Shown: piece after piece, positions 1 to 64,000 of the stretch
Layout: every line of letters starts with the position of its first letter
Position numbering within the stretch: position 1 is the first letter of the stretch
Origin: Azovibrio restrictus
Lineage (GTDB): Bacteria; Bacteroidota; Bacteroidia; Chitinophagales; Chitinophagaceae
Direction: 5' to 3'
DNA length: 64,000 bases
Assembly (NCBI GenBank): GCA_029255605.1
Contig: JANLJF010000039.1
Coordinates: 6,399-70,398 of the forward strand
Made by a program: the position numbers and the translations under genes
The notes under the pieces: generated by a model
Database searches by the model: none
Told to the model about the DNA's origin: nothing
The model's input: only the letters and a program-made list of their open reading frames with translations

Positions 1-1
1 C

Positions 2-553
2 GGCATGCGCATATCTGTATACCAGGGCGAACGTGACCTGGTGCAAGACAACCGCAAGCTGGCAGAGTTTAACCTGAGCGGCATACCGGCTATGCCGGCA
101 GGATTGCCTAAAGTAGAAGTAAACTTCCTGATAGATGCCGATGGCATACTGAAAGTAACTGCTGCCGAACTGCGCAGCGGTGTAGCTACCAGTATAGATG
201 TGAAACCACAATACGGATTGACAGACGAAGAAGTAGAACGCATGTTGCTGGATTCGTTGACACATGCCAAAGAGGATATGCAAACCCGTGCGTTGGTAGA
301 AGCCAGCACTGAGGCGGAACAGATGATAGATACTACAGAGAAGTTTGTAGTAAAGCATCGAGAACTGCTGAGCGAAGCTGAATTGGCCACTACGCAAACA
401 CATGTGCAACAACTGCGCGATGCCATAGCTGCAAAAGATAAAAACCGTGTGCAAAAGGAAACAGAACTACTGAATGAAGTAACACGCCCGTTTGCAGAAC
501 GCGTAATGGATGCAGCGTTGAAAGATGCAATGAAAGGGAAGAAGATAGTGTAG
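2..553 (+). CDS. hscA: Hsp70-family chaperone, C-terminal part (HscA-like), 5' truncated by window edge
   Basis: Substrate-binding domain motifs VYQGER, GIPAMPAG.P.VEV.F.IDADGIL, YGLT.EEVE.ML..S; the C-terminal wording fits HscA better than DnaK. Confidence 0.7.
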   Translation, partial: GMRISVYQGERDLVQDNRKLAEFNLSGIPAMPAGLPKVEVNFLIDADGILKVTAAELRSGVATSIDVKPQYGLTDEEVERMLLDSLTHAKEDMQTRALVEASTEAEQMIDTTEKFVVKHRELLSEAELATTQTHVQQLRDAIAAKDKNRVQKETELLNEVTRPFAERVMDAALKDAMKGKKIV

Positions 554-571
554 TGGTTGATTGGTTTATCA

Positions 572-622
572 GTTGACTTGTTGATTAGGTATTCGTTACA
601 ACAAACTAATCAACAAGTCAAC
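572..622. repeat. 17-bp perfect inverted repeat between convergent genes (probable bidirectional terminator or REP-like element)
   Basis: gttgacttgttgattag (572-588) and ctaatcaacaagtcaac (606-622), embedded in TTGA/TCAA-periodic sequence. Confidence 0.7.
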
Positions 623-629
623 AAATCAA

Positions 630-1895
630 CTATTTCATGATAACCTGTACGGTATGCCTTGTTTTTTGTTCCAGCAATATGTAGCGGCTCTTAGTGAGGT
701 CGAACAATATTTCAGGCGTATAGTGACGGATGGTGAGCAAGCTCACATCATTATTGCTAAGCACATTATAATCTTTGCTTAAGGCCGTCATCAGCTTCTT
801 CACATTGTCTTCCTTATTATCGATACAGGCCACGAAACTGATGGCCGCATTTTGTATCAGGTTCACTTTAATATTCAGGTCATGCAGTTTGCTATACAGG
901 TCGCTGAGGTTATCCTGTGTAATGAAAGAAAAATCCTTTGATGTTACCTGCAGTAATACCTGGTCTTTCTTCAGCACAATAAGTGGTGGATAGAAGATGC
1001 TGTTCACATCATTCTGTATCACCGTACCCGGCAAATCCTTATCCAGGAAGCACTTTACATACAGTGGTATATTATTATTCTGCAGCGGCTTAATGGTTTT
1101 AGGGTGTATCACCTGCGCCCCATAGTAGGCCATCTCTATCACTTCATGATAGGTAATAGCTTCTATCTTCACCGTATTCGGAAACAGCTTGGGGTCTGCA
1201 TTTTGCAGTCCCTCCACGTCTTTCCATATCGTTACGCTTTCGGCACCCAACCAGGCCGCCAGCATAGCAGCCGTATAGTCGGAACCTTCGCGACCTAATG
1301 TTACCGAGGCATTATCGGTAGTAGCACCGATGAAACCTTGCGTGATAATGCTTGCGCCGGAGGCCAGTACGGGAGATAATATTTCTGCGGCTTTCGCCTT
1401 GGAGAATTCCCAATCTACCCGTGCATCGCGATAGGTATCATCTGTACGCACTACATCGCGGATATCTTTCCATTCAAAGTTCAAACCACTCTGCTGTAAA
1501 TAGAATGCAAAGATGCGGGTGGACAAAAGCTCGCCCATGCAAACGATCTGGTCGTATGAATAATCGTATTTATCAGCATCTGCATCATCTACCGCCCATT
1601 GCAGTTCCGTAAAAAATACATTCAGTGCTTTTTCTGCTTGCACATAGTAGCTATCATTCAACAAGGCACGCGTGTATGCCAGGTGTTGCTGCTCCAGCGT
1701 GTTTACCATTTCGTGCGCTTCCTGCTTCTTACCCTTACATGCTGCCGCCACTATTGCTTCCAGGGCATTGGTAGTTTTACCATACGCCGATACAACCATA
1801 ATAATCGGTTGTTTTGCATCCCGTATTATGGGCAATAACGCCATCATGCGTTCAGGGCTGGCTATAGACGCCCCACCGAATTTGTAAACCTGCAT
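630..1895 (-). CDS. lysC: Aspartate kinase
   Basis: N-terminal VYKFGGAS, VVSAYGKTTN, TLGREGSDYTAA, WKDVEG...ADP, ACT-like C-terminus. Confidence 0.93.
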   Translation of the reverse strand: MQVYKFGGASIASPERMMALLPIIRDAKQPIIMVVSAYGKTTNALEAIVAAACKGKKQEAHEMVNTLEQQHLAYTRALLNDSYYVQAEKALNVFFTELQWAVDDADADKYDYSYDQIVCMGELLSTRIFAFYLQQSGLNFEWKDIRDVVRTDDTYRDARVDWEFSKAKAAEILSPVLASGASIITQGFIGATTDNASVTLGREGSDYTAAMLAAWLGAESVTIWKDVEGLQNADPKLFPNTVKIEAITYHEVIEMAYYGAQVIHPKTIKPLQNNNIPLYVKCFLDKDLPGTVIQNDVNSIFYPPLIVLKKDQVLLQVTSKDFSFITQDNLSDLYSKLHDLNIKVNLIQNAAISFVACIDNKEDNVKKLMTALSKDYNVLSNNDVSLLTIRHYTPEILFDLTKSRYILLEQKTRHTVQVIMK

Positions 1896-1944
1896 TTTAT
1901 TAAAGTCAAAAATTAAAAATAAGAACCTAAAATTGATATACTTA

Positions 1945-3207
1945 TTAACTGAGTACCATTAGCTTTTGCAATGCACCTTCCAGCATGCCCAGCATTTCTG
2001 CTATCTCCTCTTTTTTACAAGTACCTATACTCAGCCTATACCATGGCGACTGCTTATTGGCACCAAATGCATAGAACGGCACGATAGCCAGCTTGGCTTC
2101 ATTCAAGAGATATTCCGTTACCTCTGCCTGATTGTCCAGTTGCTTACCATCTGCTTGCCAGCCGGCAAGGTCTATTTTAATGGTAAGATATATAGCAGCC
2201 TGTGGCGCTATGGCATCTACAGGATAGGCTTTTTCTTTCAGTGCAATGATACCATTGTAGATAGCCCATAGCCTTTCTTCCAGTTCTTTTTTGAATGAAG
2301 TAAGATAAGTGCTTACCGCATCTTTCTGCAGCAGGTATTGTGCAGTAGCTTTCTGTTCAGCCATAGGGCTCCAGGCACCTATATGGCTCAGCAGGGCTTT
2401 CATTTTAGCTATTACAGGTGCAGGGCCGAAAGACCAACCCACACGCACACCGGTGGCAGCAAATGCTTTTGAGATACCATCGATGAAGATGGTGTACTGC
2501 TTCATTTCTGGGCGAAGCGATACAGGGTTGTAATGTTCCGTTTCTCCATAGGTAAGTGTGAAATACATCTGGTCGAACATCACGTATAGTTTCTTTCCAT
2601 CGCCACGGCGCTTGTTTTCTTCCAGCACCAAGTCGCATATCTTTTCCAGTTCGGCTTTGGCCAGTGTAGTACCGGTAGGGTTTTGCGGGGTACACAGGCA
2701 TAGTAATGCTGCACCTGCTATATGCGGGGCTATATCTGCCGCTGTGGGCATAAAGTCATTCTCAGGTGTTGCCTCTATCACACAATGCTCGCCGCCATTC
2801 ATATGCGTGTAGTGATTGTTGTTCCATGATGGCACGGCGTATAGTACTTTATCGCCGGGATTCACTATGGTGCGGAACAGCGAATAGATAAGCGGGCGGC
2901 CACCGCCGGCTATCAACACTTCGTTGGCAGCATATTCAATGCCTTCACGGTCTTTGATAAATGAAGCAACTGCTTGCCTTAATTCGAGGATACCATCGCC
3001 GGGAGGATAATTGGTCAGTTTATTGCGATACGCATCTATGATGGCATCTTCCAGTTCTTGCGGAATGGGAAATATCTGCGGATCGAAGTCGCCGATGGTA
3101 TAGTTGTATATTTTCTCACCGCGATTGACACGCACGGCAATTTCATTACCCAGGCGCACTATTTCAGACCCGATCAGTGTTTCTGCAAGCTGGCTTAACT
3201 GGCTCAT
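1945..3207 (-). CDS. PLP-dependent aminotransferase class I/II (aspartate aminotransferase-like)
   Basis: CTPQNPTG, FDQMY, DGISKAFAATGVRVGW (PLP lysine motif), YRLS; directly upstream of lysC on the same strand. Confidence 0.88.
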   Translation of the reverse strand: MSQLSQLAETLIGSEIVRLGNEIAVRVNRGEKIYNYTIGDFDPQIFPIPQELEDAIIDAYRNKLTNYPPGDGILELRQAVASFIKDREGIEYAANEVLIAGGGRPLIYSLFRTIVNPGDKVLYAVPSWNNNHYTHMNGGEHCVIEATPENDFMPTAADIAPHIAGAALLCLCTPQNPTGTTLAKAELEKICDLVLEENKRRGDGKKLYVMFDQMYFTLTYGETEHYNPVSLRPEMKQYTIFIDGISKAFAATGVRVGWSFGPAPVIAKMKALLSHIGAWSPMAEQKATAQYLLQKDAVSTYLTSFKKELEERLWAIYNGIIALKEKAYPVDAIAPQAAIYLTIKIDLAGWQADGKQLDNQAEVTEYLLNEAKLAIVPFYAFGANKQSPWYRLSIGTCKKEEIAEMLGMLEGALQKLMVLS

Positions 3208-3239
3208 TTTCTCGTTTGTTATATTGTTTTAACCGTATT

Positions 3240-3271
3240 AAAAAAGGCTTACCCGGTGGAGGTAAGCCTTT
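3240..3271 (-). terminator. Intrinsic terminator of a putative attenuator leader
   Basis: Minus strand AAAGGCUUACC-uccaccg-GGUAAGCCUUU continuing into a U6 tract, about 35 nt before the aminotransferase ATG. Confidence 0.8.
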
Positions 3272-3314
3272 AGATTCAGTACTGTATGTTATACACATAA
3301 GAAGTCGTTGCGGC

Positions 3315-3365
3315 TTACCTGGTGGTAAAACGTTTATCGGCCTTCTTATACATCTTGTTATTCAT
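3315..3365 (-). CDS. Putative attenuator leader peptide MNNKMYKKADKRFTTR (16 aa)
   Basis: ATG at 3365, TAA at 3315-3317; 11 of 16 residues are Lys/Met/Thr/Asn/Asp; its 3' end overlaps a 9-nt segment complementary to the terminator 5' arm. Confidence 0.7.
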   Translation of the reverse strand: MNNKMYKKADKRFTTR

Positions 3366-3375
3366 AATCGTGGCG

Positions 3376-3383
3376 CAAAACTA
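3376..3383 (-). promoter_or_regulatory. Bacteroidetes sigma70 -7 element (TAnnTTTG) for the leader
   Basis: Minus strand TAGTTTTG about 10 nt upstream of the leader ATG; TTG-like -33 element about 21 nt further upstream. Confidence 0.65.
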
Positions 3384-3424
3384 AGGATATTTTTTTCTAA
3401 TAACCAAGAACCGGTACAAAAAAA

Positions 3425-5089
3425 CTACTCAAACAACTGCTCTTTGCTCTTCGGACGCAGTTCTGGCAACCATTTGAAGCGGCTTAGTTTCATACCGGGC
3501 AGGTCGGCCTTATTTAGCGGGGTCATCTTGCTTTTTACATCCTGCTCGTAAATGATGCGGTGTATAGACTGGTCTTTAAAATATACCTTCATACGCAGGC
3601 TGGTTACCTGGTTTACGCCCAGGTATGCGTCATGTTCATCTTTGGCATAATAGATGGTTTGGGCATCGGGTTTCACCAGCATGTAGTCTATGTTACCATC
3701 TTTAAAATAACCCGTGAGTGTTTTGCCTTGTACCTGGTCGAATAAGCCTGCCTTATCCGGGCCGCTTTGTGATGCCACAAAAGCATTGTTGGGTACGTAT
3801 ATCTTCTTGATCTTACTGCTATCTGTATAGAGCAATATGGTATCGCCTGTTATCTGGCTTTTGCGCGACCATACTATCGGGTCGTACATCATGCGCATAA
3901 CGGAGTCTTTCTGCGTATAGCTGATACTATCGCACTTGCCTTGCAGGGAATCGGAGAAAATGAGTACATGATGGTAGCCTATAAAGTACCTTGGCCTGCT
4001 GGAATCTGCTGCTATGGTATCAACTGCTACCTGTTCTGTTGTTATCTCCTTTTTGCCTTTTTTATTCTTCTTAGTAATAGTCTTTTTTATAGTTGCTGTA
4101 TCACCGGGGACCGGCACAGGTGCTGAATAAAAAGTATCCGCCCGGATGAACAGGCTATCTTTATCGTTTACCTGCTTTAATACCGGTTTTATGGTAGCCA
4201 GCATGGTTTTCTTCTTCTCATTGAAATCGGCATTGCCGCAATAGAGCGTAGTATGCTGTATGGTATCAATCGCTATCACATTGCCGGTTGCCTTACCAAT
4301 ACCGGTTTTACGGTTATGGTCTATTTTATCGGCTTCTACATATTGCTCCTTATTCAGTATAGAGGAGCGGCAGGTGAAATGTGCCAGTTCATTTTTAGTA
4401 TCGTAAGTGCCACAACTGGTGCGCAGTACAGAGCTATCGCTGGTAACTACTGATGGCGCATAGAAGGTAACAATCTTTGTTTCGGTATTGTAGCCCATGT
4501 CATCAGACACGATCTCGTATTGCGGATCTGTAACAATCACTTCGCCGGTGAAACGGGAATCTTTACTTTTAGTATCGTAAGTACCTGCGTTGCTCGATAA
4601 GGTGGTAGTGCTATCCTGCAGCGTGCCGCCTTGCGAGTACACGCCCACTTTTGTAGCGGTATTGTAAGTAAGCTCTTCCGACCATAAATGGCTTTTGCCA
4701 TCGGTGAGCATTACGTTACCCTTCATGAAAGCCAGCTTCTGGTTGCCTACATAACGCATATAGTCGCTTTGGCCTTCACTACCGGGTTGCAATACCCGCA
4801 CATTCCCAAAGGCTTCTACATTGTTCTTAGCCACATTCAGGTAGGCACTATCGCAAAACATGCTGGTTTCGCCTTGTACCAATGCCACATCGCCCAATAG
4901 CTTTGTAATATCCCCTGAGTCGGTTTGTACTACTTCCAGGGTACGCGCCCCTTTCAGGTTCACCGGCACTTTACTTGCAGTATCTGTTTTTTTTTGAGCA
5001 AATACGGTGACAGCGCCCATACATACACACAGCAGTATGAAATACCTGAGCGAACGGAAAGAAGATTGCGAAATGCTAAACACCTGCAA
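3425..5089 (-). CDS. OstA-like (LptA/LptD N-terminal beta-jellyroll) envelope protein
   Basis: Signal peptide, repeated beta-jellyroll segments (FCDSAY, GNV.., DSLQGKCDSI.Y), typical Bacteroidetes OstA_2 architecture. Confidence 0.75.
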   Translation of the reverse strand: MQVFSISQSSFRSLRYFILLCVCMGAVTVFAQKKTDTASKVPVNLKGARTLEVVQTDSGDITKLLGDVALVQGETSMFCDSAYLNVAKNNVEAFGNVRVLQPGSEGQSDYMRYVGNQKLAFMKGNVMLTDGKSHLWSEELTYNTATKVGVYSQGGTLQDSTTTLSSNAGTYDTKSKDSRFTGEVIVTDPQYEIVSDDMGYNTETKIVTFYAPSVVTSDSSVLRTSCGTYDTKNELAHFTCRSSILNKEQYVEADKIDHNRKTGIGKATGNVIAIDTIQHTTLYCGNADFNEKKKTMLATIKPVLKQVNDKDSLFIRADTFYSAPVPVPGDTATIKKTITKKNKKGKKEITTEQVAVDTIAADSSRPRYFIGYHHVLIFSDSLQGKCDSISYTQKDSVMRMMYDPIVWSRKSQITGDTILLYTDSSKIKKIYVPNNAFVASQSGPDKAGLFDQVQGKTLTGYFKDGNIDYMLVKPDAQTIYYAKDEHDAYLGVNQVTSLRMKVYFKDQSIHRIIYEQDVKSKMTPLNKADLPGMKLSRFKWLPELRPKSKEQLFE

Positions 5090-5092
5090 AGG

Positions 5093-6040
5093 TTAGTTCT
5101 TGTTTTTCCTGCCAAAGATAGTAACGTTAATGTAACGCGATGGGTGCGCATTGATGTCTGCCATCAATGCATTGAGCGTTTTTAACGTTTCTGAAAGGTT
5201 ATTGTAGAGTTGCTTATCGTTTACCATCATACCCAGTGAGCCCTCATTATTGTTCACCTTGCTGATGACGCCCTGCAATTGCGATATAGTAGACTGCAGG
5301 TCTTTCACCGTCTGATCGATAGGTGCGGAAGCCAGTTGGTTACTGATGTCTTCTGCATTGTGAATGATATTAGTGATCTGTTGATTGTTATTGGCCAGGT
5401 TGCCGGTAATGCTATTGGCATTGCGGATGATAGATGCCAACTGCGTGCTCTCTTTGTTCAGTTTATCAGATAGCTCAGCGAAGTTTTTCATCGTCACATC
5501 CAGCGATGCAACACTGTTATTGAGCCTGCGCTGTGTTTCGTCATTCAGCACATTATTAACGCCCAGCAACACAGTATCCAGCGTACCTACCACATGCCTG
5601 ATATCCTGTATCAGCGGAGATATTTCAACAGACAGGTTATCTATAATACCGCCTTCCACACTGGCCGGCAATACACTTTCTGCCGGAAGCGTTTCAGTGC
5701 CGGAAGCCAGGTCTAACCTTAATACTTTAGTACCTAACAAGTCTGCAGAAGCCAACTTTACGGATGTGCCTTTCGTTACTACGATATCATCCTTCACGGC
5801 TATGGTCACTTTTACTTTGCCACCGCCATTTAGTTCTATTTTTGCTACCCGGCCAATGCCCATACCCTTTACCTGCACGGCAGATGATGCCTGCAGGCCC
5901 TGCACATCATCAAAATAGGCCAGGTATTCTTTCTCGCCCGAGAATAGGTTGGCACCTTTCAGGAAATAAAAGCCCGCAAAAAATATCAACAATGCTACTG
6001 CTACTAATAATCCTATCCTTGCTTCCTTTGAAAATGTCAT
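5093..6040 (-). CDS. mlaD: MlaD/MCE family protein
   Basis: N-terminal TM helix, MCE domain (FDDVQGL..SSAVQVKGM.IGRV), coiled coil, GSLG.MVND..LY..L, C-terminal P.RYINVTIFG. Confidence 0.85.
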   Translation of the reverse strand: MTFSKEARIGLLVAVALLIFFAGFYFLKGANLFSGEKEYLAYFDDVQGLQASSAVQVKGMGIGRVAKIELNGGGKVKVTIAVKDDIVVTKGTSVKLASADLLGTKVLRLDLASGTETLPAESVLPASVEGGIIDNLSVEISPLIQDIRHVVGTLDTVLLGVNNVLNDETQRRLNNSVASLDVTMKNFAELSDKLNKESTQLASIIRNANSITGNLANNNQQITNIIHNAEDISNQLASAPIDQTVKDLQSTISQLQGVISKVNNNEGSLGMMVNDKQLYNNLSETLKTLNALMADINAHPSRYINVTIFGRKNKN

Positions 6041-6120
6041 ACAGATATGGTGTCAGTGATACCTAATTCGGGCAAAAATAATGTAAAAAGCCCTTGTTAT
6101 ACGTTTTTCTATAGTTTTCA

Positions 6121-6151
6121 AAAGAAAGCCCCTTTGCAGGGGCTGTTCTTT
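6121..6151. terminator. Hairpin terminator
   Basis: agcccct-ttgc-aggggct with A/T-rich flanks at the 3' end of the upstream minus-strand gene. Confidence 0.6.
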
Positions 6152-6165
6152 ATATATCATAACTA

Positions 6166-9100
6166 TTAAAAATCTGTGCCAATGGAGAAGTAGATAATCG
6201 GTTCCTTCTTCTGGTCTTCAATATTCCAGGCTGCATCTACCCGCAGGAAGTAACCGAATATCATGGTGCGCAAACCTGCACCGTAACCAACGCCTACACC
6301 ACCGCTATCATCGGTTATCTGCAGGATAACCTGCGGATCGCTGGATGGGTTGTTGGGGTCAGGCAGTATCCTGTCGTTGCGCAACCTGTCGGCATTCGGC
6401 AAAAAGCCGGCCCAGGCAGAACCTACATCGGCAAACGCTACCAGTTGCATATTCTTGATGATAGACGACTGGATAGGACGCTTCATAAATGTGCTGAAGA
6501 TAGGCAAGCGGAACTCTGTATTTGCCAATGCATAAGTATTACCATTGCGGGAGTTTTGCTTGTAACCGCGCAGGTTGGTAGCCAGTGCTTCAAATGCATA
6601 GTTCTGAACGGGCCTCAGCGGTACGTAATCGCTATATTTGTTATTTATCCAGTTGTCTACACCACCTATGTGATACAGTATCTTCATATCGCCGCCCGAT
6701 GTAGCACCTGCCAACCTTAAAGCCCAAATGAAGTTCTTGTATATTTTCTGATAGTAACGGAAGTCGGCACCTATATTATAAAAACCACCCGTATTACCAT
6801 TTACACGGTACATATATTCTGCAAAGAATTTATAACGGAAGCCGTTATAGATGTTCAGCGTGGGCCTGATGGTGTTATCGAATACATATTCGGCACGGCT
6901 CATCACCCAATATTGTCTTTTATCATTGGGCTCGTAGCTAAGGCTGAGTGTATCCAGGGCTTTAAAGTTCAGGTCGTCTGAACGGAGGCCCAGGTGCAAC
7001 TTCACGCTACGGATACGATCGAAAGGATAGCTTACAGAACCCTGCAGGATATTGGTAACCGTTTTGCCCAGCTGCTCATTTACCAGTATGGGTGCGCCGG
7101 ATGTATCTACATAGCCAACATTGTAAGTATTTGTAGATTCAGACCTCAGGTACAATACCCCCCAGTCAACACGCTTTTTAAAGTTTTCGTATTGCATGAA
7201 GTAGGTCTTGCCTGTAAAGTTGATGGGTAAGCGGAGACCACCTGTAAAACGATAGTTTTCCATCAGGTCGTTGATACTAACCGTAAGCATACCACCCAGA
7301 GAAGGATTGATAAAGCGGCCACCGGTTTGCGCTACCGACTGGTATTTATTGAAGAGGACGCTGTTATCCAGTTTTATGCTAAAGAAGTCGGGCTTCAATG
7401 AAAGGCGGTATGGTTGCGCTTTCATTTTCAGGTATTCGCTATCTGCAGCCTGTTTTACGTTAATCTCGGCATTTACTTCGTTTGCCATTGCCGTATTGGC
7501 ATCTGTTACTGTAGCCGCAGCAGTGCCGTCGTCTTTAAATTCGGATTGGAAAGCATTGCCGCTCTTCATCACCGGCTCTCTTTTGTGCATCGCCTCATTG
7601 CTAAGCTCTGATACAGGTGCCGGCTTTTGCAGATCTGTTTTCAACAGCTCTGTAGGCTGAGGGTCTTTTATTATTACATTTTTACCGGGCACCAGTTGCG
7701 GCTTGAAGTAAACGGTGTACTTATCACCTACCTGCAATACATCTGCCACTACATTACCTGCAGGGTTGTACTGATGGCCCACGATATTGCGCGCATGATT
7801 GGTAACAGGTACGCCATATGCAGAGTCGGTATTGTTAGCGCCGCGTGTCATCAGCACCAGGTATTGGTTCTGTATGCCATTCACATCGTACAGGTATGCA
7901 TAGTTATCGCTACCATATTGTATAGGTTGCGATACATTGCCTGTAGTAACACGCGACATTTGCAGCAGTTCTTTGCGCTTGGTACGTGTGTTGTAGAAAA
8001 ACACATTCATCGGGCCATTCGGCAATTCGTTTACGCCTAATGGCACTTCCAGGTTTGCTTTAGGGCGGTTTGACAAGAAGAGGATACCCCTGCGGGAACC
8101 ACCACTTACAAAGCAAGGCTGTACATCATCCCATGCATCGTTGGTAATGTTCTTCATACGTGAGCCACGGATGGTAAACTCATACAGGTCGGTCTGGCTT
8201 TTCTTGATTGCGGAGAATACCAACTTATCATCATCTTCATTAAAGGTCATGCTCAATACCCTATCGAAACGGCCGGGGGGTATGGAATAGTTCTCTATCT
8301 GCGCCTTGTAAGAGTTGAAGATGCGCAGTTGTGTTTTAGTACCCTTTTTGTAAAGTATGGCCAGTTTATAGCCGTTGTTCGACCATGCGATTATCGGGTA
8401 ATCCGGGTCAGGTTGTTCATTATAATCCAGCCTGCCGCCTTCCAGTATTACTGAGGCTACACGGTCGCCACTTGCCTTTTGTATGTATACTTTAAATTCA
8501 CCGTTCTTCCATGTCACATAAGCCACATCGGTACCTTTGGGTGCCACACGTATGTTTCGCAACGTAGTGCCATCCTTAGGTATTTTTATATCCAGCACAG
8601 CCATGTTTGAATCCGGCTTTTCCTGTACCAGCTCATCTTTGGCATACATACCCTTGTAGTATGCAATAGCGGAGTCGTAAGCCTGCTTAATGTTCTGCCC
8701 CAACGACATTTTAATGCCCTGGTTCAGGTTGCTCTTCATCTGCATGGTATACAACACTGTTTTCATGTTGTTATCGCCATACCTGTCTGATATATATTTC
8801 CAGAAGGCCTTACCTGCCAGCTCCGGTTGCTCTTCAGCCAGTTCAAAGAAGCCAGCTTTAGGTTTAGCCTCCAGCATGTTTTTCCAATCGCTGTTGCTTT
8901 TGGCATCCCAGCCATCTACCAGGTAGGCTATGTAGCCGTACACTGTCCATGTAGGCAGGTTCATAAGTACGGCATTGCGTACCATTTCCCTGAAGTTTTC
9001 GCCAAACAGCATACGCTCCATTACCACGCGCGACATGCCGGCACGCGTTTGCCTGCGCAGGTCTTCATGCTCACCGGTGAAGTAAACGACCAGTTTATCC

Positions 9101-9492
9101 CCCACAATATCTACCGTACCGGCGGGTATATCCTGCAGTTGCGAATCGAAGCGGCGGCCAATGTTGGTTTGGCGATATTCATCATACGTATTGTAAACAA
9201 CTATTTTGAAACGACGTGGAAACTGGCCACCCATTTTTCTTTCTACCAGGCGTATATCATTTTCCACCTGTTCGGCTACATAGCGCGCCAGGCCGCGGCC
9301 GGCCGCATCGTAGTGATAAATACGGAAGTGCTTGGTATCAAAGAACTTCCAGTCGAACTTGCGGTATTGGATACGGTTCTGCCCGAATATTTCCAGGTTT
9401 GACTGTGCATTTGCAGCAGGCGATATGGCACATAGTGACAGTGCGCTAGCTACACTAAGCATGGCAGCCCGGTATCGAGGGTGTATGTTCAT
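6166..9492 (-). CDS. Large outer-membrane protein: N-terminal domain + PD40/TolB-like beta-propeller + Omp85/BamA-like C-terminal barrel
   Basis: Signal peptide, FGQNRIQY motif, propeller repeats (FSAIKKSQTDLY), C-terminal FADVGSAW...GFGAG-like...RVD.AW...FSIGTDF barrel end. Confidence 0.7.
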   Translation of the reverse strand: MNIHPRYRAAMLSVASALSLCAISPAANAQSNLEIFGQNRIQYRKFDWKFFDTKHFRIYHYDAAGRGLARYVAEQVENDIRLVERKMGGQFPRRFKIVVYNTYDEYRQTNIGRRFDSQLQDIPAGTVDIVGDKLVVYFTGEHEDLRRQTRAGMSRVVMERMLFGENFREMVRNAVLMNLPTWTVYGYIAYLVDGWDAKSNSDWKNMLEAKPKAGFFELAEEQPELAGKAFWKYISDRYGDNNMKTVLYTMQMKSNLNQGIKMSLGQNIKQAYDSAIAYYKGMYAKDELVQEKPDSNMAVLDIKIPKDGTTLRNIRVAPKGTDVAYVTWKNGEFKVYIQKASGDRVASVILEGGRLDYNEQPDPDYPIIAWSNNGYKLAILYKKGTKTQLRIFNSYKAQIENYSIPPGRFDRVLSMTFNEDDDKLVFSAIKKSQTDLYEFTIRGSRMKNITNDAWDDVQPCFVSGGSRRGILFLSNRPKANLEVPLGVNELPNGPMNVFFYNTRTKRKELLQMSRVTTGNVSQPIQYGSDNYAYLYDVNGIQNQYLVLMTRGANNTDSAYGVPVTNHARNIVGHQYNPAGNVVADVLQVGDKYTVYFKPQLVPGKNVIIKDPQPTELLKTDLQKPAPVSELSNEAMHKREPVMKSGNAFQSEFKDDGTAAATVTDANTAMANEVNAEINVKQAADSEYLKMKAQPYRLSLKPDFFSIKLDNSVLFNKYQSVAQTGGRFINPSLGGMLTVSINDLMENYRFTGGLRLPINFTGKTYFMQYENFKKRVDWGVLYLRSESTNTYNVGYVDTSGAPILVNEQLGKTVTNILQGSVSYPFDRIRSVKLHLGLRSDDLNFKALDTLSLSYEPNDKRQYWVMSRAEYVFDNTIRPTLNIYNGFRYKFFAEYMYRVNGNTGGFYNIGADFRYYQKIYKNFIWALRLAGATSGGDMKILYHIGGVDNWINNKYSDYVPLRPVQNYAFEALATNLRGYKQNSRNGNTYALANTEFRLPIFSTFMKRPIQSSIIKNMQLVAFADVGSAWAGFLPNADRLRNDRILPDPNNPSSDPQVILQITDDSGGVGVGYGAGLRTMIFGYFLRVDAAWNIEDQKKEPIIYFSIGTDF

Positions 9493-9559
9493 AAACGAAT
9501 ACTGTTATGATATTGTGGTTGACTTAGAATTAGGTGTTACAATATACTACCTTAAATAA

Positions 9560-9567
9560 TAAGTTTG
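9560..9567 (+). promoter_or_regulatory. Bacteroidetes -7 promoter element
   Basis: TAAGTTTG about 30 nt upstream of the MBL hydrolase start. Confidence 0.5.
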
Positions 9568-9596
9568 CATTCTAAATTAATGAAAATATACGACCA

Positions 9597-10238
9597 ATGT
9601 TGCATATAAAGTCTTTTACTTTCAATGGTTTTCAGGAAAATAGCTATCTCATCGTAAACGACGACAAGGAGTGCTGGGCGGTGGACCCCGGTATGTACGA
9701 GGCCGGTGAAGTAAGCCAGTTCAAACAGTACTTATCTGCTAATAACCTGCAGTTAAAATCTATCATCAATACGCACACGCATATCGACCATATTTTTGGC
9801 GTGCAGGCACTGAAAAATGCTTATAACGTACCGTTTGGCATACACGAAAAAGACTTGCCTGTGTTGGGCGGTGCCGTTGGTTCGGCCATGCTGTTCGGCT
9901 TCAACTTTCCTATGGCACCCGTACCTGATTTTTACATAACAGATGGCACACCATTGATGCTGGGTAAAGATGAGATAGAAGTTCGCTTTACACCCGGCCA
10001 TTCTCCCGGCAGTGTTTCCTTTTATTATCCTGAGGGCAAATGGGTGCTGAGCGGCGATGTTCTTTTTAACGGCAGCATCGGGCGGACGGACCTGCCCGGC
10101 GGCAGTTTTGATACACTCATCGGTAGCATCAAAGGGCAATTGCTTTCCTTGCCCGATGACACAACTGTTTATTCAGGACATGGGCCTGCCACCACCATCG
10201 GCAACGAACGACTATATAACCCCTTCCTGTTACATTAG
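9597..10238 (+). CDS. MBL-fold metallo-hydrolase (glyoxalase II-like)
   Basis: THTHIDH, TPGHSPG, SGDVLF.GSIGRTDLPGG, SGHGP.TTIG.ER. Confidence 0.92.
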   Translation: MLHIKSFTFNGFQENSYLIVNDDKECWAVDPGMYEAGEVSQFKQYLSANNLQLKSIINTHTHIDHIFGVQALKNAYNVPFGIHEKDLPVLGGAVGSAMLFGFNFPMAPVPDFYITDGTPLMLGKDEIEVRFTPGHSPGSVSFYYPEGKWVLSGDVLFNGSIGRTDLPGGSFDTLIGSIKGQLLSLPDDTTVYSGHGPATTIGNERLYNPFLLH

Positions 10239-10334
10239 TCTTTTTTAACATTGTATTAGGTTCGTTTTAACGCTTCTTTGGGAGCGAAAAAGGTTTTGTG
10301 CGCTTTACTTTCGTGTCATCAAAAACACACAGAT

Positions 10335-11303
10335 ATGAAAAGTGCCATCATCCCCGCATTAGCATTAGCAGTTTGCTGCAGTACGTCTGTATCTTTTGCC
10401 CAAGAAAGCAAGGGCAAGAGTAGCACTAAAGAAATATCGGAAGAAACTGTTGTCATCAAACGTAGTGGCGAAGGCAAAACCATTATTGAAATAAAAGACG
10501 GCAACGTGTATGTGAATGGTGATAACATAGCCACGGTAAAAGATATACAGAACAACCATACACGTAAGAAGATCATCATAGACAATGGCAATGATGCCGA
10601 CATAACGATGCCCTTCGGCGACAGGCAGGAGAATATTGTTATAACACGCAAGGCGATGCTGGGTGTATATACCAAACCTGATAATATGGACGGAGGAGCT
10701 GAAATAGAACGTGTAATGCCGAACAGCGCAGCCGCTGAGGCAGGGTTAAAAGCCGGCGATGTGATAACAAGTATAGATGGTAAGGCTATTAACAACGGTA
10801 AGGAACTGACAGAAATAATAGCCGATAAAGAAGCCGGTGAAAAAGTAACCATCAGCTACAAACGCAATGGTAAAGTGCAAAATGCTACAGCAGCCCTATC
10901 TAAGGCGCCCGGCATTAGTATACCTAGGGGCCGTCAATTCAACCCGTTTGAAGGCAATGGCGACATTCCTAATACCATGATGCGCCCATTCAGCTTCGAT
11001 ATTAATGACGCACCTTTTGAACCAAGCCCTAAAATGGGTGTAACGGTGGAAGATATGAATGATGGCGACGGTGTAAAAGTGCTGGACGTAAAACCATCTT
11101 CACCGGCCGCAGAAGCAGGCATCCGTAAAAATGACATCCTGAAAAAGCTGGATAATGAATCTATAAGTTCTATACAGGAACTACAAGATATACTGGGTGG
11201 TACCAGGAAGAACCAACCTCTAAAGCTTCAATACGAAAGAGAAGGAAACACGAATACAACCAATATTGTATTCCCCAAAAGCCTGAAGAAAAAAGACCTG
11301 TAA
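10335..11303 (+). CDS. Exported PDZ-domain protein (two PDZ domains)
   Basis: Signal peptide from MKSAII; two PDZ motifs (SAAAEAGLKAGDVI and SPAAEAGIRKNDIL); no protease domain seen. Confidence 0.8.
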   Translation: MKSAIIPALALAVCCSTSVSFAQESKGKSSTKEISEETVVIKRSGEGKTIIEIKDGNVYVNGDNIATVKDIQNNHTRKKIIIDNGNDADITMPFGDRQENIVITRKAMLGVYTKPDNMDGGAEIERVMPNSAAAEAGLKAGDVITSIDGKAINNGKELTEIIADKEAGEKVTISYKRNGKVQNATAALSKAPGISIPRGRQFNPFEGNGDIPNTMMRPFSFDINDAPFEPSPKMGVTVEDMNDGDGVKVLDVKPSSPAAEAGIRKNDILKKLDNESISSIQELQDILGGTRKNQPLKLQYEREGNTNTTNIVFPKSLKKKDL

Positions 11304-11336
11304 GGCTTTCAAAGTTTGTAAATGGTAAAAAAAGGT

Positions 11337-11363
11337 AAAAAGGCAGCTTTGGCTGCCCTTTTT
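11337..11363. terminator. Bidirectional hairpin terminator
   Basis: aaaaaggcagc-tttg-gctgcccttttt between convergent genes. Confidence 0.65.
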
Positions 11364-12093
11364 ATTTGTATATAACCAGTTCTTTCCCTTTTAAAATAGG
11401 CACTACAGGATGCAGATCGGGCGTAGCGCAATATTCCATATCACCTTGCAGCCCGTATGCAGACAAGCGTTTGTAATGCGAGCTATCGCGTAGAAAAGTA
11501 ATCGCATCGCCTTCTGCACTATGTTCAAACAGGTAATTAGCGGCACGCGCACTGTCGCAGTTAACAGAAAAATGGTCTTTAATTTTGTTTACGACGGCTC
11601 CGGCAAATAAGGTGTCCTCCAAGTTGAAACGATCTTTCCATGCAGCGCAACCCAGCAATACATTCTTCTTTTGCGCAACCAGGAAATCACATACAGCTGA
11701 TAAATTAAGGAAGGCGCCAGTGATAATGGTATCCGCATCTTTCACCATGTGCAGCAGGCGTGTACCATTTGTAGTAGTAAGTACCAGGCATCTATCGTTT
11801 ATAAATTCCTTAGGATATTCTGATGGAGAGTTGCCGTATTGCAAGCCTTCTGCTACTTTGCCATCGCGCTCCCCTGCCGTGATGCTGTTTTCTATACTGT
11901 TGCCCAGTTCAATGCATTCCTGCACGCTGGCTACGGGTATAACACAGGTGGCACCATTATGCAGCGCTGCTGCTATAGTAGATGTAGCACGGAACACATC
12001 GATAATAACAACTACTGCGCCCTTGGTATCGTATAAATGTAATAATGCAGGTGAAAGGCAAACTTCTAATTTGGGTAATGCGCTGTCAGACAT
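11362..12093 (-). CDS. comB: 2-phosphosulfolactate phosphatase family (ComB)
   Basis: VVIIDVFRATST, AGERDG, GNSP, LVLTTTNGT, EDTLFAG; start taken at MSDSALPK. Confidence 0.88.
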   Translation of the reverse strand: MSDSALPKLEVCLSPALLHLYDTKGAVVVIIDVFRATSTIAAALHNGATCVIPVASVQECIELGNSIENSITAGERDGKVAEGLQYGNSPSEYPKEFINDRCLVLTTTNGTRLLHMVKDADTIITGAFLNLSAVCDFLVAQKKNVLLGCAAWKDRFNLEDTLFAGAVVNKIKDHFSVNCDSARAANYLFEHSAEGDAITFLRDSSHYKRLSAYGLQGDMEYCATPDLHPVVPILKGKELVIYK

Positions 12094-12144
12094 CAATAAA
12101 TACTTAAAAAGAAATGTAGTGCAAGATACAGGCATCAGGCAAAT

Positions 12145-12177
12145 AAAAAAATCGCCACCTGATTAGGTGGCGATTTT
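12145..12177 (-). terminator. Terminator after gldN
   Basis: aaaatcgccacct-gatt-aggtggcgatttt, 13-bp stem with A/U tails. Confidence 0.75.
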
Positions 12178-12198
12178 CTGAGTATCATTCAAGTGGTA

Positions 12199-13107
12199 TT
12201 AATATACCCACAAATCGTGTTCTTTGTTGAATATCTGTTCTGCAGCTTTTTGTCCTTCATACAAAGCTTCCATATTGCTCATGCCTTTTTCTTTGAAAGA
12301 AAGGTCGAATGGATTGCTCATTTTGATGACGCGGCTGGCAAAATAGCGGTTTTCGAAGAATTCGTACCAACTCATACGCGCTACATCATTTTCAGGATTG
12401 AACACTTCATATTGAGCCAGCATCGGTGTTATTTCAGGATAGTATAACCAGAATACAGCCTGAGATGCACGGTAAGTACCATCATCATTGTATACGTCGC
12501 GTATAGGAGCGATACCGATTATCTGGTTGCGCATACGACCTGTATTCCTGTCTATAAACCAGTCTTCTTTGATACGGTATTTAGTCACCACATCAGGGTC
12601 AAACTCTTTTTGAGTGATTTTCACTGTTTCTTCGCCTGTTACAGGGTCAACAACCATGGTAGTATCTGGCTGGCCTATCAGCAATTCAAGGATTTGTTCC
12701 TTGGTAAGAGCTGTAGTAAACCTGTCATCCATGTTAGAATAGGCTTTGATTTTGCCATTCTTTACAGCATGCAGTATTATTTCGATGAAATAACCACCAC
12801 CAGTATAATCATCACCGGGATAGCGGAATGCCATGTTCTGCTTTTCGCGGATGTCTATCTCACGCCAGATCCTTTTTTTCCACATGATGTCAGCCTCGCG
12901 AACTGACTGTGGCGTCAAAGGGGTGTTGATGTGAGCTACCCTGTCATAAACCCCATCTCTTACCAAAGATGGTTTCCAGTCGTCTTTAACACCATCAAGG
13001 CTGTTATAACCAGAAACAGCAGGGTCTGCAGTTTGAGCGAATGATACACTGCTTGCTAAAAGTAAAGCAGCGGTAGCAGCAATTCTATATGATCTACGGA
13101 TACTCAT
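12199..13107 (-). CDS. gldN: Gliding motility / T9SS protein GldN (PorN)
   Basis: VREADIMWKKRIWREID.REK.N, KEDWF.D, IIGIAP, FWLYYP, FENRYF, KEHDLW.Y; last gene of the gldKLMN operon. Confidence 0.92.
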   Translation of the reverse strand: MSIRRSYRIAATAALLLASSVSFAQTADPAVSGYNSLDGVKDDWKPSLVRDGVYDRVAHINTPLTPQSVREADIMWKKRIWREIDIREKQNMAFRYPGDDYTGGGYFIEIILHAVKNGKIKAYSNMDDRFTTALTKEQILELLIGQPDTTMVVDPVTGEETVKITQKEFDPDVVTKYRIKEDWFIDRNTGRMRNQIIGIAPIRDVYNDDGTYRASQAVFWLYYPEITPMLAQYEVFNPENDVARMSWYEFFENRYFASRVIKMSNPFDLSFKEKGMSNMEALYEGQKAAEQIFNKEHDLWVY

Positions 13108-13146
13108 AATCCTGAAACGATTTGCTAATTATTAAAGTTAGTAAAA

Positions 13147-14694
13147 TTACTGAATAAGAGTTATGCCTACAGTATTGAGCGAACGCGTTGTACCGTCGGG
13201 GCCTCTCGCTTTAATCTCTTCAAAATAAAGTTTATCGCCAATTTTTGCCCTACCAATAGCATCTACCACTTGCTTGTTATCACTAAACCTTGCACTTTTC
13301 ACAGCGAACGGACCAATAGGCTCTCCACGCTTAGGAACAAGGCTGAATTCGAAGCTGGTAACTACGAAACGAGCATCAAAATCGAAGTTTTCAAGAGCTG
13401 CCTGGATACCCAGCTGAGCTTTGAACTCGTTACTAGGAACACGGCCACCACTATATTTACCAATCTTAGCTACCGGGTCAGGTATACGTTTTACGCGTAT
13501 TTCCTGTCCGCCCACTCTTTTAGTACCTGTGGCAGTTTTAGCATTGATGTCTGCCATTACTTTACCTGGTTTCGTAACCATTACTTCGTAGTGGCCCTTG
13601 CCTTCCAGTGGCTTAACTGTTGCATCTGGTATATTTACCGATACATCTTCCAGCGAATAACCTGCAGCAGAAACTGTTATCGGGTTAGGTACACCAATGT
13701 AAAACACGTTCATTTTATCCAGCTGCATAGAGGCACCTTCTGAACCCACCATGTAAGTGAACTCATAGTCGCGTGTTTCAACACGGCCACCCATATCCAG
13801 TGTCACTTTACCACGAACGGTTTGCAGACCAACACCGGATGCTGAAGTTTCCCAAGAGGCTACACCATTTTCAACTTTAGCTACACGGCCAGAGCTTGAA
13901 GAAACCTGAGGGTTAACAGCTTTATTATAAGCTGCCAGCATGATGCTAGCCTCTACTTTCTGTCCAGCCAGCACATAGCTGTTTTTAGGAACCGCTATAG
14001 CTTGTATTTCGTCGAATTTAACCTGAATGTCGCCTGCTTCCCTGGCCAACTGGTTGATGATTACAGCTTCACTATTCCTTACGTCATTCTGAAACTTAGA
14101 AAGCAATGTAACAACAGCCATTGTAGGCATGTTATAGAAATAACCTGTAGCCCAGTCTGCGCGTGGATTGTTATCTGTTTTTTCTGGCTCCACCACTTTA
14201 ATAGGCAGTTCTTTCATGAATTGCTCCTTGAACTTAGGATCAATAACACTCACCATCATATCACGCAGATCGTTCAGCTTCTTTTTTATCTCATCACCAC
14301 CTTTTTTCTCTACTAAGAGCAAAGTACTGGCATCGATATTATCTTGTCTTTTAATCTCACCATTTTCCTCTTTACCACCAGACTCTTCGATTATCTTATT
14401 TTTCCAGTCTTCCAGATATTTGATCATGCTGGCAGCTTGTGCCTTTACCTGATCTGCTTTCTGATTGAAAGGACGCATACGTTCTTCCTGGCCAGCTTGC
14501 GATTCCTGATCTTTCATGCTTTTATATAAAGCATCGTTCTTCTGCTCGATAGAAGCATTAGAGGCAGTAATACTCTGGTTAATGGTTTTAAACGCATGCA
14601 GGATTTCAGAGGATACGTTTAGGGCCAGCATGGCAGTCAACACCAAGTACATGAGGTTGATCATTAACTGCCGCGGCTCTTTAGGCATTGACAT
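13147..14694 (-). CDS. gldM: Gliding motility / T9SS motor protein GldM (PorM)
   Basis: PKEPRQ.MINLMYLVLTAMLALNVS.EIL signature; MNVFYIGVPNPI.VS; VK..PDP. Confidence 0.95.
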   Translation of the reverse strand: MSMPKEPRQLMINLMYLVLTAMLALNVSSEILHAFKTINQSITASNASIEQKNDALYKSMKDQESQAGQEERMRPFNQKADQVKAQAASMIKYLEDWKNKIIEESGGKEENGEIKRQDNIDASTLLLVEKKGGDEIKKKLNDLRDMMVSVIDPKFKEQFMKELPIKVVEPEKTDNNPRADWATGYFYNMPTMAVVTLLSKFQNDVRNSEAVIINQLAREAGDIQVKFDEIQAIAVPKNSYVLAGQKVEASIMLAAYNKAVNPQVSSSSGRVAKVENGVASWETSASGVGLQTVRGKVTLDMGGRVETRDYEFTYMVGSEGASMQLDKMNVFYIGVPNPITVSAAGYSLEDVSVNIPDATVKPLEGKGHYEVMVTKPGKVMADINAKTATGTKRVGGQEIRVKRIPDPVAKIGKYSGGRVPSNEFKAQLGIQAALENFDFDARFVVTSFEFSLVPKRGEPIGPFAVKSARFSDNKQVVDAIGRAKIGDKLYFEEIKARGPDGTTRSLNTVGITLIQ

Positions 14695-14754
14695 GCTGCA
14701 AAAAATTTAGGGAGTTACTTAAATTAATTTCTTTACTTATTATCAATGCTTGAA

Positions 14755-15573
14755 TTAGCGTCCTTGCATAGCAGCCAGCATGTTGCCATATATCTGGTTC
14801 AGCGTTGTCAGGTTTTTAGACAGCTGTGCTATTTGCTCCTTCGCAGCTACTGCATCTGTAGCGCTTGATGCCATTGCATCTGATGCACTTACCAGGTTGC
14901 TGTAGAATTTATTCATTGCTTTCAGGTGGTTGTTTGCATCTTGCAGTTCCACTTCATATATCTGGTTCAGAGAACCCAGGTTTCTTGAAAGCACTACTAC
15001 TTGCTCGTGGAATTTAGCTGTGTCTTCAGCAGCATTATTAAATGATGCCATAGTATTAGACGCACCCACGAAAGTATTTTTCATTTCGCCCAGAGCACTT
15101 GCAGCTTCACGCGCACTTTGAGAGTACTCACCTGTTGCAGCCGTAACGTCAGAGATATCTTTTATCTGTTCAACCACCACACCAAAGCGTTGGAAGTTTT
15201 CACCCAGTTTGCGGATGTTAGCAGGTGTGATCTGTGCATCTTCCATCATTTTATCTAAAGAAGCGCCCGGAGATACTTTACCTGCACCAGAATCAAATTT
15301 TGTTCCTTTACGGTAAGCTTCCACATGTGGATTTTCATCCAGATTGGGGTAGAAGCGTTCCCAATAGTAATCTTTATGAGGTGGGAGCAAACCAAGCAGT
15401 GCAAAGATGAATGCTTCGGTAAGCATACCCGCTGTCAACATCACACCCGCACCTGGCCAGTGTTGGATTTTAAAGAGTGCTCCCATCAGTACCACAGAGG
15501 CACCCAGACCAATGATCAGGTTTTTAATATACTTACCCTGTTTGGTTTCGAAAAACAGTGCTACAGAACCCAT
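14755..15573 (-). CDS. gldL: Gliding motility / T9SS motor protein GldL (PorL)
   Basis: GLGASVVLMGALFKIQHWPGA, TEAFIF, YYWERFYP.L, C-terminal L..LNQIYGNML.AM. Confidence 0.95.
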   Translation of the reverse strand: MGSVALFFETKQGKYIKNLIIGLGASVVLMGALFKIQHWPGAGVMLTAGMLTEAFIFALLGLLPPHKDYYWERFYPNLDENPHVEAYRKGTKFDSGAGKVSPGASLDKMMEDAQITPANIRKLGENFQRFGVVVEQIKDISDVTAATGEYSQSAREAASALGEMKNTFVGASNTMASFNNAAEDTAKFHEQVVVLSRNLGSLNQIYEVELQDANNHLKAMNKFYSNLVSASDAMASSATDAVAAKEQIAQLSKNLTTLNQIYGNMLAAMQGR

Positions 15574-15632
15574 TTTATTTTGTTTTTCTTAAAGGTTGAA
15601 AAATTACTGATTAAAATTTATAGTTATTTATA

Positions 15633-16889
15633 TTAACGCCTGTTGGTTAATGCAGGTGCAATTTGACCGTAAACGCAACGGAAACCAATATACGCTTTTG
15701 CAGTATCTGCATATTCATAATCGCGTGTACCATTTTGCAGGTAGAACGCCACATCGCGCCAGCTACCACCACGCAATACCTTACGACGCATCCACTGAGG
15801 ATCGTTTTCGCGTATTTTATAGTCTACTACAGGATTCAGATCTGATGTAGTTGAATAAGCTGTACCGAAGTATGAGCTGGCAGTCCACTCGGCCACATTA
15901 CCGGCCATGTTGTACAGGCCATAATCGTTTGGCCAGTAGCGGTCAACAGGTACTGTGTACAAACCACCGTCTGCAGCGTAATTACCACGTTGAGGCTTGA
16001 AGTTGGCCAGGTAACAACCTTTTTTGTTAACCAGGTACGGACCACCCCAAGGATAGGGAGACTCTGTACGGCCACCGCGTGCAGCATATTCCCATTCTTC
16101 TTCTCCAGGCAATCTGAACTCGCCTTCGAAATACAGTTTGTTCCTTTCGCGGTCTTGCTTCCACAGCATGGTACGCCAGTTACAGAATGCATTTGCCTGG
16201 TGCCAGTTAACACCCACTACAGGGTATTGGTTAAAGGCAGGGAACCAGTTGTATTGCAAAGCAATTGGCTCATTATAAGAATAGGACAGTTGCTTTACCC
16301 AAACAGTAGTATCGGGGTAGATAGCCACATCATATTTCCTTTTGAAGTTGCTAGCAGCTTGACCGGCGTTCTTTACGTTCTCGCTATAATCATAGGTTTC
16401 GTAGTGATAAACCAGCTTAGAATTGTCAAATTCTTTTTTACCCCAGCCGCTTTGTTCAGCAGGGATGTACATAGCCGCCAGTTGATCCTGCAGGTCCGGA
16501 TCCCTCCAGTTTATCCGCTTCCTCATATCCAGGCGCTGGTTACCATCAGCGTCGTCTATAAAGTCGCCCAGCGTAGTGTGCGCTATAGAGTCACGAACCC
16601 AATTGGTAAATTGGCGGTATTCAGCATTTGAGATTTCTGTCGCATCCATGTAAAAACCTGTCATCTGCGCTGTGCGTATCATCGCATCATTCCTTCCGCG
16701 AACATCTTCGTCACTTGCTCCCATTTTAAAAATTCCAGACGGTACATACACCATGCCTAGCGGAACAGGGGGCCTGTATGTCATCATTGTAGGTTCACCT
16801 ACAAGCTGACCTCCGTTACCCGGTTTTCCGCAGCTGGCAGCCAGTGCTAGTAATGCTACAGCCGAGATCTTCAGGGAAAGTTGTTTCAT
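15633..16889 (-). CDS. gldK: Gliding motility / T9SS lipoprotein GldK (PorK)
   Basis: Lipobox LAASC, FGE-sulfatase fold (FRLP.EEEWEYAARGG, NDYGLYNMAGNVAEWT, IGFRCV); start at MKQLSLK. Confidence 0.93.
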   Translation of the reverse strand: MKQLSLKISAVALLALAASCGKPGNGGQLVGEPTMMTYRPPVPLGMVYVPSGIFKMGASDEDVRGRNDAMIRTAQMTGFYMDATEISNAEYRQFTNWVRDSIAHTTLGDFIDDADGNQRLDMRKRINWRDPDLQDQLAAMYIPAEQSGWGKKEFDNSKLVYHYETYDYSENVKNAGQAASNFKRKYDVAIYPDTTVWVKQLSYSYNEPIALQYNWFPAFNQYPVVGVNWHQANAFCNWRTMLWKQDRERNKLYFEGEFRLPGEEEWEYAARGGRTESPYPWGGPYLVNKKGCYLANFKPQRGNYAADGGLYTVPVDRYWPNDYGLYNMAGNVAEWTASSYFGTAYSTTSDLNPVVDYKIRENDPQWMRRKVLRGGSWRDVAFYLQNGTRDYEYADTAKAYIGFRCVYGQIAPALTNRR

Positions 16890-17068
16890 ACTACTGTTAT
16901 TATTGTTTTTGCGATTAGGCAAATAAAGTAATTTTTTTGGCTTGCAGGTAGTTTTCCCTACAAAACCGTTGCACAATATTTAAAGATTTTTCCAAAAATG
17001 CAAGCTTCAAAAAAAAATTTGTTAAGAATTTCAAAACCCTGTAAAACTGCATTTTAGTTCAAAGTAAA

Positions 17069-19099
17069 TCAATCTGCTGACATATGCAAATGCTTCAAAA
17101 CCTGCGCTATATCGGCTATTGGCGGCAAACATGCATCATCTGTACATATATATACCCTTGTTTCTTTCCCGGAATATTTGCCTTTCAGCATCGGAATTTC
17201 AGATATTTCTTTTTTTGAAGTGAGCAAAAAGGCGCCCGGCAGCATTTCCTTTTCCAGTTCCTTTTTGCCGGTTTCCCAACCCTCCCCCATACCTGCTACC
17301 GTCTTTATACCGTACACATATTGTTGCAATAAACACGCCCAGTAGCCAAACGAGGTAGTGTACCTGCCTGCAGATGATGCCATACGCTGCAGCATAATAT
17401 ATGCTTGCTCTATCCATTCCGTACGCTCCATCGCAATACCTAAAAGGTACAGATTGTGCGCCATTACTGCATTGGCAGATGGTGTAGCCCCATCGTAAAT
17501 ATCTACTTTACGCACAGGTATATCGTTTTGCAGGGATGATGTGTAATAAAAGAACGAACTGCTTTCATGTTGAAATTCACTTAGTACTTTCTGCACCACC
17601 TCATCTGCTTTCAGCAGCCATGTTTCATCGCCGCTTACAGATGCCAGTTGCAGCAGTGCCTGTACGAGGTAAGCATAATCATCCAGGTTGGCAGCGATGC
17701 GGGCATTCCCTTGTTTCCATATATGCACAAGGCCGTTACTTGTTTGGAAAGCTTGCAGCATCCATTCCATATGCGCTACTGCTCTTTGACGGTAAGTTTC
17801 ATCCTGCAGGGCTTGTGCTGCTTTGCACAAGGCAATATTCATCAGGGCATTCCAGGATAATAGACCTTTGTCATCTGTAAGCGGGCGAATGCGTTTATTT
17901 CTTGCTGCTAATAATTTTTGTTTTGCCGCTTCTATTTTTTGCGTTACTACTGCTTCAGGCATATCATAGCGCATTGCCACAGATGCTATCGGCTCTGCCA
18001 CGTGCAGGATATTTATATGTTCCCAATTGCCTTCTTCTGACACGCCGAAACAGGCTTGCAGCACTTCATCTTCACCTATTATTTCCTTCCATTCATCCCA
18101 TGTCCATGTATAAAATTTACCCTCTACACCTTCGCTATCTGCATCTATGGCACTATAGTATCCCCCACCCGGTTCCCTTAATTCTTTTTCTACAAAACCA
18201 ATGATTTCTTCTATAGCAATTTTATATTTCTTATCCTTATTAATGCTATAGGCTTCTGCCAGTGATATTACCAGCAAAGCATTGTCGTAAAGCATTTTCT
18301 CAAAGTGTGGTATCAGCCAGTTATCATCTGTAGCATAACGTGCCAGCCCACCACCCAATTGGTCATAAATGCCCCCTTCTATCATAGCATCCAGGCTTTT
18401 GAATGCGTGTTGCAAAGCTTCTTTATTACCTGTATACCGATAGTGCTGCAACAGGTAAGAGATAGACATTGTGCCCGGAAATTTCGGTGCCCTGCCGAAG
18501 CCACCTTTCTCCTTATCGGCATGTTTCAGCAGGTTTTCAGCCATCAGGGTGCAGGTGTTTTTATCCCACTTCTCCCCTTTTGCTGTAGTGCCTATGGCAG
18601 ATGCCTGTTTCAGGTATTGCAGCATCTGGCTGGTTTGTGTTTCTACCTCACCCGGTTGCTCTGTCCATATTTCATGCATGCGCTGCAGCAACTGCAGCCA
18701 CGATGGACGGCCATAAGCAGGCCGGGGCGGAAAATAAGTGCCTCCATAAAAAGGCACCCTGCCGGGCGTAACGAACACATTTAATGGCCAGCCGCCGCTA
18801 CCGCTTATGGCCTGTACGGCATCCATATACAGGTGGTCTACATCAGGGTGTTCTTCCCTGTCTACCTTGATGTTGATGAAGTGTTCGTTCATATATGCCG
18901 CCACCTCCTTGTCCTCAAAGCTTTCGCGCTCCATTACATGGCACCAGTGACAGGCGGCGTACCCAATGCTTACCAGCACCGGTTTATGCTCTCTTTCAGC
19001 CCTTTCAAAGGCCTCATCACCCCATGCATACCAATTGACGGGGTTGTGGGCATGTTGCAGTAAATACGGGCTTAATTCTTTTGCGAGTTGGTTGGGCAT
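17069..19099 (-). CDS. Thioredoxin-domain protein, YyaL/SPATA20 family
   Basis: [55 protein letters not shown]. Confidence 0.92.
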
Positions 19100-19212
19100 C
19101 TATCTAAAATTAAATAAGAAAACAGTGGAAAAAGCATTTTCATTGTTTAACCAAAAGTTAAAAAGAAAATGGCCCAACAAATGTTGAGCCATGTACAAAT
19201 CAGTATGAATTT

Positions 19213-20013
19213 CTATTTCTTTAAATCTACCAGGTATTTTTCCAATGCCGATACCATAGAGGGGGCATTGGGAGCCGGAGCTTTAATGTCCAGCCTCAGG
19301 CCTGCATCTTCAATAGCTTTGGAAGTAGTAGGGCCGAAAGCACCTATCAGTGTACCGTTCTGTTTAAACTCAGGATCGTAATCGAACAACGTTTGTACGC
19401 TGAACGGGCTGAAGAATACGATCATATCATGATGCTCCTTCATTATCGGCCCGATATCATTAGATACCATGCGATATAGCGTCGCCTCAGAGAACTGAAT
19501 ATTATGACCTGCCAGGAACTGTGCAATATCATTCTTGCCATTATCGGACGTAGGCAGTATGAATTTTTCGTTATGCTTGTGCTTACCTATTACCTCCAGC
19601 AGGCCATCGGTGCTGCCATCGGGCGAAAAGAATACTTTACGCTTGCGGTACAGGATGAACTTTTGCAGATATAGGGCTACGGCCTCCGTAACGCAGAAAT
19701 ATTTCATTTCCTGCGAAACCTTCACTTTCAATTCTTCGCAGATGCGAAAGAAATGGTCTACTGCATTGCGGCTGTTGAAAATGATGGCTGTGTGTTCTGC
19801 TACATCTATGCGTTGCTTACGAAAGTCTTTGCCACTCAGGCCTTCTACCCTGATGAACGGGTGGAAAGCAAGGTTTACCTCATATTTTTTAGCAAGGTCG
19901 AAGTAGGGAGATTTTTCCGTTTCAGGCCTAGGTTGGGTAATAAGTATACTACCTACCTTCGGCGACTCCTTTTTCCCGGTGCTCTTAGTCTGTGTACGTT
20001 CAGATTTTGCCAT
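19213..20013 (-). CDS. hemD: Uroporphyrinogen-III synthase (Bacteroidetes type)
   Basis: ILITQP.PE..KSPYFDLAKKY, F.PFIRVEG, FNSRNAVDHFFR.CEE, DMIVFFSP. Confidence 0.85.
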   Translation of the reverse strand: MAKSERTQTKSTGKKESPKVGSILITQPRPETEKSPYFDLAKKYEVNLAFHPFIRVEGLSGKDFRKQRIDVAEHTAIIFNSRNAVDHFFRICEELKVKVSQEMKYFCVTEAVALYLQKFILYRKRKVFFSPDGSTDGLLEVIGKHKHNEKFILPTSDNGKNDIAQFLAGHNIQFSEATLYRMVSNDIGPIMKEHHDMIVFFSPFSVQTLFDYDPEFKQNGTLIGAFGPTTSKAIEDAGLRLDIKAPAPNAPSMVSALEKYLVDLKK

Positions 20014-20071
20014 ATGGGGGTTAAAAACGGGTTTTATATGTTAACAATGCTACGGGAGCACTCAACAAGTG

Positions 20072-20944
20072 TTACAGCAATCCTCGTACCAATAGTTTCA
20101 TTAACACTGCCAGCGGCAATATTTCCGAGGCGCAAAGGTACGTAAAAAAATGAAACTTGCTGTATTGGAAGAATGAGCCGAATACCTGCCACGACCTGAT
20201 GTATCTGTTTATGAACAGCAAGGCTATAACAATAACGGAAACAATCACCGCAGGGCCTGCAAGTGCGGCCGACCCGAAAGCCATGACAATAACAAAGGGC
20301 AGCAGGGATATGGCTATTATTTTATTGACAAGGAAAATATTGAATATGTAGTATTCTGAAATATTATCAATTTTAAAAGCCCAGCCGCTGAACCGTATCA
20401 CTATATATTTAGCCGCGTATATCAGCATTACCCCTGCTACCAGCATAGGTACCAGTGTAGACGGTGATACAGAGCCGGTGCGTTGGGGAATATTGATACG
20501 GGCCAAGTAGTATAAGTATGCACCTACAACAAGGGCAAAAAACAGATTCATGACTATATTCTGTACCACAGAAACCTCCAGCTGCTCTTTTGCAGCCCTG
20601 CCCTGGCTGGGATTGCGAAATACGCGCCACATATTGCCGAAATACCTTGGGTCGCCATAACGCACAACACCCAACATCATGCAAAGCAGTAGCAACAGGT
20701 AAAAATCCCAGGTTTTATCTACCATCACGCGGGTATGCTCTATGGCTGAAATAGTTGTTTTAGAAGACAGGAACATGTTTTTTGCCAGCAGGCTATCCAT
20801 GTGCTTCGCTGTAGCCTGTGCCATTCCTACGCTGTCGGCAGGCAGTACCACACCATATTTTGCTGGCGATACCTTTGCGAAGGCCGCAATGCTGAGGAAA
20901 GAAAATACCAGTGTATAAAGTAAAATCCGGACGTATGTACGCAT
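20072..20944 (-). CDS. DUF4271-like membrane protein
   Basis: Multiple TM helices, C-terminal FHFFTYLCASEILP motif, usual position next to hemD. Confidence 0.75.
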   Translation of the reverse strand: MRTYVRILLYTLVFSFLSIAAFAKVSPAKYGVVLPADSVGMAQATAKHMDSLLAKNMFLSSKTTISAIEHTRVMVDKTWDFYLLLLLCMMLGVVRYGDPRYFGNMWRVFRNPSQGRAAKEQLEVSVVQNIVMNLFFALVVGAYLYYLARINIPQRTGSVSPSTLVPMLVAGVMLIYAAKYIVIRFSGWAFKIDNISEYYIFNIFLVNKIIAISLLPFVIVMAFGSAALAGPAVIVSVIVIALLFINRYIRSWQVFGSFFQYSKFHFFTYLCASEILPLAVLMKLLVRGLL

Positions 20945-20978
20945 GTATCAGAGAACAAAGGTAGTACTATAAACAAAG

Positions 20979-21518
20979 CTATCGGCCTTGCCCGGCAACT
21001 TTCAGGTTGCTGCGTACCATATTATAAATAATTTCAAGTCTATCCTTATTACGCTCAGTGCAACGCTCTAATGCCAGCGAACGGGAAGTGCGCATACAGT
21101 GCATTACAATACCGTCGCATCCCAGCTTGATGTCTTCTGCTATAGCCCTGGCCCATAGCATACGGTAATCAGGCTTTACACCTTTTGAAAACAACAGCCC
21201 CAAGGCTGCATTGGGCTCATTCTGCATATAGTGGCGGCAAATGGTACCCATTTTTTGCATAAACGATTTATCGGCCGTTACCAGCATTTTTGAAACCAGG
21301 TAAATGTAAAACGGGCGCACATCAGCATTTTCCGTATCCATGCTATCTGCAATGGAATAGGTAATATCATTATCACCCGCCTGAAATTTACCCGCATGGT
21401 AATCCTTCGCGGCCTGCGATACATGGGGCAAACCCATATAATAGACTGTTTCCTTAAGTTCCTGCGCCTGTAAGATGGCCGGCCAGATACAACATAAGGC
21501 TATAATAATCCCTTTCAT
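20979..21518 (-). CDS. Hypothetical exported protein
   Basis: 179-aa ORF with signal peptide, same strand as neighbours. Confidence 0.6.
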   Translation of the reverse strand: MKGIIIALCCIWPAILQAQELKETVYYMGLPHVSQAAKDYHAGKFQAGDNDITYSIADSMDTENADVRPFYIYLVSKMLVTADKSFMQKMGTICRHYMQNEPNAALGLLFSKGVKPDYRMLWARAIAEDIKLGCDGIVMHCMRTSRSLALERCTERNKDRLEIIYNMVRSNLKVAGQGR

Positions 21519-21617
21519 GAATACGCTGTTGCGATTTAAAAATACTATTCACCCCGATAGCTTCATATACAGGCACCGTGATTTTTTACACGGTAGCTTT
21601 TAAAGTAGCTTTGCACC

Positions 21618-22754
21618 GTGGCAGGCATATACATACACATACCTTTCTGCAAGCAGGCATGCACTTACTGCAATTTCCATTTTTCCACTTCGCTGAAACT
21701 GAAGCAGGAAGTAATAACTGCCATATTGCACGAAATAGAAATGCAGAAAGACTACCTGCAGGGCGCCGAAATTGAAACCATTTATTTTGGTGGCGGTACG
21801 CCATCTTTGTTATCGGCCGATGAAATAAATACGATAACAGAACTGATATACCGGCACTATAATGTAAAACAACTCCGCGAGTTTACCCTCGAAACCAACC
21901 CGGATGACCTTTCCCCTGAATACATCCGAACCCTTAGAAGCACCCAGGTAGACCGTTTCAGCATAGGCATACAATCGTTCAGGGAGCAGGACTTGAAGTA
22001 TATGAACAGGGCGCATACCGCACAGCAGTCGGACAGGGCTATAAAAACGGCGCAGGATTTGGGCTATACCAACCTGACCATAGACCTGATATATGGCACC
22101 CCGGGCCTGACAGATGCCGATTGGAAATATAACCTGCAACAGGTGAAGGAACTGGGCATCCCCCACTTTTCGGCCTATGCCCTTACGGTAGAAGAGGGCA
22201 CTGCATTGTACCATCACATACGCCAGAAAAAAACCCGGCCGGTAGATAATGAGCAAAGCGCTGCGCAGTTTGAAATGCTGATGGAACAGGCCGATGCGAT
22301 GGGCTATGAACACTACGAAATATCGAACCTGGCACTGCCCGGCAAATATGCCGTGCATAATACCAACTACTGGATGGGTAAAGCTTACCTGGGCATTGGT
22401 CCGTCTGCCCATTCATTTGACGGCAAAAACAGGCGCTGGAACATAACCAACAATGCACTATATGCAAAAAGCATATTGGCAGAACATGCCTTACCATACG
22501 AAGAAGAACACCTGACCGTAACAGAGCACCTGAATGAATACATCATGACATCGCTGCGGACCATGTGGGGCTGCGACCTGGATAAAATCGCAGCAATGGG
22601 CGGCAGCGATACCATAAAACAGATATTGGCAGATGCGGCGATATTTATTGAAAACGGAGAACTGAAACATGACGGCCATAAACTGATACTGACCAATAAA
22701 GGCAGGTTGATAGCAGATAGGATTGCAGGAGCGCTATTTGTAACAAAACAATAG
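21618..22754 (+). CDS. hemW: Radical SAM heme chaperone HemW
   Basis: GIYIHIPFCKQAC.YC.FHFS (CxxxCxxC), IYFGGGTPS, E.NPDD, R.SIGIQSF, YE.YEISN, HN..YW...YLGIGP.AH. Confidence 0.93.
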   Translation: MAGIYIHIPFCKQACTYCNFHFSTSLKLKQEVITAILHEIEMQKDYLQGAEIETIYFGGGTPSLLSADEINTITELIYRHYNVKQLREFTLETNPDDLSPEYIRTLRSTQVDRFSIGIQSFREQDLKYMNRAHTAQQSDRAIKTAQDLGYTNLTIDLIYGTPGLTDADWKYNLQQVKELGIPHFSAYALTVEEGTALYHHIRQKKTRPVDNEQSAAQFEMLMEQADAMGYEHYEISNLALPGKYAVHNTNYWMGKAYLGIGPSAHSFDGKNRRWNITNNALYAKSILAEHALPYEEEHLTVTEHLNEYIMTSLRTMWGCDLDKIAAMGGSDTIKQILADAAIFIENGELKHDGHKLILTNKGRLIADRIAGALFVTKQ

Positions 22755-22879
22755 GCTTTAATACCTGTTAAAACTTGAACAGCAACCACGATTTACCCAA
22801 TACTATCAAGCATTTGCCCCAAAATTGCATATATTGTCGGTCAAACAATATTCAATACCCCAATCCGTAGTAGTAAAAG

Positions 22880-24001
22880 ATGTCTATAACAATCAAAAGG
22901 TGCGAAAGTGCGGCTGACCTTAAGAAGTTTGTTCAATTTCCTTACGACCTGTATAAACAGAACGACTATTGGGTTCCTCCTATAAAGCAGGATGAGCTGA
23001 ATGCCCTGAAAAAAGAAACCAATCCTGCCCTAAAGAGCTGCGAAGCCGAATTTTGGATAGCGATAAAGAACAATAAAGTTGCTGGCCGTATAGCTGCCAT
23101 CATCAATAGAAGCTACAACGAGAAAACAGGTGAAGACCTGGGCAGGCTGAGCCGTATTGAATTTATAGACGATAAAGAAGTAAGCAAAGCACTATTAGAT
23201 ACGGCTGAAAAATGGGTGAAGGAACGTGGCATGAAAGGCATACACGGCCCGTTAGGTTTTACCAATCTTGACCACCAGGCTGTGCTCATAGAAGGTTTCG
23301 ATCACCTGCCATCTATAGCATCAGAATATCATTTGCCTTACTATCGCGCGCACTTTGAAGCAGCAGGCTATGAGAAAGAAATGGACTGGGTGGAGTTTCG
23401 CCTGAAACTGGAAAAAGAGATACCTGAAAAAGCGCTGAAGCTGAATGATATGATACAACGCAGGTATAACCTGAAAGTTGTTCATTTCAATAACCGCGAT
23501 GAGATGAAAGCCTATGCACCGCGGGTATTTGAACTATTGAACAATGCATTCAGCGAGCTCTTCAGCTTTGTGAGTATGAATAAAGAAGTATCTGATTTCT
23601 ATATCAAGAAATACTTCAGCTTCCTCAACCCCAAGTTTGTAAAAGTGATAGAAGATAAAGATGGCAATACGATAGGCTTCATCGTGAGCCTGCCATCGCT
23701 TAGCGTAGCCTTACAGAAAGCACGCGGTTATTTATTCCCTTTTGGCTGGTACCATATTACACAGGCTTTCAAAAAACCTAAAGTAGTAGACCTGCTGCTA
23801 ACGGGCATACACCCCGACTGGCAGGCACAAGGCGTAAGCGCCATACTGATAACGGAGTTACAAAAAGTAATGCTGGAACATGGTGTGGAATATGTAGAAA
23901 CCACAGGCATGATAGAAACCAATGAAAAAGCTATTAACCACTGGAAAAACTACGACCATATACAGCATAAGCGTAAACGCTGCTTCCGCAAGATGTTTTA
24001 A
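22880..24001 (+). CDS. GNAT-like N-acyltransferase family protein (YghO-like)
   Basis: FV.FPY.LYK...WVPP, AGRIAAIIN, IEFIDD.EV..ALL, GPLGFTNLD..AVLIEGFD, LLTGI.PD.Q..GV. Confidence 0.7.
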   Translation: MSITIKRCESAADLKKFVQFPYDLYKQNDYWVPPIKQDELNALKKETNPALKSCEAEFWIAIKNNKVAGRIAAIINRSYNEKTGEDLGRLSRIEFIDDKEVSKALLDTAEKWVKERGMKGIHGPLGFTNLDHQAVLIEGFDHLPSIASEYHLPYYRAHFEAAGYEKEMDWVEFRLKLEKEIPEKALKLNDMIQRRYNLKVVHFNNRDEMKAYAPRVFELLNNAFSELFSFVSMNKEVSDFYIKKYFSFLNPKFVKVIEDKDGNTIGFIVSLPSLSVALQKARGYLFPFGWYHITQAFKKPKVVDLLLTGIHPDWQAQGVSAILITELQKVMLEHGVEYVETTGMIETNEKAINHWKNYDHIQHKRKRCFRKMF

Positions 24002-24005
24002 TTAT

Positions 24006-24031
24006 CAAGAGCTGCCGTTGGGCAGCTCTTG
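24006..24031. terminator. Bidirectional hairpin terminator
   Basis: caagagctgcc-gttg-ggcagctcttg, 11-bp stem between convergent genes. Confidence 0.7.
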
Positions 24032-24033
24032 GT

Positions 24034-24471
24034 TTATACCCTCATTTCATCGGGTGTCCAGTACACTATACTTTTCTTAATCGCATCCGGGGATAGCTTT
24101 TCATCAAGCGCACGTTGCACCAATGCTGGTAACTCTCCATCCGATGCAAAACGGAGGGCTGCTATCTGCTTAAAGGTCAGTTGCGGTTCATATACTTCAA
24201 ATCTTATGTTGGTGAGCTGATAATAACGTAAACGCATTTCCAGCCGTACCACCCTATCCTGCAGCGTAAGGGCATAATGTTGGCGGAGCATAAACGATAG
24301 CCATATCATCAGCAATACACATACAGCAAACAGTATAAAAGCCAACCTGTATTCTTGATAGCGCAATCCTAATATCGCACTACCAATTACAAGTAGACCC
24401 GTTAAAGGATAGAAAATAAAATGATGTGGCGTATAGAACCTGAGGTGATCGCGATAAGACTGTTTATTCAT
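24034..24471 (-). CDS. DUF6526-like membrane protein
   Basis: QSY..H.RFY..HHF, YAL.LQDRVVRLEMRLRY, Q..ALRFASD.EL..L, IK.SI..W..D..RV. Confidence 0.7.
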   Translation of the reverse strand: MNKQSYRDHLRFYTPHHFIFYPLTGLLVIGSAILGLRYQEYRLAFILFAVCVLLMIWLSFMLRQHYALTLQDRVVRLEMRLRYYQLTNIRFEVYEPQLTFKQIAALRFASDGELPALVQRALDEKLSPDAIKKSIVYWTPDEMRV

Positions 24472-24530
24472 CTGATGATGTATTTGCGTGTAAGATACCG
24501 CACAATAAAATAGTGCCGATAAGAATGGAG

Positions 24531-24538
24531 TATCTTTG
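24531..24538 (+). promoter_or_regulatory. Bacteroidetes -7 promoter element
   Basis: TATCTTTG about 24 nt upstream of the SMR gene start. Confidence 0.55.
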
Positions 24539-24561
24539 CGGCTTCAAAAAGCTTAGAAGAT

Positions 24562-24888
24562 ATGAACTGGATCATTCTGATCATTGCGGGTTTATTTGAA
24601 ACGGGCTTTGCCGCCTGCCTCGGCAAAGCGAAAGAAAGTACCGGCACTGCCGCTACGTGGTGGTATGCCGGTTTTCTCGTCTGCCTGGTGATCAGTATGT
24701 ACCTGCTGGTAAAAGCCACACAAACACTGCCCATAGGCACAGCCTACGCCGTATGGACAGGTATTGGCGCTGTAGGTACAGTGCTGGTGGGCATCCTGTT
24801 CTTCAAAGAGCCGGCCAGTTTCTGGCGTGTATTCTTTATCGTTACACTTATTGGTTCCATCATCGGGCTTAAAGCTGTATCCCACTAA
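24562..24888 (+). CDS. sugE: SMR-family small multidrug transporter (SugE/Gdx-like)
   Basis: 108 aa, 4 TM, W..L.IAGLFE (conserved Glu), LPIGTAYAVWTGIGA.G. Confidence 0.85.
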   Translation: MNWIILIIAGLFETGFAACLGKAKESTGTAATWWYAGFLVCLVISMYLLVKATQTLPIGTAYAVWTGIGAVGTVLVGILFFKEPASFWRVFFIVTLIGSIIGLKAVSH

Positions 24889-24896
24889 GCACATTC

Positions 24897-25943
24897 ATGA
24901 AGGTTGATTATATCATCGTAGGGCAAGGCATTGCAGGTACTATGCTCAGCTATCAGTTGCTGCAACAGGGCTGTAAAATAGTAGTCGTTGATACTTTAAA
25001 CCCTGCTAGTGCCAGCCGTGCAGCCAGCGGATTGATAAATCCTGTAACCGGGAAACGCCACGTAAAAACATGGATGGCCGATGAGCTGATACCAACTGCT
25101 GTAAACATATACACGCAGCTGGAAAAGGAGTTGAATCAAACATTCCTGAAGCCTGTATCCATACTCAACTTTCACAGTTCTGCAGAAGCACAGCACAGTT
25201 TTAACGAGCGCGTAGACACCAATAGCTTTGTGCATAATTACGATAGCAAACAGGAAGGCTTCCATTATGAACATGGCATTGGTGAAATAAACGGCTGCCT
25301 GCTGGTAAATCTGCATGCTCTACTACTTGCGTGGCGCGAAAAACTGCAGCAGTCGGGATTATTGCTGCAAGGGCCATTTGATATAAAAGACTGCACCGTC
25401 ACTACAGATACTGTCACGTATAAAAGCATCGAGGCCGATAAGATTATTTTCTGCGATGGCGCTGCTGCTATCCACAGTCCTTATTTCAATTATTTGCCAT
25501 TCCGGCTTAATAAAGGCGAAGCAGTTATTGCCAGGATACCGGGGTTATCGCCGCAGTTCATTTATAAACGCAACCTGAAAATAGCACCATGGCAGGACGA
25601 TACCTTTTGGATAGGTGCTTCTTTTGAATGGAGCTATGAACACGTAACACCTACTACAGCATTTACAGAAAGGGTGCAGGAAGAATTAAAGGATTGGCTA
25701 AAGCTGCCGTATGAAATGATAACACACATGGCTGCAGAAAGGCCCTCAACCATAGATTACAAGCCCTTTATAGGCTTACATCCTCAATACGCTTCTGTGG
25801 GAATTTTCAACGGGATGGGCACTAAAGGCTGCTCACTGGGCCCCTATTTCGCCGAGGAGTTTGCGCTGCATTTAACTAATGGCAGCAGCATCACCAAAGA
25901 GGTAGATATTAGCAGGTTTTATACAAAGCAAGCACCTGCTTAA
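24897..25943 (+). CDS. FAD-dependent oxidoreductase (DAO family)
   Basis: IIVGQGIAG Rossmann motif, ASRAASGLINPVTG, KGE, RP.T.DYKPFIG, NGMG.KG. Confidence 0.85.
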   Translation: MKVDYIIVGQGIAGTMLSYQLLQQGCKIVVVDTLNPASASRAASGLINPVTGKRHVKTWMADELIPTAVNIYTQLEKELNQTFLKPVSILNFHSSAEAQHSFNERVDTNSFVHNYDSKQEGFHYEHGIGEINGCLLVNLHALLLAWREKLQQSGLLLQGPFDIKDCTVTTDTVTYKSIEADKIIFCDGAAAIHSPYFNYLPFRLNKGEAVIARIPGLSPQFIYKRNLKIAPWQDDTFWIGASFEWSYEHVTPTTAFTERVQEELKDWLKLPYEMITHMAAERPSTIDYKPFIGLHPQYASVGIFNGMGTKGCSLGPYFAEEFALHLTNGSSITKEVDISRFYTKQAPA

Positions 25944-26268
25944 GTATCGAATTTATTTTGTCTACAGGAATATCCGTTTCAGTATCTATCAACAGTATTT
26001 TCATTCTTGCACGTTTTTCTTTTAGTAGGTCCGGGTGTTCAATTTCATTTCCGCGAACAATGCCTATATATGGCTGCTTATGCTTTTTATGAATCCACAG
26101 ATAGCAGCACATCTTACCGCTGTAATAATAGAATGGCAGCTTATACTTCCATTCTTCTGTGATGTTTGCATCCAGCGAAGCAATGTGATGCCTTAAAAAA
26201 AGCATTGTGCTTTTATATGGTTCTTCCAGCTTCAGGAAAAAGTTATCTATTTCGCGCAGCATATGCAT
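25909..26268 (-). CDS. DUF1801/YdhG-like protein
   Basis: E.WKYKLPFYYY.GK..CYLW, KEKRARMKIL; 35-bp tail-to-tail overlap with the oxidoreductase. Confidence 0.75.
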   Translation of the reverse strand: MHMLREIDNFFLKLEEPYKSTMLFLRHHIASLDANITEEWKYKLPFYYYSGKMCCYLWIHKKHKQPYIGIVRGNEIEHPDLLKEKRARMKILLIDTETDIPVDKINSILKQVLALYKTC

Positions 26269-26289
26269 GAAGATAACAAATAGCAGCTA

Positions 26290-26532
26290 CTACTTCAATT
26301 TACAGTCACCGGCAAAAGCGCTTGCATTATTATTCAGCACCGCGCATGAATCTTCTGCCTTGCTTCTATCCAGCGATGTCAGGTCAAATTCTTTCTTATC
26401 GCCACTCAGGTACTTGCAATAGCACACACCGCTTTTCTTCTTTTTGCAACCAGTCATGGCAGGCGTAGCGCCAAAGGCTATCAATACAACTATGGCTATA
26501 TATTTCATAACGTAAGGTTTTATTACTACCAT
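26290..26532 (-). CDS. Small cysteine-rich lipoprotein
   Basis: Lipobox AMTGC followed by KKKK; CYC, C, C pattern; probable start at MKYIAIVV. Confidence 0.6.
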   Translation of the reverse strand: MVVIKPYVMKYIAIVVLIAFGATPAMTGCKKKKSGVCYCKYLSGDKKEFDLTSLDRSKAEDSCAVLNNNASAFAGDCKLK

Positions 26533-26561
26533 TAAACATTATGCCAAGCAGCCATATAAAT

Positions 26562-26588
26562 AAAAAGCTCCCGATACGGGAGCTTTTT
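26562..26588 (-). terminator. Terminator after fabH
   Basis: aaaaagctcccg-ata-cgggagcttttt. Confidence 0.7.
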
Positions 26589-26609
26589 CAATTAAATATG
26601 TAACTGCTG

Positions 26610-27623
26610 TTATTTACCTATTTTCTCACCATCGTATGCCCACTTGATATACGTAGCACCCCAGGTAAACCCACCGCCGAAAGCGGCTAATACAATGTTA
26701 TCACCTTTCTTCAGTTGTTTTTCATAATCCCACAGGCACAATGGCAATGTACCATTTGTGGTATTACCATAGCGCTGAATATTCAGCATTACTTTTTCTT
26801 CCGGCAGGCCCATACGTTCTGATGTTGCATCTATAATGCGTTTATTGGCCTGGTGTGGTACCAGCCATGCCACGTCATCAGATGTGAGGTTATTACGCTC
26901 CATTATCTGTGCAGCTACATCGGCCATGTTCTTAACTGCAAATTTGAAAACCGTTTGTCCTTCCTGGTACACGTAGTGCTCCTTATTCATTACCGTTTCC
27001 ATAGTAGCTGGTTTTACAGAGCCCCCTGCTTTTTGATGCAGGTGTGCCCTGCCGGCACCATCACTTTTAAGCACGCCATCCATTATGCCATAGCCTTCCG
27101 TATCGGGCTCCAGTAATACAGCTCCGGCACCATCACCAAATATGATGCAGGTAGCACGGTCTTCATAGTTCAGGATAGAACTCATTTTATCTACCCCTAC
27201 TACTATTACCTTTTTATGCCTGCCTGTCTCTATAAACTGCGCCCCGGTGTTAAGAGCATATAAAAAGCCACTGCATGCAGCATTCACATCATAGCCAAAA
27301 GCATTGTGCAGCCCGGCCTTATCGGTTATCACATTGGCAGTAGCCGGAAATTGAAAATCGGGGGTAGTAGTAGCGCAGATAAGAAGTTCTATATCTTCCG
27401 GTTTCACATCCGGGCGCTTAGCTAACAATCTTTTTACTGCTTCAACAGCCATATCTGAAGAACCCTTGCCTTCACCTTTTAAAATGCGGCGCTCCTTAAT
27501 ACCAGTGCGAGAGATTATCCACTCGTCTGTTGTATCTACCATCGTCTCTAATTCCTGGTTCGTCAATATGTATTCCGGAACATATCCGCCCACTGCCGTA
27601 ATAGCAGCATGAATCTTCTGCAT
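26610..27623 (-). CDS. fabH: 3-oxoacyl-ACP synthase III
   Basis: [48 protein letters not shown]. Confidence 0.95.
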
Positions 27624-27729
27624 TAAGTTCTGTTTAAAGATGCAAAGTTAGTTGTTTGCTATAATTGATTGGGCTATTCTGAATTAACCCTTAACAAATT
27701 ATTAAAACACAAATACTGCGCAATAAATA

Positions 27730-28476
27730 TTAGGTCGTCATACCACCACAGGCATTAATAACCTGCCCGGTTACGTAAGCACTCATGTCGCTGGCCAGGA
27801 ATAGTGCTACATCCGCTATCTCTTCCGGTTTGCCAAAACGAGCCAGTGGTATTTGTGAAAACCATTTTTCAGCACCACCATCCTTCAGGTAGCTGGTCAT
27901 ATCTGTTTCAATAAATCCCGGCGCAATGGCATTGCAACGAATATTGCGGCTGCCCAGTTCCAGCGCTATAGATTTTGTAAAGCCAATAACACCCGCCTTG
28001 CTGGCTGCATAGCTGCTTTGGCCGGCATTGCCCTGCACACCCACCACACTACTCATATTAATGATGCTGCCGCTGCGGGCCTTCATCATTGGTTTTATCA
28101 CCTGTTTGGTAAGATTGTAAACAGATTTCAGGTTGGCCTGTATCACTTCATCCCATTGCTCTTCTGTAAGGCGCAGCAACAGGTTATCGCGGGAAATACC
28201 TGCGTTATTGACGCAAATGTCTATGGCGCCGAAATCTTTCATTACATCGGCAGTCAGCTGCTCTGCGGCAGCATAATTGCCTGCATCGCTTTTGTATGCT
28301 TTGGCCTTTATACCTAGTGCTTTCAGCTTATCCTCCTGCTCTTTTGCCTTTTGGTCTGATGACAAGTAGGTAAACGCTATGTTAGCGCCTTGTTGAGCAA
28401 ATTTTAGCGCAATAGCCTCTCCTATGCCACGACTGGCACCGGTGATAAGCGCTACTTTATTTTCCAGCAATTTCAT
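27730..28476 (-). CDS. fabG: 3-oxoacyl-ACP reductase
   Basis: TGASRGIG, VNNAGI.RDNLLLR, YAASKAG, NAIAPGFIETDMT. Confidence 0.93.
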   Translation of the reverse strand: MKLLENKVALITGASRGIGEAIALKFAQQGANIAFTYLSSDQKAKEQEDKLKALGIKAKAYKSDAGNYAAAEQLTADVMKDFGAIDICVNNAGISRDNLLLRLTEEQWDEVIQANLKSVYNLTKQVIKPMMKARSGSIINMSSVVGVQGNAGQSSYAASKAGVIGFTKSIALELGSRNIRCNAIAPGFIETDMTSYLKDGGAEKWFSQIPLARFGKPEEIADVALFLASDMSAYVTGQVINACGGMTT

Positions 28477-28572
28477 ATCGAGTGTGTGGATTTGGGCTGC
28501 TAAATTAATAATAATGCTTGATTGGTTGAAGTTTATTGATAATAAACGCCCTAAGAGTACTAAAGTTATGGG

Positions 28573-28920
28573 CTATTCTACCCTGTATTTATCAGCCAGT
28601 TTCTTAGGCGCTACGGTGCAGTAGGCTACGCTTAATATATCCTGCAGCATTTCTTTACGCACTTTTTTCAGGTTTATATGGGTCCAGCCTTGCATGCCCC
28701 ATTTATTAGGTACGGGGTAAATGACTGTGTTATCAAAGGTACAGAATACATCCTGGTCGAGTATAGAAAGACGAACAGTCATGCGCTTTTCCACTTCATT
28801 CAGTGTAGCAAATACCTTATTCTTTACCTTAAAAGCTGTTACCTGCGGGTCGTGGTGCAGCGCTTCCGTTACCTCATCAAAAGCGTTAGCCAGTGTGCGT
28901 GCTGCTTGTGCAGATACCAT
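28573..28920 (-). CDS. MmcQ/YjbR family DNA-binding protein
   Basis: H.....FKVKNKVFATL, YPVPNKWG.QGWT. Confidence 0.8.
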   Translation of the reverse strand: MVSAQAARTLANAFDEVTEALHHDPQVTAFKVKNKVFATLNEVEKRMTVRLSILDQDVFCTFDNTVIYPVPNKWGMQGWTHINLKKVRKEMLQDILSVAYCTVAPKKLADKYRVE

Positions 28921-28921
28921 A

Positions 28922-29338
28922 CTATTCTTTTAGTGCAGCTATCAGCAATTCCTGTTTGCCATTTTCCCAAATGTCATTGCCCAGTTGCTGCAGTAAATGT
29001 TCATCTTCACTAAATACCTTAGCAAATATATTGCAGGCATCTATGCCCTTGCCGCTACCATAATATATGCCCATACAGTTGGATGTAGAAACACGCGCAG
29101 GCTTCAATGGGCCATAGACTACCTCGCCTGGTTGGGTAATAACAGAGGCATTTTCTTGTATGATGTCTAAAGGTGGCGCATTATCTATCCATATTTCCTG
29201 CCCCGAAACTCTTGCATGCATAAAGGTTCGGGTAAAAGGTAACAGCGCTGCAAAAGCCGCACATGTTATGGGAGCATCTTCATAATATTTGAATCTTATG
29301 AAAACATTATTGCGGGTAGTGATGGTAAAGCCTTGCAT
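28922..29338 (-). CDS. DUF3830-like cyclophilin-fold protein
   Basis: AP.TCAAF..LLPF....HAR.SG.EIW, ENAS....PGEV.Y. Confidence 0.7.
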   Translation of the reverse strand: MQGFTITTRNNVFIRFKYYEDAPITCAAFAALLPFTRTFMHARVSGQEIWIDNAPPLDIIQENASVITQPGEVVYGPLKPARVSTSNCMGIYYGSGKGIDACNIFAKVFSEDEHLLQQLGNDIWENGKQELLIAALKE

Positions 29339-29383
29339 AAATCTTGATACTTCTAAAAGATACAAGTTACAGTATATCTACTA

Positions 29384-30427
29384 CTACGCCTTATCTACAT
29401 TGGCAAGCTGTCCGCAGGCGGCATCTATATCTTTACCACGACTGCGGCGCAGGCGGGCATTTACACGCTTGCTTTCCAGGTATGCCATAAAGCGGTCGGT
29501 AATAGCCTCATCGGGTTTACTAAAGTCTGCCAGCTCTATGGGGTTATATTCTATGATGTTTACCAGGTCTACCGGCACCCGGCGATACAGCTTTATCAGT
29601 TCATCGGCATCCTGCAGACTATCGTTGAATTTATTGAAGAGAATGTACTCAAACGTTATTTCGTTCTTCGTTTTCTGGTAAAAGTAGTTGAGCGCATCCA
29701 CCAGCTCTTCCAGGTTGCTGGTTTCATTGATGGGCATAATCTCATCGCGCTTCCTGTCATTGGCAGCATGCAGGGATAGTGCCAGCTTAAAGCGCACTTC
29801 ATCATCGCCCAACTTGCGTATCATTTTAGATATACCCGCTGTAGATACCGTAATGCGGCGGGGGCTCATGCCCAGCCCATCTGGTGCAGGGGCGGTTATC
29901 TTATTTATAGCTTTCAGCACATTGCTATAGTTCAGCAACGGTTCGCCCATGCCCATAAATACGATATTGGTAATACTCTTGCCATAGTGCTGTAATGCTT
30001 GCTCGTTGGCCAGTGTTACTTCATCTACTATCTCGTCAAAGTCCATATTACGCTTGCGCGGCAGGAAGCCGGTAGCGCAAAACTTGCAGGCCAGTGAGCA
30101 GCCTACCTGGCTGGACACGCATACGGTCAGCCTTTTTTCGGTAGGTATCAGTACACTTTCCACAAAATGACCATCGTGCAATTGCAAGCGGTTTTTAATA
30201 GTACCATCGCTGCTGAACTGGCTGTGGTGCACTTTTACTTTATGGATAGTATAATCGGCATTCAGTTTTTCGCGCAGGGTTTTAGGCAGGTTGCTCATAT
30301 CATCGATACTTGCAGCGTGTTTCTGCCATAGCCATTCATATACCTGTTTGGCACGGAACTTAGGCTCGCCCAATTCTTTCATCAACGTTTCCAACTCCTG
30401 CAGGCTGCAGTTCCTTATATTTTTCAT
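29384..30427 (-). CDS. rlmN: 23S rRNA/tRNA m2A methyltransferase RlmN
   Basis: CVSSQVGCSLACKFCATG, VFMGMGEPL.N, ITVST.G, SLHA, R.SRG.DIDAACGQL. Confidence 0.96.
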   Translation of the reverse strand: MKNIRNCSLQELETLMKELGEPKFRAKQVYEWLWQKHAASIDDMSNLPKTLREKLNADYTIHKVKVHHSQFSSDGTIKNRLQLHDGHFVESVLIPTEKRLTVCVSSQVGCSLACKFCATGFLPRKRNMDFDEIVDEVTLANEQALQHYGKSITNIVFMGMGEPLLNYSNVLKAINKITAPAPDGLGMSPRRITVSTAGISKMIRKLGDDEVRFKLALSLHAANDRKRDEIMPINETSNLEELVDALNYFYQKTKNEITFEYILFNKFNDSLQDADELIKLYRRVPVDLVNIIEYNPIELADFSKPDEAITDRFMAYLESKRVNARLRRSRGKDIDAACGQLANVDKA

Positions 30428-30557
30428 GGTTGCAAAGGTACGAAAGGGCTGTAAATCAATAGGATGTCATTATTAAAAGATTAAACTTTAATAAAATAAA
30501 TATAAGTAGTATGAGCAGTATATAAATTTTTCTATTTTGCAGTCAAAATATTCACAT

Positions 30558-31565
30558 ATGAAAGTTTTACGCTTCTTAGGTATCCTGCTTTTAATACTGA
30601 TAGTAGGCTTCCTTGTTCTTTGCGTTGTATCACCGTCAGAGGTAAAAGTTGAAAAGTCTACAGCTATCGATGCCCCTAAAGCTATAGTGTGGGAGCAGGT
30701 AGTGTATTTTAAAAACTGGGACAATTGGAGTTCCTGGAAAGAAATGGATACAACCATAGTAACCGATGTATCAGGCACAGATGGTCAGGAGGGAGCTAAA
30801 TATCACTATGTGGGAAAAAGAAGCGGTGAGGGGGTAAGCACTAATATGGGTGTAACCGATGGTGAAATGAAATATGAAATGCACTTCCTGAAACCGATAG
30901 AAGGTAAAGCAGACGGCTGGATACGCGTAGGAGAAGAAGGGGGCAAAACAAAAGTCACCTGGTATTTCCACGAAAACCTGGGCTTTCTTATGCGTGGCTT
31001 TTTTGCGCTGATGGGAGGCAATAAAATGTTGGATCAAGCCTTTGGCCGTGGCCTTGAACTTCTGAAAAACTATAGCGAGGCACACAAAGGTGATATGGCT
31101 GCAATAGGTACACCAAACTTTGAAATCATAGAAACTCAATTTGCAGCGCATAATTATGCAGGTATCCGAAAAGTGGTAAAGTGGGCAGATATGACGAAGT
31201 TTTTCAGTGATAGCTACGCTGCACTTGGAAAAGCGGCAGGCCAGAGCATCAACGGGCCCGCCAGCGCCCTGTACTACAAATGGGATGACCCAAACCAACA
31301 GGCAGATATGATGGCTGCTTTCCCGGTGTCAGACAATAAGCCTGTAGAAGGTGCTACTATGGCCGCTGTTCCAGCTACGAATGCTTATATGATAAAATAC
31401 GTAGGTGGCTATACCGGCAGCTATAATGCACACATGGCGCTGAATAAACATATGGAAGCGAACGGCAAAAAAATGGGCCTTGTAATAGAAGAATACATCA
31501 AAGGGCCCAATGATGAACCGGATAGCAACAAATACATCACCAATATCTATTACCTTCAACAATAA
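30558..31565 (+). CDS. SRPBCC domain + GyrI-like effector-binding domain protein
   Basis: N-terminal TM, SRPBCC (W..WS.W..MD), C-terminal GyrI-like (Y.GGY.G...AH.AL, IEEYI.GP..EPD.NK..T.IYY). Confidence 0.75.
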   Translation: MKVLRFLGILLLILIVGFLVLCVVSPSEVKVEKSTAIDAPKAIVWEQVVYFKNWDNWSSWKEMDTTIVTDVSGTDGQEGAKYHYVGKRSGEGVSTNMGVTDGEMKYEMHFLKPIEGKADGWIRVGEEGGKTKVTWYFHENLGFLMRGFFALMGGNKMLDQAFGRGLELLKNYSEAHKGDMAAIGTPNFEIIETQFAAHNYAGIRKVVKWADMTKFFSDSYAALGKAAGQSINGPASALYYKWDDPNQQADMMAAFPVSDNKPVEGATMAAVPATNAYMIKYVGGYTGSYNAHMALNKHMEANGKKMGLVIEEYIKGPNDEPDSNKYITNIYYLQQ

Positions 31566-31585
31566 GATATTCAATCGTGTTATAT

Positions 31586-31615
31586 GGCCCTTGTACAATG
31601 TACAGGGGCTTTTTT
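31586..31615 (+). terminator. Intrinsic terminator
   Basis: ggcccttgtaca-a-tgtacaggggc followed by T6. Confidence 0.65.
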
Positions 31616-31663
31616 CGTTATTATAGCAGCACTGCCCTATATTCGCAAACGTTTAAGCACGCG

Positions 31664-33616
31664 ATGAAGCTATCGGTTATTATTGTAAACTATAATGTAA
31701 AGTACTTCCTGGAAGTATGCCTTCATTCTGTAATAAGAGCTATAGATGGCATAGCTGCAGAAGTAATAGTTGTGGACAATAACAGTAATGATGGTAGTGT
31801 AGAATGGATAGCTGATAAATTTCCGCAGATAAAGCTGATAGCGAATAAAGAAAATCTCGGTTTCTCTAAAGCCAATAACCAGGGTGCGGCTATAGCACAA
31901 GGGGAATATGTACTATTCCTGAACCCTGATACCGTAGTGCCGGAGGAGTTCTTTACCGAAACACTGGCTTATATGGATGCCCACCCCCAGGCAGGCGCTT
32001 TGGGCCCACGGCAGATAGATGGCAAAGGTGCTTATGCCATTGGTTCTAAAAAGTCGTTCCCGAGCTTTTGGACAGCAGTATTTAAAACCACAGGCTTAGG
32101 CAAGCTATTTCCAAAGTCACCTACATTCAACCGCTATTTTGCAGTGCATGTAGGCGAATATGAAGAGGCCCCTATAGAGGTGCTGCATGGCTGCTGTATG
32201 CTGGTGCGTAAAAAAGCGATGGATGAAGCAGGTGGCGCGTTTGATGAAGACTATTTTATGTATTGCGAGGATGTAGACCTTTCCTACCGCATCATAAAAG
32301 CAGGGTACCAGAATATATATTACCCCCATGTAACAATGATACATTATAAGGGTGAGAGCACCCGTAAGGCATCACTTCGTTACATACGCATCTTCAACCA
32401 GGCCTTAGCCACTTTTGTACGCAAACATTATTCATCTGCCCATGCCAAATTATTCCTGTTATTAATAAATATTGGTATTATTTTCAGGGCATTTTTTGCC
32501 ATCTTTAAGAATACGGTCAAGTTATTAAGGTTGCCGATATTGGATGCTATCCTGTTATTAATTACCCTATGGATAGTAAAGGATGTATGGATGAGCAAGA
32601 TACGTGATATCAATCCTATACCCTTTGAGATGGCGCTGATAACCTTCCCGATATATACAGGCATATGGCTGCTATCCTTATTTCTGAATGGCGCGTATGA
32701 TGAGCCATACCGGCCCGGGCGTGTGATACGCGGCATGCTGATAGGTACTATATTAGGTCTCGCCTTCCTGGGGATATTGCCGGCTGAAATGCGCTATTCG
32801 CGTGCGGTAATAGTACTTACAGGTTTTATAGTGGCTGCCCTGATGATAGGCTTACATGGTTTGCTGTACCGTATGGGCATACTTGGCCGCACTAATTATA
32901 ATAACCTTCCACGCAAAGCTATTGTAGTATCTGATGAGGAGCATTATCGTTCTACAATCAATACGCTGAATCATGTTCCCTCTCCACCGGAAGTGATAGG
33001 CCGTGTGGCTTATCAAAACAGCGATTCCCATACAGCGCTGGACATCATAGATAATCTTGACAAAGTATTATACGCTACCGCAGCACAGGAAGTAATATTT
33101 TGTGTGAATGGCATCAGTTATCATACTATACTTGCCTATATGATGAAATGCGGAAAGCAGTATGAATACAAAATACATTTGCCCGGCAGTCGCAGCTTTG
33201 TGGGCAGCAATTCAGAAAATACATCGGGCGACCTGTATACCGTAGATCATCGTTTCAACCTTTCGTCCTTCGAGCACAAGCGCAATAAACGTGTACTGGA
33301 TATAGGTATTAGTTTACTGCTGTTAATATTATACCCGATACTGGCTTTAAAAGTATTACATGCCAGTACATTCTTTAATAATATATTTAAAGTATTGAGC
33401 GGAAAGCGTACCTGGGTAGGTTATAGCAATAAAAATATGTTGCCCGGCTTACCCAAAATCCAGCAGGGTATCATACCTATCAGTGGTGTTCAAAAAGGCT
33501 ATGAACCAAGCGAGGCCATACGTACAGAGCTGGATTATGCATATGCAAAAAACTATACACCCGCTACTGACATTGGCATTCTGAAAAAAAACTGGAAGTA
33601 TTTGGGAGAAAAGTAG
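31664..33616 (+). CDS. Glycosyltransferase family 2 with membrane and C-terminal sugar-transferase-like domains
   Basis: LSVIIVNYNV, VVDNNS.DGS, N.GFSKANN, FLNPDT, FDEDYFMYCED.DL.YR, IHYKGES; start at MKLSVII. Confidence 0.88.
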   Translation: MKLSVIIVNYNVKYFLEVCLHSVIRAIDGIAAEVIVVDNNSNDGSVEWIADKFPQIKLIANKENLGFSKANNQGAAIAQGEYVLFLNPDTVVPEEFFTETLAYMDAHPQAGALGPRQIDGKGAYAIGSKKSFPSFWTAVFKTTGLGKLFPKSPTFNRYFAVHVGEYEEAPIEVLHGCCMLVRKKAMDEAGGAFDEDYFMYCEDVDLSYRIIKAGYQNIYYPHVTMIHYKGESTRKASLRYIRIFNQALATFVRKHYSSAHAKLFLLLINIGIIFRAFFAIFKNTVKLLRLPILDAILLLITLWIVKDVWMSKIRDINPIPFEMALITFPIYTGIWLLSLFLNGAYDEPYRPGRVIRGMLIGTILGLAFLGILPAEMRYSRAVIVLTGFIVAALMIGLHGLLYRMGILGRTNYNNLPRKAIVVSDEEHYRSTINTLNHVPSPPEVIGRVAYQNSDSHTALDIIDNLDKVLYATAAQEVIFCVNGISYHTILAYMMKCGKQYEYKIHLPGSRSFVGSNSENTSGDLYTVDHRFNLSSFEHKRNKRVLDIGISLLLLILYPILALKVLHASTFFNNIFKVLSGKRTWVGYSNKNMLPGLPKIQQGIIPISGVQKGYEPSEAIRTELDYAYAKNYTPATDIGILKKNWKYLGEK

Positions 33617-33624
33617 AAAAAGAT

Positions 33625-33654
33625 TTTGCAGAAATCAGAAAACGATTATTTTTG
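33625..33654 (+). promoter_or_regulatory. Bacteroidetes -33/-7 promoter of tRNA-Asn
   Basis: TTTG at 33625-33628 and TATTTTTG at 33647-33654, 18 nt apart, just upstream of the tRNA. Confidence 0.6.
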
Positions 33655-33676
33655 CAATCCCAATCGGGGAAAACAC

Positions 33677-33750
33677 TCCTCCTTAGCTCAGTTGGTTAGA
33701 GCACCTGACTGTTAATCAGGGGGTCTCAGGTTCAAGTCCTGAAGGGGGAG
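33677..33750 (+). tRNA. tRNA-Asn (anticodon GTT), CCA not encoded
   Basis: Acceptor TCCTCCT/AGGGGGA, D arm GCTC/GAGC, anticodon arm CCTGA-CTGTTAA-TCAGG, T arm TCAGG-TTCAAGT-CCTGA. Confidence 0.97.
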
Positions 33751-33761
33751 CACTGATATAC

Positions 33762-33792
33762 AAAGCGTTACATACACATGTAGCGCTTTTTT
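33762..33792 (+). terminator. Terminator downstream of tRNA-Asn
   Basis: aaagcgttacat-acac-atgtagcgcttt plus T tract. Confidence 0.7.
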
Positions 33793-34050
33793 ATTTTTAG
33801 CCGCACTGAAACTCGCAATAAACTTTCCTTTATCTTCTTTTAAGTCTTGCGTAAGGTCAAATGACCTGAATTGGTGTCAACATTGACACTTGAATAATTT
33901 ACATGTGATTTGGGAAATACTTCCCAGATGGACTTGAATGGAGACGTATTTGGTGCTCAAACCCACTGAGGAACATAAGATGCTAATAAATTAATACTTC
34001 TTTTAGTGAATTTGTATATTTATCAATTGTACATTTAAACGAATATCACT

Positions 34051-35703
34051 ATGAAGATTAGTAGAATTAAAATTGAGAATTTTCGTTCCCTTAAAGAAAC
34101 GGAATTCGCAGTTACAGATTTTAATATATGCGTCGGCCAAAACAACTGTGGCAAAACAAACCTTTTCGAAGCCATTGAATTTTTCTTTAATGGATTAGGT
34201 AGAGCTGGAAATGTGGAAGAACTAAAATTCAGAAGAAATCCACAAAATGAAATTTTGGTGGAGATTGAATTTAGTGGAGCGCAGCACGGGGCCTCTCAAA
34301 TGCAAAATACTGCTAATAAAACCAAGATTGAGAATGCTTTAAACGGTGCTGATACAGTTGTATTCCGGAGAACAAGTTCGATGCCAACTAAGAGAAAGAT
34401 GTTTGTCGGAGGTGTAGAAGTTCAACCAGGAACAGGTTTTGATGTAGCGTTAAATGACTTCTTACCCAAGTTTGAATATATAAGTACGAAACAGTATTAC
34501 GACTCTGTAGCTAAGTATACTAAGACAACTCCTATAGGGATTATGCTCTCAGGTGTGCTCAGTGCTATTTTACAGAGTAATCAACAATATCAAGAATTTC
34601 AGTCCAAATTTGCTGAGCTTTTTGAGGATGACGAATCCCAAATAAAGGAAGAGTTTGACGCAATAGGTAATAAAGTTAAAATACATCTCGAAAAACAATT
34701 CCCAGACACCACTAAAGTGAAATTTGAAGTATCAGCACCCATATTTGACGACTTACTGAAAAATTTTTCAACCTCAATTGACGACGGTGTGGAAACTTCT
34801 GCTGAAGAAAAAGGCGATGGCATGCAACGTGCATTAATGTTGGCAATTATACAAGCATATGCTGATTTCCGAAAGCAAAATGATGATGCTGGTAAATCAT
34901 TCTTATTTTTTATAGACGAAGCAGAATTACATTTGCACCCAACAGCGCAAAGAAATTTAAAAAACGTTCTACACATATTGTCTCAAGGGACTGACCAGGT
35001 ATTTATTAATACACATTCCTCTGTTTTCGTAGCTGACAATTACCCTAATCAGTCAATATTAAAAGTTGAGAAAAGTCATGGAGAAACGGAGATTGATGTA
35101 ACAACCGAATTTGAAAAGCCGTATATCGTTTTTGAATTATTAGGGGGTAGTCCATCCGACCTCCTATTACCTAAAAATTTTTTAATCGTAGAAGGCCAAA
35201 GTGAATTTGAATTATTGACAAGAGTTATTACTCGTTTCTATTCTGGGAAACCCATAATCCAAATCATTAAAGCAAATGGAGACATCGAACAGTCACAAAG
35301 AACAATCAATGCAATTGAAAAAGTATTCGCACCCTTAAGCCTTAGCATATACACAGATAGACTAATTATACTACTTGACCAACCAAGCCAACAAACCCAA
35401 GCTGGGGTACAAAACTTCCGTAACGCTAATCCCCGATTATTAGCGAACAATCAACTTCACATATTATCTCACAGGGACATTGAGCAGTGTTATCCTAACC
35501 AACCTTGTCCCACCTACATAAACTGGAGAAAATCCCAAGCTGAACTTGATGCAGTTAATGCAAACGGTGATAGAGTAATAAATGGAAGGAAAAAGAGGCA
35601 ATTAGCAAAGCACGTTGGCGCAAATATTACACAACAGCAGTTTGAAACAGACTTGCTCGTTTGTTACCAAGCTTTAGAAAAATGCTGGGAATTAGCCTAT
35701 TAA
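34051..35703 (+). CDS. OLD-family ABC ATPase / TOPRIM nuclease
   Basis: IENFRS, Walker A GQNNCGKT, signature KGDGMQR, Walker B FFIDEAELHLHP, NTHS, TOPRIM LIVEGQSE. Confidence 0.85.
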   Translation: MKISRIKIENFRSLKETEFAVTDFNICVGQNNCGKTNLFEAIEFFFNGLGRAGNVEELKFRRNPQNEILVEIEFSGAQHGASQMQNTANKTKIENALNGADTVVFRRTSSMPTKRKMFVGGVEVQPGTGFDVALNDFLPKFEYISTKQYYDSVAKYTKTTPIGIMLSGVLSAILQSNQQYQEFQSKFAELFEDDESQIKEEFDAIGNKVKIHLEKQFPDTTKVKFEVSAPIFDDLLKNFSTSIDDGVETSAEEKGDGMQRALMLAIIQAYADFRKQNDDAGKSFLFFIDEAELHLHPTAQRNLKNVLHILSQGTDQVFINTHSSVFVADNYPNQSILKVEKSHGETEIDVTTEFEKPYIVFELLGGSPSDLLLPKNFLIVEGQSEFELLTRVITRFYSGKPIIQIIKANGDIEQSQRTINAIEKVFAPLSLSIYTDRLIILLDQPSQQTQAGVQNFRNANPRLLANNQLHILSHRDIEQCYPNQPCPTYINWRKSQAELDAVNANGDRVINGRKKRQLAKHVGANITQQQFETDLLVCYQALEKCWELAY

Positions 35704-35742
35704 TAAGCCTAATTATCTCAAAGGATTCTCCCTACATATAAA

Positions 35743-37695
35743 TCACACCATATTCCTAAGCCTTTCATCGCTTGGTACTCTTTCCTGAAGTATACTCAAG
35801 AAATCTCTCCAATTGTGCATGGATTCAGCTAATAATGTTTGCCAATCTACGCAAAACATGTTTTCATCTTTTAAACTATTGATTTTGTCTAAAACATAAG
35901 ATTTACCATCTAAGCCGTCAGCAATTAAAAAACCAGTAGTTTGGTTCGACGAGAATTCAAGAACTGAATTTGCGTTGAGCTTGCCACGAATAATTCTAAT
36001 GTACTTTTCAAATCTAAAAATATGGTCATCATCCAAGGTTATACCTGGTCGCATCAATTCTAAAATCAGAAGCTGTTGACCGCTGGAAAGTACTAAATCA
36101 AGTCGCCCTTTGAATTCTTGAACGTCATCTAAGTTGGCTTCCTTCGCGGCTTCCTTAAGTAGATTAGTGACTCTTATTTCCTTTCTAAAAGTATCCCATT
36201 TAGATGAAATCAACCATGGATTTTCTGCAATAAAATCTCTAATTGAGTTTTCTCTATCCCGTTTGGAAATACGTGTTTCAAATCCTTTTATGATGTCAAG
36301 TTTTGTTTTGACTGCTTCTGCTGTATGAAGTGCTGTTAAAACTTTTGTTTCTAATAATATTCCCAAAAACTCCGTGTCATCAATCTCATCAACTTGGGAT
36401 AATCTATTTATCAACCCTTTTAGGCGACCACCCTCCCAAGCGGTGAGTATTGCATTACCAATATCCTCAAACTCTCCTGGATTTATTTTATTTATCGTTG
36501 CCAATTTTTTTAATGCAGACAGAACTATTTTCTTTTCATGGGGTTCTAATTTATCTATTCTCAAAGCGAATGGAGACAGTTTATTCATCATTATATCTTC
36601 TAACTTCTCATTCCTTTTCTTTTTCCTTATTTTTAAAAGTTTCTTTACAGTGCTTTGCCCCCACCGTAGTAAAATCTGAGTTCCCGGGTGGTCCCAATTA
36701 ACTCTTTGGCGCTCAGTGGAAATAACATCCGAAGGTAATTGGTCTATAAAATCAGCTTCGACTTTACCGGTCATATACTCAGGACCAGTGTTACTTGGCA
36801 AATCGTGTGCAGTTAGATTGAATATAAACGGGTTCTGAGCTATTTTTTTATGAGCAAATACACTCACTCCTTTCAAATCGTCTTCTGCAATGATGTCTGG
36901 ATAAAATGCAATCCTCCACTTTATGATATTGCCGTCAGCTAATACTTCTTCACCAGCACCATTTTCGAGCATTTTAATTTTCGCCTTGTCATCCTCCTCA
37001 TAATCTCTGGGAAAAACAAATTCTGCCTTTGCCACACCATCTTCTTCAGGAATACTGATGTCATTGACTTTAACGTTAAACTCGTCTAAGTTTTGATTAA
37101 TCATGAATCGTCTTGACATCCCTCTCAAGAATACTGTTGCGGAAGGTGCTTTCGATAGATTTAAGACTTGCAATGTGACCTTTGTACCTGATAAAGACTT
37201 CCTGTCGGGGTCTGGAGCAGAATACTCAAAATCGTCAAGGCGTATTGGTTTGCCAATATACTCATCACTCCGGATTTTATCTAAATCCATGGTGAATTTG
37301 GTTTGCTCTCCCGTCTCTTTACTGATAGTTTCTATCGTAATTTTTTTTGAAATCCCGAACCCTGCAAACTTGCCTATACCTTTACGCCCCATCAAAAACC
37401 GCCCGCCTTTAGATTTGGCATTGGGATTGCCCTTTCTCGTATCAAAACCAGTAGTTAGATAACGATTTTGGCACTCATTAATAGTCATACCATTTCCGTC
37501 ATCCTTTATAACAATAACACTATCTACAGACAGCCTTTCTGGCAAAATAATGTCTACCTTATTTGCATCTGCGTCCCAAGAATTGGAAACCATTTCTGCT
37601 ATCGCAGCAATAGGGCTTTGATACATTTGTATCCCTAAATGGTCTATTATTCTACCACTAAAGTTTAATACTAATTCATCAGGTGCTTCTGTCAT
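35743..37695 (-). CDS. GHKL (MORC/MutL-like) ATPase fused to a C-terminal PD-(D/E)XK-like nuclease domain
   Basis: AIAEMVSNSWDA (motif I), DDGNGM (II), MGRKGIGKFA.F (III), GTKV; C-terminal GRLDLVL...ILELMRP; start at MTEAPDEL. Confidence 0.85.
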   Translation of the reverse strand: MTEAPDELVLNFSGRIIDHLGIQMYQSPIAAIAEMVSNSWDADANKVDIILPERLSVDSVIVIKDDGNGMTINECQNRYLTTGFDTRKGNPNAKSKGGRFLMGRKGIGKFAGFGISKKITIETISKETGEQTKFTMDLDKIRSDEYIGKPIRLDDFEYSAPDPDRKSLSGTKVTLQVLNLSKAPSATVFLRGMSRRFMINQNLDEFNVKVNDISIPEEDGVAKAEFVFPRDYEEDDKAKIKMLENGAGEEVLADGNIIKWRIAFYPDIIAEDDLKGVSVFAHKKIAQNPFIFNLTAHDLPSNTGPEYMTGKVEADFIDQLPSDVISTERQRVNWDHPGTQILLRWGQSTVKKLLKIRKKKRNEKLEDIMMNKLSPFALRIDKLEPHEKKIVLSALKKLATINKINPGEFEDIGNAILTAWEGGRLKGLINRLSQVDEIDDTEFLGILLETKVLTALHTAEAVKTKLDIIKGFETRISKRDRENSIRDFIAENPWLISSKWDTFRKEIRVTNLLKEAAKEANLDDVQEFKGRLDLVLSSGQQLLILELMRPGITLDDDHIFRFEKYIRIIRGKLNANSVLEFSSNQTTGFLIADGLDGKSYVLDKINSLKDENMFCVDWQTLLAESMHNWRDFLSILQERVPSDERLRNMV

Positions 37696-37790
37696 GGATA
37701 TGAAATATTGGTTTGTGGAATTATAAAGTAAGTATTTTTTGGAATATATCACCCTTTAATCTAAATTTCTTGTTTTTTTAAACAGTAGAA

Positions 37791-38435
37791 ATGAGTGCGG
37801 GTAAACGGATGTTAAATTTGCTCTGTAACAATGTAGGCACAGTTATATCGAGGGACGATTTAGCTGCTGTCGCTGGTGCCCATGACTGGCAACGTTCCAT
37901 TCGTACGCTGAGACAAGAAGGGTGGCAAATAGAAGCCGTAAAAGATGGATATATTTTACATTCTGCAGAACAAATTGACACAGGAAAGAAGCGATTTGCA
38001 ATAGATGCAAAACTAAGGTATGCAGTATTACATCGTGATGGTTCCAAATGTCAACGTTGCGGTCGTACTCCAGCAGATGGAGTAAAACTTGTTATTGACC
38101 ATAAGGTACCCGTTGATTGGGGTGGCAGTACAGAACTTGATAATCTTTGGGCACTTTGTACCGAATGTAATGGAGGAAAGAAAAATTTCTTCTCAGATTA
38201 TGATGCCGAAATAATGAAACAAATAGTATCGCTTGATTCTGGCTGGCAAAGATTGAAACGTTTTTTTGAGTTGGTCCCTAATGAAATAATAGAACCTATT
38301 AAGCTGGATGTAGTTAGTGGTATACGAGATTGGGAACGTACACTACGAGCAATTAGAGAAAAGGAAAAGATGGATATTAAGTGGATTCCAAAGAGTAAAG
38401 AATACCCACATGGTGGGTATGTCTACACTCCTTAA
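37791..38435 (+). CDS. HNH endonuclease flanked by two winged-HTH repeats
   Basis: LRYAVLHRDG.KCQRCG, IDHKVP.DWGG.TE.DNLWALC.ECN.GK; N- and C-terminal repeats DWQRSIRTLRQE and DWERTLRAIREKE. Confidence 0.88.
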   Translation: MSAGKRMLNLLCNNVGTVISRDDLAAVAGAHDWQRSIRTLRQEGWQIEAVKDGYILHSAEQIDTGKKRFAIDAKLRYAVLHRDGSKCQRCGRTPADGVKLVIDHKVPVDWGGSTELDNLWALCTECNGGKKNFFSDYDAEIMKQIVSLDSGWQRLKRFFELVPNEIIEPIKLDVVSGIRDWERTLRAIREKEKMDIKWIPKSKEYPHGGYVYTP

Positions 38436-39673
38436 CCAATGCCGATTTTTTTTAGAATTTTTTTCCCTGTCGCTTGTATGGCCGGAATAGCGACTGAATT
38501 ACCAAACTGTTTGTAAGCGGAGGCATCAGCTACCACTATTTTAAACTCTTCGGGGAATCCTTGTAAGCGAGCCCATTCACGTGGTGTCATTTTCCTAATC
38601 CCTTCTCGATTAACCTCTCCTTTTATTTTGGTTTGAGGCGTAAAGTCTTTTAGCCTAAAGTCATAGACCAGGTTACGCTCTCTTCCCATTCCGCCTACAA
38701 CTATCGCATTCGCGATGCCGCTATCCTTAATAATTTCATACCCAAAACCATTTCCCTTACTTTCATGTCTCTTCTTATGATTGACAAGGGTACTCAAATA
38801 TTGAGTGGATAAATAGTACTTAGCGGACACTCCTTTCTTTTCTTTAACGTCTTTGAAAACTTTTTCTGTGTCTGTAGGTTGTGGATAATCAAATTTGTCA
38901 ATATTTAAATCACTCCTAAACCCCACAATGTAAATTCGCTCTCTATTTTGCGGCACACCAAAGTTCTTGGCATTAATTATTTGAGGCTCTGGGACATAGT
39001 ATTTAAGGTCATCCCGCAGAACATTTAATATTGTCTCCAATGTTTTACCCTTATCATGATTGCGCAACCCCTTGACATTTTCTAAGAAAATTGCTTTGGG
39101 TTTTCGCATTTTTATAATCTCGGCAACGTCAAAAAATAATGTCCCTCGAGTATCCTCAAATCCGCCTCTTTTTCCAGCTATAGAGAATGCTTGGCAAGGG
39201 AACCCAGCACAGAGCACGTCAAAATTCTTCGGAATTGAATTTTTAACTTTAATATCTGTTATGTCTCCGAATGTCTGTTCTCCAAAATTTTCAAAATATG
39301 ATTTCTGAGCAGGCGCATCCCATTCACTCGTAAAAACGCATCGTCCTCCGAGATTTTGTAAAGCGATTCTAAACCCACCAATGCCAGCGAATAAATCTAT
39401 AAATGTGAACTGAGATTTTCTTTCTCTGATAAGGTTATGTTTTGCAAATCCTGCCTTGAGTTGTTGGATAATTGTCTGGATTTCTTTTGCGGAAGAAACA
39501 TTATAGCTTTTTCGAACAAATTTTTCAGCTTCGGCCTTATAGACTTTAGCTTCCGGATATTCCAAATTGTGTATATAGTGAGTCAACTGTGCAAAACCAA
39601 AACTATCTTTCGCTCCATTTGTGTAAAGTTTAATTTCTAAGTTTGGAAATATATTATCGGTTCTTGAGTTCAT
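38432..39673 (-). CDS. dcm: DNA (cytosine-5)-methyltransferase, M.HpaII-like
   Basis: FIDLFAGIGG, AGFPCQAFS, FLENV, PQNRERI, RKMTPREWARLQGF, YKQFGNSVA; target-recognition region ANAIVVGGMGRERNL matches my recollection of M.HpaII (CCGG). Confidence 0.95.
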   Translation of the reverse strand: MNSRTDNIFPNLEIKLYTNGAKDSFGFAQLTHYIHNLEYPEAKVYKAEAEKFVRKSYNVSSAKEIQTIIQQLKAGFAKHNLIRERKSQFTFIDLFAGIGGFRIALQNLGGRCVFTSEWDAPAQKSYFENFGEQTFGDITDIKVKNSIPKNFDVLCAGFPCQAFSIAGKRGGFEDTRGTLFFDVAEIIKMRKPKAIFLENVKGLRNHDKGKTLETILNVLRDDLKYYVPEPQIINAKNFGVPQNRERIYIVGFRSDLNIDKFDYPQPTDTEKVFKDVKEKKGVSAKYYLSTQYLSTLVNHKKRHESKGNGFGYEIIKDSGIANAIVVGGMGRERNLVYDFRLKDFTPQTKIKGEVNREGIRKMTPREWARLQGFPEEFKIVVADASAYKQFGNSVAIPAIQATGKKILKKIGIG

Positions 39674-40070
39674 GAATTGTTTGTTCTATTAGCAGTATAC
39701 AACTTTCTAAATTCTTTTTAATTTCTTTTTCCCAAAATCGCAAAACAGTCCATCCGTCATTTTCCAGAGTCTGATTCACGACGTCATCACGCTTTATGTT
39801 TCCTTCTATTTTTTTCGTCCAGAATGCAATATTTGACTTATGGTCTCCTTTACGGATATGCCAGTCTTTACCATGCCAAAACTCCCCATCTACAAAAATA
39901 GCAAGTTTAATTTTTTGAATGCTAAAATCAGGTTTCCCAAATATCTTATTGGAGTTTTTACGATACCTTATGCCTCTTTCCCATAAAGCTTTACCAACTA
40001 AAAGTTCAATTGAAGTGCCTTTACTTTTATTGGCCTTCATATTCTTTTGTATGCTTTCCTTACTCTTCAT
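39654..40070 (-). CDS. vsr: Very short patch repair endonuclease
   Basis: NM.ANKSKGT..E, G.RYR.N, GKPDF, IFVDGEFWHG, FW..KI..N..RD, GW.VLRFWE. Confidence 0.93.
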   Translation of the reverse strand: MKSKESIQKNMKANKSKGTSIELLVGKALWERGIRYRKNSNKIFGKPDFSIQKIKLAIFVDGEFWHGKDWHIRKGDHKSNIAFWTKKIEGNIKRDDVVNQTLENDGWTVLRFWEKEIKKNLESCILLIEQTIHELKNR

Positions 40071-40713
40071 TCACTTCCAATGCTTTAATCACCTTATCTA
40101 TTTCTGGCTGGCCATATAGGTAAAACTTACCTACTTGGTTTGAAAACTTGTTTATTGGAATATCAACATATTTGACATTCTCAAAGGGTAGATGGCGGGT
40201 CGACTTCTTAGCTCTACCTTTAAGCGAACGTTCAGAATTTAGAAAAAGATTTAATCCCCAAAATCTCTGACCGAAAGATATTAGTAGGTCTATTCCTTCT
40301 TCTGTATCCAAAGCCCTATTATAAAGAACTATATAACCAAGCAATCGCTCTCTTAACGAACATCCAAAATGTATATCTCTAACCAGTGATGGGTAGGCCC
40401 TGTATGCCCTTGCCTTTAACGCCGTAAGTGTTATAGATGATGTACCTGAGGACTTAAAATAGTGGCCATTGTCTAAAATATACTGAGACCAAAATTCCAA
40501 TTGCATAGGAACATATCCATTCAGATAAACGAGCTTATAGAAAGAATGTATAAACATTGGAAATTTCATCATCCATTCCACAGCTTCATCTCTTACTGGC
40601 AAGAATTCAAGCCCATAAAATCTGATTTGCTCTTCAATTGCTTGCTTATCAAGATGGCAATGGTCGTAAAAATTGGGATATTTATCTAATGCAAAAGCTT
40701 TCATTAGAGTCAA
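40060..40713 (-). CDS. Putative TaqI-like restriction endonuclease fold protein
   Basis: LKARAYRAYPSLVRDIHF and ALDTEEGIDLLI resemble recalled R.TaqI segments (LEARLYRT, ELDAQGIDALI); overlaps vsr by 11 bp. Confidence 0.5.
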   Translation of the reverse strand: MTLMKAFALDKYPNFYDHCHLDKQAIEEQIRFYGLEFLPVRDEAVEWMMKFPMFIHSFYKLVYLNGYVPMQLEFWSQYILDNGHYFKSSGTSSITLTALKARAYRAYPSLVRDIHFGCSLRERLLGYIVLYNRALDTEEGIDLLISFGQRFWGLNLFLNSERSLKGRAKKSTRHLPFENVKYVDIPINKFSNQVGKFYLYGQPEIDKVIKALEVNEE

Positions 40714-40762
40714 AAGGTATGGAATTCACTCCTTTTGACCAATACTTGTTGACTACTCCGTC

Positions 40763-41014
40763 TTACACGTTGGGTAAAACAAGGAGATACTTAAGAGGAA
40801 TCGGAAGCTCCCATCCGTCAGGATAGGAAACGGTAGCCATATTAAAGCCTATTTCTTTCACCGTACCTATTTGGTCAACACCTGCCAATACAAGCTGCCT
40901 ATAGTTTTGGACGGCGTTATCTTCGGAAGTGGTGTCAGCCATGAATGACTCGATATTATCTGTATCGAACGTTACAGTATCACCTACCTTAATGTCTTTA
41001 TTTTCCATGCTCAT
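40763..41014 (-). CDS. Small hypothetical protein (possible SH3/KOW-like beta barrel)
   Basis: 83 aa, IKVGDTV.F...IGTVKEI...ATVSY pattern. Confidence 0.6.
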   Translation of the reverse strand: MSMENKDIKVGDTVTFDTDNIESFMADTTSEDNAVQNYRQLVLAGVDQIGTVKEIGFNMATVSYPDGWELPIPLKYLLVLPNV

Positions 41015-41201
41015 GTTTTAGTTTCTTCTACACGTAAGATAGCTGAAAGGTGCGACCTACTCCCTTTTCTTCCGCCATTTTTTCGCTATCGTATTGTGAA
41101 AAATTATGACCATTTTATTCGAAAAGGAGAGATACAATAAACTCAGATTGTTTTAACGGACGTTGTAAAATTTTACGATACGGCATTGGAGATTACGATG
41201 C

Positions 41202-41948
41202 TTAGTGAACCCTTTCCTTCAGACTCTGATAATAGTCTTTTAGGGTTAAAAGGTCTACTCCATATACAATAAGATGTTTTGCTGCTGGCGATGATAAATA
41301 TCTTTCAATGCGTTCATGTTCATAGGATGCCGTTACTAAATTGGGTTCAAAAGAGCCATCATCGTCTACACCTTTCCAAAGGAAAGTAAACAGATGTGTG
41401 TAATGTTCATCGCTATAGGGCATTGAATAAAATACCCTCAATGCAACGAATTGTTTCATAACATCAAATGGCGGGGGAATATCAAGCTTAATTGTTATAG
41501 TACCATGTGCACCCAGCTTTATATTAGCGGGTATTGGACTACCAACTCCATCGTTAATTTCTTTATTGAGGACAAAACCATGTACGCTGTCCAATAGTAC
41601 TGGCAAATTACCTTGGTTGACTAAGCTACAATTGGCACGAAAATATTGAAGGTTCCCATCTAATTTTTCCTTCCCTACCCTAACTGCCATATTTAGCACA
41701 GGCTCGTTAAGAATCTTAAACTTCCTATCCTCGCTTTGTTTATTTTCATTATTATCATCTTCATTTCTGCTAAACTGATACACACCAAAAATCAGTCCTA
41801 ACGCAGTTAAGATAGCTCCAATAGCGTTCCAGTTCCATCCTGTTTTAGACTTAGGTTTTGAGCTCTCTGACGACTGGGGAGTAGCGGCTACCTGTGGTTT
41901 AAATTTATCATAATTGATATTTCTTCTACCTCGGTTTGGAGTTTTCAT
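41202..41948 (-). CDS. Hypothetical single-pass membrane protein
   Basis: 248 aa, one TM (WNAIGAILTALGLIFGVYQF), no recognisable family. Confidence 0.65.
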   Translation of the reverse strand: MKTPNRGRRNINYDKFKPQVAATPQSSESSKPKSKTGWNWNAIGAILTALGLIFGVYQFSRNEDDNNENKQSEDRKFKILNEPVLNMAVRVGKEKLDGNLQYFRANCSLVNQGNLPVLLDSVHGFVLNKEINDGVGSPIPANIKLGAHGTITIKLDIPPPFDVMKQFVALRVFYSMPYSDEHYTHLFTFLWKGVDDDGSFEPNLVTASYEHERIERYLSSPAAKHLIVYGVDLLTLKDYYQSLKERVH

Positions 41949-42185
41949 ATCAGAAAGGGATTAACTTTTGCTTTTAATTACAGCCTCTAATTAAATATAC
42001 TAAATACTAATCTCTTGTAAATTTCCTGTACATCAAGTTTTTAAAAAAATATTCAGCTTGACATCCTCAGACCCGTGTAGACATATTGCCACAGAACCGC
42101 GGGCATTTCGTTAACGACCAGAAACACTACCCTAAAAACTTCCTTTTCTTCGCCCTTTGCTTCTATACTCGCTTAAAAAACGATT

Positions 42186-42770
42186 ATGGATAAAACGATT
42201 CAAAAACTAACCAGCTTCCTTGAGAACAATCCTAACTCCAACAAAGAAGCCATTGCGCAAGCTACAGGCTTAAAGGGGTTAGTTCTCTTCAATAGTCTTA
42301 AGCGATTGGTGAAAGAGCGAGCAGTACAGGAAACTGAAGGCGACGAGAAGACCTATGCACTTGCGACCATTGATGCGAATGAAACAAGCAATGAGGAGTC
42401 GCAAGACCAGGATGAACCTGAGGTTATTTCTAAGGGAAGGGATAACTCCAAGTTCAAGTTCAATGGCGAATTGTACGGTAAAGGCCCGTTGGTTCATGCA
42501 GTGGTATCTCAATATGTGGCAGACAACAAAGGAACAACGTACAAGAAACTTAAGGAGGTCTTTCCTGACGATTTACTCAAACGCTTCGGTATATTTCAAC
42601 ACCAAGAAACAGCTCACCAAATCGCTCCTAAAGGAGGCAGGTACTTCTCAAAGCCTGAACAGGTCATCAAACTTAAAGACAGGTCTGTAATAGTATGCAA
42701 TCAGTTCACGCTTGCAAACATTCAACCGTTCCTAAAGATTGCTAAATCACTGGGTTATAAAATTAGGTAG
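42186..42770 (+). CDS. Hypothetical DNA-binding protein: N-terminal winged HTH + C-terminal domain ending KIAKSLGYKI
   Basis: N-terminal ...AIAQATGLKG..LFNSLKRLVKE (wHTH-like), acidic linker, C-terminal domain shared with 44281-44808. Confidence 0.7.
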   Translation: MDKTIQKLTSFLENNPNSNKEAIAQATGLKGLVLFNSLKRLVKERAVQETEGDEKTYALATIDANETSNEESQDQDEPEVISKGRDNSKFKFNGELYGKGPLVHAVVSQYVADNKGTTYKKLKEVFPDDLLKRFGIFQHQETAHQIAPKGGRYFSKPEQVIKLKDRSVIVCNQFTLANIQPFLKIAKSLGYKIR

Positions 42771-42880
42771 TCGGATTATGATTGACTTAACGCCTAAACA
42801 TTTTTAGCACATTTTAATACCGTCATAAACATCATTGCAATAAACTTGTAAAAGTTTTCATGGTGATAGGGTTTATAGGG

Positions 42881-42909
42881 GCTGGCCTGTTCTCAGGCCA
42901 GCTTTTTTT
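42881..42909 (+). terminator. Intrinsic terminator
   Basis: gctggcctg-ttct-caggccagc plus T7. Confidence 0.8.
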
Positions 42910-42987
42910 ATTCCAGTTGATTGACTATCACATTTTAACTAATATGGACAACGGAGAATATATTATCCTTTTTCATAAATTTCTATC

Positions 42988-43212
42988 GTGATAGATGTAA
43001 CCAAAATTACGCCCGAAGTTTTAGAGGAATTGAAAAACTCAATTACTGCAACTTCTCCCACAGAGTTCAGAGCCTATTTTGAGAGGATAGCATCAATGTT
43101 GGGCTTAACGTTAGCATCTGATAGCCGGTCTGATGAGCATATTATTGCTATGCAAGAGGAATTGACGGACAAATTATTGGATTGGCATAACGGTACAACA
43201 AACCTGAACTAA
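42988..43212 (+). CDS. Small hypothetical protein
   Basis: 74-aa helical-looking ORF, GTG start, no competing frame. Confidence 0.5.
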   Translation: MIDVTKITPEVLEELKNSITATSPTEFRAYFERIASMLGLTLASDSRSDEHIIAMQEELTDKLLDWHNGTTNLN

Positions 43213-43275
43213 ACATCATAGCGGTTAAATGGTTAAACGACAAAATACATTTGACTTGAGTTCGTATAGTTATTC

Positions 43276-43290
43276 ATGTAACTTATAGTC
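43276..43290 (+). promoter_or_regulatory. C-box-like operator upstream of the controller-like HTH
   Basis: ATGTAACTTATAGTC, 14/15 identical to my recollection of the C.Esp1396I left operator ATGTGACTTATAGTC, 20 nt before the ATG. Confidence 0.5.
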
Positions 43291-43310
43291 TGAATCTATA
43301 TTTTTACGTG

Positions 43311-43544
43311 ATGAGTGAAAAGTATAGCAAAGCTGAACAAAAACTTCTTACTAAGGTTGGCAAACGCATTAGAGCCTTAAGGAATGAAACTGGCCTATCT
43401 CAAGAGGATTTCGCAAAAAAATGTGATTTAGACCGCACTTACATTTCAGATGTTGAAAGAGGTGAACGTAACATATCTATCATCAACTTGAACAAAATAG
43501 CAAAGTCGTTGAAGGTAGCACTGTCGCAGTTATTTGAGATTTAA
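43311..43544 (+). CDS. XRE-family HTH regulator, R-M controller (C protein)-like
   Basis: G.RIR.LR...GLSQE.FA.KC.LDRTYIS.VERGERNIS..NL.KIA..L.V. Confidence 0.85.
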   Translation: MSEKYSKAEQKLLTKVGKRIRALRNETGLSQEDFAKKCDLDRTYISDVERGERNISIINLNKIAKSLKVALSQLFEI

Positions 43545-43573
43545 CTTTGGGAAATTTTTCCCAATCAAGCAAC

Positions 43574-43912
43574 TCAATATTCAGAAGGTAGCAAAATGAT
43601 GCCATCTATACACCATATCGTCGCTTCTTTTGCTTTAAAATCTGTGTAAGGGATGGTTTGAGATTTCAGTACCTCATCATTTCCGTCAGTACATATCACT
43701 GTTGCAATCTCCTTTTCATCCACTGTGAGTTTCCACACCTGAAACGCTTCCTGGTTCAATGAAGGTTGATAAGAACAGATAACATCCAGGAACCACCAGC
43801 ATTCAAATGTTTCACACAGTGCCTTTACCCCATCTGTATGCAACATGCCGAACATGTATCTGTAATAGTTCTCTGTTACTGTATACTCCTTTAATTGGTC
43901 GTTCGCGTTCAT
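43574..43912 (-). CDS. DUF6876-like hypothetical protein
   Basis: TENYYR...L.TDGV..L.E...WFLD.I.SYQ, FQVWKL, Q.IPYTDF. Confidence 0.65.
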   Translation of the reverse strand: MNANDQLKEYTVTENYYRYMFGMLHTDGVKALCETFECWWFLDVICSYQPSLNQEAFQVWKLTVDEKEIATVICTDGNDEVLKSQTIPYTDFKAKEATIWCIDGIILLPSEY

Positions 43913-44027
43913 CTTATATCATTTTAAACGTGAGTTTAAAAGAGATTATAGATATACGGAATGGCAGGAACGCTAATGTTTCGCAAATGACATTGCAGGG
44001 GTCATTTGACCTCAATATTTTCAATCA

Positions 44028-44261
44028 ATGGCTGAACAAAACATGGAACTATCCGAGGAAACGCTTGACAGGATTACAAAATTCATTGAGGACTATGACC
44101 TTGACGGAAGGAAGCGAAATCTGCGTAAAGTATTTTTTGATTACTTACGACAGCAACAGGCCGGACTGGATGCTGAATTTAATAATGTGCTGAATGATGT
44201 TGAAAGCGTCATTGAATTACTTGAGGATATAGGTACAAAAGATAAAACCGTAGGTTTATAG
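44028..44261 (+). CDS. Small hypothetical protein
   Basis: 77-aa helical ORF (RNLRKVFFDYL), typical of Bacteroidetes island cargo. Confidence 0.6.
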   Translation: MAEQNMELSEETLDRITKFIEDYDLDGRKRNLRKVFFDYLRQQQAGLDAEFNNVLNDVESVIELLEDIGTKDKTVGL

Positions 44262-44280
44262 CACCTACGGCTTATCAAAG

Positions 44281-44808
44281 TTATTTTTCAATTTCCTTTA
44301 TTTTATATCCGAGCTTCTTGGCAATTTTGACTAATACAGGAAAATTACCGGGAGTTTGCTCCTCTATATTTCCAAATTGAGCCCACTCACCAAGTACATA
44401 GATTGTCTTCTTGTTGTATGTTCCCTGCAGTTGAAGATATTTCTTCTGTATAGCCTTCGTGTAGCTTGGTAACTGTGCCTCTTCAATAATATATGGATAG
44501 GTGCCAAATGGTGAAATTTTGGGAAAGTACTTCAATGCAAATACTTTATTGAGTTCTTCAACACTCTTATTCTTTAGTTCATTAGAAATGATGAATTTGA
44601 AAACATCACGTTTTGTAAACCCTTTCTTGCCGCCTTGTAGCTGATTATCATACTGAACATGGTATCGCATGTTTTTATAGTCTTTCTCGTTTTCAACTGG
44701 GGTGGATTTGAGATTTTGAATTTCATTCGTATTCAGTAGTTCTTTTTCCAGTGATGCCAAGTCGGCTTTAATCCGGTTAATTAAGTTTTCTACATTCTTT
44801 TTATTCAT
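44281..44808 (-). CDS. Hypothetical protein: N-terminal coiled coil + domain ending KIAKKLGYKI
   Basis: 175 aa; C-terminal domain resembles that of 42186-42770. Confidence 0.65.
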   Translation of the reverse strand: MNKKNVENLINRIKADLASLEKELLNTNEIQNLKSTPVENEKDYKNMRYHVQYDNQLQGGKKGFTKRDVFKFIISNELKNKSVEELNKVFALKYFPKISPFGTYPYIIEEAQLPSYTKAIQKKYLQLQGTYNKKTIYVLGEWAQFGNIEEQTPGNFPVLVKIAKKLGYKIKEIEK

Positions 44809-44888
44809 AGATTTATTAAGTTTAATTGCTAAATCTATGTTACACAGTAGTTTTAAACAAGGAAGCTTATAATATTAACCTATTATTT

Positions 44889-45323
44889 ATGAATCAAAAG
44901 CAATGGCTGAAGTTTTGGATGTACGCATATGACCCTATTTTCTACAACGACAGACGCTATGTTGATTTAAAAATGCTGTCAGCGGAGGAGTATCCTATAC
45001 TTGCTAAACTGGACGACTTTACAGAATTAGAAGTGTTGGTGATGGCTTATCTTATCAACAACATCAAGACATTCGAGCCAGGATTTAATGATATTTACAT
45101 TGATACCATCGTCGAAACATTCGAGAATTATGACTGTACGGTGCAGGACATAGATGCAGCTCTTACAAATTTACATAATAGAGGATGGGTTGAATTCTAC
45201 GTTGACGAAGTGAGGAATGAGTTCATCTATCAGGCAGACTTACTTGAATTGACGAAAGCAGGATTGTACATACCAGACAATGAAATTACACTTTCAATGG
45301 TAAACCAGTTAAGTGATAACTGA
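44889..45323 (+). CDS. Hypothetical protein (possible winged helix)
   Basis: 144 aa from MNQKQWL; DIDAALTNLHNRGWVEF...LTKAG is wHTH-like. Confidence 0.55.
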   Translation: MNQKQWLKFWMYAYDPIFYNDRRYVDLKMLSAEEYPILAKLDDFTELEVLVMAYLINNIKTFEPGFNDIYIDTIVETFENYDCTVQDIDAALTNLHNRGWVEFYVDEVRNEFIYQADLLELTKAGLYIPDNEITLSMVNQLSDN

Positions 45324-45360
45324 TAGTTTTTATTAATTATCAATCAACCATAGCTTTTCA

Positions 45361-45425
45361 AAAAAAGGGACACTCAATGTATAAATAAAAGGATATACGT
45401 GTTATACGTTGAGTGTCTCTTTTTT
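45361..45425 (+). repeat. 23-bp inverted repeat with 19-nt loop between convergent genes
   Basis: aaaaaagggacactcaatgtata / tatacgttgagtgtctctttttt; both mismatches are G-U wobbles on the + strand. Confidence 0.75.
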
Positions 45426-45444
45426 AGCTTTTGTAATAGAGAAG

Positions 45445-46980
45445 TTAGTCATCCAGATTTTCTATGCCTTCCGTATTGAATGAGGGATTTAATCCAAGTT
45501 CATTAAAGGCTTGATTCATCAATTTCAGCGCTATAACATAGTCTTCCCGTGTCCTGACATATATCGAGTCGAAAATATTGAACGCCTTGATGCCTGTTCT
45601 TAACAGTTCCATATTCACATTGTCAAAGATGATGGTGGCTTCTACCTTTTGCAGTGTACTCGCAAACTCACCATAATTCCTGCTATATAAACCTCCTTTT
45701 TCATCGCATACCATTTCCCATACGCTCGGATAACGTTCTATAAACATTGACTTCAGGATGTTCTCCTTTTCTGTGACCATTGAAAAGAACACTTTAGCAA
45801 AGAAATCTGCCTTAAATTCACTTCTAAGTGTCGTAGGAAGGTTTAAGGCCTGCATGAAGTCATCATAAAAGCCTCCGCTTTCACATGCCGCTTGATACCT
45901 AAGCACATCGTCAGGCAGGTATCCTAATTTGTCTAACCAGTACCGTCTTATAACAATACAGGCAATCAGTGGCTGTGAGTTTCTGATGTCAATGCCCGCT
46001 ACTCTTTTACCTTTCAATCGCAAATGTTCTCGCAATTCACGATTAAGATGTGTTACCGCACAATAGACTCTTGAATGCTGAACAGGTCTCGTTACGACCA
46101 TATAGCCTTCATTGATTACAAATATTGCTTTATTACATCGTGCCATAGTCATACTATCAGGTTCAATATAACGACTCGTTTCATCTTCGCCATCTCTACA
46201 ATAGGTAACATTGAATGTACATGGCTCACATAGTACTGAATTTCCAGATTGCGTTTTTCTATCAAAATTGACAGTTTTCTTAGGTACGATTACGCCGCCA
46301 AATGGTACTGTTAGGCAATATGTAATATTGTTCTTTTTACTACACAGGTATTCAGACTTTCTTATGAACTTCCTATAATTTTCGAGCGATTTCGCATTTC
46401 GAACTTTGTTATCAAGAATTAACCTAAAGGTCTTTTCGATACCTTCTGTATCGATTGAAATCTCAGAAATTACTTCCTGGTATACTTTGAGGTCTTTTTG
46501 CGTTATAAGTTTCTCTTCGTGTCTCGCAATACTATTCCGGCACATGCAACGGTTATCAGTAACTTCTACATCAGTGAGGATGTCCATATCTACAAACTGG
46601 TAGCCATATGATTTACCTTTTTCGATAAACTTATCACCAAATGAAGATTTTGCTATGACGGCCTTTTTCATGATGCCGTCTTTCTTCAGAATGTTGACAC
46701 CGACTGCATCTTTCAGCATAGCCGACATCTGCCTGTTGTCAATAGATAGGTTTCGCGCCATTGTTGCCATGTGGATATTGACATAGCCAGTTTCAGAGCT
46801 TAGGTCTTTATTGCAGTTCTGAGTTGCGATGTAGTCAAAAAGATGGTAGAATTTCTGAATCCAGATTTCCTTTCGTCTGTAGCGCGTGGAATTGTGTACG
46901 AGTTTTTCAACCTTCTCAATGGCATTTTCTGGTACCAGGTATTTAATTGCCGTCGGTTGCTTTCTTTTTCGTGGCATCAA
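45445..46980 (-). CDS. Family-A DNA polymerase / T7 RNAP-like palm protein (putative replication protein of the element)
   Basis: SRVY..VT.L.RELR..L, motif A IDIRNSQP, motif B-like R.EFKADFFAKVFFS, LQKVEA, motif C NIFDSIYV; N-terminal HTH-like segment; no exonuclease domains. Confidence 0.6.
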   Translation of the reverse strand: MMPRKRKQPTAIKYLVPENAIEKVEKLVHNSTRYRRKEIWIQKFYHLFDYIATQNCNKDLSSETGYVNIHMATMARNLSIDNRQMSAMLKDAVGVNILKKDGIMKKAVIAKSSFGDKFIEKGKSYGYQFVDMDILTDVEVTDNRCMCRNSIARHEEKLITQKDLKVYQEVISEISIDTEGIEKTFRLILDNKVRNAKSLENYRKFIRKSEYLCSKKNNITYCLTVPFGGVIVPKKTVNFDRKTQSGNSVLCEPCTFNVTYCRDGEDETSRYIEPDSMTMARCNKAIFVINEGYMVVTRPVQHSRVYCAVTHLNRELREHLRLKGKRVAGIDIRNSQPLIACIVIRRYWLDKLGYLPDDVLRYQAACESGGFYDDFMQALNLPTTLRSEFKADFFAKVFFSMVTEKENILKSMFIERYPSVWEMVCDEKGGLYSRNYGEFASTLQKVEATIIFDNVNMELLRTGIKAFNIFDSIYVRTREDYVIALKLMNQAFNELGLNPSFNTEGIENLDD

Positions 46981-47211
46981 TCTTTTTGCGGCAGTATAAG
47001 CGTAAAGCCTTATTGAGGTCTTGATACCAGAAGCTTTTTTTTCATTCCAGAATTATTAGTCAAGCGCAGTAATTTACCGACTGAACATAAGGCGCCATAT
47101 TGTCTCATTACCTTAGCTTTTTACAACTATAAGCGTAACGCTTAAAAACGAAATTTAGGCGCGGTGTTGAGCTCCTGAGCAGGCTCTATGCTTGACAAGG
47201 GGAAAGTGATG

Positions 47212-47451
47212 CTAATGTAGAGAAGAAACTTTATGTACAATAGCCTCAATCAGTCCTGCGTCCATCGGTTTTGAAGTATCGCCTGATGCGTCTATGACCC
47301 TATAATCCCGTTCCTCGTCAAACTCAAATACAAGTGTCCTACCGTCTATATGTACATGGAATTGATGTATAAAACCTATCCTCACAAACTTTGTTTCAAG
47401 TTCGTAGGTCTTGCTTTTGTATTCAACCTTAAGTATAAAGCCGTCATCCAT
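47212..47451 (-). CDS. Small hypothetical protein
   Basis: 79 aa, beta-rich, GFIHQFHV.IDG..LVFE.DEER.YR. Confidence 0.65.
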   Translation of the reverse strand: MDDGFILKVEYKSKTYELETKFVRIGFIHQFHVHIDGRTLVFEFDEERDYRVIDASGDTSKPMDAGLIEAIVHKVSSLH

Positions 47452-47626
47452 TGCGGCTGCAATGATAATAATTTGTCAGCTTTTTCAGAAGACTGACTAT
47501 TGAAACCAGAATGTAAATGGTTACTAATGCGAACAACAGGAATAAAACTGCAATCGCTGACCTGTCAATAAAGTCAAGATTCTCCTTTCCACGTTTATCA
47601 AACGGGTTGATGATATTCATGTGTAA

Positions 47627-47839
47627 TTAGTTAAAACCTACGAAACGTCCTTCTTCATTCAAGCCTCTTGACCGTAATTCAAGCTTTACCAACTCAATAA
47701 TGTCAATGCCCCCACCCAATATCTCGACAAGAATATCCTTTGCCGCACCGTTCAATAAGAACAAAGGATTTTCATCGTCAGGTATGAAGCCAAGTGCAGC
47801 ACCTGCTTTCCATTCGTTCACTTGTTGCGCATGTGTCAT
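47627..47839 (-). CDS. Small hypothetical protein
   Basis: 70 aa, DDENPLFL...L...ELR.RGLN..G.FVGF. Confidence 0.65.
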   Translation of the reverse strand: MTHAQQVNEWKAGAALGFIPDDENPLFLLNGAAKDILVEILGGGIDIIELVKLELRSRGLNEEGRFVGFN

Positions 47840-48015
47840 AATAATCTTTTTAGCGAGTATAGCAGATAAACGAATCCCGCGAACAATACTTGATAGGAAA
47901 ACTTACATACATAGAAAAAGCCCCACATGTGTGAGACTTTTTGTCGCTTGTAACTTGAAGCTTTCAGCGAGCTGATTTCGTGTTAAGGTGGCCCCACTAA
48001 GGACTCCCAACTTTT

Positions 48016-48837
48016 TTATTTACACATGTAACTAATGTTAGTAACATCACGTCCATTACTTTTCAGTCTTGTAATGTAACCGTTGCTGTTCGTGTCCGTT
48101 GTAAGTGTATATGATACCGCTGGGCTTCCTTTTTCAAAGTATTGGATGCTTGCTGGTATCAAGGCACTGTAATTGAATACATCATAAACTGAAGTCTCCC
48201 AATCATCCATATTCCAATGAATATCCTGTAAGACCTTTTGGCTGTTGTCGTAAAGTTTATTGGTGATGCCTGTGGCTAAATAGCTGTAAGTATAGCTAAA
48301 CTCAAGAGCGGCAGCTTTATCATAGAATTCGGTTTTCAACAGTTCACCTTTACTTCCGTAAGTGTACGTTTGTTTGAGGTAGTCATTAGATGGGTAGTAG
48401 TTAATTTCTCTTTGCGTTATTCGATTTCCTGTGTAGGTGAACAGTATATCCTTTGATAGGCCTGTGCTATGATACACTTTTACGCGTTCAATCATATTAT
48501 TGCTATTCCAGAATAACGAATCCGTATAGTACAGACTACCATTTTCAATCCGGTCAATTTTAACGATACGTCCATTGTTGTAGTGATAGTTAAAGACAAT
48601 ACTGTTAGCGGAATACTTATGTATCACCTGGGTAATTGCCTGGTTGGCATCCAGTACAAAAGAGTCTGCCCAATGCGTGGTGCCGTTCGTACCAAGCTCT
48701 GCAACGAACTCAATGCTTACAGGCTTACACTTCTGCTGACTTGGGTTCGGATTGTTTGGAGTGGGGGTACTGCTGTCATCTTTTCCACAGGCAGATAAAA
48801 TCAATAGTGCTACTGTAGGTAGCAGGTGCTTTTTCAT
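48016..48837 (-). CDS. Hypothetical lipoprotein with YD-like beta-strand repeats
   Basis: Lipobox LILSAC from MKKHLL; repeated Y.Y..G.I.. strands. Confidence 0.7.
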   Translation of the reverse strand: MKKHLLPTVALLILSACGKDDSSTPTPNNPNPSQQKCKPVSIEFVAELGTNGTTHWADSFVLDANQAITQVIHKYSANSIVFNYHYNNGRIVKIDRIENGSLYYTDSLFWNSNNMIERVKVYHSTGLSKDILFTYTGNRITQREINYYPSNDYLKQTYTYGSKGELLKTEFYDKAAALEFSYTYSYLATGITNKLYDNSQKVLQDIHWNMDDWETSVYDVFNYSALIPASIQYFEKGSPAVSYTLTTDTNSNGYITRLKSNGRDVTNISYMCK

Positions 48838-48887
48838 AAATAAAGTTTTAGGCAATATAGTCGTTTTAACGATAAAAACACATATAT

Positions 48888-49163
48888 GTGTTTGTGTTGA
48901 TTGCCCGATTATCTTCACTTTGGGTAGTGAGTAAGAGCGCCCATTATAGAGATGAGAAAGCGATTAAATCCTTTGGAAAAAAGGTAAGGGAGCTTCGTAT
49001 ATCTATGGGCTTCACCATCGAAGAGTTTGCAAATCGAGCAGACATACATGTTACCCAGCTAAGCCGTATTGAGAGAGGAGAAACAAATCCCACCATAAGT
49101 TATATCATGCTGCTTGCAAAGGAATTAAAGGTACCCCCGCAGGAACTTATTACTTTCAAATAG
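48888..49163 (+). CDS. XRE-family HTH regulator
   Basis: FG.KVRELR..G.T.EEFA.RADI..TQLSRIERGETNPT; divergent from the lipoprotein; true start may be GTG at 48927. Confidence 0.85.
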   Translation: MFVLIARLSSLWVVSKSAHYRDEKAIKSFGKKVRELRISMGFTIEEFANRADIHVTQLSRIERGETNPTISYIMLLAKELKVPPQELITFK

Positions 49164-52100
49164 CTATTTGAAACTTCTACCGGCAGGAAAGATTTCAGGT
49201 TGTATAATTCTTCGGGATTTGAAATTCTTGGATTGTGATGCTGGCAGTTCACCATCCTTTTCATCAGCTCTCGTTGATGCAGCGACTTGCGTGCTTGTTT
49301 CCTCAATCATGGTCAGGTTCCTTAATAGCCTTGAAAAGTCATAACATTTCTGCACCACCACATGTACAACCCGCCCTTCAATTTGCAACTTGCCTTCAAC
49401 CATCAGTAATCTTGACTGTAATATCTCTTTACGATACTGGTCAAAAAGGTTTTTGAAAACTACCAGATTCATAACCCCCGTTTCATCTTCCAGGGTAATA
49501 AAGCAAATACCGCTCGCGGTACCGGGACGCTGCTTATTTAGAACAAGCCCGGCGACCTTAATAATATCACCGTCCTTATAATTATTAATATCAACCGCGG
49601 AGGCAATCTGTAATGCAGATAGTTTACCCCTCACAAAACTTACCGGATGTGATTTAAGTGATAATCCCATGGTTGCGTAATCATGAGCTACATGTTCGGA
49701 AAGTTGCATTTGAGGGAGTTGCACGGTTGATTCTGTTTCAGAGGCTGAAGTCTGTCCTTTATACATTCCGTTAGGCGTATCATAAAGTGCAGACACCTGC
49801 CATAATGCTTGCCGTCTATCCATTCCCATAGAGTGGAACGCATCTGCATCAGCAAGTTTTTCTAATGCAGCTTGTGATACACCTGCATCTTTCAATGCTT
49901 CAATAGTGGTATAATGCTGCTTACGGCCTGCCATTAAGAATTGTATATCTTCTGATTTCAAACCTTTTACTTGTCTAAATCCTAACCTCATCGCACAATA
50001 TTTACCGGCTTTCTCTTCAAGCGTATTATCCCAATCAGAATAATTTATATCTACTTCGCGAACTTTTACATCATGGTTCCTGGCATCTATAATGATTTGC
50101 GCGGGGTGATAGAAGCCCATAGGCCAGCTATTCAATAACGCACATGCAAACACATCAGGGTAGTGATATTTCAACCAGGCAGAAACATAAGCGAGTAACG
50201 CAAAACTAACGGCATGGCTTTCAGGAAAGCCATAACTACCGAAACCCTCCAACTGTCTGAATACTCTTTTTGCAAAGTCCTCTTTGTAACCCTTCTTAAT
50301 CATGCCCTGTATCAACTTCTTCTCATAATCGCTTACCTGACCTTTAGCTTTGAATGTAGCCATACTACGACGTAACCCATCCGCTTCTGCAGGTGTAAAT
50401 CCTGCGGCCACTATCGCTATTTCCATTGCCTGTTCCTGAAATAGGGGCACCCCCATCGTCCTGCTCAATATCGCACGCAATTCTTCAGAAGGATATTCTT
50501 CTTTTTCCTTTCCTTCCCTCCGTCTTAAATATGGGTGAACCATATCGCCTTGTATGGGCCCTGGCCTTACAATAGCCACTTCTATAACTAAGTCATAAAA
50601 ACACTTCGGCTTCAGCCTTGGCAACATGGACATCTGTGCACGGCTCTCAATCTGGAATACACCTATGGTATCGGCACGGCTCGTCATCTCATAAACATCG
50701 GCATCATCTTGCGGTATGTTAGCGAGCGTAAGGTTTCGACCATAATGAAGTTTTACTAAATCAAACGCTTTACGGATACAAGTAAGCATGCCTAATGCCA
50801 ATACGTCTACTTTAAGAAAACCAAGCGCTTCAATGTCATCCTTGTTCCACTCTATACACGTTCTATCCTTCATCCTTGCATTCATTACAGGGCATAGGTT
50901 AGAAAGTTTGTCTTGTGTTATCACAAAACCACCTGTATGCTGGCCGAGTTGCCTTGGGAAACTGATGAATTGTTGTGTTAGTTGTAATACTTTCAAAAGG
51001 TGCGGGTCATTGGCATTAAATCCGTCAGTGGTTATTTTACCGCCTCTGAACCAGTCATCGGTGAACTCCCAGGACGCTTTTGCCAACCTGTCGGTCGTAT
51101 CAACAGACAGGCCCATCGCTTTCGCAATATCCCGAACGGCTCCACGATAATGGAGTTGCGTAACAGTGGCTACAATAGCCGCCCTGTCACGACCATATTT
51201 TTCATACACATACTGTATCACTTCTTCCCGTCTTTCATGCTCAAAGTCCACATCTATATCAGGTGGTTCGTCCCTCGCATCAGACATAAAACGGGCAAAT
51301 AGCAATTTAAATTTGGAAGGGTCAACTGAAGTAATACCAAGGCAATAACATACAGCGGAATTAGCGGCTGAACCTCTACCCTGGCACAGTATGTTCCTGC
51401 TTCTTGCAAAACGTACCAGGTCATGCACTGTCAGGAAATAAGCTGCGTAATTCTTCCGCTCTATGAAATCAAGCTCGTACTCTATGGATTTGACAATGTG
51501 TGCGGGTATATTATTCTTGAACTGCTCGTTGGCGCCTGACCAGGTCAAATGGACTAATTCTTCCTGTGGCGACCTTCCTTCAGTAGTTATCTCTTCGGGA
51601 TAAACGTATTCAAGGCTGTCCAGTGAAAATTGACAGGCACTTGCTATTTCCCGTGTTCTTGAGATAGCATCCGGGTATTGGGCAAAGAGGCGCTGCATCT
51701 CTTTTTCACCTTTGAGATACCTTTCTGCATTCTGGTAAAGTTTATAGCCGGCAGTATGGATGGTACACTTTTCACGTATACAAGTAACGACATCCTGCAA
51801 TTCCCTCCTTTCTGCCGTGTGGTAATGCACATCGTTCATAGCGACCAGTGGCACTTTCATTTGTTCCGCCAGTTTTGCAAGGCGATATAACTTCTTATTG
51901 TCATTGGCATGGTACGAACGTATCGCACCTAAATACAAGTTCCTGCCAAGGGCTATACGGTAATCGCTGAGCGCCTGTTTATAATGCGTTTCGATGTCGT
52001 ATTCCTTATTCAAAGAAGGTGGGGGCACCATGATGAATTTGATACCTTTTGAATACCTGAACACGTCGGCTTTGTATAAATGGCATTTTCCCTTTTCAGC

Positions 52101-52394
52101 ACGCATATTACCTTCGGACAATAAGGCACAGAGTCTTTCGTAGGCCGCTTTATCGGTAGGGTAAGCCAATAGTGGCGGACCATCCAATAGTTCAAGGCGG
52201 CAACCCGGAATGACCCTGATATTTTTACCACGTGCGGCCATATGTGCACGCACGATGCCCGCAAGGGTGTTATGGTCTGTTATGGCAATTTCGGTATAGC
52301 CTAACCGCGCGGCTTCTTCCACCAGCTCTTCGGGATGAGAACCGCCGCGTAAAAAGGAAAAGTTCGTCGTTACTTGTAATTCCGTGTAATTCAT
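49164..52394 (-). CDS. dnaE2: Error-prone DNA polymerase DnaE2 (ImuC)
   Basis: Y.EL.V.TNFSFLRGGSHPEELV, GRGSAANS.VCY.LGIT, PPDIDVDFEHERREEVIQY, QIESRAQMSMLPRL, YGFPESHA, OB fold QRPGTA.G..FITLEDETG. Confidence 0.95.
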   Translation of the reverse strand: MNYTELQVTTNFSFLRGGSHPEELVEEAARLGYTEIAITDHNTLAGIVRAHMAARGKNIRVIPGCRLELLDGPPLLAYPTDKAAYERLCALLSEGNMRAEKGKCHLYKADVFRYSKGIKFIMVPPPSLNKEYDIETHYKQALSDYRIALGRNLYLGAIRSYHANDNKKLYRLAKLAEQMKVPLVAMNDVHYHTAERRELQDVVTCIREKCTIHTAGYKLYQNAERYLKGEKEMQRLFAQYPDAISRTREIASACQFSLDSLEYVYPEEITTEGRSPQEELVHLTWSGANEQFKNNIPAHIVKSIEYELDFIERKNYAAYFLTVHDLVRFARSRNILCQGRGSAANSAVCYCLGITSVDPSKFKLLFARFMSDARDEPPDIDVDFEHERREEVIQYVYEKYGRDRAAIVATVTQLHYRGAVRDIAKAMGLSVDTTDRLAKASWEFTDDWFRGGKITTDGFNANDPHLLKVLQLTQQFISFPRQLGQHTGGFVITQDKLSNLCPVMNARMKDRTCIEWNKDDIEALGFLKVDVLALGMLTCIRKAFDLVKLHYGRNLTLANIPQDDADVYEMTSRADTIGVFQIESRAQMSMLPRLKPKCFYDLVIEVAIVRPGPIQGDMVHPYLRRREGKEKEEYPSEELRAILSRTMGVPLFQEQAMEIAIVAAGFTPAEADGLRRSMATFKAKGQVSDYEKKLIQGMIKKGYKEDFAKRVFRQLEGFGSYGFPESHAVSFALLAYVSAWLKYHYPDVFACALLNSWPMGFYHPAQIIIDARNHDVKVREVDINYSDWDNTLEEKAGKYCAMRLGFRQVKGLKSEDIQFLMAGRKQHYTTIEALKDAGVSQAALEKLADADAFHSMGMDRRQALWQVSALYDTPNGMYKGQTSASETESTVQLPQMQLSEHVAHDYATMGLSLKSHPVSFVRGKLSALQIASAVDINNYKDGDIIKVAGLVLNKQRPGTASGICFITLEDETGVMNLVVFKNLFDQYRKEILQSRLLMVEGKLQIEGRVVHVVVQKCYDFSRLLRNLTMIEETSTQVAASTRADEKDGELPASQSKNFKSRRIIQPEIFPAGRSFK

Positions 52395-52406
52395 GCTTCA
52401 CATGTT

Positions 52407-53909
52407 CTATCCAAAAAATCCGTGGACGTACCATTGCGGTTCACCGCTGTCATAATGGCCTAACCTGAATAACCAATAGCGCGCACCGTTTTCGTCTTCC
52501 ACGCAATAATAGTCCCTGTACATACCGCCTGTGAGCCACCATTCCTGTTCGATTCGTTCAGGGCCGTCCGCTTTAGTTACCTTATGCAACACGCCTTTGT
52601 AGTGGAAGAGCATTGGCGGATAATCCGGTATGGGTACTGTAACCTCGATACGCTCAGGATTATGCAGCAAATGCAGCGGACGCGGCGACTCGTCGCGCCA
52701 CTGTGTTGTAGGCATTTCTTGCACCGAACCCGCAAGTTTCATAGCCCTCTCGGGCCAGTAGTGCTCGGCAGGCAAATAACGGCATATCGCCTGCTTTCCG
52801 ACTTTACCGGCTATCCTGTCTAACAACTCTGCAATAGCGACATCATTTCCCTCCTCTTTCCTGTTCCATATTGCTTCCTGTTCAGGTGATATGCGTTCAG
52901 TCTCTCTGCCTTCTAACACGAACAGTTCAAATCCCAATGCCGGTTCTATAGCAGGTATCTTCAGTTCGAATAGTTTGAAAAGATGAGCCGCATTACGGGA
53001 CGGCCTGTTGGTACCTATCTCGATTTTCTGCACATTTCCGTCTATCCTGTAACAACAGAGCAAACAACTGCGTAAACCAATCTCGTCTTTAGCCATTCTT
53101 GCACACAATCCTTCGAGTAGCTGTTTTAATGCTATCTCAATACCTGTCGCCGTACGGATAGGCTCTAAGGATGGCAATCGTTCCTGATATGGGACAACCG
53201 GATTTACCGGTTCAATTGTTTCTATCTCTTGCCCAAGTGCCTGGTCTATACGTTGTAATAAAGACTGCCCAAATCGTCTGCGTAGTGCACCGCGAGGCAT
53301 CCGAATGAAATCTTTTACCTGGTACAATCCCAGTTTTTCCAATCGCTGCGCAATGGATGTTTCAATGCGCAATGCTGAAGGTGGTAAGTGCAATAGTGCA
53401 CTCAACTGCTCACCAGCCTTTATTATTGAATATGCAGGGCGGCCATAACGTGCAACTGCCCATGCGGTACCTATAGTATCAGCCATACAAATACGCACAT
53501 CGTACCCTAACTTTCTGAATTTCTCAAGTATATCCGCAACGTATCGTTCTTCTCCGCCCCACAGATGTGCACAACCGCTTGCGTTCAGTATGATTCCATC
53601 CGGCAGGTCTATAGCTACGACGGGAGTATACCTGATGCACCATTCGCCAATGGCCGTCAATAGCTTTTCATTTAACCCCGGTGTGTCGTCAATGACCTGC
53701 AGTGAAGGAAGGATGGCCCTGCTGTCTGCTACCGCCATTCCAATGTTGACACCTTTCCCTCGGGCCACGTCGTTTGCCCCTTTTACTATGGCCCTGCCTC
53801 TTTCTGTTGAAGATAATACGAACGGCACATTGCGCAGATACGGTTGTCTTCTCATTAACCAATCCGTGCAAAGACTGCTGAACCATATGGATACATATCG
53901 CCTTTCCAT
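52407..53909 (-). CDS. imuB: Y-family polymerase-like protein ImuB
   Basis: G...GM.VAD.RA..P.L, RYTP.VA.D.PDG..L..SGCAHLWGGE, C-terminal GPERIE.EWW....RDYY..ED..G.RYWLFR. Confidence 0.92.
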   Translation of the reverse strand: MERRYVSIWFSSLCTDWLMRRQPYLRNVPFVLSSTERGRAIVKGANDVARGKGVNIGMAVADSRAILPSLQVIDDTPGLNEKLLTAIGEWCIRYTPVVAIDLPDGIILNASGCAHLWGGEERYVADILEKFRKLGYDVRICMADTIGTAWAVARYGRPAYSIIKAGEQLSALLHLPPSALRIETSIAQRLEKLGLYQVKDFIRMPRGALRRRFGQSLLQRIDQALGQEIETIEPVNPVVPYQERLPSLEPIRTATGIEIALKQLLEGLCARMAKDEIGLRSCLLCCYRIDGNVQKIEIGTNRPSRNAAHLFKLFELKIPAIEPALGFELFVLEGRETERISPEQEAIWNRKEEGNDVAIAELLDRIAGKVGKQAICRYLPAEHYWPERAMKLAGSVQEMPTTQWRDESPRPLHLLHNPERIEVTVPIPDYPPMLFHYKGVLHKVTKADGPERIEQEWWLTGGMYRDYYCVEDENGARYWLFRLGHYDSGEPQWYVHGFFG

Positions 53910-54643
53910 TACGCTGTCCTGCTTTTGTGTATCGCAGGTATAGAAACTGCCTTATCTGCTGTTACACTGAATGTATTTGTGTTCCACTCCACCTGCCAGG
54001 CACCGGGTATGCCATTGCGCACCTTAAGTAGTTGCACATGCCATTTAGGGAAACCGACACCCGGCAGGTCATCTATTGGTGTGCTCGGTAAAATCTTTAT
54101 ACTCCAGCGAGCGACGCTTGCGACCGCATTTTTATTCTTCGGTTTGAAACGGTGTATAAATCCGGTTACGTTACTATGCTCAACGGCTAACTGCAACCTG
54201 CGTGATTCTGTGAAACCCAGTTCCTGTATCTCACCCACTACGGCAACCAATGCTTCGCATTTCAATGCCTCTTCAATTACCCACAGTGCGTCTTTAGGTT
54301 TAATGAGGTCTATAAAGACCAGGTTCGCAGGGTCTATACCATATGATTTCAATGCCGGCGGGTAAATAGTGCGATTGGTACTTACCCATAGGCAAATGCC
54401 TTTTCTTCTTGTCAGTTTACTGAGCAGGCTTGCTATAAAGCAATTGGTAGCAACTGCATGTTCGGAGCTATCGCTTACAAACTCATGGATGGTGCCTGTT
54501 GGAAATTTTCTATTTGGAAAATTGTTTTCAATGCTGCTTAAATCGGTCTGCTGCTGCCTTTGCTCAACTATGCCCTTAAAACCCTGCAGGGTTAAAACTT
54601 CTTTTCGAAGCCTTGCTACAATATCTGATTTCTGTGCCTGCAC
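53909..54643 (-). CDS. imuA: RecA-like protein ImuA
   Basis: FP.G.IHEF, YPPAL..YGI.P....F, WVIEEALKC, SRRLQLAVE, W...L.KVRNG.PG.W. Confidence 0.9.
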   Translation of the reverse strand: MQAQKSDIVARLRKEVLTLQGFKGIVEQRQQQTDLSSIENNFPNRKFPTGTIHEFVSDSSEHAVATNCFIASLLSKLTRRKGICLWVSTNRTIYPPALKSYGIDPANLVFIDLIKPKDALWVIEEALKCEALVAVVGEIQELGFTESRRLQLAVEHSNVTGFIHRFKPKNKNAVASVARWSIKILPSTPIDDLPGVGFPKWHVQLLKVRNGIPGAWQVEWNTNTFSVTADKAVSIPAIHKSRTA

Positions 54644-54656
54644 AAAATGGGCTTAT

Positions 54657-54670
54657 TGTACAATTGTACA
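54657..54670. promoter_or_regulatory. Perfect 14-bp palindrome just upstream of imuA
   Basis: TGTACAATTGTACA, adjacent to a minus-strand TAAATTTG -7 element (54671-54678). Confidence 0.45.
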
Positions 54671-54696
54671 CAAATTTATGCCAAATACGGCTTAAA

Positions 54697-54716
54697 TATT
54701 GAACATATGTTTAATA
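54697..54716. promoter_or_regulatory. Near-perfect 20-bp palindrome with GAAC-N4-GTTY core (SOS-box-like) upstream of imuA
   Basis: TATTGAACATATGTTTAATA, in the expected -33 region of the imuA promoter. Confidence 0.5.
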
Positions 54717-54780
54717 AATGTGATAAAATTCGCTACTGGCAACATGTATATTAATTTAATTAATTGAAATATCTTCTATG

Positions 54781-55347
54781 CTACCGCAATGTTCGTAGCG
54801 TAACAGAAATACGAATTTCCTTTACCGGGGATATGCTATGTTCCCAGTCTGTTCGTGCTTCATCTTTTATGACATAAACAGACCGGCGCTTTACAGTAAA
54901 GGAGATGATGGATTTTCTGTTCTGCTTCGCTTTATCATATGGGCGAAACCTGAAAGTACAGTCGGACAATAATGAAACACCGATTATCATATCAAAAGGT
55001 GGTGCGTCACGGTGCCAATTGATAACTGAACCAACGGGATACTCGGTCACAAGCACCTCTGCGAGGCTTTCTGCCGGAATTGTCAAGAATGCAGCCACTT
55101 TTTCAATAAGCGGTATTAAACCTTTAGGTATTGCTTTCCCCTTCGTTACAGTTCTCTTATCAAAGTTGTAATCATATCCATAGCTCTCCACCTTACGCTT
55201 GGCCTCGAATCCCTGGAATATGAGCGGATGCAGGTCTAACTTACCAATTACAGCTAACAATCCAGTTTCCTCCTGTTCGGTAATGAAATCAGGGAAGTAA
55301 CCGAAACCATATGGCAGAACAGGTATAGAATCAAAAAGTGTCTGCAT
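54781..55347 (-). CDS. alkB: AlkB-like 2OG-Fe(II) dioxygenase
   Basis: R.V..YG.DY.F, LVTEY..G..I.WH.D, R..WEHSI, RIS.TLR (HxD...H...R); start at MQTLFD. Confidence 0.85.
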   Translation of the reverse strand: MQTLFDSIPVLPYGFGYFPDFITEQEETGLLAVIGKLDLHPLIFQGFEAKRKVESYGYDYNFDKRTVTKGKAIPKGLIPLIEKVAAFLTIPAESLAEVLVTEYPVGSVINWHRDAPPFDMIIGVSLLSDCTFRFRPYDKAKQNRKSIISFTVKRRSVYVIKDEARTDWEHSISPVKEIRISVTLRTLR

Positions 55348-55421
55348 AACACGATACCTGGTAAAATTTAATGCCAAACCTATTATATGTTGGGCATGTA
55401 ATTACCGAGGATATAGTTTGC

Positions 55422-55874
55422 TCATGGTTTGTAATTTAAAACCTCGGCAATAGGAATAAAAATGACCAACACGTGGCCTGTTTTTGTTTCAGCCAAACGG
55501 CTCCTGTAAGCATAGTATTCTAAAAGACTGTGCATTTTGCGAGCCGGTATAGATGCGCTTATCATACTTTTTAACTTTCGCGAGGCTCTGAATGGGCTTT
55601 TTAGTTTATGCTCAAACAAAAAGGAGTTATCTGCGTCGATATCCACTATTACCTCACCATTCCTCGTTGCCAATACAGGAACCGCCAGGGAGATATTTTC
55701 AAGAGCGGCTTTAAGGCGACTGATAAATTCAGGGTCTGTTTTGGGCTTATTAACATCGAGACAATCGGCAGGATAACCATTCAGTTTATAAAATTCTTCC
55801 TGTTTCTCAGCCTTTGGTTTATCTATCAGGTAATACAAAAGGTTTTCGATGTCTTCGGTTTCGTAATCATACAT
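55422..55874 (-). CDS. Hypothetical protein
   Basis: 150-aa ORF co-oriented with neighbours. Confidence 0.6.
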   Translation of the reverse strand: MYDYETEDIENLLYYLIDKPKAEKQEEFYKLNGYPADCLDVNKPKTDPEFISRLKAALENISLAVPVLATRNGEVIVDIDADNSFLFEHKLKSPFRASRKLKSMISASIPARKMHSLLEYYAYRSRLAETKTGHVLVIFIPIAEVLNYKP

Positions 55875-55911
55875 TTGCCGCTTTTATCTTAAATAGCTAA
55901 TTCAAGCAATA

Positions 55912-55947
55912 AAAAAGGGGACTGTCAATATTGACAGTCCCCTTTTT
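55912..55947. terminator. Perfect 36-bp palindrome, bidirectional terminator
   Basis: aaaaaggggactgtcaatattgacagtccccttttt, immediately after the methyltransferase stop. Confidence 0.8.
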
Positions 55948-55949
55948 AT

Positions 55950-56894
55950 TTAAGCTGCTGCTTTCTCGAGTATTTCGGAATAAATATGCCTGCATATGGC
56001 TTCAGCAAAAGGTGGCAATACCATCATACCTAATTTCTTTGTAAGCTCTGCATCGGAAATAAGTCCATTAAAATCATATTCATCCATATGAGCCAATACT
56101 TTCCTGTCTTGAATCGTCAACTTTTGCCAAAGACCGTTCCTGAATATCTCAACGTCGCTGCTTGTCATGGTAGGAAATAACTTAGTCCTGCCATCGATGA
56201 TTCTTACTCTATCTCCCGATTGCTTTCTAAAGCCTTTATGCCTTATCAGTTCGGCACCAATTGTAGCGAAAGCAGATTGTTTGTTCATATCAACAGGATT
56301 TGGCACTGGATAAGATGGCTTTACAACTAAGTCTTTTCTGACAAGCATTATCATCGCGCGATTGCGCGACTGAAAACATCCGAAGTTCTCAGCGTTTAAA
56401 ACCTTTACGTCCCAATGATAATTGCCTAAAAGTTCAATCTCATTGACGAAGTAATTAAAGAACGGGCGCATGGGTTTGGATAGCAAAGTCGGTACCTGCT
56501 CAATAAGTACAACTTTAGGCTGTATCTCTTTGACCAACCTTAGCATCTCTATCATCAGGAAGTTCAAGGCATGGAACACACTTCTGAAATTCGCATTCAG
56601 CAAAGTGATACCAAAACAGGGAGGCCCTCCCACTAACAGGTCAAGCTCACCTTTTGCGATGTCTATACCGATTGCATTCAAAGCGTTTCTGATGTCTTTA
56701 TCGAATATAAGGTCCCTGACATCTTTGACGAGGAATATATCTTTACCCTTGTGTTCCCATATAACAGGGGCTACAGTGCTTGCCAGTTCTTCAATATCAG
56801 AAGAGAACGGTGCATTGAAACCGGCACGCCTCGCGCCGGTTTCAAGACCTTGTAAATTGGAGAATAATCCGAATGCTATTTTTTTACGTGACAT
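55950..56894 (-). CDS. Divergent DNA (cytosine-5)-methyltransferase-like protein
   Basis: GGPPC, LIEQVP.L, LNAENFG..Q.RNR, LT..DR..L, LGMMVLPP; motif I is FSNLQG instead of FxGxGG; start at MSRKKIAF. Confidence 0.8.
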   Translation of the reverse strand: MSRKKIAFGLFSNLQGLETGARRAGFNAPFSSDIEELASTVAPVIWEHKGKDIFLVKDVRDLIFDKDIRNALNAIGIDIAKGELDLLVGGPPCFGITLLNANFRSVFHALNFLMIEMLRLVKEIQPKVVLIEQVPTLLSKPMRPFFNYFVNEIELLGNYHWDVKVLNAENFGCFQSRNRAMIMLVRKDLVVKPSYPVPNPVDMNKQSAFATIGAELIRHKGFRKQSGDRVRIIDGRTKLFPTMTSSDVEIFRNGLWQKLTIQDRKVLAHMDEYDFNGLISDAELTKKLGMMVLPPFAEAICRHIYSEILEKAAA

Positions 56895-56919
56895 ACTTTT
56901 GTTTTTAAGGATTAAGAGA

Positions 56920-57948
56920 TTAGGCCGCCAGATTATCTGAATTATAAATGATGACCTGTATCTGGCTGTTATCAGGACCTTTGAATACGTGGAACTGGCT
57001 TCCATCAACATTGTGTTGTATGCCACCACCATATTTAATGTTACCCGTTCCTTTACCGAATATCTCAGCGCTGATGCTGCCGTTGTCTGCCTGTAACTTC
57101 ATCTCTTTGCCTGATGCGAACCTGATGACCAATTCCTGAATACTTTCACAAGGCACTGTTTGTTTCTGGCCGGCAAAATCCCAGTCATCTGTTTCGACCT
57201 TCGCCGGTTTTATTCCATCGGCTGCAATGACATCTGTTTGACAACTCTCACATTCAATGCCTGCCGTGTCCGTACTGATGGCTATTTCCTCCGTTGTATC
57301 ACTGCCATCGACTTCAGATTCAACATGTGAAGGTGCTGGCGTAGTATCAGCCTTAGACTCGGTTGTCAACTCCGATGTATTCACTTGTATATCCGGCTTA
57401 CGAACCTTAGGCAGTGATTCCAATGCTTCTGTAAAGGTCATGTCGCCGTCATCAATCTTACTTAACAGGTCAGGGTTGTACTTGTATATTCTTTCCAACT
57501 GGTTTATCATGCCATAACTGTATCCCACCAGGAAACCTATTTTTCTATTTATCTCTTCGCCAGGCACTTCCTCTTTCCAAATTTTGCCGGCCTCTGTTTC
57601 ATTCATATACTTTCTGAGTGATGCAATAAGTTCTGCCTGTTGCAAGCGTGAAAGCCTGCGCCGCATGTTTTTAAAACTTATCACCTGTATTGCCGCATCG
57701 CTATCAATGTCAAGCATTGTCACTTCCATTTCTTTCAATCCCATCCTCATTGCTGTTTCAACGGCTTCGAAATTGTGAAGCACGTCTTTGTTTGTAGTGC
57801 ATATAACGTCTCCTGGCGGCAGGCTGAATTTTATATATTGGCCTACCTCAAAGTCAGTTATTTTTGTCTTCCCATATTTTGCCAGAAATGGGTTCATCGT
57901 CAAATCTGTAGTCTTTACTGTAGTCTTATTTGCTGTTATTTTCTTCAT
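56920..57948 (-). CDS. ParB-like protein with degenerate CTPase motif, HTH and acidic linker
   Basis: ETAMRMGLKEMEV..LD...A..I....N.RR.LS..QQA.LI, HTH RKIGFLVGYSYGMINQL, LL.KID.G.MT.TEA; GxxRxxA box replaced by HNFEAVETA. Confidence 0.65.
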   Translation of the reverse strand: MKKITANKTTVKTTDLTMNPFLAKYGKTKITDFEVGQYIKFSLPPGDVICTTNKDVLHNFEAVETAMRMGLKEMEVTMLDIDSDAAIQVISFKNMRRRLSRLQQAELIASLRKYMNETEAGKIWKEEVPGEEINRKIGFLVGYSYGMINQLERIYKYNPDLLSKIDDGDMTFTEALESLPKVRKPDIQVNTSELTTESKADTTPAPSHVESEVDGSDTTEEIAISTDTAGIECESCQTDVIAADGIKPAKVETDDWDFAGQKQTVPCESIQELVIRFASGKEMKLQADNGSISAEIFGKGTGNIKYGGGIQHNVDGSQFHVFKGPDNSQIQVIIYNSDNLAA

Positions 57949-58024
57949 ATTATTATTTGTTTAACTTCTAGATATTGTGAATTGATTTTGAAAATTTAAT
58001 AACGTCGTGAAGTGTGAGGGCCCG

Positions 58025-58168
58025 TCACATTTCAAGCCAGTCAAAATGATTGATAATGGTAGGTTGCATTCCCATCATCCCGTCTTTCAAAGAACTCTGA
58101 TTTAATCGCAGATACTCTTTACGTGCAGCAGCAATTAAAATCTGAAACGAAGATATTGGCAGGGTCAT
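58025..58168 (-). CDS. Possible small ORF (47 aa) upstream of the ParB-like gene
   Basis: MTLPISSFQILIAAARKEYLRLNQSSLKDGMMGMQPTIINHFDWLEM; below the ORF-track cutoff. Confidence 0.25.
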   Translation of the reverse strand: MTLPISSFQILIAAARKEYLRLNQSSLKDGMMGMQPTIINHFDWLEM

Positions 58169-58271
58169 ATTTATGACGTAGATTAGTCGCCCAAATGGAA
58201 AATGTAAATTGTCGATAGACGCCTAATCCCTTTACAGTAAGGGATTTCGGCGAACAAAGAATAATTTTCAA

Positions 58272-59111
58272 ATGAACCGTTCTGAACGATTGATATTAGA
58301 AGAACTGGCAGAATACAAATGGCCGGGAATATACTGTTGCTCAAAGTGCGGCAATGAAAGTTATATGCCCGGCAAGAAAGCATATTCAAGACGATGCAAG
58401 CAGTGCAAGTACGAAGAGAGCCTCATGAAATTTACAGCTTTTGAAGGGTTAAGATTCCCTCTGGAAAAAGCTTACCATATCCTTCAACGAATCGTTAAGA
58501 CTGCATATGTAAATCCAGAAGCAAATATTGTCCCTGTAGGAAAGCTGACCGATAGGTTGGCAACGGAAAGAAAGTATATCTCTATCATTGATTACGTCAA
58601 TAGATGTAAAGTGAAAGAAATACCTCCCGGTGTTATAGATGAACGTATTCTCAGTATAATGGATAAACAACGGCCTTCGTTAAGGAAATTGTCAATAGAA
58701 TTCGGGGTCGAGGAGAATACCATGGCAAAGTTCATCAGTAAGCTAAATGCAAGGATAACGCTTGACGAAGTATTATTAAGAGATAGCCCATATGAAAGGA
58801 TAATAGACTTTGTCAATGTCCGCTATGATAAAGAATTGGACTTTTATTTACAAATGATGATGCACCCCCTGGTTGGTAAGTGGGACCTTGGTTGGCAACA
58901 AAGAGGTAAACATCACTTTGCTCTGACATATGAAAACATAGAATCATGGTCAGTATACAGGATTGAGTTTAGTGGAAAAGAAGATGATTATCTCATCCCA
59001 CCTTTCAAAAGGTTGGAAAGAATAGAATATGCCTCTACGATATGGAAAATCTTATACTGCAGTGATATTGACAGGAAGAAGTACCTTAATCAACTCAGTC
59101 GTTCCGAATAA
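58272..59111 (+). CDS. IS1595-type Zn-ribbon + HTH protein lacking a DDE domain
   Basis: LAEYKWP..Y.C.KCG....PGK..YSRRC..CKYEES...T.FE.LRFPL.KAY, HTH SLRKLS.EFGV.ENT..KF..KL; no DDE triad recognised. Confidence 0.65.
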   Translation: MNRSERLILEELAEYKWPGIYCCSKCGNESYMPGKKAYSRRCKQCKYEESLMKFTAFEGLRFPLEKAYHILQRIVKTAYVNPEANIVPVGKLTDRLATERKYISIIDYVNRCKVKEIPPGVIDERILSIMDKQRPSLRKLSIEFGVEENTMAKFISKLNARITLDEVLLRDSPYERIIDFVNVRYDKELDFYLQMMMHPLVGKWDLGWQQRGKHHFALTYENIESWSVYRIEFSGKEDDYLIPPFKRLERIEYASTIWKILYCSDIDRKKYLNQLSRSE

Positions 59112-59141
59112 TCAAGGCAGGAAATACCTGTCTACTCCGCT

Positions 59142-59384
59142 TTACGGATTGAATATGTCATTTGCCAACTCATAAATATCAATATTGATACTTTCGCAGA
59201 CCTCAAAACAAGCATCCATAATCTTGTTTCTTGTCGCCGCTTCTTCAGGCGTATAAGTATCTTGTCTTGATTCGCAGTTTATATAATCTTCAAAAGGCGT
59301 GTCAGGATGAAAATTCAGGTCTTCAACCAATAATTGCCTGAAAAAGGTTTTTACATCTTCAATACCATTAATCTGAGTTATCAT
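59142..59384 (-). CDS. Small hypothetical protein, 5 bp downstream of the integrase
   Basis: 80 aa, I..I.DVK.FF..L...LNFHPD.PFEDY.N. Confidence 0.7.
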   Translation of the reverse strand: MITQINGIEDVKTFFRQLLVEDLNFHPDTPFEDYINCESRQDTYTPEEAATRNKIMDACFEVCESINIDIYELANDIFNP

Positions 59385-59389
59385 AGTTG

Positions 59390-60619
59390 TTACTTTAAAA
59401 GTGTTTCTGAAAGTTGTTTGATATGATTGTCTGGAATGCTCTTTAAGTAGTGCATAGTAGTCTTACCGTCGGCATGCCCTAAAGCATCTGTTATAAAGGA
59501 GGTAGGTGTACCGTTCAATTTGAGATTCGTTCCAAATGAATGCCTTGCCAGGTTTAAAACCAATGGAACTGTAAAACCGAGATGTTCTCCGATTCCTCTC
59601 AATTTCTCATTGACAATTTTTTGTATCATTTTCCTCCGCTTCTCTCTTTCAATAGCTGTAGGATAGTTGTTCAAAATAGGAAAGATGTAGTTATCAGCTG
59701 ACATATCTGTATTACCCCAAACTTTTATGATGCGCTTCATCTCAGGATGCAGGAAGGCTTTAATTTCTTTGTTGGCTACTGAGTTTGTCCGTTTTGTTTT
59801 TTCGCGAACAAACATAATCGTATCGCCTTTAATGTTGCCGTACTTCATATAGACCATATCCTTAAAATTGATACCGTTGCACAGATAACAGAACAACCAA
59901 TAGTCCTTTGCCCTTCGTGCTCTTAATGTTGCAGGTTGATAGTGAAACAACTCTTGAACCTGTTCGGGATATAATACGTTTTTTGATTTTGCCGATGTAC
60001 CGATTGTATAGTCATCGAAAGGATAGAAACGTTTGGCTAAGTACCCATCCTTAATTGCCTTATTGAATATGATGCGCAGGTTACGCAAATATATCTGCGC
60101 TGTGGTTGCAGAATTACCTTCTTTCTCCATCCAGGAGCGATACCCTTTTAAGAAAGCTACATTGATGTCTTCAAAGTACAGAGGTGTTCTGTATTTCTTT
60201 AATGAACGCAAAGCATGGTTCATATTTTGTGCAGACTTAAACCGCTCCTCTTTTTTAAGGTTAAGCATGTACTCTTCAAATAGAAAGGTTACGTCTGTTT
60301 TGTCCGAACGATGTAAATCAGTTTCTGACTTGAACAACCTTTGAAAACCTTCACGGGTTGGATTAGGTAGTACTTCTAAAATACCTTCGGCCTTCGCTAT
60401 ATATTTACCGATTTCTGAGCGCAGTTCCTTGACATCTTTACTACCGCTTTTGCCGCTCATGGCTTTACCAAAATCTTCCTTGTTTGCGTATAGTTTCAAT
60501 CCGATTTTGAACTGTAAACCTGCTATAGATACACTGAGCTGAATCGGACAGAGGTCAGTCCCTTTCTTCGGATAGCGTTTGTCCCAGTGTACGTGGACAG
60601 AATAGTTTCTTTGCTTCAT
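59390..60619 (-). CDS. Tyrosine recombinase / integrase (Bacteroidetes Arm-DNA-binding + SAM-like + catalytic domains)
   Basis: N-terminal arm-binding domain (D.R..KK...PI.L.V), YLRNLR..FN.AIK, CNGINF.D, R.KT, ARHSFGT, LGH.D..TT..Y. Confidence 0.93.
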   Translation of the reverse strand: MKQRNYSVHVHWDKRYPKKGTDLCPIQLSVSIAGLQFKIGLKLYANKEDFGKAMSGKSGSKDVKELRSEIGKYIAKAEGILEVLPNPTREGFQRLFKSETDLHRSDKTDVTFLFEEYMLNLKKEERFKSAQNMNHALRSLKKYRTPLYFEDINVAFLKGYRSWMEKEGNSATTAQIYLRNLRIIFNKAIKDGYLAKRFYPFDDYTIGTSAKSKNVLYPEQVQELFHYQPATLRARRAKDYWLFCYLCNGINFKDMVYMKYGNIKGDTIMFVREKTKRTNSVANKEIKAFLHPEMKRIIKVWGNTDMSADNYIFPILNNYPTAIEREKRRKMIQKIVNEKLRGIGEHLGFTVPLVLNLARHSFGTNLKLNGTPTSFITDALGHADGKTTMHYLKSIPDNHIKQLSETLLK

Positions 60620-60715
60620 GTAACCGAAGATGCAAGAAACCGGCATCCATAGGTCAGCCTACCTCGCTAAATTTTCGCAAATCCAAGAATTGTAATCTTA
60701 TAATGTGGAAGTATT

Positions 60716-61504
60716 TTAAGCTTCTTTTCTGCTGAAAGTGATAATCAATTGCTGATGATTTTCGTTGTATGCAAGGAAATTAACAACATAATTCCTCCTA
60801 ACAGCGAATTCAATAGTCGCGGCATACTCATGTTTTGTCCATTCGTTATCACCGTCTGCTCGTGTATCATCACTAAAATTATAACCCTCATCTAATGCAA
60901 TTACCGTCTTTTCCGGTTCAATGTAGTCACCTAAAATCTCATATATTTTTTGAGCTGCAGCGAACGTATCAGTGTCAATATGTATGAAAGAAACTGACTT
61001 TTGCTTTAGTATATCATCAACAAAGACATCTAAGGTTTCGTCAATATCACCAATTACCAAAGATGTATTAGCTAATGGTATAAAAGGCCATCGCTTAATA
61101 CTTTTATAACCAAAAACGTTTTTAGGAAAGCCAGGTCTCCAGTTTTCCGGAAGTCCTGTCAATGAATCAAATCCGAAAACCTCACGGTTGTACGCCAATG
61201 CTGCAATAAAATTTATTGTAGTTCCCGTACAAAACCCAAATTCAAGAAATACACCATCACCAAGCGACATAGCATGTTCAACACCATACTTTAAACACGC
61301 CGCATCACTATCCATAACTTTAGCCTGTTGAACAGACAAGACTTCATTTACAAATTCTATTGATGACTTATTATTACGATAGTGCCTATTTTTTGTATTG
61401 ATATGTAGTATATTATTACCTCGCTCCTCAATAGCACTGTGGGGAGGCATTATAATATAGTTTTCTAAATTAATATCAGCACTTTCTCGATTCAGTATTT
61501 CCAT
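60716..61504 (-). CDS. Class I SAM-dependent methyltransferase (TylF/MycF-like)
   Basis: FLEFGF.TG.TI, VFGFDS..GLPE.W, L..G.I.ETL..F, FIHID.D, I.LDE..N. Confidence 0.8.
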   Translation of the reverse strand: MEILNRESADINLENYIIMPPHSAIEERGNNILHINTKNRHYRNNKSSIEFVNEVLSVQQAKVMDSDAACLKYGVEHAMSLGDGVFLEFGFCTGTTINFIAALAYNREVFGFDSLTGLPENWRPGFPKNVFGYKSIKRWPFIPLANTSLVIGDIDETLDVFVDDILKQKSVSFIHIDTDTFAAAQKIYEILGDYIEPEKTVIALDEGYNFSDDTRADGDNEWTKHEYAATIEFAVRRNYVVNFLAYNENHQQLIITFSRKEA

Positions 61505-61514
61505 TTTAATTACA

Positions 61515-62732
61515 TTATTTAAACTTCATTTTGAACAATGATGGGATGGTGACAATGTCCAAGTCTATAGGACTTCCGGTCAAAGAGTTATAGCAATTTT
61601 CTACAAATCTGTCTACAAAATCGTGATACTCTTCATCCTTATTGTAGTTTGACACAGAAACTATCTTCCGAGCTACGATTTCCCATTCTGTATGGAGTAC
61701 TGTGGAAGGGAATTTCTTAGAAAGAATCAAACAAACTATCAATACAAAGACAATATCTGAAGTGTGTGAAAGTGGTTGAAAAATGTGCATGTAGGTTCTA
61801 ATTCCGTTTTTCTCTTGTGATTTCTCATGAATAAGGTAGAACAAGTCGAAGATTTCCTTAATAGTTCTTATAATTAAATTCATCCCGCTTTCATCATTTA
61901 ACAAAAACGACATTTTATAAATATTGTCTTTAGTAACCTCAGGCACTTTATCACTCACATAATGACCTAAAAATAAGCTTTCTGCATAGTTGGCAGGTGC
62001 AGGGCCAACATCACGTTGAGATTCGATTAAGGCCGTACTTGCTTGACTCATGTACTGACACACATCTGTAGCAAATACCCCATAATTTTTCATGCTAAGC
62101 GGTTCTCCTAAAACATTGTCCTGTTCAAATATGCGTAAGTAGTTTTTTAACGACCTTGCTCCCCATCCAATAGTCCACAACAAATCTTTCTGTTTTGAAC
62201 CAGTATTGAAATGCTTTCCTAAAAGTAGATATGTAATTAACCTTGCATGGTGTGCATCAATTGTATTGGCATGAACTGCCAACTTATTCTTATATGTATC
62301 GTGAAATTTAGCATTTATATTTTCAGTCGCTAATACTACCTGGTCCTCTATCTCCTGTTTAATTAACACTTTGGGTATTACAACAACAATTGATAAAAGT
62401 ATGGTGATTCCAGCGAGAATAATTCCGAATACTAAATTGGTCTTTTCTGTGATACTCTTATCAATTTCAATGGTATGACTAATTGATTTATTAATAATGC
62501 TGTCCTTTACATCTTGCATAACACCTGCTATGTAAGCTGTATCCTTAATATTGATTTTATCGGCTTTGAGTGTTATAACTACAGGACGATTATACTGATG
62601 GGTATCCCATATTGAAAGAGCAACTAATGCCAAAAGGCATATCAAGATAACCACGTATAGAATGCGATACCACCAATCGAAAGTCTTGATATTGCGTACA
62701 CTGGATTCAGATTTATTGCTATTTCTGTTCAT
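61515..62732 (-). CDS. Hypothetical membrane protein (two TM helices)
   Basis: 405 aa, TM segments near residues 20-42 and 98-120; 10 bp from the methyltransferase start, probably co-transcribed. Confidence 0.65.
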   Translation of the reverse strand: MNRNSNKSESSVRNIKTFDWWYRILYVVILICLLALVALSIWDTHQYNRPVVITLKADKINIKDTAYIAGVMQDVKDSIINKSISHTIEIDKSITEKTNLVFGIILAGITILLSIVVVIPKVLIKQEIEDQVVLATENINAKFHDTYKNKLAVHANTIDAHHARLITYLLLGKHFNTGSKQKDLLWTIGWGARSLKNYLRIFEQDNVLGEPLSMKNYGVFATDVCQYMSQASTALIESQRDVGPAPANYAESLFLGHYVSDKVPEVTKDNIYKMSFLLNDESGMNLIIRTIKEIFDLFYLIHEKSQEKNGIRTYMHIFQPLSHTSDIVFVLIVCLILSKKFPSTVLHTEWEIVARKIVSVSNYNKDEEYHDFVDRFVENCYNSLTGSPIDLDIVTIPSLFKMKFK

Positions 62733-62928
62733 AATTTGCAGCCGATTATACTACAAGTTATTATATGTTATAGGTTAAACAAACTGTAAGCATAAATTTT
62801 ACAGTGCCATAAGGAAGACATATTGGGATGTAATAGTTATTGCAAATCTTACTGCAAGTTGCGAAAAGACAATCCTTGAATCGGCATGAAAACCCTACCA
62901 ATGGCTCACTTCAGCAATACAATGATTG

Positions 62929-62963
62929 AAACAGTCCCCTGATTACTGATGGGGGGACTGTTT
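62929..62963. terminator. Hairpin, probable terminator
   Basis: aaacagtcccc...ggggactgttt. Confidence 0.55.
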
Positions 62964-63060
62964 ATTTAGAAACTAACACAGCGTTATTACGATACTTTAC
63001 AAATCGGTTTAATATTTATATTTTAGTACTACTATTCCTTGTCGAAGGATATTAGATACT

Positions 63061-64000
63061 ATGAACGAAAGAAAACTATCCCGGCTACAAAAAGAATATC
63101 GTGCTTTCTTTTTAAGGAAACTCGAACGATATAACGTTAAGTCCCCCGCGCAATTAACCGTAGAAAGGAAAAGCGAGTTCTTTTCAGAGATAAAACAAGA
63201 TTGGGCTGCGTATAAACTTCTAAATAAAGCCGATGATAACAGCAGTACTAAAGAGGAAATTGTCTTGCATAAAGACATTGGACAAGCTGAAAGTGACGTG
63301 CTAATTCAACAGATTTTAGTCAGCGCCGAAAACGAAAAAGCATCCTCATTACACCAATTGCCAAATGCCTCTCACAACAATAGCAAATACGACGGCACTC
63401 ACAGGGGAACACTCCGACAAAACAATAAATCTTCCATAGGCCTATCTAAGCAAATTATTGATTCCATAGCTAACAATAAACAAAAAGACGATTTAAAAAT
63501 ATTATTCACTCCTAATGAATACTTCATACAGCATGGACTGTACAAGTACCCTGTAGTAAAGATGCCTAAAAGCGATTCTCTTTTGAAGCTACCAAGACAA
63601 CATCGCTCGAATCAAAAAGGTTATAAGGAAGAGGAATTTTATCAACTACTGAAAAAGAACATTACTAACATTGAAATGACTAATGATGTTCATATGGTAA
63701 TTCCCAATTTCAATAAACCATATGAGCCTGATATTGTGCTTTTTGACAGTAGTATAAATCTGTATATAGATATTGAAATTGATGAGCCGTACGATGGATA
63801 TTATAGATACCCTACGCATTTCATAACCCCAGAAGATGAAATTAGAAATGACGATGTAAGGGATTTGTTTTTTACAGAGAGCGGATGGATTGTTATACGG
63901 TTCACTGAGAAACAAGTTCATTGCCAACCATTAGAATGTATTTCTTACATCAGAGAAATACTTAATTCTGTTTATGGTAAAAGCTTTACAAAAGAAATAG
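63061..64000 (+). CDS. Partial ORF (runs off the window, absent from the ORF track) with a Vsr/DUF559-like nuclease domain
   Basis: Open from ATG 63061 to the end: MNERKLSRLQKEY...PYEPDIVL...YIDIEIDEPYDG..R.PTH...RDLFFTESGWIVIRFTEKQV. Confidence 0.8.
   Translation, partial: MNERKLSRLQKEYRAFFLRKLERYNVKSPAQLTVERKSEFFSEIKQDWAAYKLLNKADDNSSTKEEIVLHKDIGQAESDVLIQQILVSAENEKASSLHQLPNASHNNSKYDGTHRGTLRQNNKSSIGLSKQIIDSIANNKQKDDLKILFTPNEYFIQHGLYKYPVVKMPKSDSLLKLPRQHRSNQKGYKEEEFYQLLKKNITNIEMTNDVHMVIPNFNKPYEPDIVLFDSSINLYIDIEIDEPYDGYYRYPTHFITPEDEIRNDDVRDLFFTESGWIVIRFTEKQVHCQPLECISYIREILNSVYGKSFTKEI

What the first reader, a model, noticed from the sequence alone, without database searches (positions are those of the whole stretch)
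45361..47144. PolA-like palm protein as a possible replicase of a pipolin-like integrative element
Seen: a 511-aa ORF with motif A (IDIRNSQP), a motif-B-like helix (R.EFK.DF..K.FFS) and motif C (NIFDSIY, with Phe in place of the usual His), an N-terminal HTH-like segment and no exonuclease. The island has a tyrosine integrase and a ParB-like gene, but I see no relaxase, T4SS, capsid, terminase or helicase. Established: family-A-related 'TV-Pol' proteins of mobile elements were proposed to act as primase/polymerases, usually with a D5 helicase; pipolins are integrative elements built on a primer-independent PolB. Inference: this may be an analogous self-replicating island driven by a PolA-like enzyme.
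Basis: partly seen in the sequence, partly recalled or inferred. Interest (0 to 1): 0.65.

Follow-up and report, generated by a model that had tools for sequence, protein, structure and literature searches.

The report
Minimal PolA-like polymerase of integrative island
A 510-residue unannotated gene on a 33-kb mobile island inserted in a tRNA-Asn gene encodes a DNA-binding winged helix joined to a stripped-down DNA-polymerase-I-type catalytic core; it probably starts copying of the island's own DNA, a kind of enzyme predicted in 2008 ("TV-Pol") and still almost untested.

Summary
The ORF (window 45445-46977, minus strand) carries the three motifs described. Its AlphaFold model (pLDDT 87.5) matches only family-A DNA polymerases among the top 50 solved structures. 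The catalytic Asp residues, the O-helix R-x3-K-x3-F-x3-F and the minor-groove Arg and Gln are invariant or nearly so in 187 relatives. The gene is under purifying selection (dN/dS 0.22).

It is a core gene of a 33.2-kb island in tRNA-Asn, flanked by a 45-bp direct repeat; a congener has the empty site. Relatives lie beside tyrosine integrases, serine resolvases and DNA methylases, often at tRNAs. None of 28 loci has a helicase, primase, SSB, relaxase or capsid gene nearby.

A PolA-type replicase or primase of an integrative element is plausible, but replication was not shown and the idea is not new. It matches the integrase/resolvase-linked TV-Pol subset of Iyer et al. 2008, and SCCmec CcPol-MP is a proven PolA-type primase. 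The pipolin analogy is only functional.

The family has at least 7,160 clusters at 50% identity and is absent from Pfam, NCBIfam, PHROGs and PADLOC. This scan has already reported the same kind on other DNA at least eight times. Verdict: a new member of a known, biochemically untested kind.

The parts
45445..46977 (-). Gene for the wHTH + minimal family-A polymerase (510 aa from ATG; an in-frame TTG at 46980 gives 511). Residue numbers in this report follow the 511-residue reading.
   Evidence: (P0002 100% identical, 510 aa); dN/dS 0.22 against an 89%-identical copy
46441..46980 (-). N-terminal domain, residues 1-180: winged helix-turn-helix plus a small beta sheet. It is the likely DNA-binding (origin- or site-recognition) module.
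   Evidence: AF2 secondary structure; lower-ranked BFVD hits to winged-helix, FtsK-gamma and DnaD-like proteins; one homologue is named a MarR-family regulator by JGI
46111..46440 (-). Residues 181-290: long helix 181-216, disordered loop 217-274, helix 275-290. This is a possible two-helix thumb.
   Evidence: pLDDT below 50 at 220-269; thumb assignment is inferred, geometry not inspected
45448..46110 (-). Catalytic core, residues 291-511: beta-hairpin Arg (R304), palm and fingers.
   Evidence: (conserved core = profile positions 260-490)
45970..45993 (-). Motif A, IDIRNSQP: metal-binding D331, and invariant Q336 at the steric-gate position of Pol I (E710).
   Evidence: D 185/185, Q 185/185
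45787..45825 (-). Motif B / O-helix: R386-x3-K390-x3-F394-x3-F398.
   Evidence: R 172/187, K 187/187, F394 174/187, F398 164/187
45559..45579 (-). Motif C, NIFDSIY: metal-binding D471. F470 replaces the His of most family members.
   Evidence: D 187/187; position 470 H 96, F 77, Y 14
45361..45425 (.). 24-nt-arm inverted repeat flanked by A and T runs, between the converging polymerase gene and ORF 44826-45323. It looks like a bidirectional terminator.
   Evidence: I1, 92% complementary
47212..47839 (-). Three small co-oriented ORFs upstream of the polymerase gene (70, 58 and 79 aa). The 70-aa one is conserved in five related loci, and the 70- and 79-aa genes are also called just upstream of the polymerase in L088 (L003 has the 70-aa one).
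43574..43912 (-). DUF6876 gene, the most constant companion of the close subfamily (10 loci). Helical N-terminus plus antiparallel sheet, not an OB fold.
   Evidence: best match 2r41, unknown function
42186..42770 (+). 194-aa gene conserved in 10 related loci, with a weak MarR-like N-terminal match. Its C-terminal half matches PADLOC candidate PDC-S57.
55950..57948 (-). Backbone pair: 342-aa protein of unknown fold (the 'ParB-like' label is unconfirmed) and a C5-methyltransferase-like protein. The pair recurs in related elements.
59390..60646 (-). Tyrosine integrase of the island.
   Evidence: Phage_int_SAM_5 + Phage_integrase; 73% identical integrase in the related element L003
33677..33752 (+). 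tRNA-Asn and attL. The 45-bp repeat 33708-33752 recurs at window-equivalent 66955-66999 (attR, beyond the window end), bounding a 33.2-kb island.
   Evidence: empty site in congener G217
49164..55377 (-). Cargo cassette directly upstream: AlkB-like oxygenase, ImuA, ImuB-like and error-prone DnaE2.
   Evidence: same cassette in L088, and DnaE2 also upstream of the polymerase in L012

Best explanation
The gene encodes an active, exonuclease-less family-A (Pol I-type) nucleotide polymerase reduced to hairpin, palm and fingers, with a possible two-helix thumb, fused to an N-terminal winged-helix DNA-binding domain. It is a core (backbone) gene of tRNA-integrating elements, not cargo. Most likely mechanism (inferred, not shown): after the integrase excises the island, the winged helix places the enzyme on a site in the element. 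The polymerase core then makes or extends the first DNA strand with dNTPs, and host replication proteins take over. This lets the circular form persist or multiply before loss, transfer or reintegration. Shown here: the fold, the conserved active site, purifying selection, island boundaries with an empty site, and linkage to recombinases. Inferred: DNA rather than RNA synthesis (from Q336, F394 and F398 at the Pol I E710, F762 and Y766 positions), origin binding, priming, and any replication of the island.
For: Fold: AF2 pLDDT 87.5, pTM 0.83. All top 50 PDB Foldseek hits are family-A polymerases: T7 DNAP E 3e-5, Bst, Taq, Pol theta; local rmsd 4.7 A over 238 columns with 6n9u_H. Best viral hits are about 400-aa phage 'putative DNA polymerase I' proteins, E 3e-18, TMt 0.75. 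Active site: R304, D331, Q336, K390, Q444, E447 and D471 are invariant or over 95% conserved in 187 representatives, with spacing as in Pol I motifs 2, A, B, 6 and C (alignment; established Pol I residue roles). Selection: dN/dS 0.22, and 0.19 in the core. Backbone gene: the order integrase ... MTase-like ... 70-aa ... polymerase ... DUF6876 ... 194-aa gene is kept in elements with different cargo. In distant relatives the gene sits right after Int or the HTH_17 (AlpA/Xis-like) gene, the slot held by primase/Rep in other integrative elements. Census of 129 neighbours in 28 loci: integrase 7, resolvase 4, methylases 12. tRNA genes lie within the fetched flanks in 7 of the 20 loci scanned. Occurrence is patchy: 21 of 201 genomes of the same family, sometimes several copies. 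Island mobility: 45-bp repeat and empty site. Precedent: CcPol-MP of SCCmec is a PolA-type dNTP primase (PMC7581432, PMC10061031), and the TV-Pol prediction is in PMC2579912.
Against: No helicase, SSB or OB-fold partner was found near the gene in 28 loci. The constant companion DUF6876 is not an OB fold. In the only characterised case, CcPol alone cannot prime without its SSB partner (PMC7581432). No iterons or clear origin-like repeats lie next to the gene. Sequence profiles do not reach Pol I significantly (hhalign E 0.04-0.2; PF00476 does not hit). They also do not reach the named TV-Pol host record Ma-LMM01.
Confidence: 0.5

Rival explanations
1. Primer-extending polymerase only, acting as a Pol I surrogate. 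It cannot start chains. It extends a transcript or R-loop at an element site (ColE1-like initiation) or fills gaps left by recombination, with all priming done by host enzymes.
For: CcPol without its SSB partner only extends DNA or RNA primers (PMC7581432, read). No SSB or OB partner and no helicase was found here. The conserved R304 and Q444 correspond to Pol I residues that read a primer-template duplex (established Pol I knowledge).
Against: The host has its own Pol I, so a plain surrogate gives the element little. The gene occupies the genomic slot usual for primase/Rep genes.
Confidence: 0.25
2. Single-subunit RNA polymerase (T7-like) that transcribes element genes or makes an RNA primer.
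For: Motif C reads H/F-D-S as in T7 RNA polymerase (HDS) rather than Pol I's HDE. The divPolA2 phage relatives also gave RNA polymerase structural hits according to PMC11348598.
Against: All top 50 PDB hits are DNA polymerases and none is an RNA polymerase. Q336 fills the steric-gate position where T7 RNAP has Gly. The Tyr that reads the 2'-OH in T7 RNAP (Y639) is Phe in 164/187 members (inference from published T7 and Klenow mutants). There is no promoter-recognition or N-terminal RNAP domain.
Confidence: 0.07
3. Defence or counter-defence effector, for example a polymerase that makes a signalling or decoy nucleic acid, carried like the island's other immunity genes.
For: The island is packed with defence genes: OLD-like ATPase, GHKL nuclease, HNH, Dcm/Vsr and a Mokosh-like helicase. 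The conserved 194-aa neighbour matches PADLOC candidate PDC-S57.
Against: The polymerase has no PADLOC match. It stays with the recombinase backbone while the defence cargo changes from element to element.
Confidence: 0.08
4. Repair or translesion polymerase that works with the adjacent ImuA-ImuB-DnaE2 mutasome.
For: The imu cassette lies directly upstream, co-oriented, in the window and in L088, and DnaE2 does so in L012.
Against: Most related loci, such as L003 and L008-L015, lack the cassette, so it is cargo of one lineage. The cassette is complete without a fourth polymerase.
Confidence: 0.05

Closest known systems
TV-Pol family (Iyer, Abhiman and Aravind 2008, PMC2579912), the subset with an N-terminal extra domain linked to integrases or resolvases
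   Same: Minimal family-A core with no nuclease. Hairpin Arg, two catalytic Asp, fingers Asp and R-x3-K. Found in Bacteroidota and Planctomycetes and in viruses. Sits beside lambda-type integrases or gamma-delta resolvases in restriction-modification-rich regions. Predicted primase-polymerase of the element.
   Different: The N-terminal domain here is a winged helix plus beta sheet, not the all-helical TV-PolN described. HMMER profiles of this family did not hit the Ma-LMM01 phage record named as a TV-Pol host, so a direct sequence link to a named member was not obtained. There is no D5 helicase.
CcPol-MP-Cch2 replication module of SCCmec and the PolA-SSB primases of Bacillota (PMC7581432, PMC10061031)
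   Same: An exonuclease-poor family-A polymerase encoded by an integrative element with defence cargo. It is the only case where primase activity of such an enzyme was shown.
   Different: Those enzymes need an adjacent OB-fold SSB and sit in an operon with a helicase and serine recombinases. Here no SSB, OB-fold or helicase partner was found. The enzyme carries its own winged helix, and the recombinase is a tyrosine integrase. Steric gate is Gln here and Glu in CcPol.
divPolA2 of barbaviruses and other Caudoviricetes (PMC11348598)
   Same: About 400-450-aa PolA core with no exonuclease and an unrelated N-terminal globular domain instead of a canonical thumb. Structural hits at E 5e-8 to 1e-5.
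   Different: Phage-borne, in variable neighbourhoods beside a regular PolB. TM-scores to this model are low (0.24-0.31), and tblastn against 50,697 phage records gave only one weak hit.
Pipolins (piPolB elements)
   Same: Integrative elements whose hallmark gene is a polymerase proposed to self-prime; often tRNA-inserted with variable defence cargo.
   Different: piPolB is a family-B polymerase, so there is no homology with this enzyme. The likeness is functional analogy only.

Membership tests
Family-A polymerase superfamily (Pol I / T7) | Palm and fingers fold | tested here: met
   All top 50 PDB Foldseek hits are family-A polymerases at probability 0.89-1.00, from a model with pLDDT 87.5.
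Family-A polymerase superfamily (Pol I / T7) | Motif A and motif C aspartates; O-helix R-x3-K-x3-F-x3-Y | tested here: met
   D331 185/185, D471 187/187, R386 172/187, K390 187/187, F394 174/187. The last position is F398 (164/187) instead of Tyr.
Family-A polymerase superfamily (Pol I / T7) | Significant sequence-profile match to DNA_pol_A | tested here: not met
   No PF00476 hit. hhalign against a low-diversity Pol I alignment gave E 0.04-0.2, although motifs 2, A, 6 and C line up.
TV-Pol (PMC2579912) | Minimal core without any nuclease domain | tested here: met
   No exonuclease by Pfam, NCBIfam or PDB sequence search. The N-terminal 180 residues model as a winged helix plus sheet.
TV-Pol (PMC2579912) | Beta-hairpin with an absolutely conserved Arg; fingers Asp and R-x3-K | tested here: met
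   R304 184/184 within S-R-V-Y...T-N-L, which resembles Pol I G-R-L-S-S..P-N-L. D358 173/187. R386-x3-K390.
TV-Pol (PMC2579912) | Thumb of two antiparallel helices | tested here: inconclusive
   Helices 181-216 and 275-290 flank a disordered loop. The 3D arrangement could not be inspected.
TV-Pol (PMC2579912) | Neighbourhood with integrase, resolvase or transposase in restriction-modification hot spots | tested here: met
   Integrase 7, resolvase 4 and methylases 12 among 129 neighbours of 28 loci.
TV-Pol (PMC2579912) | Sequence link to a named TV-Pol member | tested here: inconclusive
   Profiles A1 and A3 found nothing in Microcystis phage Ma-LMM01. No other named member was reachable: the paper's alignment file is not held and Sputnik is not in the collections.
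TV-Pol (PMC2579912) | All-helical TV-PolN N-terminal domain (in the integrase-linked subset) | tested here: not met
   The N-terminal domain has five beta strands and a winged helix.
PolA-SSB primases (CcPol-MP type) | Adjacent OB-fold SSB partner | tested here: not met
   DUF6876 models as helices plus an antiparallel sheet, with best match 2r41 and no SSB match. No SSB family appears in the neighbour census. The small upstream ORFs were not modelled.
PolA-SSB primases (CcPol-MP type) | Helicase in the same operon | tested here: not met
   No helicase family among 129 neighbours. The island's only helicase is 20 kb away and Mokosh-like.
PolA-SSB primases (CcPol-MP type) | Primer-independent DNA synthesis | not testable with these tools
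   Needs biochemistry.
Pipolin | Primer-independent family-B polymerase (piPolB) | tested here: not met
   The fold is family A. No PolB gene was found among the island ORFs scanned.

The most novel reading that the evidence does not exclude
The winged-helix-fused enzyme is a self-sufficient, site-specific DNA primase-polymerase. It would need neither an SSB partner nor a dedicated helicase, and so would be a third, independent way (after piPolB and CcPol-MP) in which a 'primer-dependent' polymerase fold starts DNA chains. It would serve one of the largest uncharacterised replicase families of integrative elements and phages (at least 7,160 clusters at 50% identity).
Probability: 0.25. Interest if true: 0.6.

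Novelty: new member of a known kind. Interest (0 to 1): 0.37.

Why it matters
If these enzymes prime and copy their own elements, many tRNA-inserted 'defence islands' of Bacteroidota and other phyla are small autonomous replicons rather than passive cargo. That would change how their spread and stability are modelled. The family is very large, absent from Pfam, NCBIfam, PHROGs and PADLOC, and has no tested member outside Staphylococcus. A compact 230-residue family-A core with a built-in DNA-binding domain is also a tractable object for asking what stops ordinary polymerases from starting chains. For this window alone the result is ordinary: one more member of a kind this scan has met repeatedly.

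Tried and rejected
- Pfam, NCBIfam, PHROGs and PADLOC scans of the protein, and Pfam on 10 distant relatives: no family.
- PDB sequence search with the single sequence and with a profile: nothing relevant.
- hhalign of the family profiles against a Pol I alignment built from the host and its relatives: not significant, probably because that Pol I alignment has Neff 2.
- Link to a named TV-Pol: the Ma-LMM01 record gave no hit with two profiles, the Sputnik record is not held, and the paper's alignment supplement is not held.
- tblastn against 72,556 plasmids: no hit, so this is not a plasmid Rep family there. Against phages: one weak hit.
- Second word-indexed protein search with a broader alignment: no new members.
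- SSB-partner idea: DUF6876 was modelled and is not an OB fold.
- Origin search: no iterons or tandem repeats near the gene, only a terminator-like hairpin and a weak 14-nt two-copy repeat at 46995 and 47128.
- Broad alignment A3 could not seed a viral-contig scan; A1 could.
- The 'ParB-like' neighbour could not be confirmed by sequence methods.
Full report
**1. The observation**

The window has a 511-codon ORF at 45445-46980 on the minus strand. Its first codon is TTG and its second is ATG. The identical database protein has 510 residues (P0002), so the gene most likely runs 45445-46977.
- The finding's left edge (45361-45425) is a 24-nt-arm inverted repeat with flanking A and T runs. It lies between this gene and the converging ORF 44826-45323 and looks like a shared terminator.

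**2. What the protein is**

No Pfam, NCBIfam, PHROG or PADLOC model matches it. No solved structure matches by sequence.

An AlphaFold2 model built on 53 homologues is confident: pLDDT 87.5, pTM 0.83, with only residues 217-274 disordered.
- Against the PDB, all top 50 Foldseek hits are family-A DNA polymerases (T7 DNA polymerase, Bst, Taq and Klenow fragments, Pol theta) at probability 0.89-1.00. Local superpositions reach rmsd 4.7 A over 238 columns.
- Against predicted viral structures, the best hits are about 400-aa phage proteins, one named 'putative DNA polymerase I' (E 3e-18 and 5e-14, TM to target 0.75). The barbavirus and Aeromonas-phage proteins follow; these are the proteins that PMC11348598 calls divPolA2.
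- Lower-ranked viral hits to the N-terminus are winged-helix proteins. This fits the helix-helix-hairpin modelled at residues 71-120.

In an HMM alignment of 187 family representatives, the following are invariant or nearly so:

| Residue | Conservation |
|---|---|
| R304 | 184/184 |
| D331 | 185/185 |
| N334 | 181/187 |
| Q336 | 185/185 |
| D358 | 173/187 |
| R386 | 172/187 |
| K390 | 187/187 |
| F394 | 174/187 |
| F398 | 164/187 |
| Q444 | 179/187 |
| E447 | 187/187 |
| D471 | 187/187 |

From established knowledge of Klenow fragment, these fall in the order and spacing of R668 (motif 2, G-R-L-S-S..P-N-L versus S-R-V-Y...T-N-L here), D705, E710, R754, K758, F762, Y766, Q849 and D882. A permissive hhalign alignment to the host's own Pol I pairs motifs 2, A, 6 and C (R304, D331, Q444, D471) with those Pol I motifs; the O-helix does not pair in it. 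Its score is not significant (E 0.04).

The Phe before the motif C Asp is a subfamily trait: H 96, F 77, Y 14 of 187.
- Gln at the steric-gate position and Phe at the position of T7 RNA polymerase Y639 argue for dNTP use. This is inference.
- Against an 89%-identical copy, dN/dS is 0.22 overall and 0.19 in the core.

So the protein is a real, selected and very probably active polymerase. It has no exonuclease. It has an N-terminal winged-helix domain (1-180), a possible two-helix thumb (181-290) and a roughly 220-residue catalytic core.

**3. The family**

- A word-indexed search found 64 clusters, all unnamed, from Pedobacter, Taibaiella, Mucilaginibacter and metagenomes.
- An exhaustive profile search found 7,160 clusters at 50% identity with E <= 1e-3, and 5,095 with E <= 1e-10. 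The conserved part is the C-terminal core. Ten distant members have no Pfam domain.
- Genome loci come mostly from Bacteroidota, but also from Planctomycetota, Ignavibacteria and two archaeal assemblies.
- Ten IMG/VR viral contigs carry relatives.
- In the host's taxonomic family, 21 of 201 sampled genomes have it, some with several copies. That places the host in the same GTDB family as Taibaiella (by my own knowledge Chitinophagaceae).
- No plasmid in PLSDB carries it.

**4. The island**

- tRNA-Asn lies at 33677-33751. Its last 45 bp (33708-33752) recur 33.2 kb downstream on the same contig, beyond the window end at window-equivalent 66955-66999.
- In a congener, the tRNA-Asn is followed directly by the sequence that here follows the second repeat. 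That is an empty site. G+C drops from about 0.44 to about 0.37 at the tRNA.
- The backbone is defined by comparison with related elements:

| Backbone part | Window coordinates |
|---|---|
| Tyrosine integrase | 59390-60646 |
| 342-aa protein plus C5-methyltransferase-like protein | 55950-57948 |
| 150-aa ORF | 55422-55874 |
| Small ORFs | 47212-47839 |
| Polymerase | 45445-46977 |
| DUF6876 | 43574-43912 |
| 194-aa gene | 42186-42770 |

- The rest is cargo. It includes an OLD-like ATPase, a GHKL protein, an HNH nuclease, Dcm and Vsr. It also includes an AlkB-like / ImuA / ImuB / DnaE2 cassette at 49164-55377. Beyond the window there is a DUF559-like protein with an SF1 helicase that matches Mokosh helicases.
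- No relaxase, T4SS, capsid or terminase family was found in any ORF scanned.

**5. Context across the family**

I scanned 129 ORFs of 170-620 aa lying within 4.5 kb of the polymerase gene in 28 loci against Pfam in one call.
- The recurrent families were C5 and N6/N4 DNA methylases (12), Phage_integrase (7) and Resolvase (4).
- None of the 25 most frequent families listed was a helicase, primase, SSB, relaxase or virion family.
- In distant relatives the gene follows Int directly or an HTH_17 (AlpA/Xis-type) gene.
- tRNA genes lie within the fetched flanks in 7 of the 20 loci scanned.

This is the slot and company of primase/Rep genes in other integrative elements (my own knowledge of P4-like and PICI/SaPI layouts). 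It is also the neighbourhood that Iyer et al. described for the integrase- and resolvase-linked TV-Pol subset.

**6. Partner test**

The only characterised enzyme of this kind, CcPol of SCCmec, primes only with an adjacent OB-fold SSB and works with a helicase.
- I therefore modelled the most constant small neighbour, DUF6876 (pLDDT 83.5). It is helices plus an antiparallel sheet. Its only significant match is an Enterococcus protein of unknown function (2r41). It is not an OB fold.

**7. Mechanism and rivals**

- Best reading (confidence about 0.5): an element-encoded, site-directed polymerase that starts DNA synthesis on the excised island.
- Rival, about 0.25: it only extends host-made primers or transcripts.
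- Rival, about 0.07: it is an RNA polymerase.
- Rival, about 0.08: it is a defence effector.
- Rival, about 0.05: it helps the imu cassette.

The fold and active site are shown. Everything about replication is inferred. No iterons were seen near the gene.

**8. Comparison with the known, and novelty**

- The closest described class is TV-Pol (PMC2579912). The core features and the neighbourhood are met. The all-helical TV-PolN domain is not met. A sequence link to a named member could not be obtained.
- It works like the CcPol-MP primases, but it fails their two defining context features: the SSB partner and the helicase.
- It is only analogous to pipolins.
- This scan has already reported the same kind at least eight times on other genomes. 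Those notes were leads; the tests above were done here.
- I file it as a new member of a known, computationally predicted and biochemically almost untested kind. Interest is moderate.

Noticed in passing
window 49164-55377 (minus): A complete AlkB-like / ImuA / ImuB-like / DnaE2 (error-prone Pol III alpha, 1392 bits) cassette rides on the island directly upstream of the polymerase gene. The same cassette is in the 89%-identical element L088, and a 72%-identical DnaE2 also sits upstream of the polymerase in L012. It is 94.6% identical to L088, against about 90% for the polymerase region.
   Followed up: partly
window 42186-42770 (+): A 194-aa backbone gene conserved in 10 related elements. Its C-terminal half matches PADLOC candidate defence family PDC-S57 (E 6e-10). 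That candidate may have been picked up simply because it is a backbone gene of defence-carrying islands.
   Followed up: no
L002 1460-5157 (window-equivalent about 63061-66758, beyond the window end): At the right end of the island, a 619-aa protein with a weak DUF559-like nuclease match is followed by a 612-aa SF1 helicase matching Mokosh MkoA/MkoC helicase domains. This is probably another defence pair.
   Followed up: partly
window 43574-43912 (minus): DUF6876 models confidently (pLDDT 83.5) and resembles only PDB 2r41, an Enterococcus faecalis protein of unknown function. A small conserved ORF lies divergent from it in eight related loci; the window counterpart is about 43807-44193 (+).
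   Followed up: partly
window 56920-57948 (minus): The protein that first readers called ParB-like has no Pfam, NCBIfam, PADLOC or PDB sequence match. It is nevertheless conserved next to the C5-methyltransferase-like gene in seven loci.
   Followed up: partly
L010 / L064-L066 (Taibaiella soli contig, 359,748 bases): Three matches to the polymerase family lie within 25 kb of one contig, and another genome of the window's genus has four matches. These are possibly tandem or compound islands.
   Followed up: no
L031 and L034: Relatives of the polymerase core occur on contigs assigned to archaea (a Nitrosotalea MAG and an uncultured archaeon), next to what looks like a repetitive surface or tail-fibre-like protein in L031.
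   Followed up: no

What the first reader, a model, noticed from the sequence alone, without database searches (positions are those of the whole stretch)
55950..57948. ParB-like + C5-methyltransferase pair in which both cofactor-binding motifs are remodelled
Seen: two intact, co-oriented ORFs 25 bp apart. The ParB-like protein keeps the fold-typical pattern and HTH, but the CTP-binding DGxxRxxA box reads HNFEAVETA. The MTase keeps catalytic PC, the Glu of motif VI (EQV instead of ENV) and R-x-R, but SAM-binding motif I reads FSNLQG instead of FxGxGG and motif X reads GMMV instead of GNAV. Established: ParB-MTase gene pairs occur in mobile elements and DNA-modification loci. Inference: coordinated loss or change of both nucleotide-binding sites without frameshifts suggests a repurposed complex, such as a non-SAM cofactor, a different base modification, covalent DNA trapping through the retained Cys, or a catalytically silent DNA-binding or anti-restriction factor.
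Basis: partly seen in the sequence, partly recalled or inferred. Interest (0 to 1): 0.62.

Follow-up and report, generated by a model that had tools for sequence, protein, structure and literature searches.

The report
ParB-fold protein plus atypical cytosine-methylase pair
A mobile island in a Flavipsychrobacter genome carries a conserved two-gene unit, a ParB-shaped DNA-binding protein that lacks the usual nucleotide-binding arginines and a cytosine-methylase-like enzyme that keeps its catalytic residues but has a rebuilt cofactor pocket; both are under strong selection, so this is a working but undescribed variant, not a decaying copy.

Summary
Two intact genes lie 25 bp apart on the minus strand (56920-57948 and 55950-56894).

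**ParB-like protein.** It matches no Pfam model. Its AlphaFold model matches ParB, Noc, KorB and Spo0J N-domain plus HTH structures. None of 58 relatives has the Box II GxxR motif.

**Methylase-like protein.** It has a full C5-methyltransferase fold. Its best solved match is CmoX, the Cx-SAM carboxymethyltransferase. It keeps the catalytic Cys, the motif VI Glu and QxRxR. In 19 homologs at 47-80% identity, FSN[LVW][RQL]G, PPCF, EQV and G[NML]MV are conserved.

**Selection.** dN/dS against the closest copy is 0.08 for the methylase-like gene and 0.17 for the ParB-like gene. Decay is refuted.

**"Coordinated" remodelling is not supported.**
- The ParB-like family lacks GxxR even where its partner has a canonical FSGVGG.
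- EQV also occurs in otherwise canonical methylases.

**Context.** The pair belongs to a conserved island backbone: integrase, small protein, zinc-ribbon protein, pair, 150-aa protein. The adjacent AlkB-like and ImuA-ImuB-DnaE2 genes are separate cargo.

**New observation.** Both proteins often end in ssrA-like -LAA or -KAA tails.

**Best reading (0.42).** An active, short-lived DNA cytosine-C5 transferase guided by a ParB-fold adaptor. The donor is probably SAM; a non-SAM donor or a different chemistry is not excluded. This is a new variant of a known kind.

The parts
56920..57948 (-). ParB-fold/HTH protein (342 aa). Residues 1-180 form a ParB N-domain plus HTH. Residues 181-250 are a disordered linker. 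Residues 260-335 form an all-beta C-terminal domain. The protein ends in -NLAA.
   Evidence: ORF. AF2 model. Foldseek against PDB and BFVD. No Pfam hit. No GxxR in 58 relatives. dN/dS 0.17.
55950..56894 (-). C5-methyltransferase-fold enzyme (314 aa). It has variant motif I (FSNLQG), motif IV (PPCF), motif VI (EQV) and motif X (GMMV). Cys93, Glu132 and Arg177/Arg179 are retained. The protein ends in -KAAA.
   Evidence: dN/dS 0.084.
55422..55874 (-). Conserved third gene of the operon (150 aa). It matches no known family.
   Evidence: Homologs lie directly downstream of the pair in L021 (64% identity), L019 (33%) and L027 (25%, E 1e-5). No Pfam, NCBIfam, PADLOC or PHROG hit.
57949..58271 (.). 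323-bp divergent intergenic region between the pair's operon and the zinc-ribbon gene. It presumably holds promoters and operators. It contains short inverted repeats, for example AATCCCTT..AAGGGATT at about 58228-58250.
   Evidence: Function is inferred only.
58272..59111 (+). Divergently transcribed zinc-ribbon protein (279 aa), conserved next to the pair.
   Evidence: Weak Zn_ribbon_IS1595 hit. Homologs sit at the same place in L001 (37%), L021 (78%), L019 (45%), L009 and L002.
59142..59384 (-). Conserved 80-aa protein beside the integrase, a candidate excision or directionality factor.
   Evidence: Homologs in L021, L019, L009 and L001. Function is inferred from position.
59390..60646 (-). 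Tyrosine integrase of the island backbone (Phage_int_SAM_5 plus Phage_integrase).
   Evidence: Conserved next to the module in L001, L009, L019, L021 and L027.

Best explanation
The two genes form an operon-encoded DNA-modifying unit. It belongs to the backbone of a family of tyrosine-integrase islands in Chitinophagaceae-type Bacteroidota.

The upstream protein has the ParB fold plus an HTH, but has lost the Box II GxxR phosphate motif. It probably acts as a plain DNA-binding adaptor or regulator, not as a CTP-gated clamp.

The downstream protein is a catalytically competent C5-methyltransferase-fold enzyme. It flips a cytosine, attacks C6 with Cys93, and transfers a group to C5 from an adenosyl-sulfonium donor. 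The adenosine-side contacts are kept (Phe11, Asp33, mostly Asp58). The methionine and transferable-group side of the pocket is rebuilt with bulkier or polar residues: Asn13, Gln/Arg15, Phe94, Gln133, Met/Asn290 and Met291. The most likely donor is still SAM, held in an altered way.

Both proteins often end in ssrA-like -LAA or -KAA tails. The activity is therefore probably a short pulse, for example when the island is induced or enters a new cell, serving to mark or protect DNA.

Shown: fold, conserved residues, purifying selection, synteny. Inferred: catalysis, donor, role of the ParB-fold partner, degron function, biological purpose.
For: - Fold and best matches: 8yf3 CmoX 6e-17, HhaI, HaeIII; ParB, Noc, KorB.
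- Family-wide conservation of both the catalytic and the variant residues.
- 37 of the 60 invariant positions fall in motif windows that cover 22% of the length (Fisher 6e-14). This is what an active site under selection looks like.
- dN/dS is 0.084 and 0.17.
- The alignment to HhaI fixes Q82->F94 and N120->Q133. N304->M290 follows from the motif X alignment, in which CmoX Arg350 (= HhaI N304) aligns with Met290.
- Q82 and N304 border the transferable group (PMC3526304). The residue at the N304 position selects Cx-SAM in CmoX (PMC12783734).
- The operon is tight: a 25-bp gap here, overlapping genes in L027 and L006. The pair occurs in all nine loci examined for this clade.
- ParB-domain proteins are commonly fused to, or encoded next to, DNA methylases and CmoX (PMC12704722, PMC12783734).
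- -AA tails occur in 37/108 ParB-like and 9/23 methylase-like proteins, against 0.75% of long ORFs in this genome. The organism's own tmRNA tag reads GESNYAMAA.
Against: - Canonical C5 methylases keep the first motif I Gly. Asn there, plus Met in place of the small motif X residue, may block the SAM methionine moiety.
- No docking or coordinates were available.
- The motif III Asp is not invariant: it is Asn or Cys in 3 of 19 members.
- In the wider ParB-linked clade other hallmark motifs drift: the PC dipeptide becomes SSC in L027 and SVC in L006. This is unusual for bona fide methyl transferases.
- NCBIfam dcm scores below its cut-off.
- There are no biochemical or methylome data.
- The ssrA-like tail is absent from some members.
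Confidence: 0.42

Rival explanations
1. Same fold, different chemistry. The rebuilt pocket binds a donor other than SAM (a SAM derivative or another adenosyl compound) and installs a non-methyl group on C5. Alternatively, the enzyme works without a donor and uses the Cys-C6 adduct for C-to-U deamination or for covalent DNA trapping.
For: - Six pocket positions are replaced and invariant in the family.
- Two of them are HhaI Q82 and N304, which control the size of the transferable group (PMC3526304).
- The N304 position decides Cx-SAM use in CmoX, the best solved match (PMC12783734).
- Residue 15 in motif I and residue 290 in motif X co-vary: R with N, Q with M, L with L.
- M.SssI is reported to deaminate its target cytosine to uracil when SAM is missing (abstract of PMC3804486, listed).
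Against: - The CmoX signatures are absent: the protein has GPPC rather than SPPC, and Met or Asn rather than Arg.
- No cofactor-synthesis gene such as cmoA is conserved in the module.
- The relative in L006 keeps a canonical glycine loop, so the ancestral state was probably SAM-binding.
- Adenosine-contact residues are retained, which argues against a donor-free enzyme.
Confidence: 0.25
2. Non-catalytic DNA-binding complex. The methylase-like protein serves only as a sequence-specific, base-flipping DNA binder. Together with the ParB-fold HTH protein it regulates island genes, excision, replication or partition. A variant is a labile-regulator/toxic-partner addiction pair.
For: - Hallmark motifs drift in different ways across the ParB-linked clade: motif I here, PC to SSC or SVC elsewhere.
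- The module is a backbone element beside integrase and regulators, not beside a restriction gene.
- The ParB-fold protein lacks GxxR.
- The upstream HTH protein carries an ssrA-like tail, as labile antitoxins and regulators do. In L001 and L009 only the upstream proteins carry the tail.
Against: - The catalytic Cys, Glu and Arg-x-Arg and the adenosine contacts are invariant in the family, and conservation is concentrated in the catalytic motifs. Pseudoenzymes usually lose these.
- In the window both proteins carry the tail.
- No ParA partner or parS-like repeat array was seen.
Confidence: 0.2
3. Simple decay of an ordinary ParB/methylase pair.
For: Weak or absent hits to the curated models: ParBc gives none, and dcm scores below its cut-off.
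Against: - Both ORFs are intact.
- The variant motifs are shared by 19 homologs down to 47% identity.
- dN/dS is 0.08 and 0.17 at dS 0.5-0.8.
- The AF2 models are confident.
Confidence: 0.02

Closest known systems
Prokaryotic DNA cytosine-5 methyltransferases (PF00145; M.HhaI, M.HaeIII)
   Same: Whole fold (Foldseek TM 0.71-0.75). Order of motifs I-X. Catalytic Cys in PPC, Glu of motif VI, QxRxR of motif VIII, a T-x-T element in the target-recognition region, and the motif II acid.
   Different: Motif I is FSNLQG instead of FxGxGG. PCF replaces PCQ. EQV replaces ENV. G-M/N-M-V replaces G-N-A/S-V. A family-specific RSVF(H/N) stretch lies in the catalytic loop. The Pfam match covers only the N-terminal half, and the score is below the NCBIfam dcm cut-off.
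CmoX, phage DNA cytosine C5-carboxymethyltransferase (PDB 8YF3; PMC12783734)
   Same: Best solved match by both sequence and fold. Motif X departs from GNAV at the same position. ParB-domain genes are frequent neighbours of CmoX.
   Different: CmoX has a canonical glycine-rich motif I, SPPC, and Arg at the N304 position. It co-occurs with CmoA and an amide ligase. None of these is present here.
ParB-CTPase fold proteins (ParB, Noc, KorB; orphan ParB fusions to methylases, PMC12704722)
   Same: N-domain plus HTH fold. A Box III-like KNMRR stretch. Location on a mobile element. Association with a DNA-modifying enzyme.
   Different: No Pfam ParBc match. No Box II GxxR in any of 58 relatives. No ParA or ParA-binding motif. 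An all-beta C-terminal domain replaces the usual helical dimerisation domain. The protein is a separate gene rather than a fusion.
ssrA/ClpX C-terminal degrons (-LAA)
   Same: The C-termini -NLAA and -KAAA resemble the organism's own tmRNA tag end, -AMAA.
   Different: The tails are genetically encoded, not added by tmRNA. Recognition by a protease is untested.

Membership tests
C5 DNA methyltransferase (PF00145) | Profile match above the curated threshold | tested here: met
   PF00145 scores 93.3 bits against a cut-off of 22, covering profile positions 6-175 only. TIGR00675 scores 79.3, below its cut-off of 100.65.
C5 DNA methyltransferase (PF00145) | Two-domain C5-MTase fold | tested here: met
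   AF2 pLDDT 91, pTM 0.90. Foldseek matches 8yf3, 3ubt and HhaI at E 1e-14 to 6e-17 with TM about 0.7.
C5 DNA methyltransferase (PF00145) | Motif IV Pro-Cys nucleophile | tested here: met
   GGPPC93 is invariant in 19 homologs. The following Gln (HhaI Q82) is Phe.
C5 DNA methyltransferase (PF00145) | Motif VI ENV and motif VIII QxRxR | tested here: inconclusive
   Glu132, Arg177 and Arg179 are invariant. Asn is replaced by Gln, giving EQV. EQV also occurs in otherwise canonical enzymes.
C5 DNA methyltransferase (PF00145) | Motif I FxGxGG SAM loop | tested here: not met
   FSN[LVW][RQL]G in all 19 family members. It is canonical in the outgroups P0024-P0028 and L010-L018. P0029 reads FSCGGG, with the first Gly replaced by Cys.
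C5 DNA methyltransferase (PF00145) | Motif X GN(A/S)V | tested here: not met
   GMMV here. The rest of the family has GNMV or GLMV. Met291 is invariant where a small residue is usual.
C5 DNA methyltransferase (PF00145) | SAM binding and methyl transfer to cytosine C5 | not testable with these tools
   No coordinates, docking or biochemistry were available.
CmoX carboxymethyltransferase | SPPC motif plus Arg at the HhaI N304 position (PMC12783734) | tested here: not met
   The protein has GPPC, and Met290 (Asn or Leu in relatives).
CmoX carboxymethyltransferase | Linked CmoA (Cx-SAM synthase) or amide ligase | tested here: not met
   Neither is among the neighbours in the window or in the related loci examined.
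ParB/Srx (ParB-CTPase fold, PF02195) | Profile match | tested here: not met
   No Pfam hit at E<=10 for this protein, and none at E<=0.01 for 58 relatives. A profile search of the PDB found only an HTH-like repeat.
ParB/Srx (ParB-CTPase fold, PF02195) | N-domain fold plus HTH | tested here: met
   Foldseek probability 1.0 to 5k5d, 7bm8, 6sdk, 7nfu, 1vz0 and 8qa8, and to viral ParB models.
ParB/Srx (ParB-CTPase fold, PF02195) | Box II P motif GxxR. Its Arg is required for NTP binding (PMC12704722). | tested here: not met
   HNFE here. No Gly..Arg at this place in any of 58 relatives.
ParB/Srx (ParB-CTPase fold, PF02195) | Box III (ENLQR-type) motif | tested here: inconclusive
   KNMRRRLS (93-100) occupies the equivalent helix-loop-helix position and is invariant in close homologs. 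The equivalence was judged by eye, not from a structural alignment.
ParB/Srx (ParB-CTPase fold, PF02195) | ParA partner / partition context | tested here: not met
   No ParA-type ATPase is among the neighbouring genes.

The most novel reading that the evidence does not exclude
A C5-methyltransferase-fold family has rebuilt the methionine and transferable-group side of its cofactor pocket in order to use a donor other than SAM, or no donor at all. It thereby writes an undescribed cytosine modification, or performs programmed deamination or covalent capture, on DNA. A nucleotide-independent ParB-fold adaptor delivers it to DNA, and built-in ssrA-like degrons on both proteins limit its activity in time.
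Probability: 0.22. Interest if true: 0.85.

Novelty: new variant of a known kind. Interest (0 to 1): 0.58.

Why it matters
The 2025 discovery of CmoX showed that one substitution in the C5-methylase cofactor pocket marks a new natural DNA modification. This family changes six pocket positions and keeps them invariant under strong selection, while preserving the covalent-catalysis residues. That makes it a concrete, cheap-to-test candidate for another altered-donor enzyme. At the least, it would show how far the SAM loop of a C5 methylase can diverge and still work.

It also defines a ParB-fold family invisible to Pfam that lacks the GxxR motif. This bears on what ParB-fold partners do for DNA-modifying enzymes when they cannot act as CTP switches.

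The shared ssrA-like tails suggest timed proteolysis of a mobile-element DNA-modifying unit.

Tried and rejected
**Searches that gave nothing**
- Sequence searches for ParBc: Pfam at E<=10, 58 relatives scanned, and a PDB profile search. Only fold comparison worked.
- PADLOC and PHROGs gave only generic methylase hits for the enzyme, and nothing for the ParB-like, 150-aa, zinc-ribbon or 80-aa proteins.
- Repeat search of the 323-bp intergenic region gave only short repeats of chance size and no parS-like array.
- ARAGORN failed to call the tmRNA. Rfam located it and I read the tag by eye.
- A literature search for degenerate motif I C5 methylases gave nothing relevant.
- The scan's earlier notes hold no look-alike of either protein.

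**Ideas rejected**
- AlkB-like oxygenase as a TET-like partner of the methylase. It belongs with imuA-imuB-dnaE2 in a higher-GC cargo block (49164-55377). That block is missing at the same place in the sister island L021 and in the other related loci examined.
- CmoX membership. The signatures are absent.
- Decay. Conservation and dN/dS contradict it.

- dS was saturated for all but the closest pair.
- A3 was too diverse for the search for related loci.
- The profile search with distant ParB-like members returned only two usable proteins.
I therefore have no wider census of the ParB-like family, no genome-wide cmoA check and no read-level evidence.
- Model coordinates are not exposed, so SAM docking could not be done.
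Full report
**1. What is in the sequence**

The minus strand carries an ORF at 56920-57948 (342 aa) and an ORF at 55950-57032. Nineteen homologs of the second ORF all begin at the position of its internal MSRKK.

- FSNLQG at residues 11-16
- GGPPCF at 89-94
- IEQV at 131-134
- QSRNR at 175-179
- LGMMV at 288-292

**2. The methylase-like protein**

Database matches:
- Pfam PF00145 is matched well above threshold (93 bits against 22), but only over the N-terminal half of the model.
- The NCBIfam dcm model scores below its cut-off.
- PADLOC and PHROGs see generic cytosine methylases.

Structure. The AlphaFold model built on the homolog alignment is confident (pLDDT 91, pTM 0.90) and has the complete two-domain C5-methylase fold. 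The best solved match by both Foldseek (6e-17) and phmmer is 8YF3. HaeIII, HhaI and the DNMT1 and MET1 catalytic domains follow.

8YF3 is CmoX, the phage DNA cytosine C5-carboxymethyltransferase. In CmoX the motif X Asn (HhaI N304) is replaced by Arg350, which binds the carboxymethyl group of Cx-SAM (PMC12783734).

Equivalences with HhaI. The profile alignment to HhaI fixes Q82 = Phe94, E119-N120-V121 = Glu132-Gln133-Val134, and Q161/R163/R165 = Gln175/Arg177/Arg179. In HhaI, Q82 and N304 lie next to the transferable group, and changing them alters which group can be transferred (PMC3526304).

**3. The variant motifs are a conserved family trait, not decay**

A word-indexed search of 5.8 billion proteins returned only 23 close relatives. 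In the 19 full-length ones (47-80% identity) the following are invariant:
- Ser12, Asn13 and Gly16 of motif I
- Asp33 of motif II
- Gly90-Pro-Pro-Cys-Phe94 and Thr97
- Arg104-Ser-Val-Phe107 in the catalytic loop
- Glu132-Gln-Val134
- Gln175, Arg177 and Arg179
- Gly289, Met291, Val292 and Pro294

Position 15 is Arg, Gln or Leu. Position 290 is Asn, Met or Leu. The two co-vary loosely: R with N, Q with M, L with L.

Thirty-seven of the 60 invariant positions fall in motif windows that make up 22% of the protein (Fisher 6e-14). The sequences are related, so the p-value is optimistic.

Against the nearest copy for which DNA was fetched (L021, a MAG contig):

| Gene | dN | dS | dN/dS |
|---|---|---|---|
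| Methylase-like | 0.042 | 0.50 | 0.084 |
| ParB-like | 0.135 | 0.78 | 0.17 |

.

**4.

- EQV is also found in Lentisphaerae, Chloroflexi and Firmicutes enzymes that have canonical FSGAGG, PPCQ.FS and ANSVPP (L011-L018).
- GMMV is limited to the nearest subclade. Most of the family has GNMV.
- The family-specific changes are those in motif I, Phe after the catalytic Cys, the RSVF loop, and Met291 where canonical enzymes have Ala or Ser.
- The nearest outgroup (L010) has canonical FTGIGG.

Two deeper relatives that also follow a ParB-like gene show a mosaic pattern:

| Locus | Organism | Motif I | Motif IV | Motif VI | Motif X |
|---|---|---|---|---|---|
| L027 | Polluticoccus soli (29% identity) | YSGLRC | TSSC | ENV | GNAL |
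| L006 | a genome of the same family as the window's | FSGVGG (canonical) | GSVC | EQV | GNMV |

The wider ParB-linked clade thus keeps the Cys, the Glu and the Arg-x-Arg, but lets different hallmark positions drift. This fits an enzyme whose constraints differ from ordinary methyl transfer. It also keeps the non-catalytic reading alive.

**5. The ParB-like protein**

By sequence it matches nothing:
- no Pfam hit at E<=10
- none for 58 relatives
- only an HTH-like repeat in a PDB profile search

An exhaustive profile search of 1.84 billion cluster representatives found 103 relatives.

The AlphaFold model (pLDDT 83.6) shows three parts:
- an alpha/beta N-domain plus helical bundle, residues 1-180
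- a disordered linker, residues 181-250
- an all-beta C-terminal domain, residues 260-335

Foldseek matches residues 1-180 at probability 1.0 to pNOB8 ParB-N (1.4e-7), Caulobacter, Bacillus and Myxococcus ParB, Noc, KorB and Spo0J. It also matches phage ParB models. The fold claim is confirmed.

Box II. At the strand-to-helix junction where ParB has Box II GxxR, this protein reads H-N-F-E. None of the 58 aligned relatives has Gly..Arg there. The Box II Arg is required for NTP binding in every ParB-fold binder tested (PMC12704722).

Box III. A Box III-like stretch, KNMRRRLS, is invariant in close homologs. Some phosphate or DNA contact by that patch cannot be excluded.

The GxxR loss is older and wider than the motif I change in the partner:
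- It is present where the partner has a canonical glycine loop (L006).
- It is present where the gene immediately downstream is not a methylase (L028; the contig ends soon after).

The 'coordinated remodelling' inference is therefore not supported.

**6. Genomic context**

Host and island:
- The window is 100% identical over this gene to a Flavipsychrobacter sp. MAG (L007).
- tRNA-Asn lies at 33677-33751.
- GC drops from about 34 kb onward.
- A second copy of the tRNA 3' part lies at window-equivalent position about 66955 on the same contig.
- The island is therefore about 33 kb, as earlier notes of this scan stated.

The same gene order recurs: integrase, 80-100-aa protein, divergent zinc-ribbon protein, in some loci a 135-153-aa protein, ParB-like, methylase-like, then in several loci a roughly 150-aa protein. 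It is seen in the following loci:
- F. stenotrophus (L001/L008)
- a Bacteroidetes MAG (L009)
- three metagenome contigs (L002, L019, L021)
- a JGI contig
- P. soli (L027)

The pair's identities fall together across loci (ParB-like / methylase-like): 79/92, 53/80, 43/57, 33/54, 34/49 and 24/29%. This indicates co-inheritance, with the ParB-like gene evolving faster.

The family is rare:
- 2 of 401 sampled Bacteroidota genomes
- 3 of 185,579 species genomes by pattern scan

Separate cargo. The AlkB-like oxygenase (54781-55377) together with imuA, imuB and dnaE2 (49164-54643) forms a higher-GC block. It is inserted between the 150-aa gene and an XRE-type HTH gene. In the sister island L021 those two genes are adjacent. 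The oxygenase is therefore not a partner of the methylase-like gene.

**7. An additional feature: -AA tails**

- The ParB-like protein ends in -NLAA and the methylase-like protein in -KAAA.
- 37 of 108 ParB-like representatives and 9 of 23 methylase-family members end in -AA.
- The comparison figures are 0 of 8 canonical outgroup methylases and 16 of 2131 (0.75%) long ORFs of this genome.
- Within the islands the tail is confined to the operon's 153-aa, ParB-like and methylase-like proteins.
- The genome's tmRNA encodes a tag I read as GESNYAMAA.

C-terminal LAA-type ends are the classic ClpX recognition signal (established knowledge). That these tails act as degrons is my inference.

**8. Interpretation**

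The concentration of invariance on catalytic and cofactor motifs, the low dN/dS and the retained adenosine contacts favour an active enzyme.

The replaced residues cluster on the methionine and transferable-group side of the pocket and are bulkier or polar. Either SAM is held differently, or another ligand is used. No cofactor-synthesis gene travels with the module, so SAM is the parsimonious donor.

My estimates:

| Reading | Probability |
|---|---|
| Active C5 transferase, donor probably SAM, guided by a nucleotide-independent ParB-fold adaptor and limited by proteolysis | 0.42 |
| Different donor or different chemistry | 0.25 |
| Non-catalytic regulatory, partition or addiction role | 0.20 |
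| Decay | about 0.02 |

The remainder is unassigned.

**9. Relation to what is known**

ParB-domain proteins fused to or next to DNA methylases are well documented on phages and plasmids (PMC12704722). They are frequent beside CmoX (PMC12783734), with unknown function. Earlier notes of this scan record other Bacteroidota islands with a ParB-like gene preceding a C5 methylase (not tested here).

What is new:
- a Pfam-invisible ParB-fold family without GxxR
- a C5-methylase subfamily with an invariant non-glycine motif I and further pocket substitutions
- the shared ssrA-like tails

I class this as a new variant of a known kind.

**10. Limits**

- There was no access to model coordinates, so no docking.
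- No biochemical or methylome data exist for these proteins.
This prevented a wider census, a genome-wide cmoA check and any read-level analysis.

Noticed in passing
window 56920-56934 and 55950-55964 (C-termini); L001, L002, L009, L019, L021: Genetically encoded ssrA-like C-terminal tails (-LAA, -KAA, -IAA, -MAA) occur on the 153-aa, ParB-like and methylase-like proteins of the operon. They are found in 37/108 and 9/23 family members, against 0.75% of long ORFs in this genome. The genome's own tmRNA tag reads GESNYAMAA (L022, about 1594-1623).
   Followed up: partly
window 49164-55377: The AlkB-like 2OG-Fe(II) oxygenase together with imuA, imuB and dnaE2 forms a higher-GC (0.45-0.48) cargo block. 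It is inserted into the island backbone between the 150-aa gene and an XRE HTH gene. The block is absent at that place in the sister island L021.
   Followed up: partly
L027 8902-9849 (Polluticoccus soli) and L006 1501-2454: Deeper ParB-linked methylase-like relatives lack the Pro-Cys dipeptide (TSSC, GSVC) while keeping the Cys, the motif VI Glu and QxRxR. One has a canonical motif I and the other reads YSGLRC. Hallmark motifs drift in a mosaic way across the clade.
   Followed up: partly
L011-L018 (Lentisphaerae, Chloroflexi, Firmicutes contigs): These are roughly 380-480-aa ORFs encoding otherwise canonical C5 methylases that carry EQV instead of ENV in motif VI. The Asn of ENV is therefore not universal.
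   Followed up: no
window 33677-33751 and contig position equivalent to window ~66955: A copy of the tRNA-Asn 3' part of at least 40 nt bounds a roughly 33-kb island. The integrase next to the pair (59390-60646) lies about 6 kb inside the far end, with three or more unannotated genes (60716-63999) beyond it.
   Followed up: partly
window 58272-59111 (+): A 279-aa protein with an N-terminal CxxC...CxxC zinc ribbon (weak IS1595 Zn-ribbon hit) is always divergent from the pair's operon. It is probably the module's regulator. It matches no family.
   Followed up: no
P0025, P0028, P0029 (alignment): The nearest non-family hits include SPPC enzymes with GRAV (the CmoX-type Arg signature). One has GMSV and a Cys at the first motif I Gly. 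The N304 and first-Gly positions therefore vary naturally among uncharacterised relatives.
   Followed up: no
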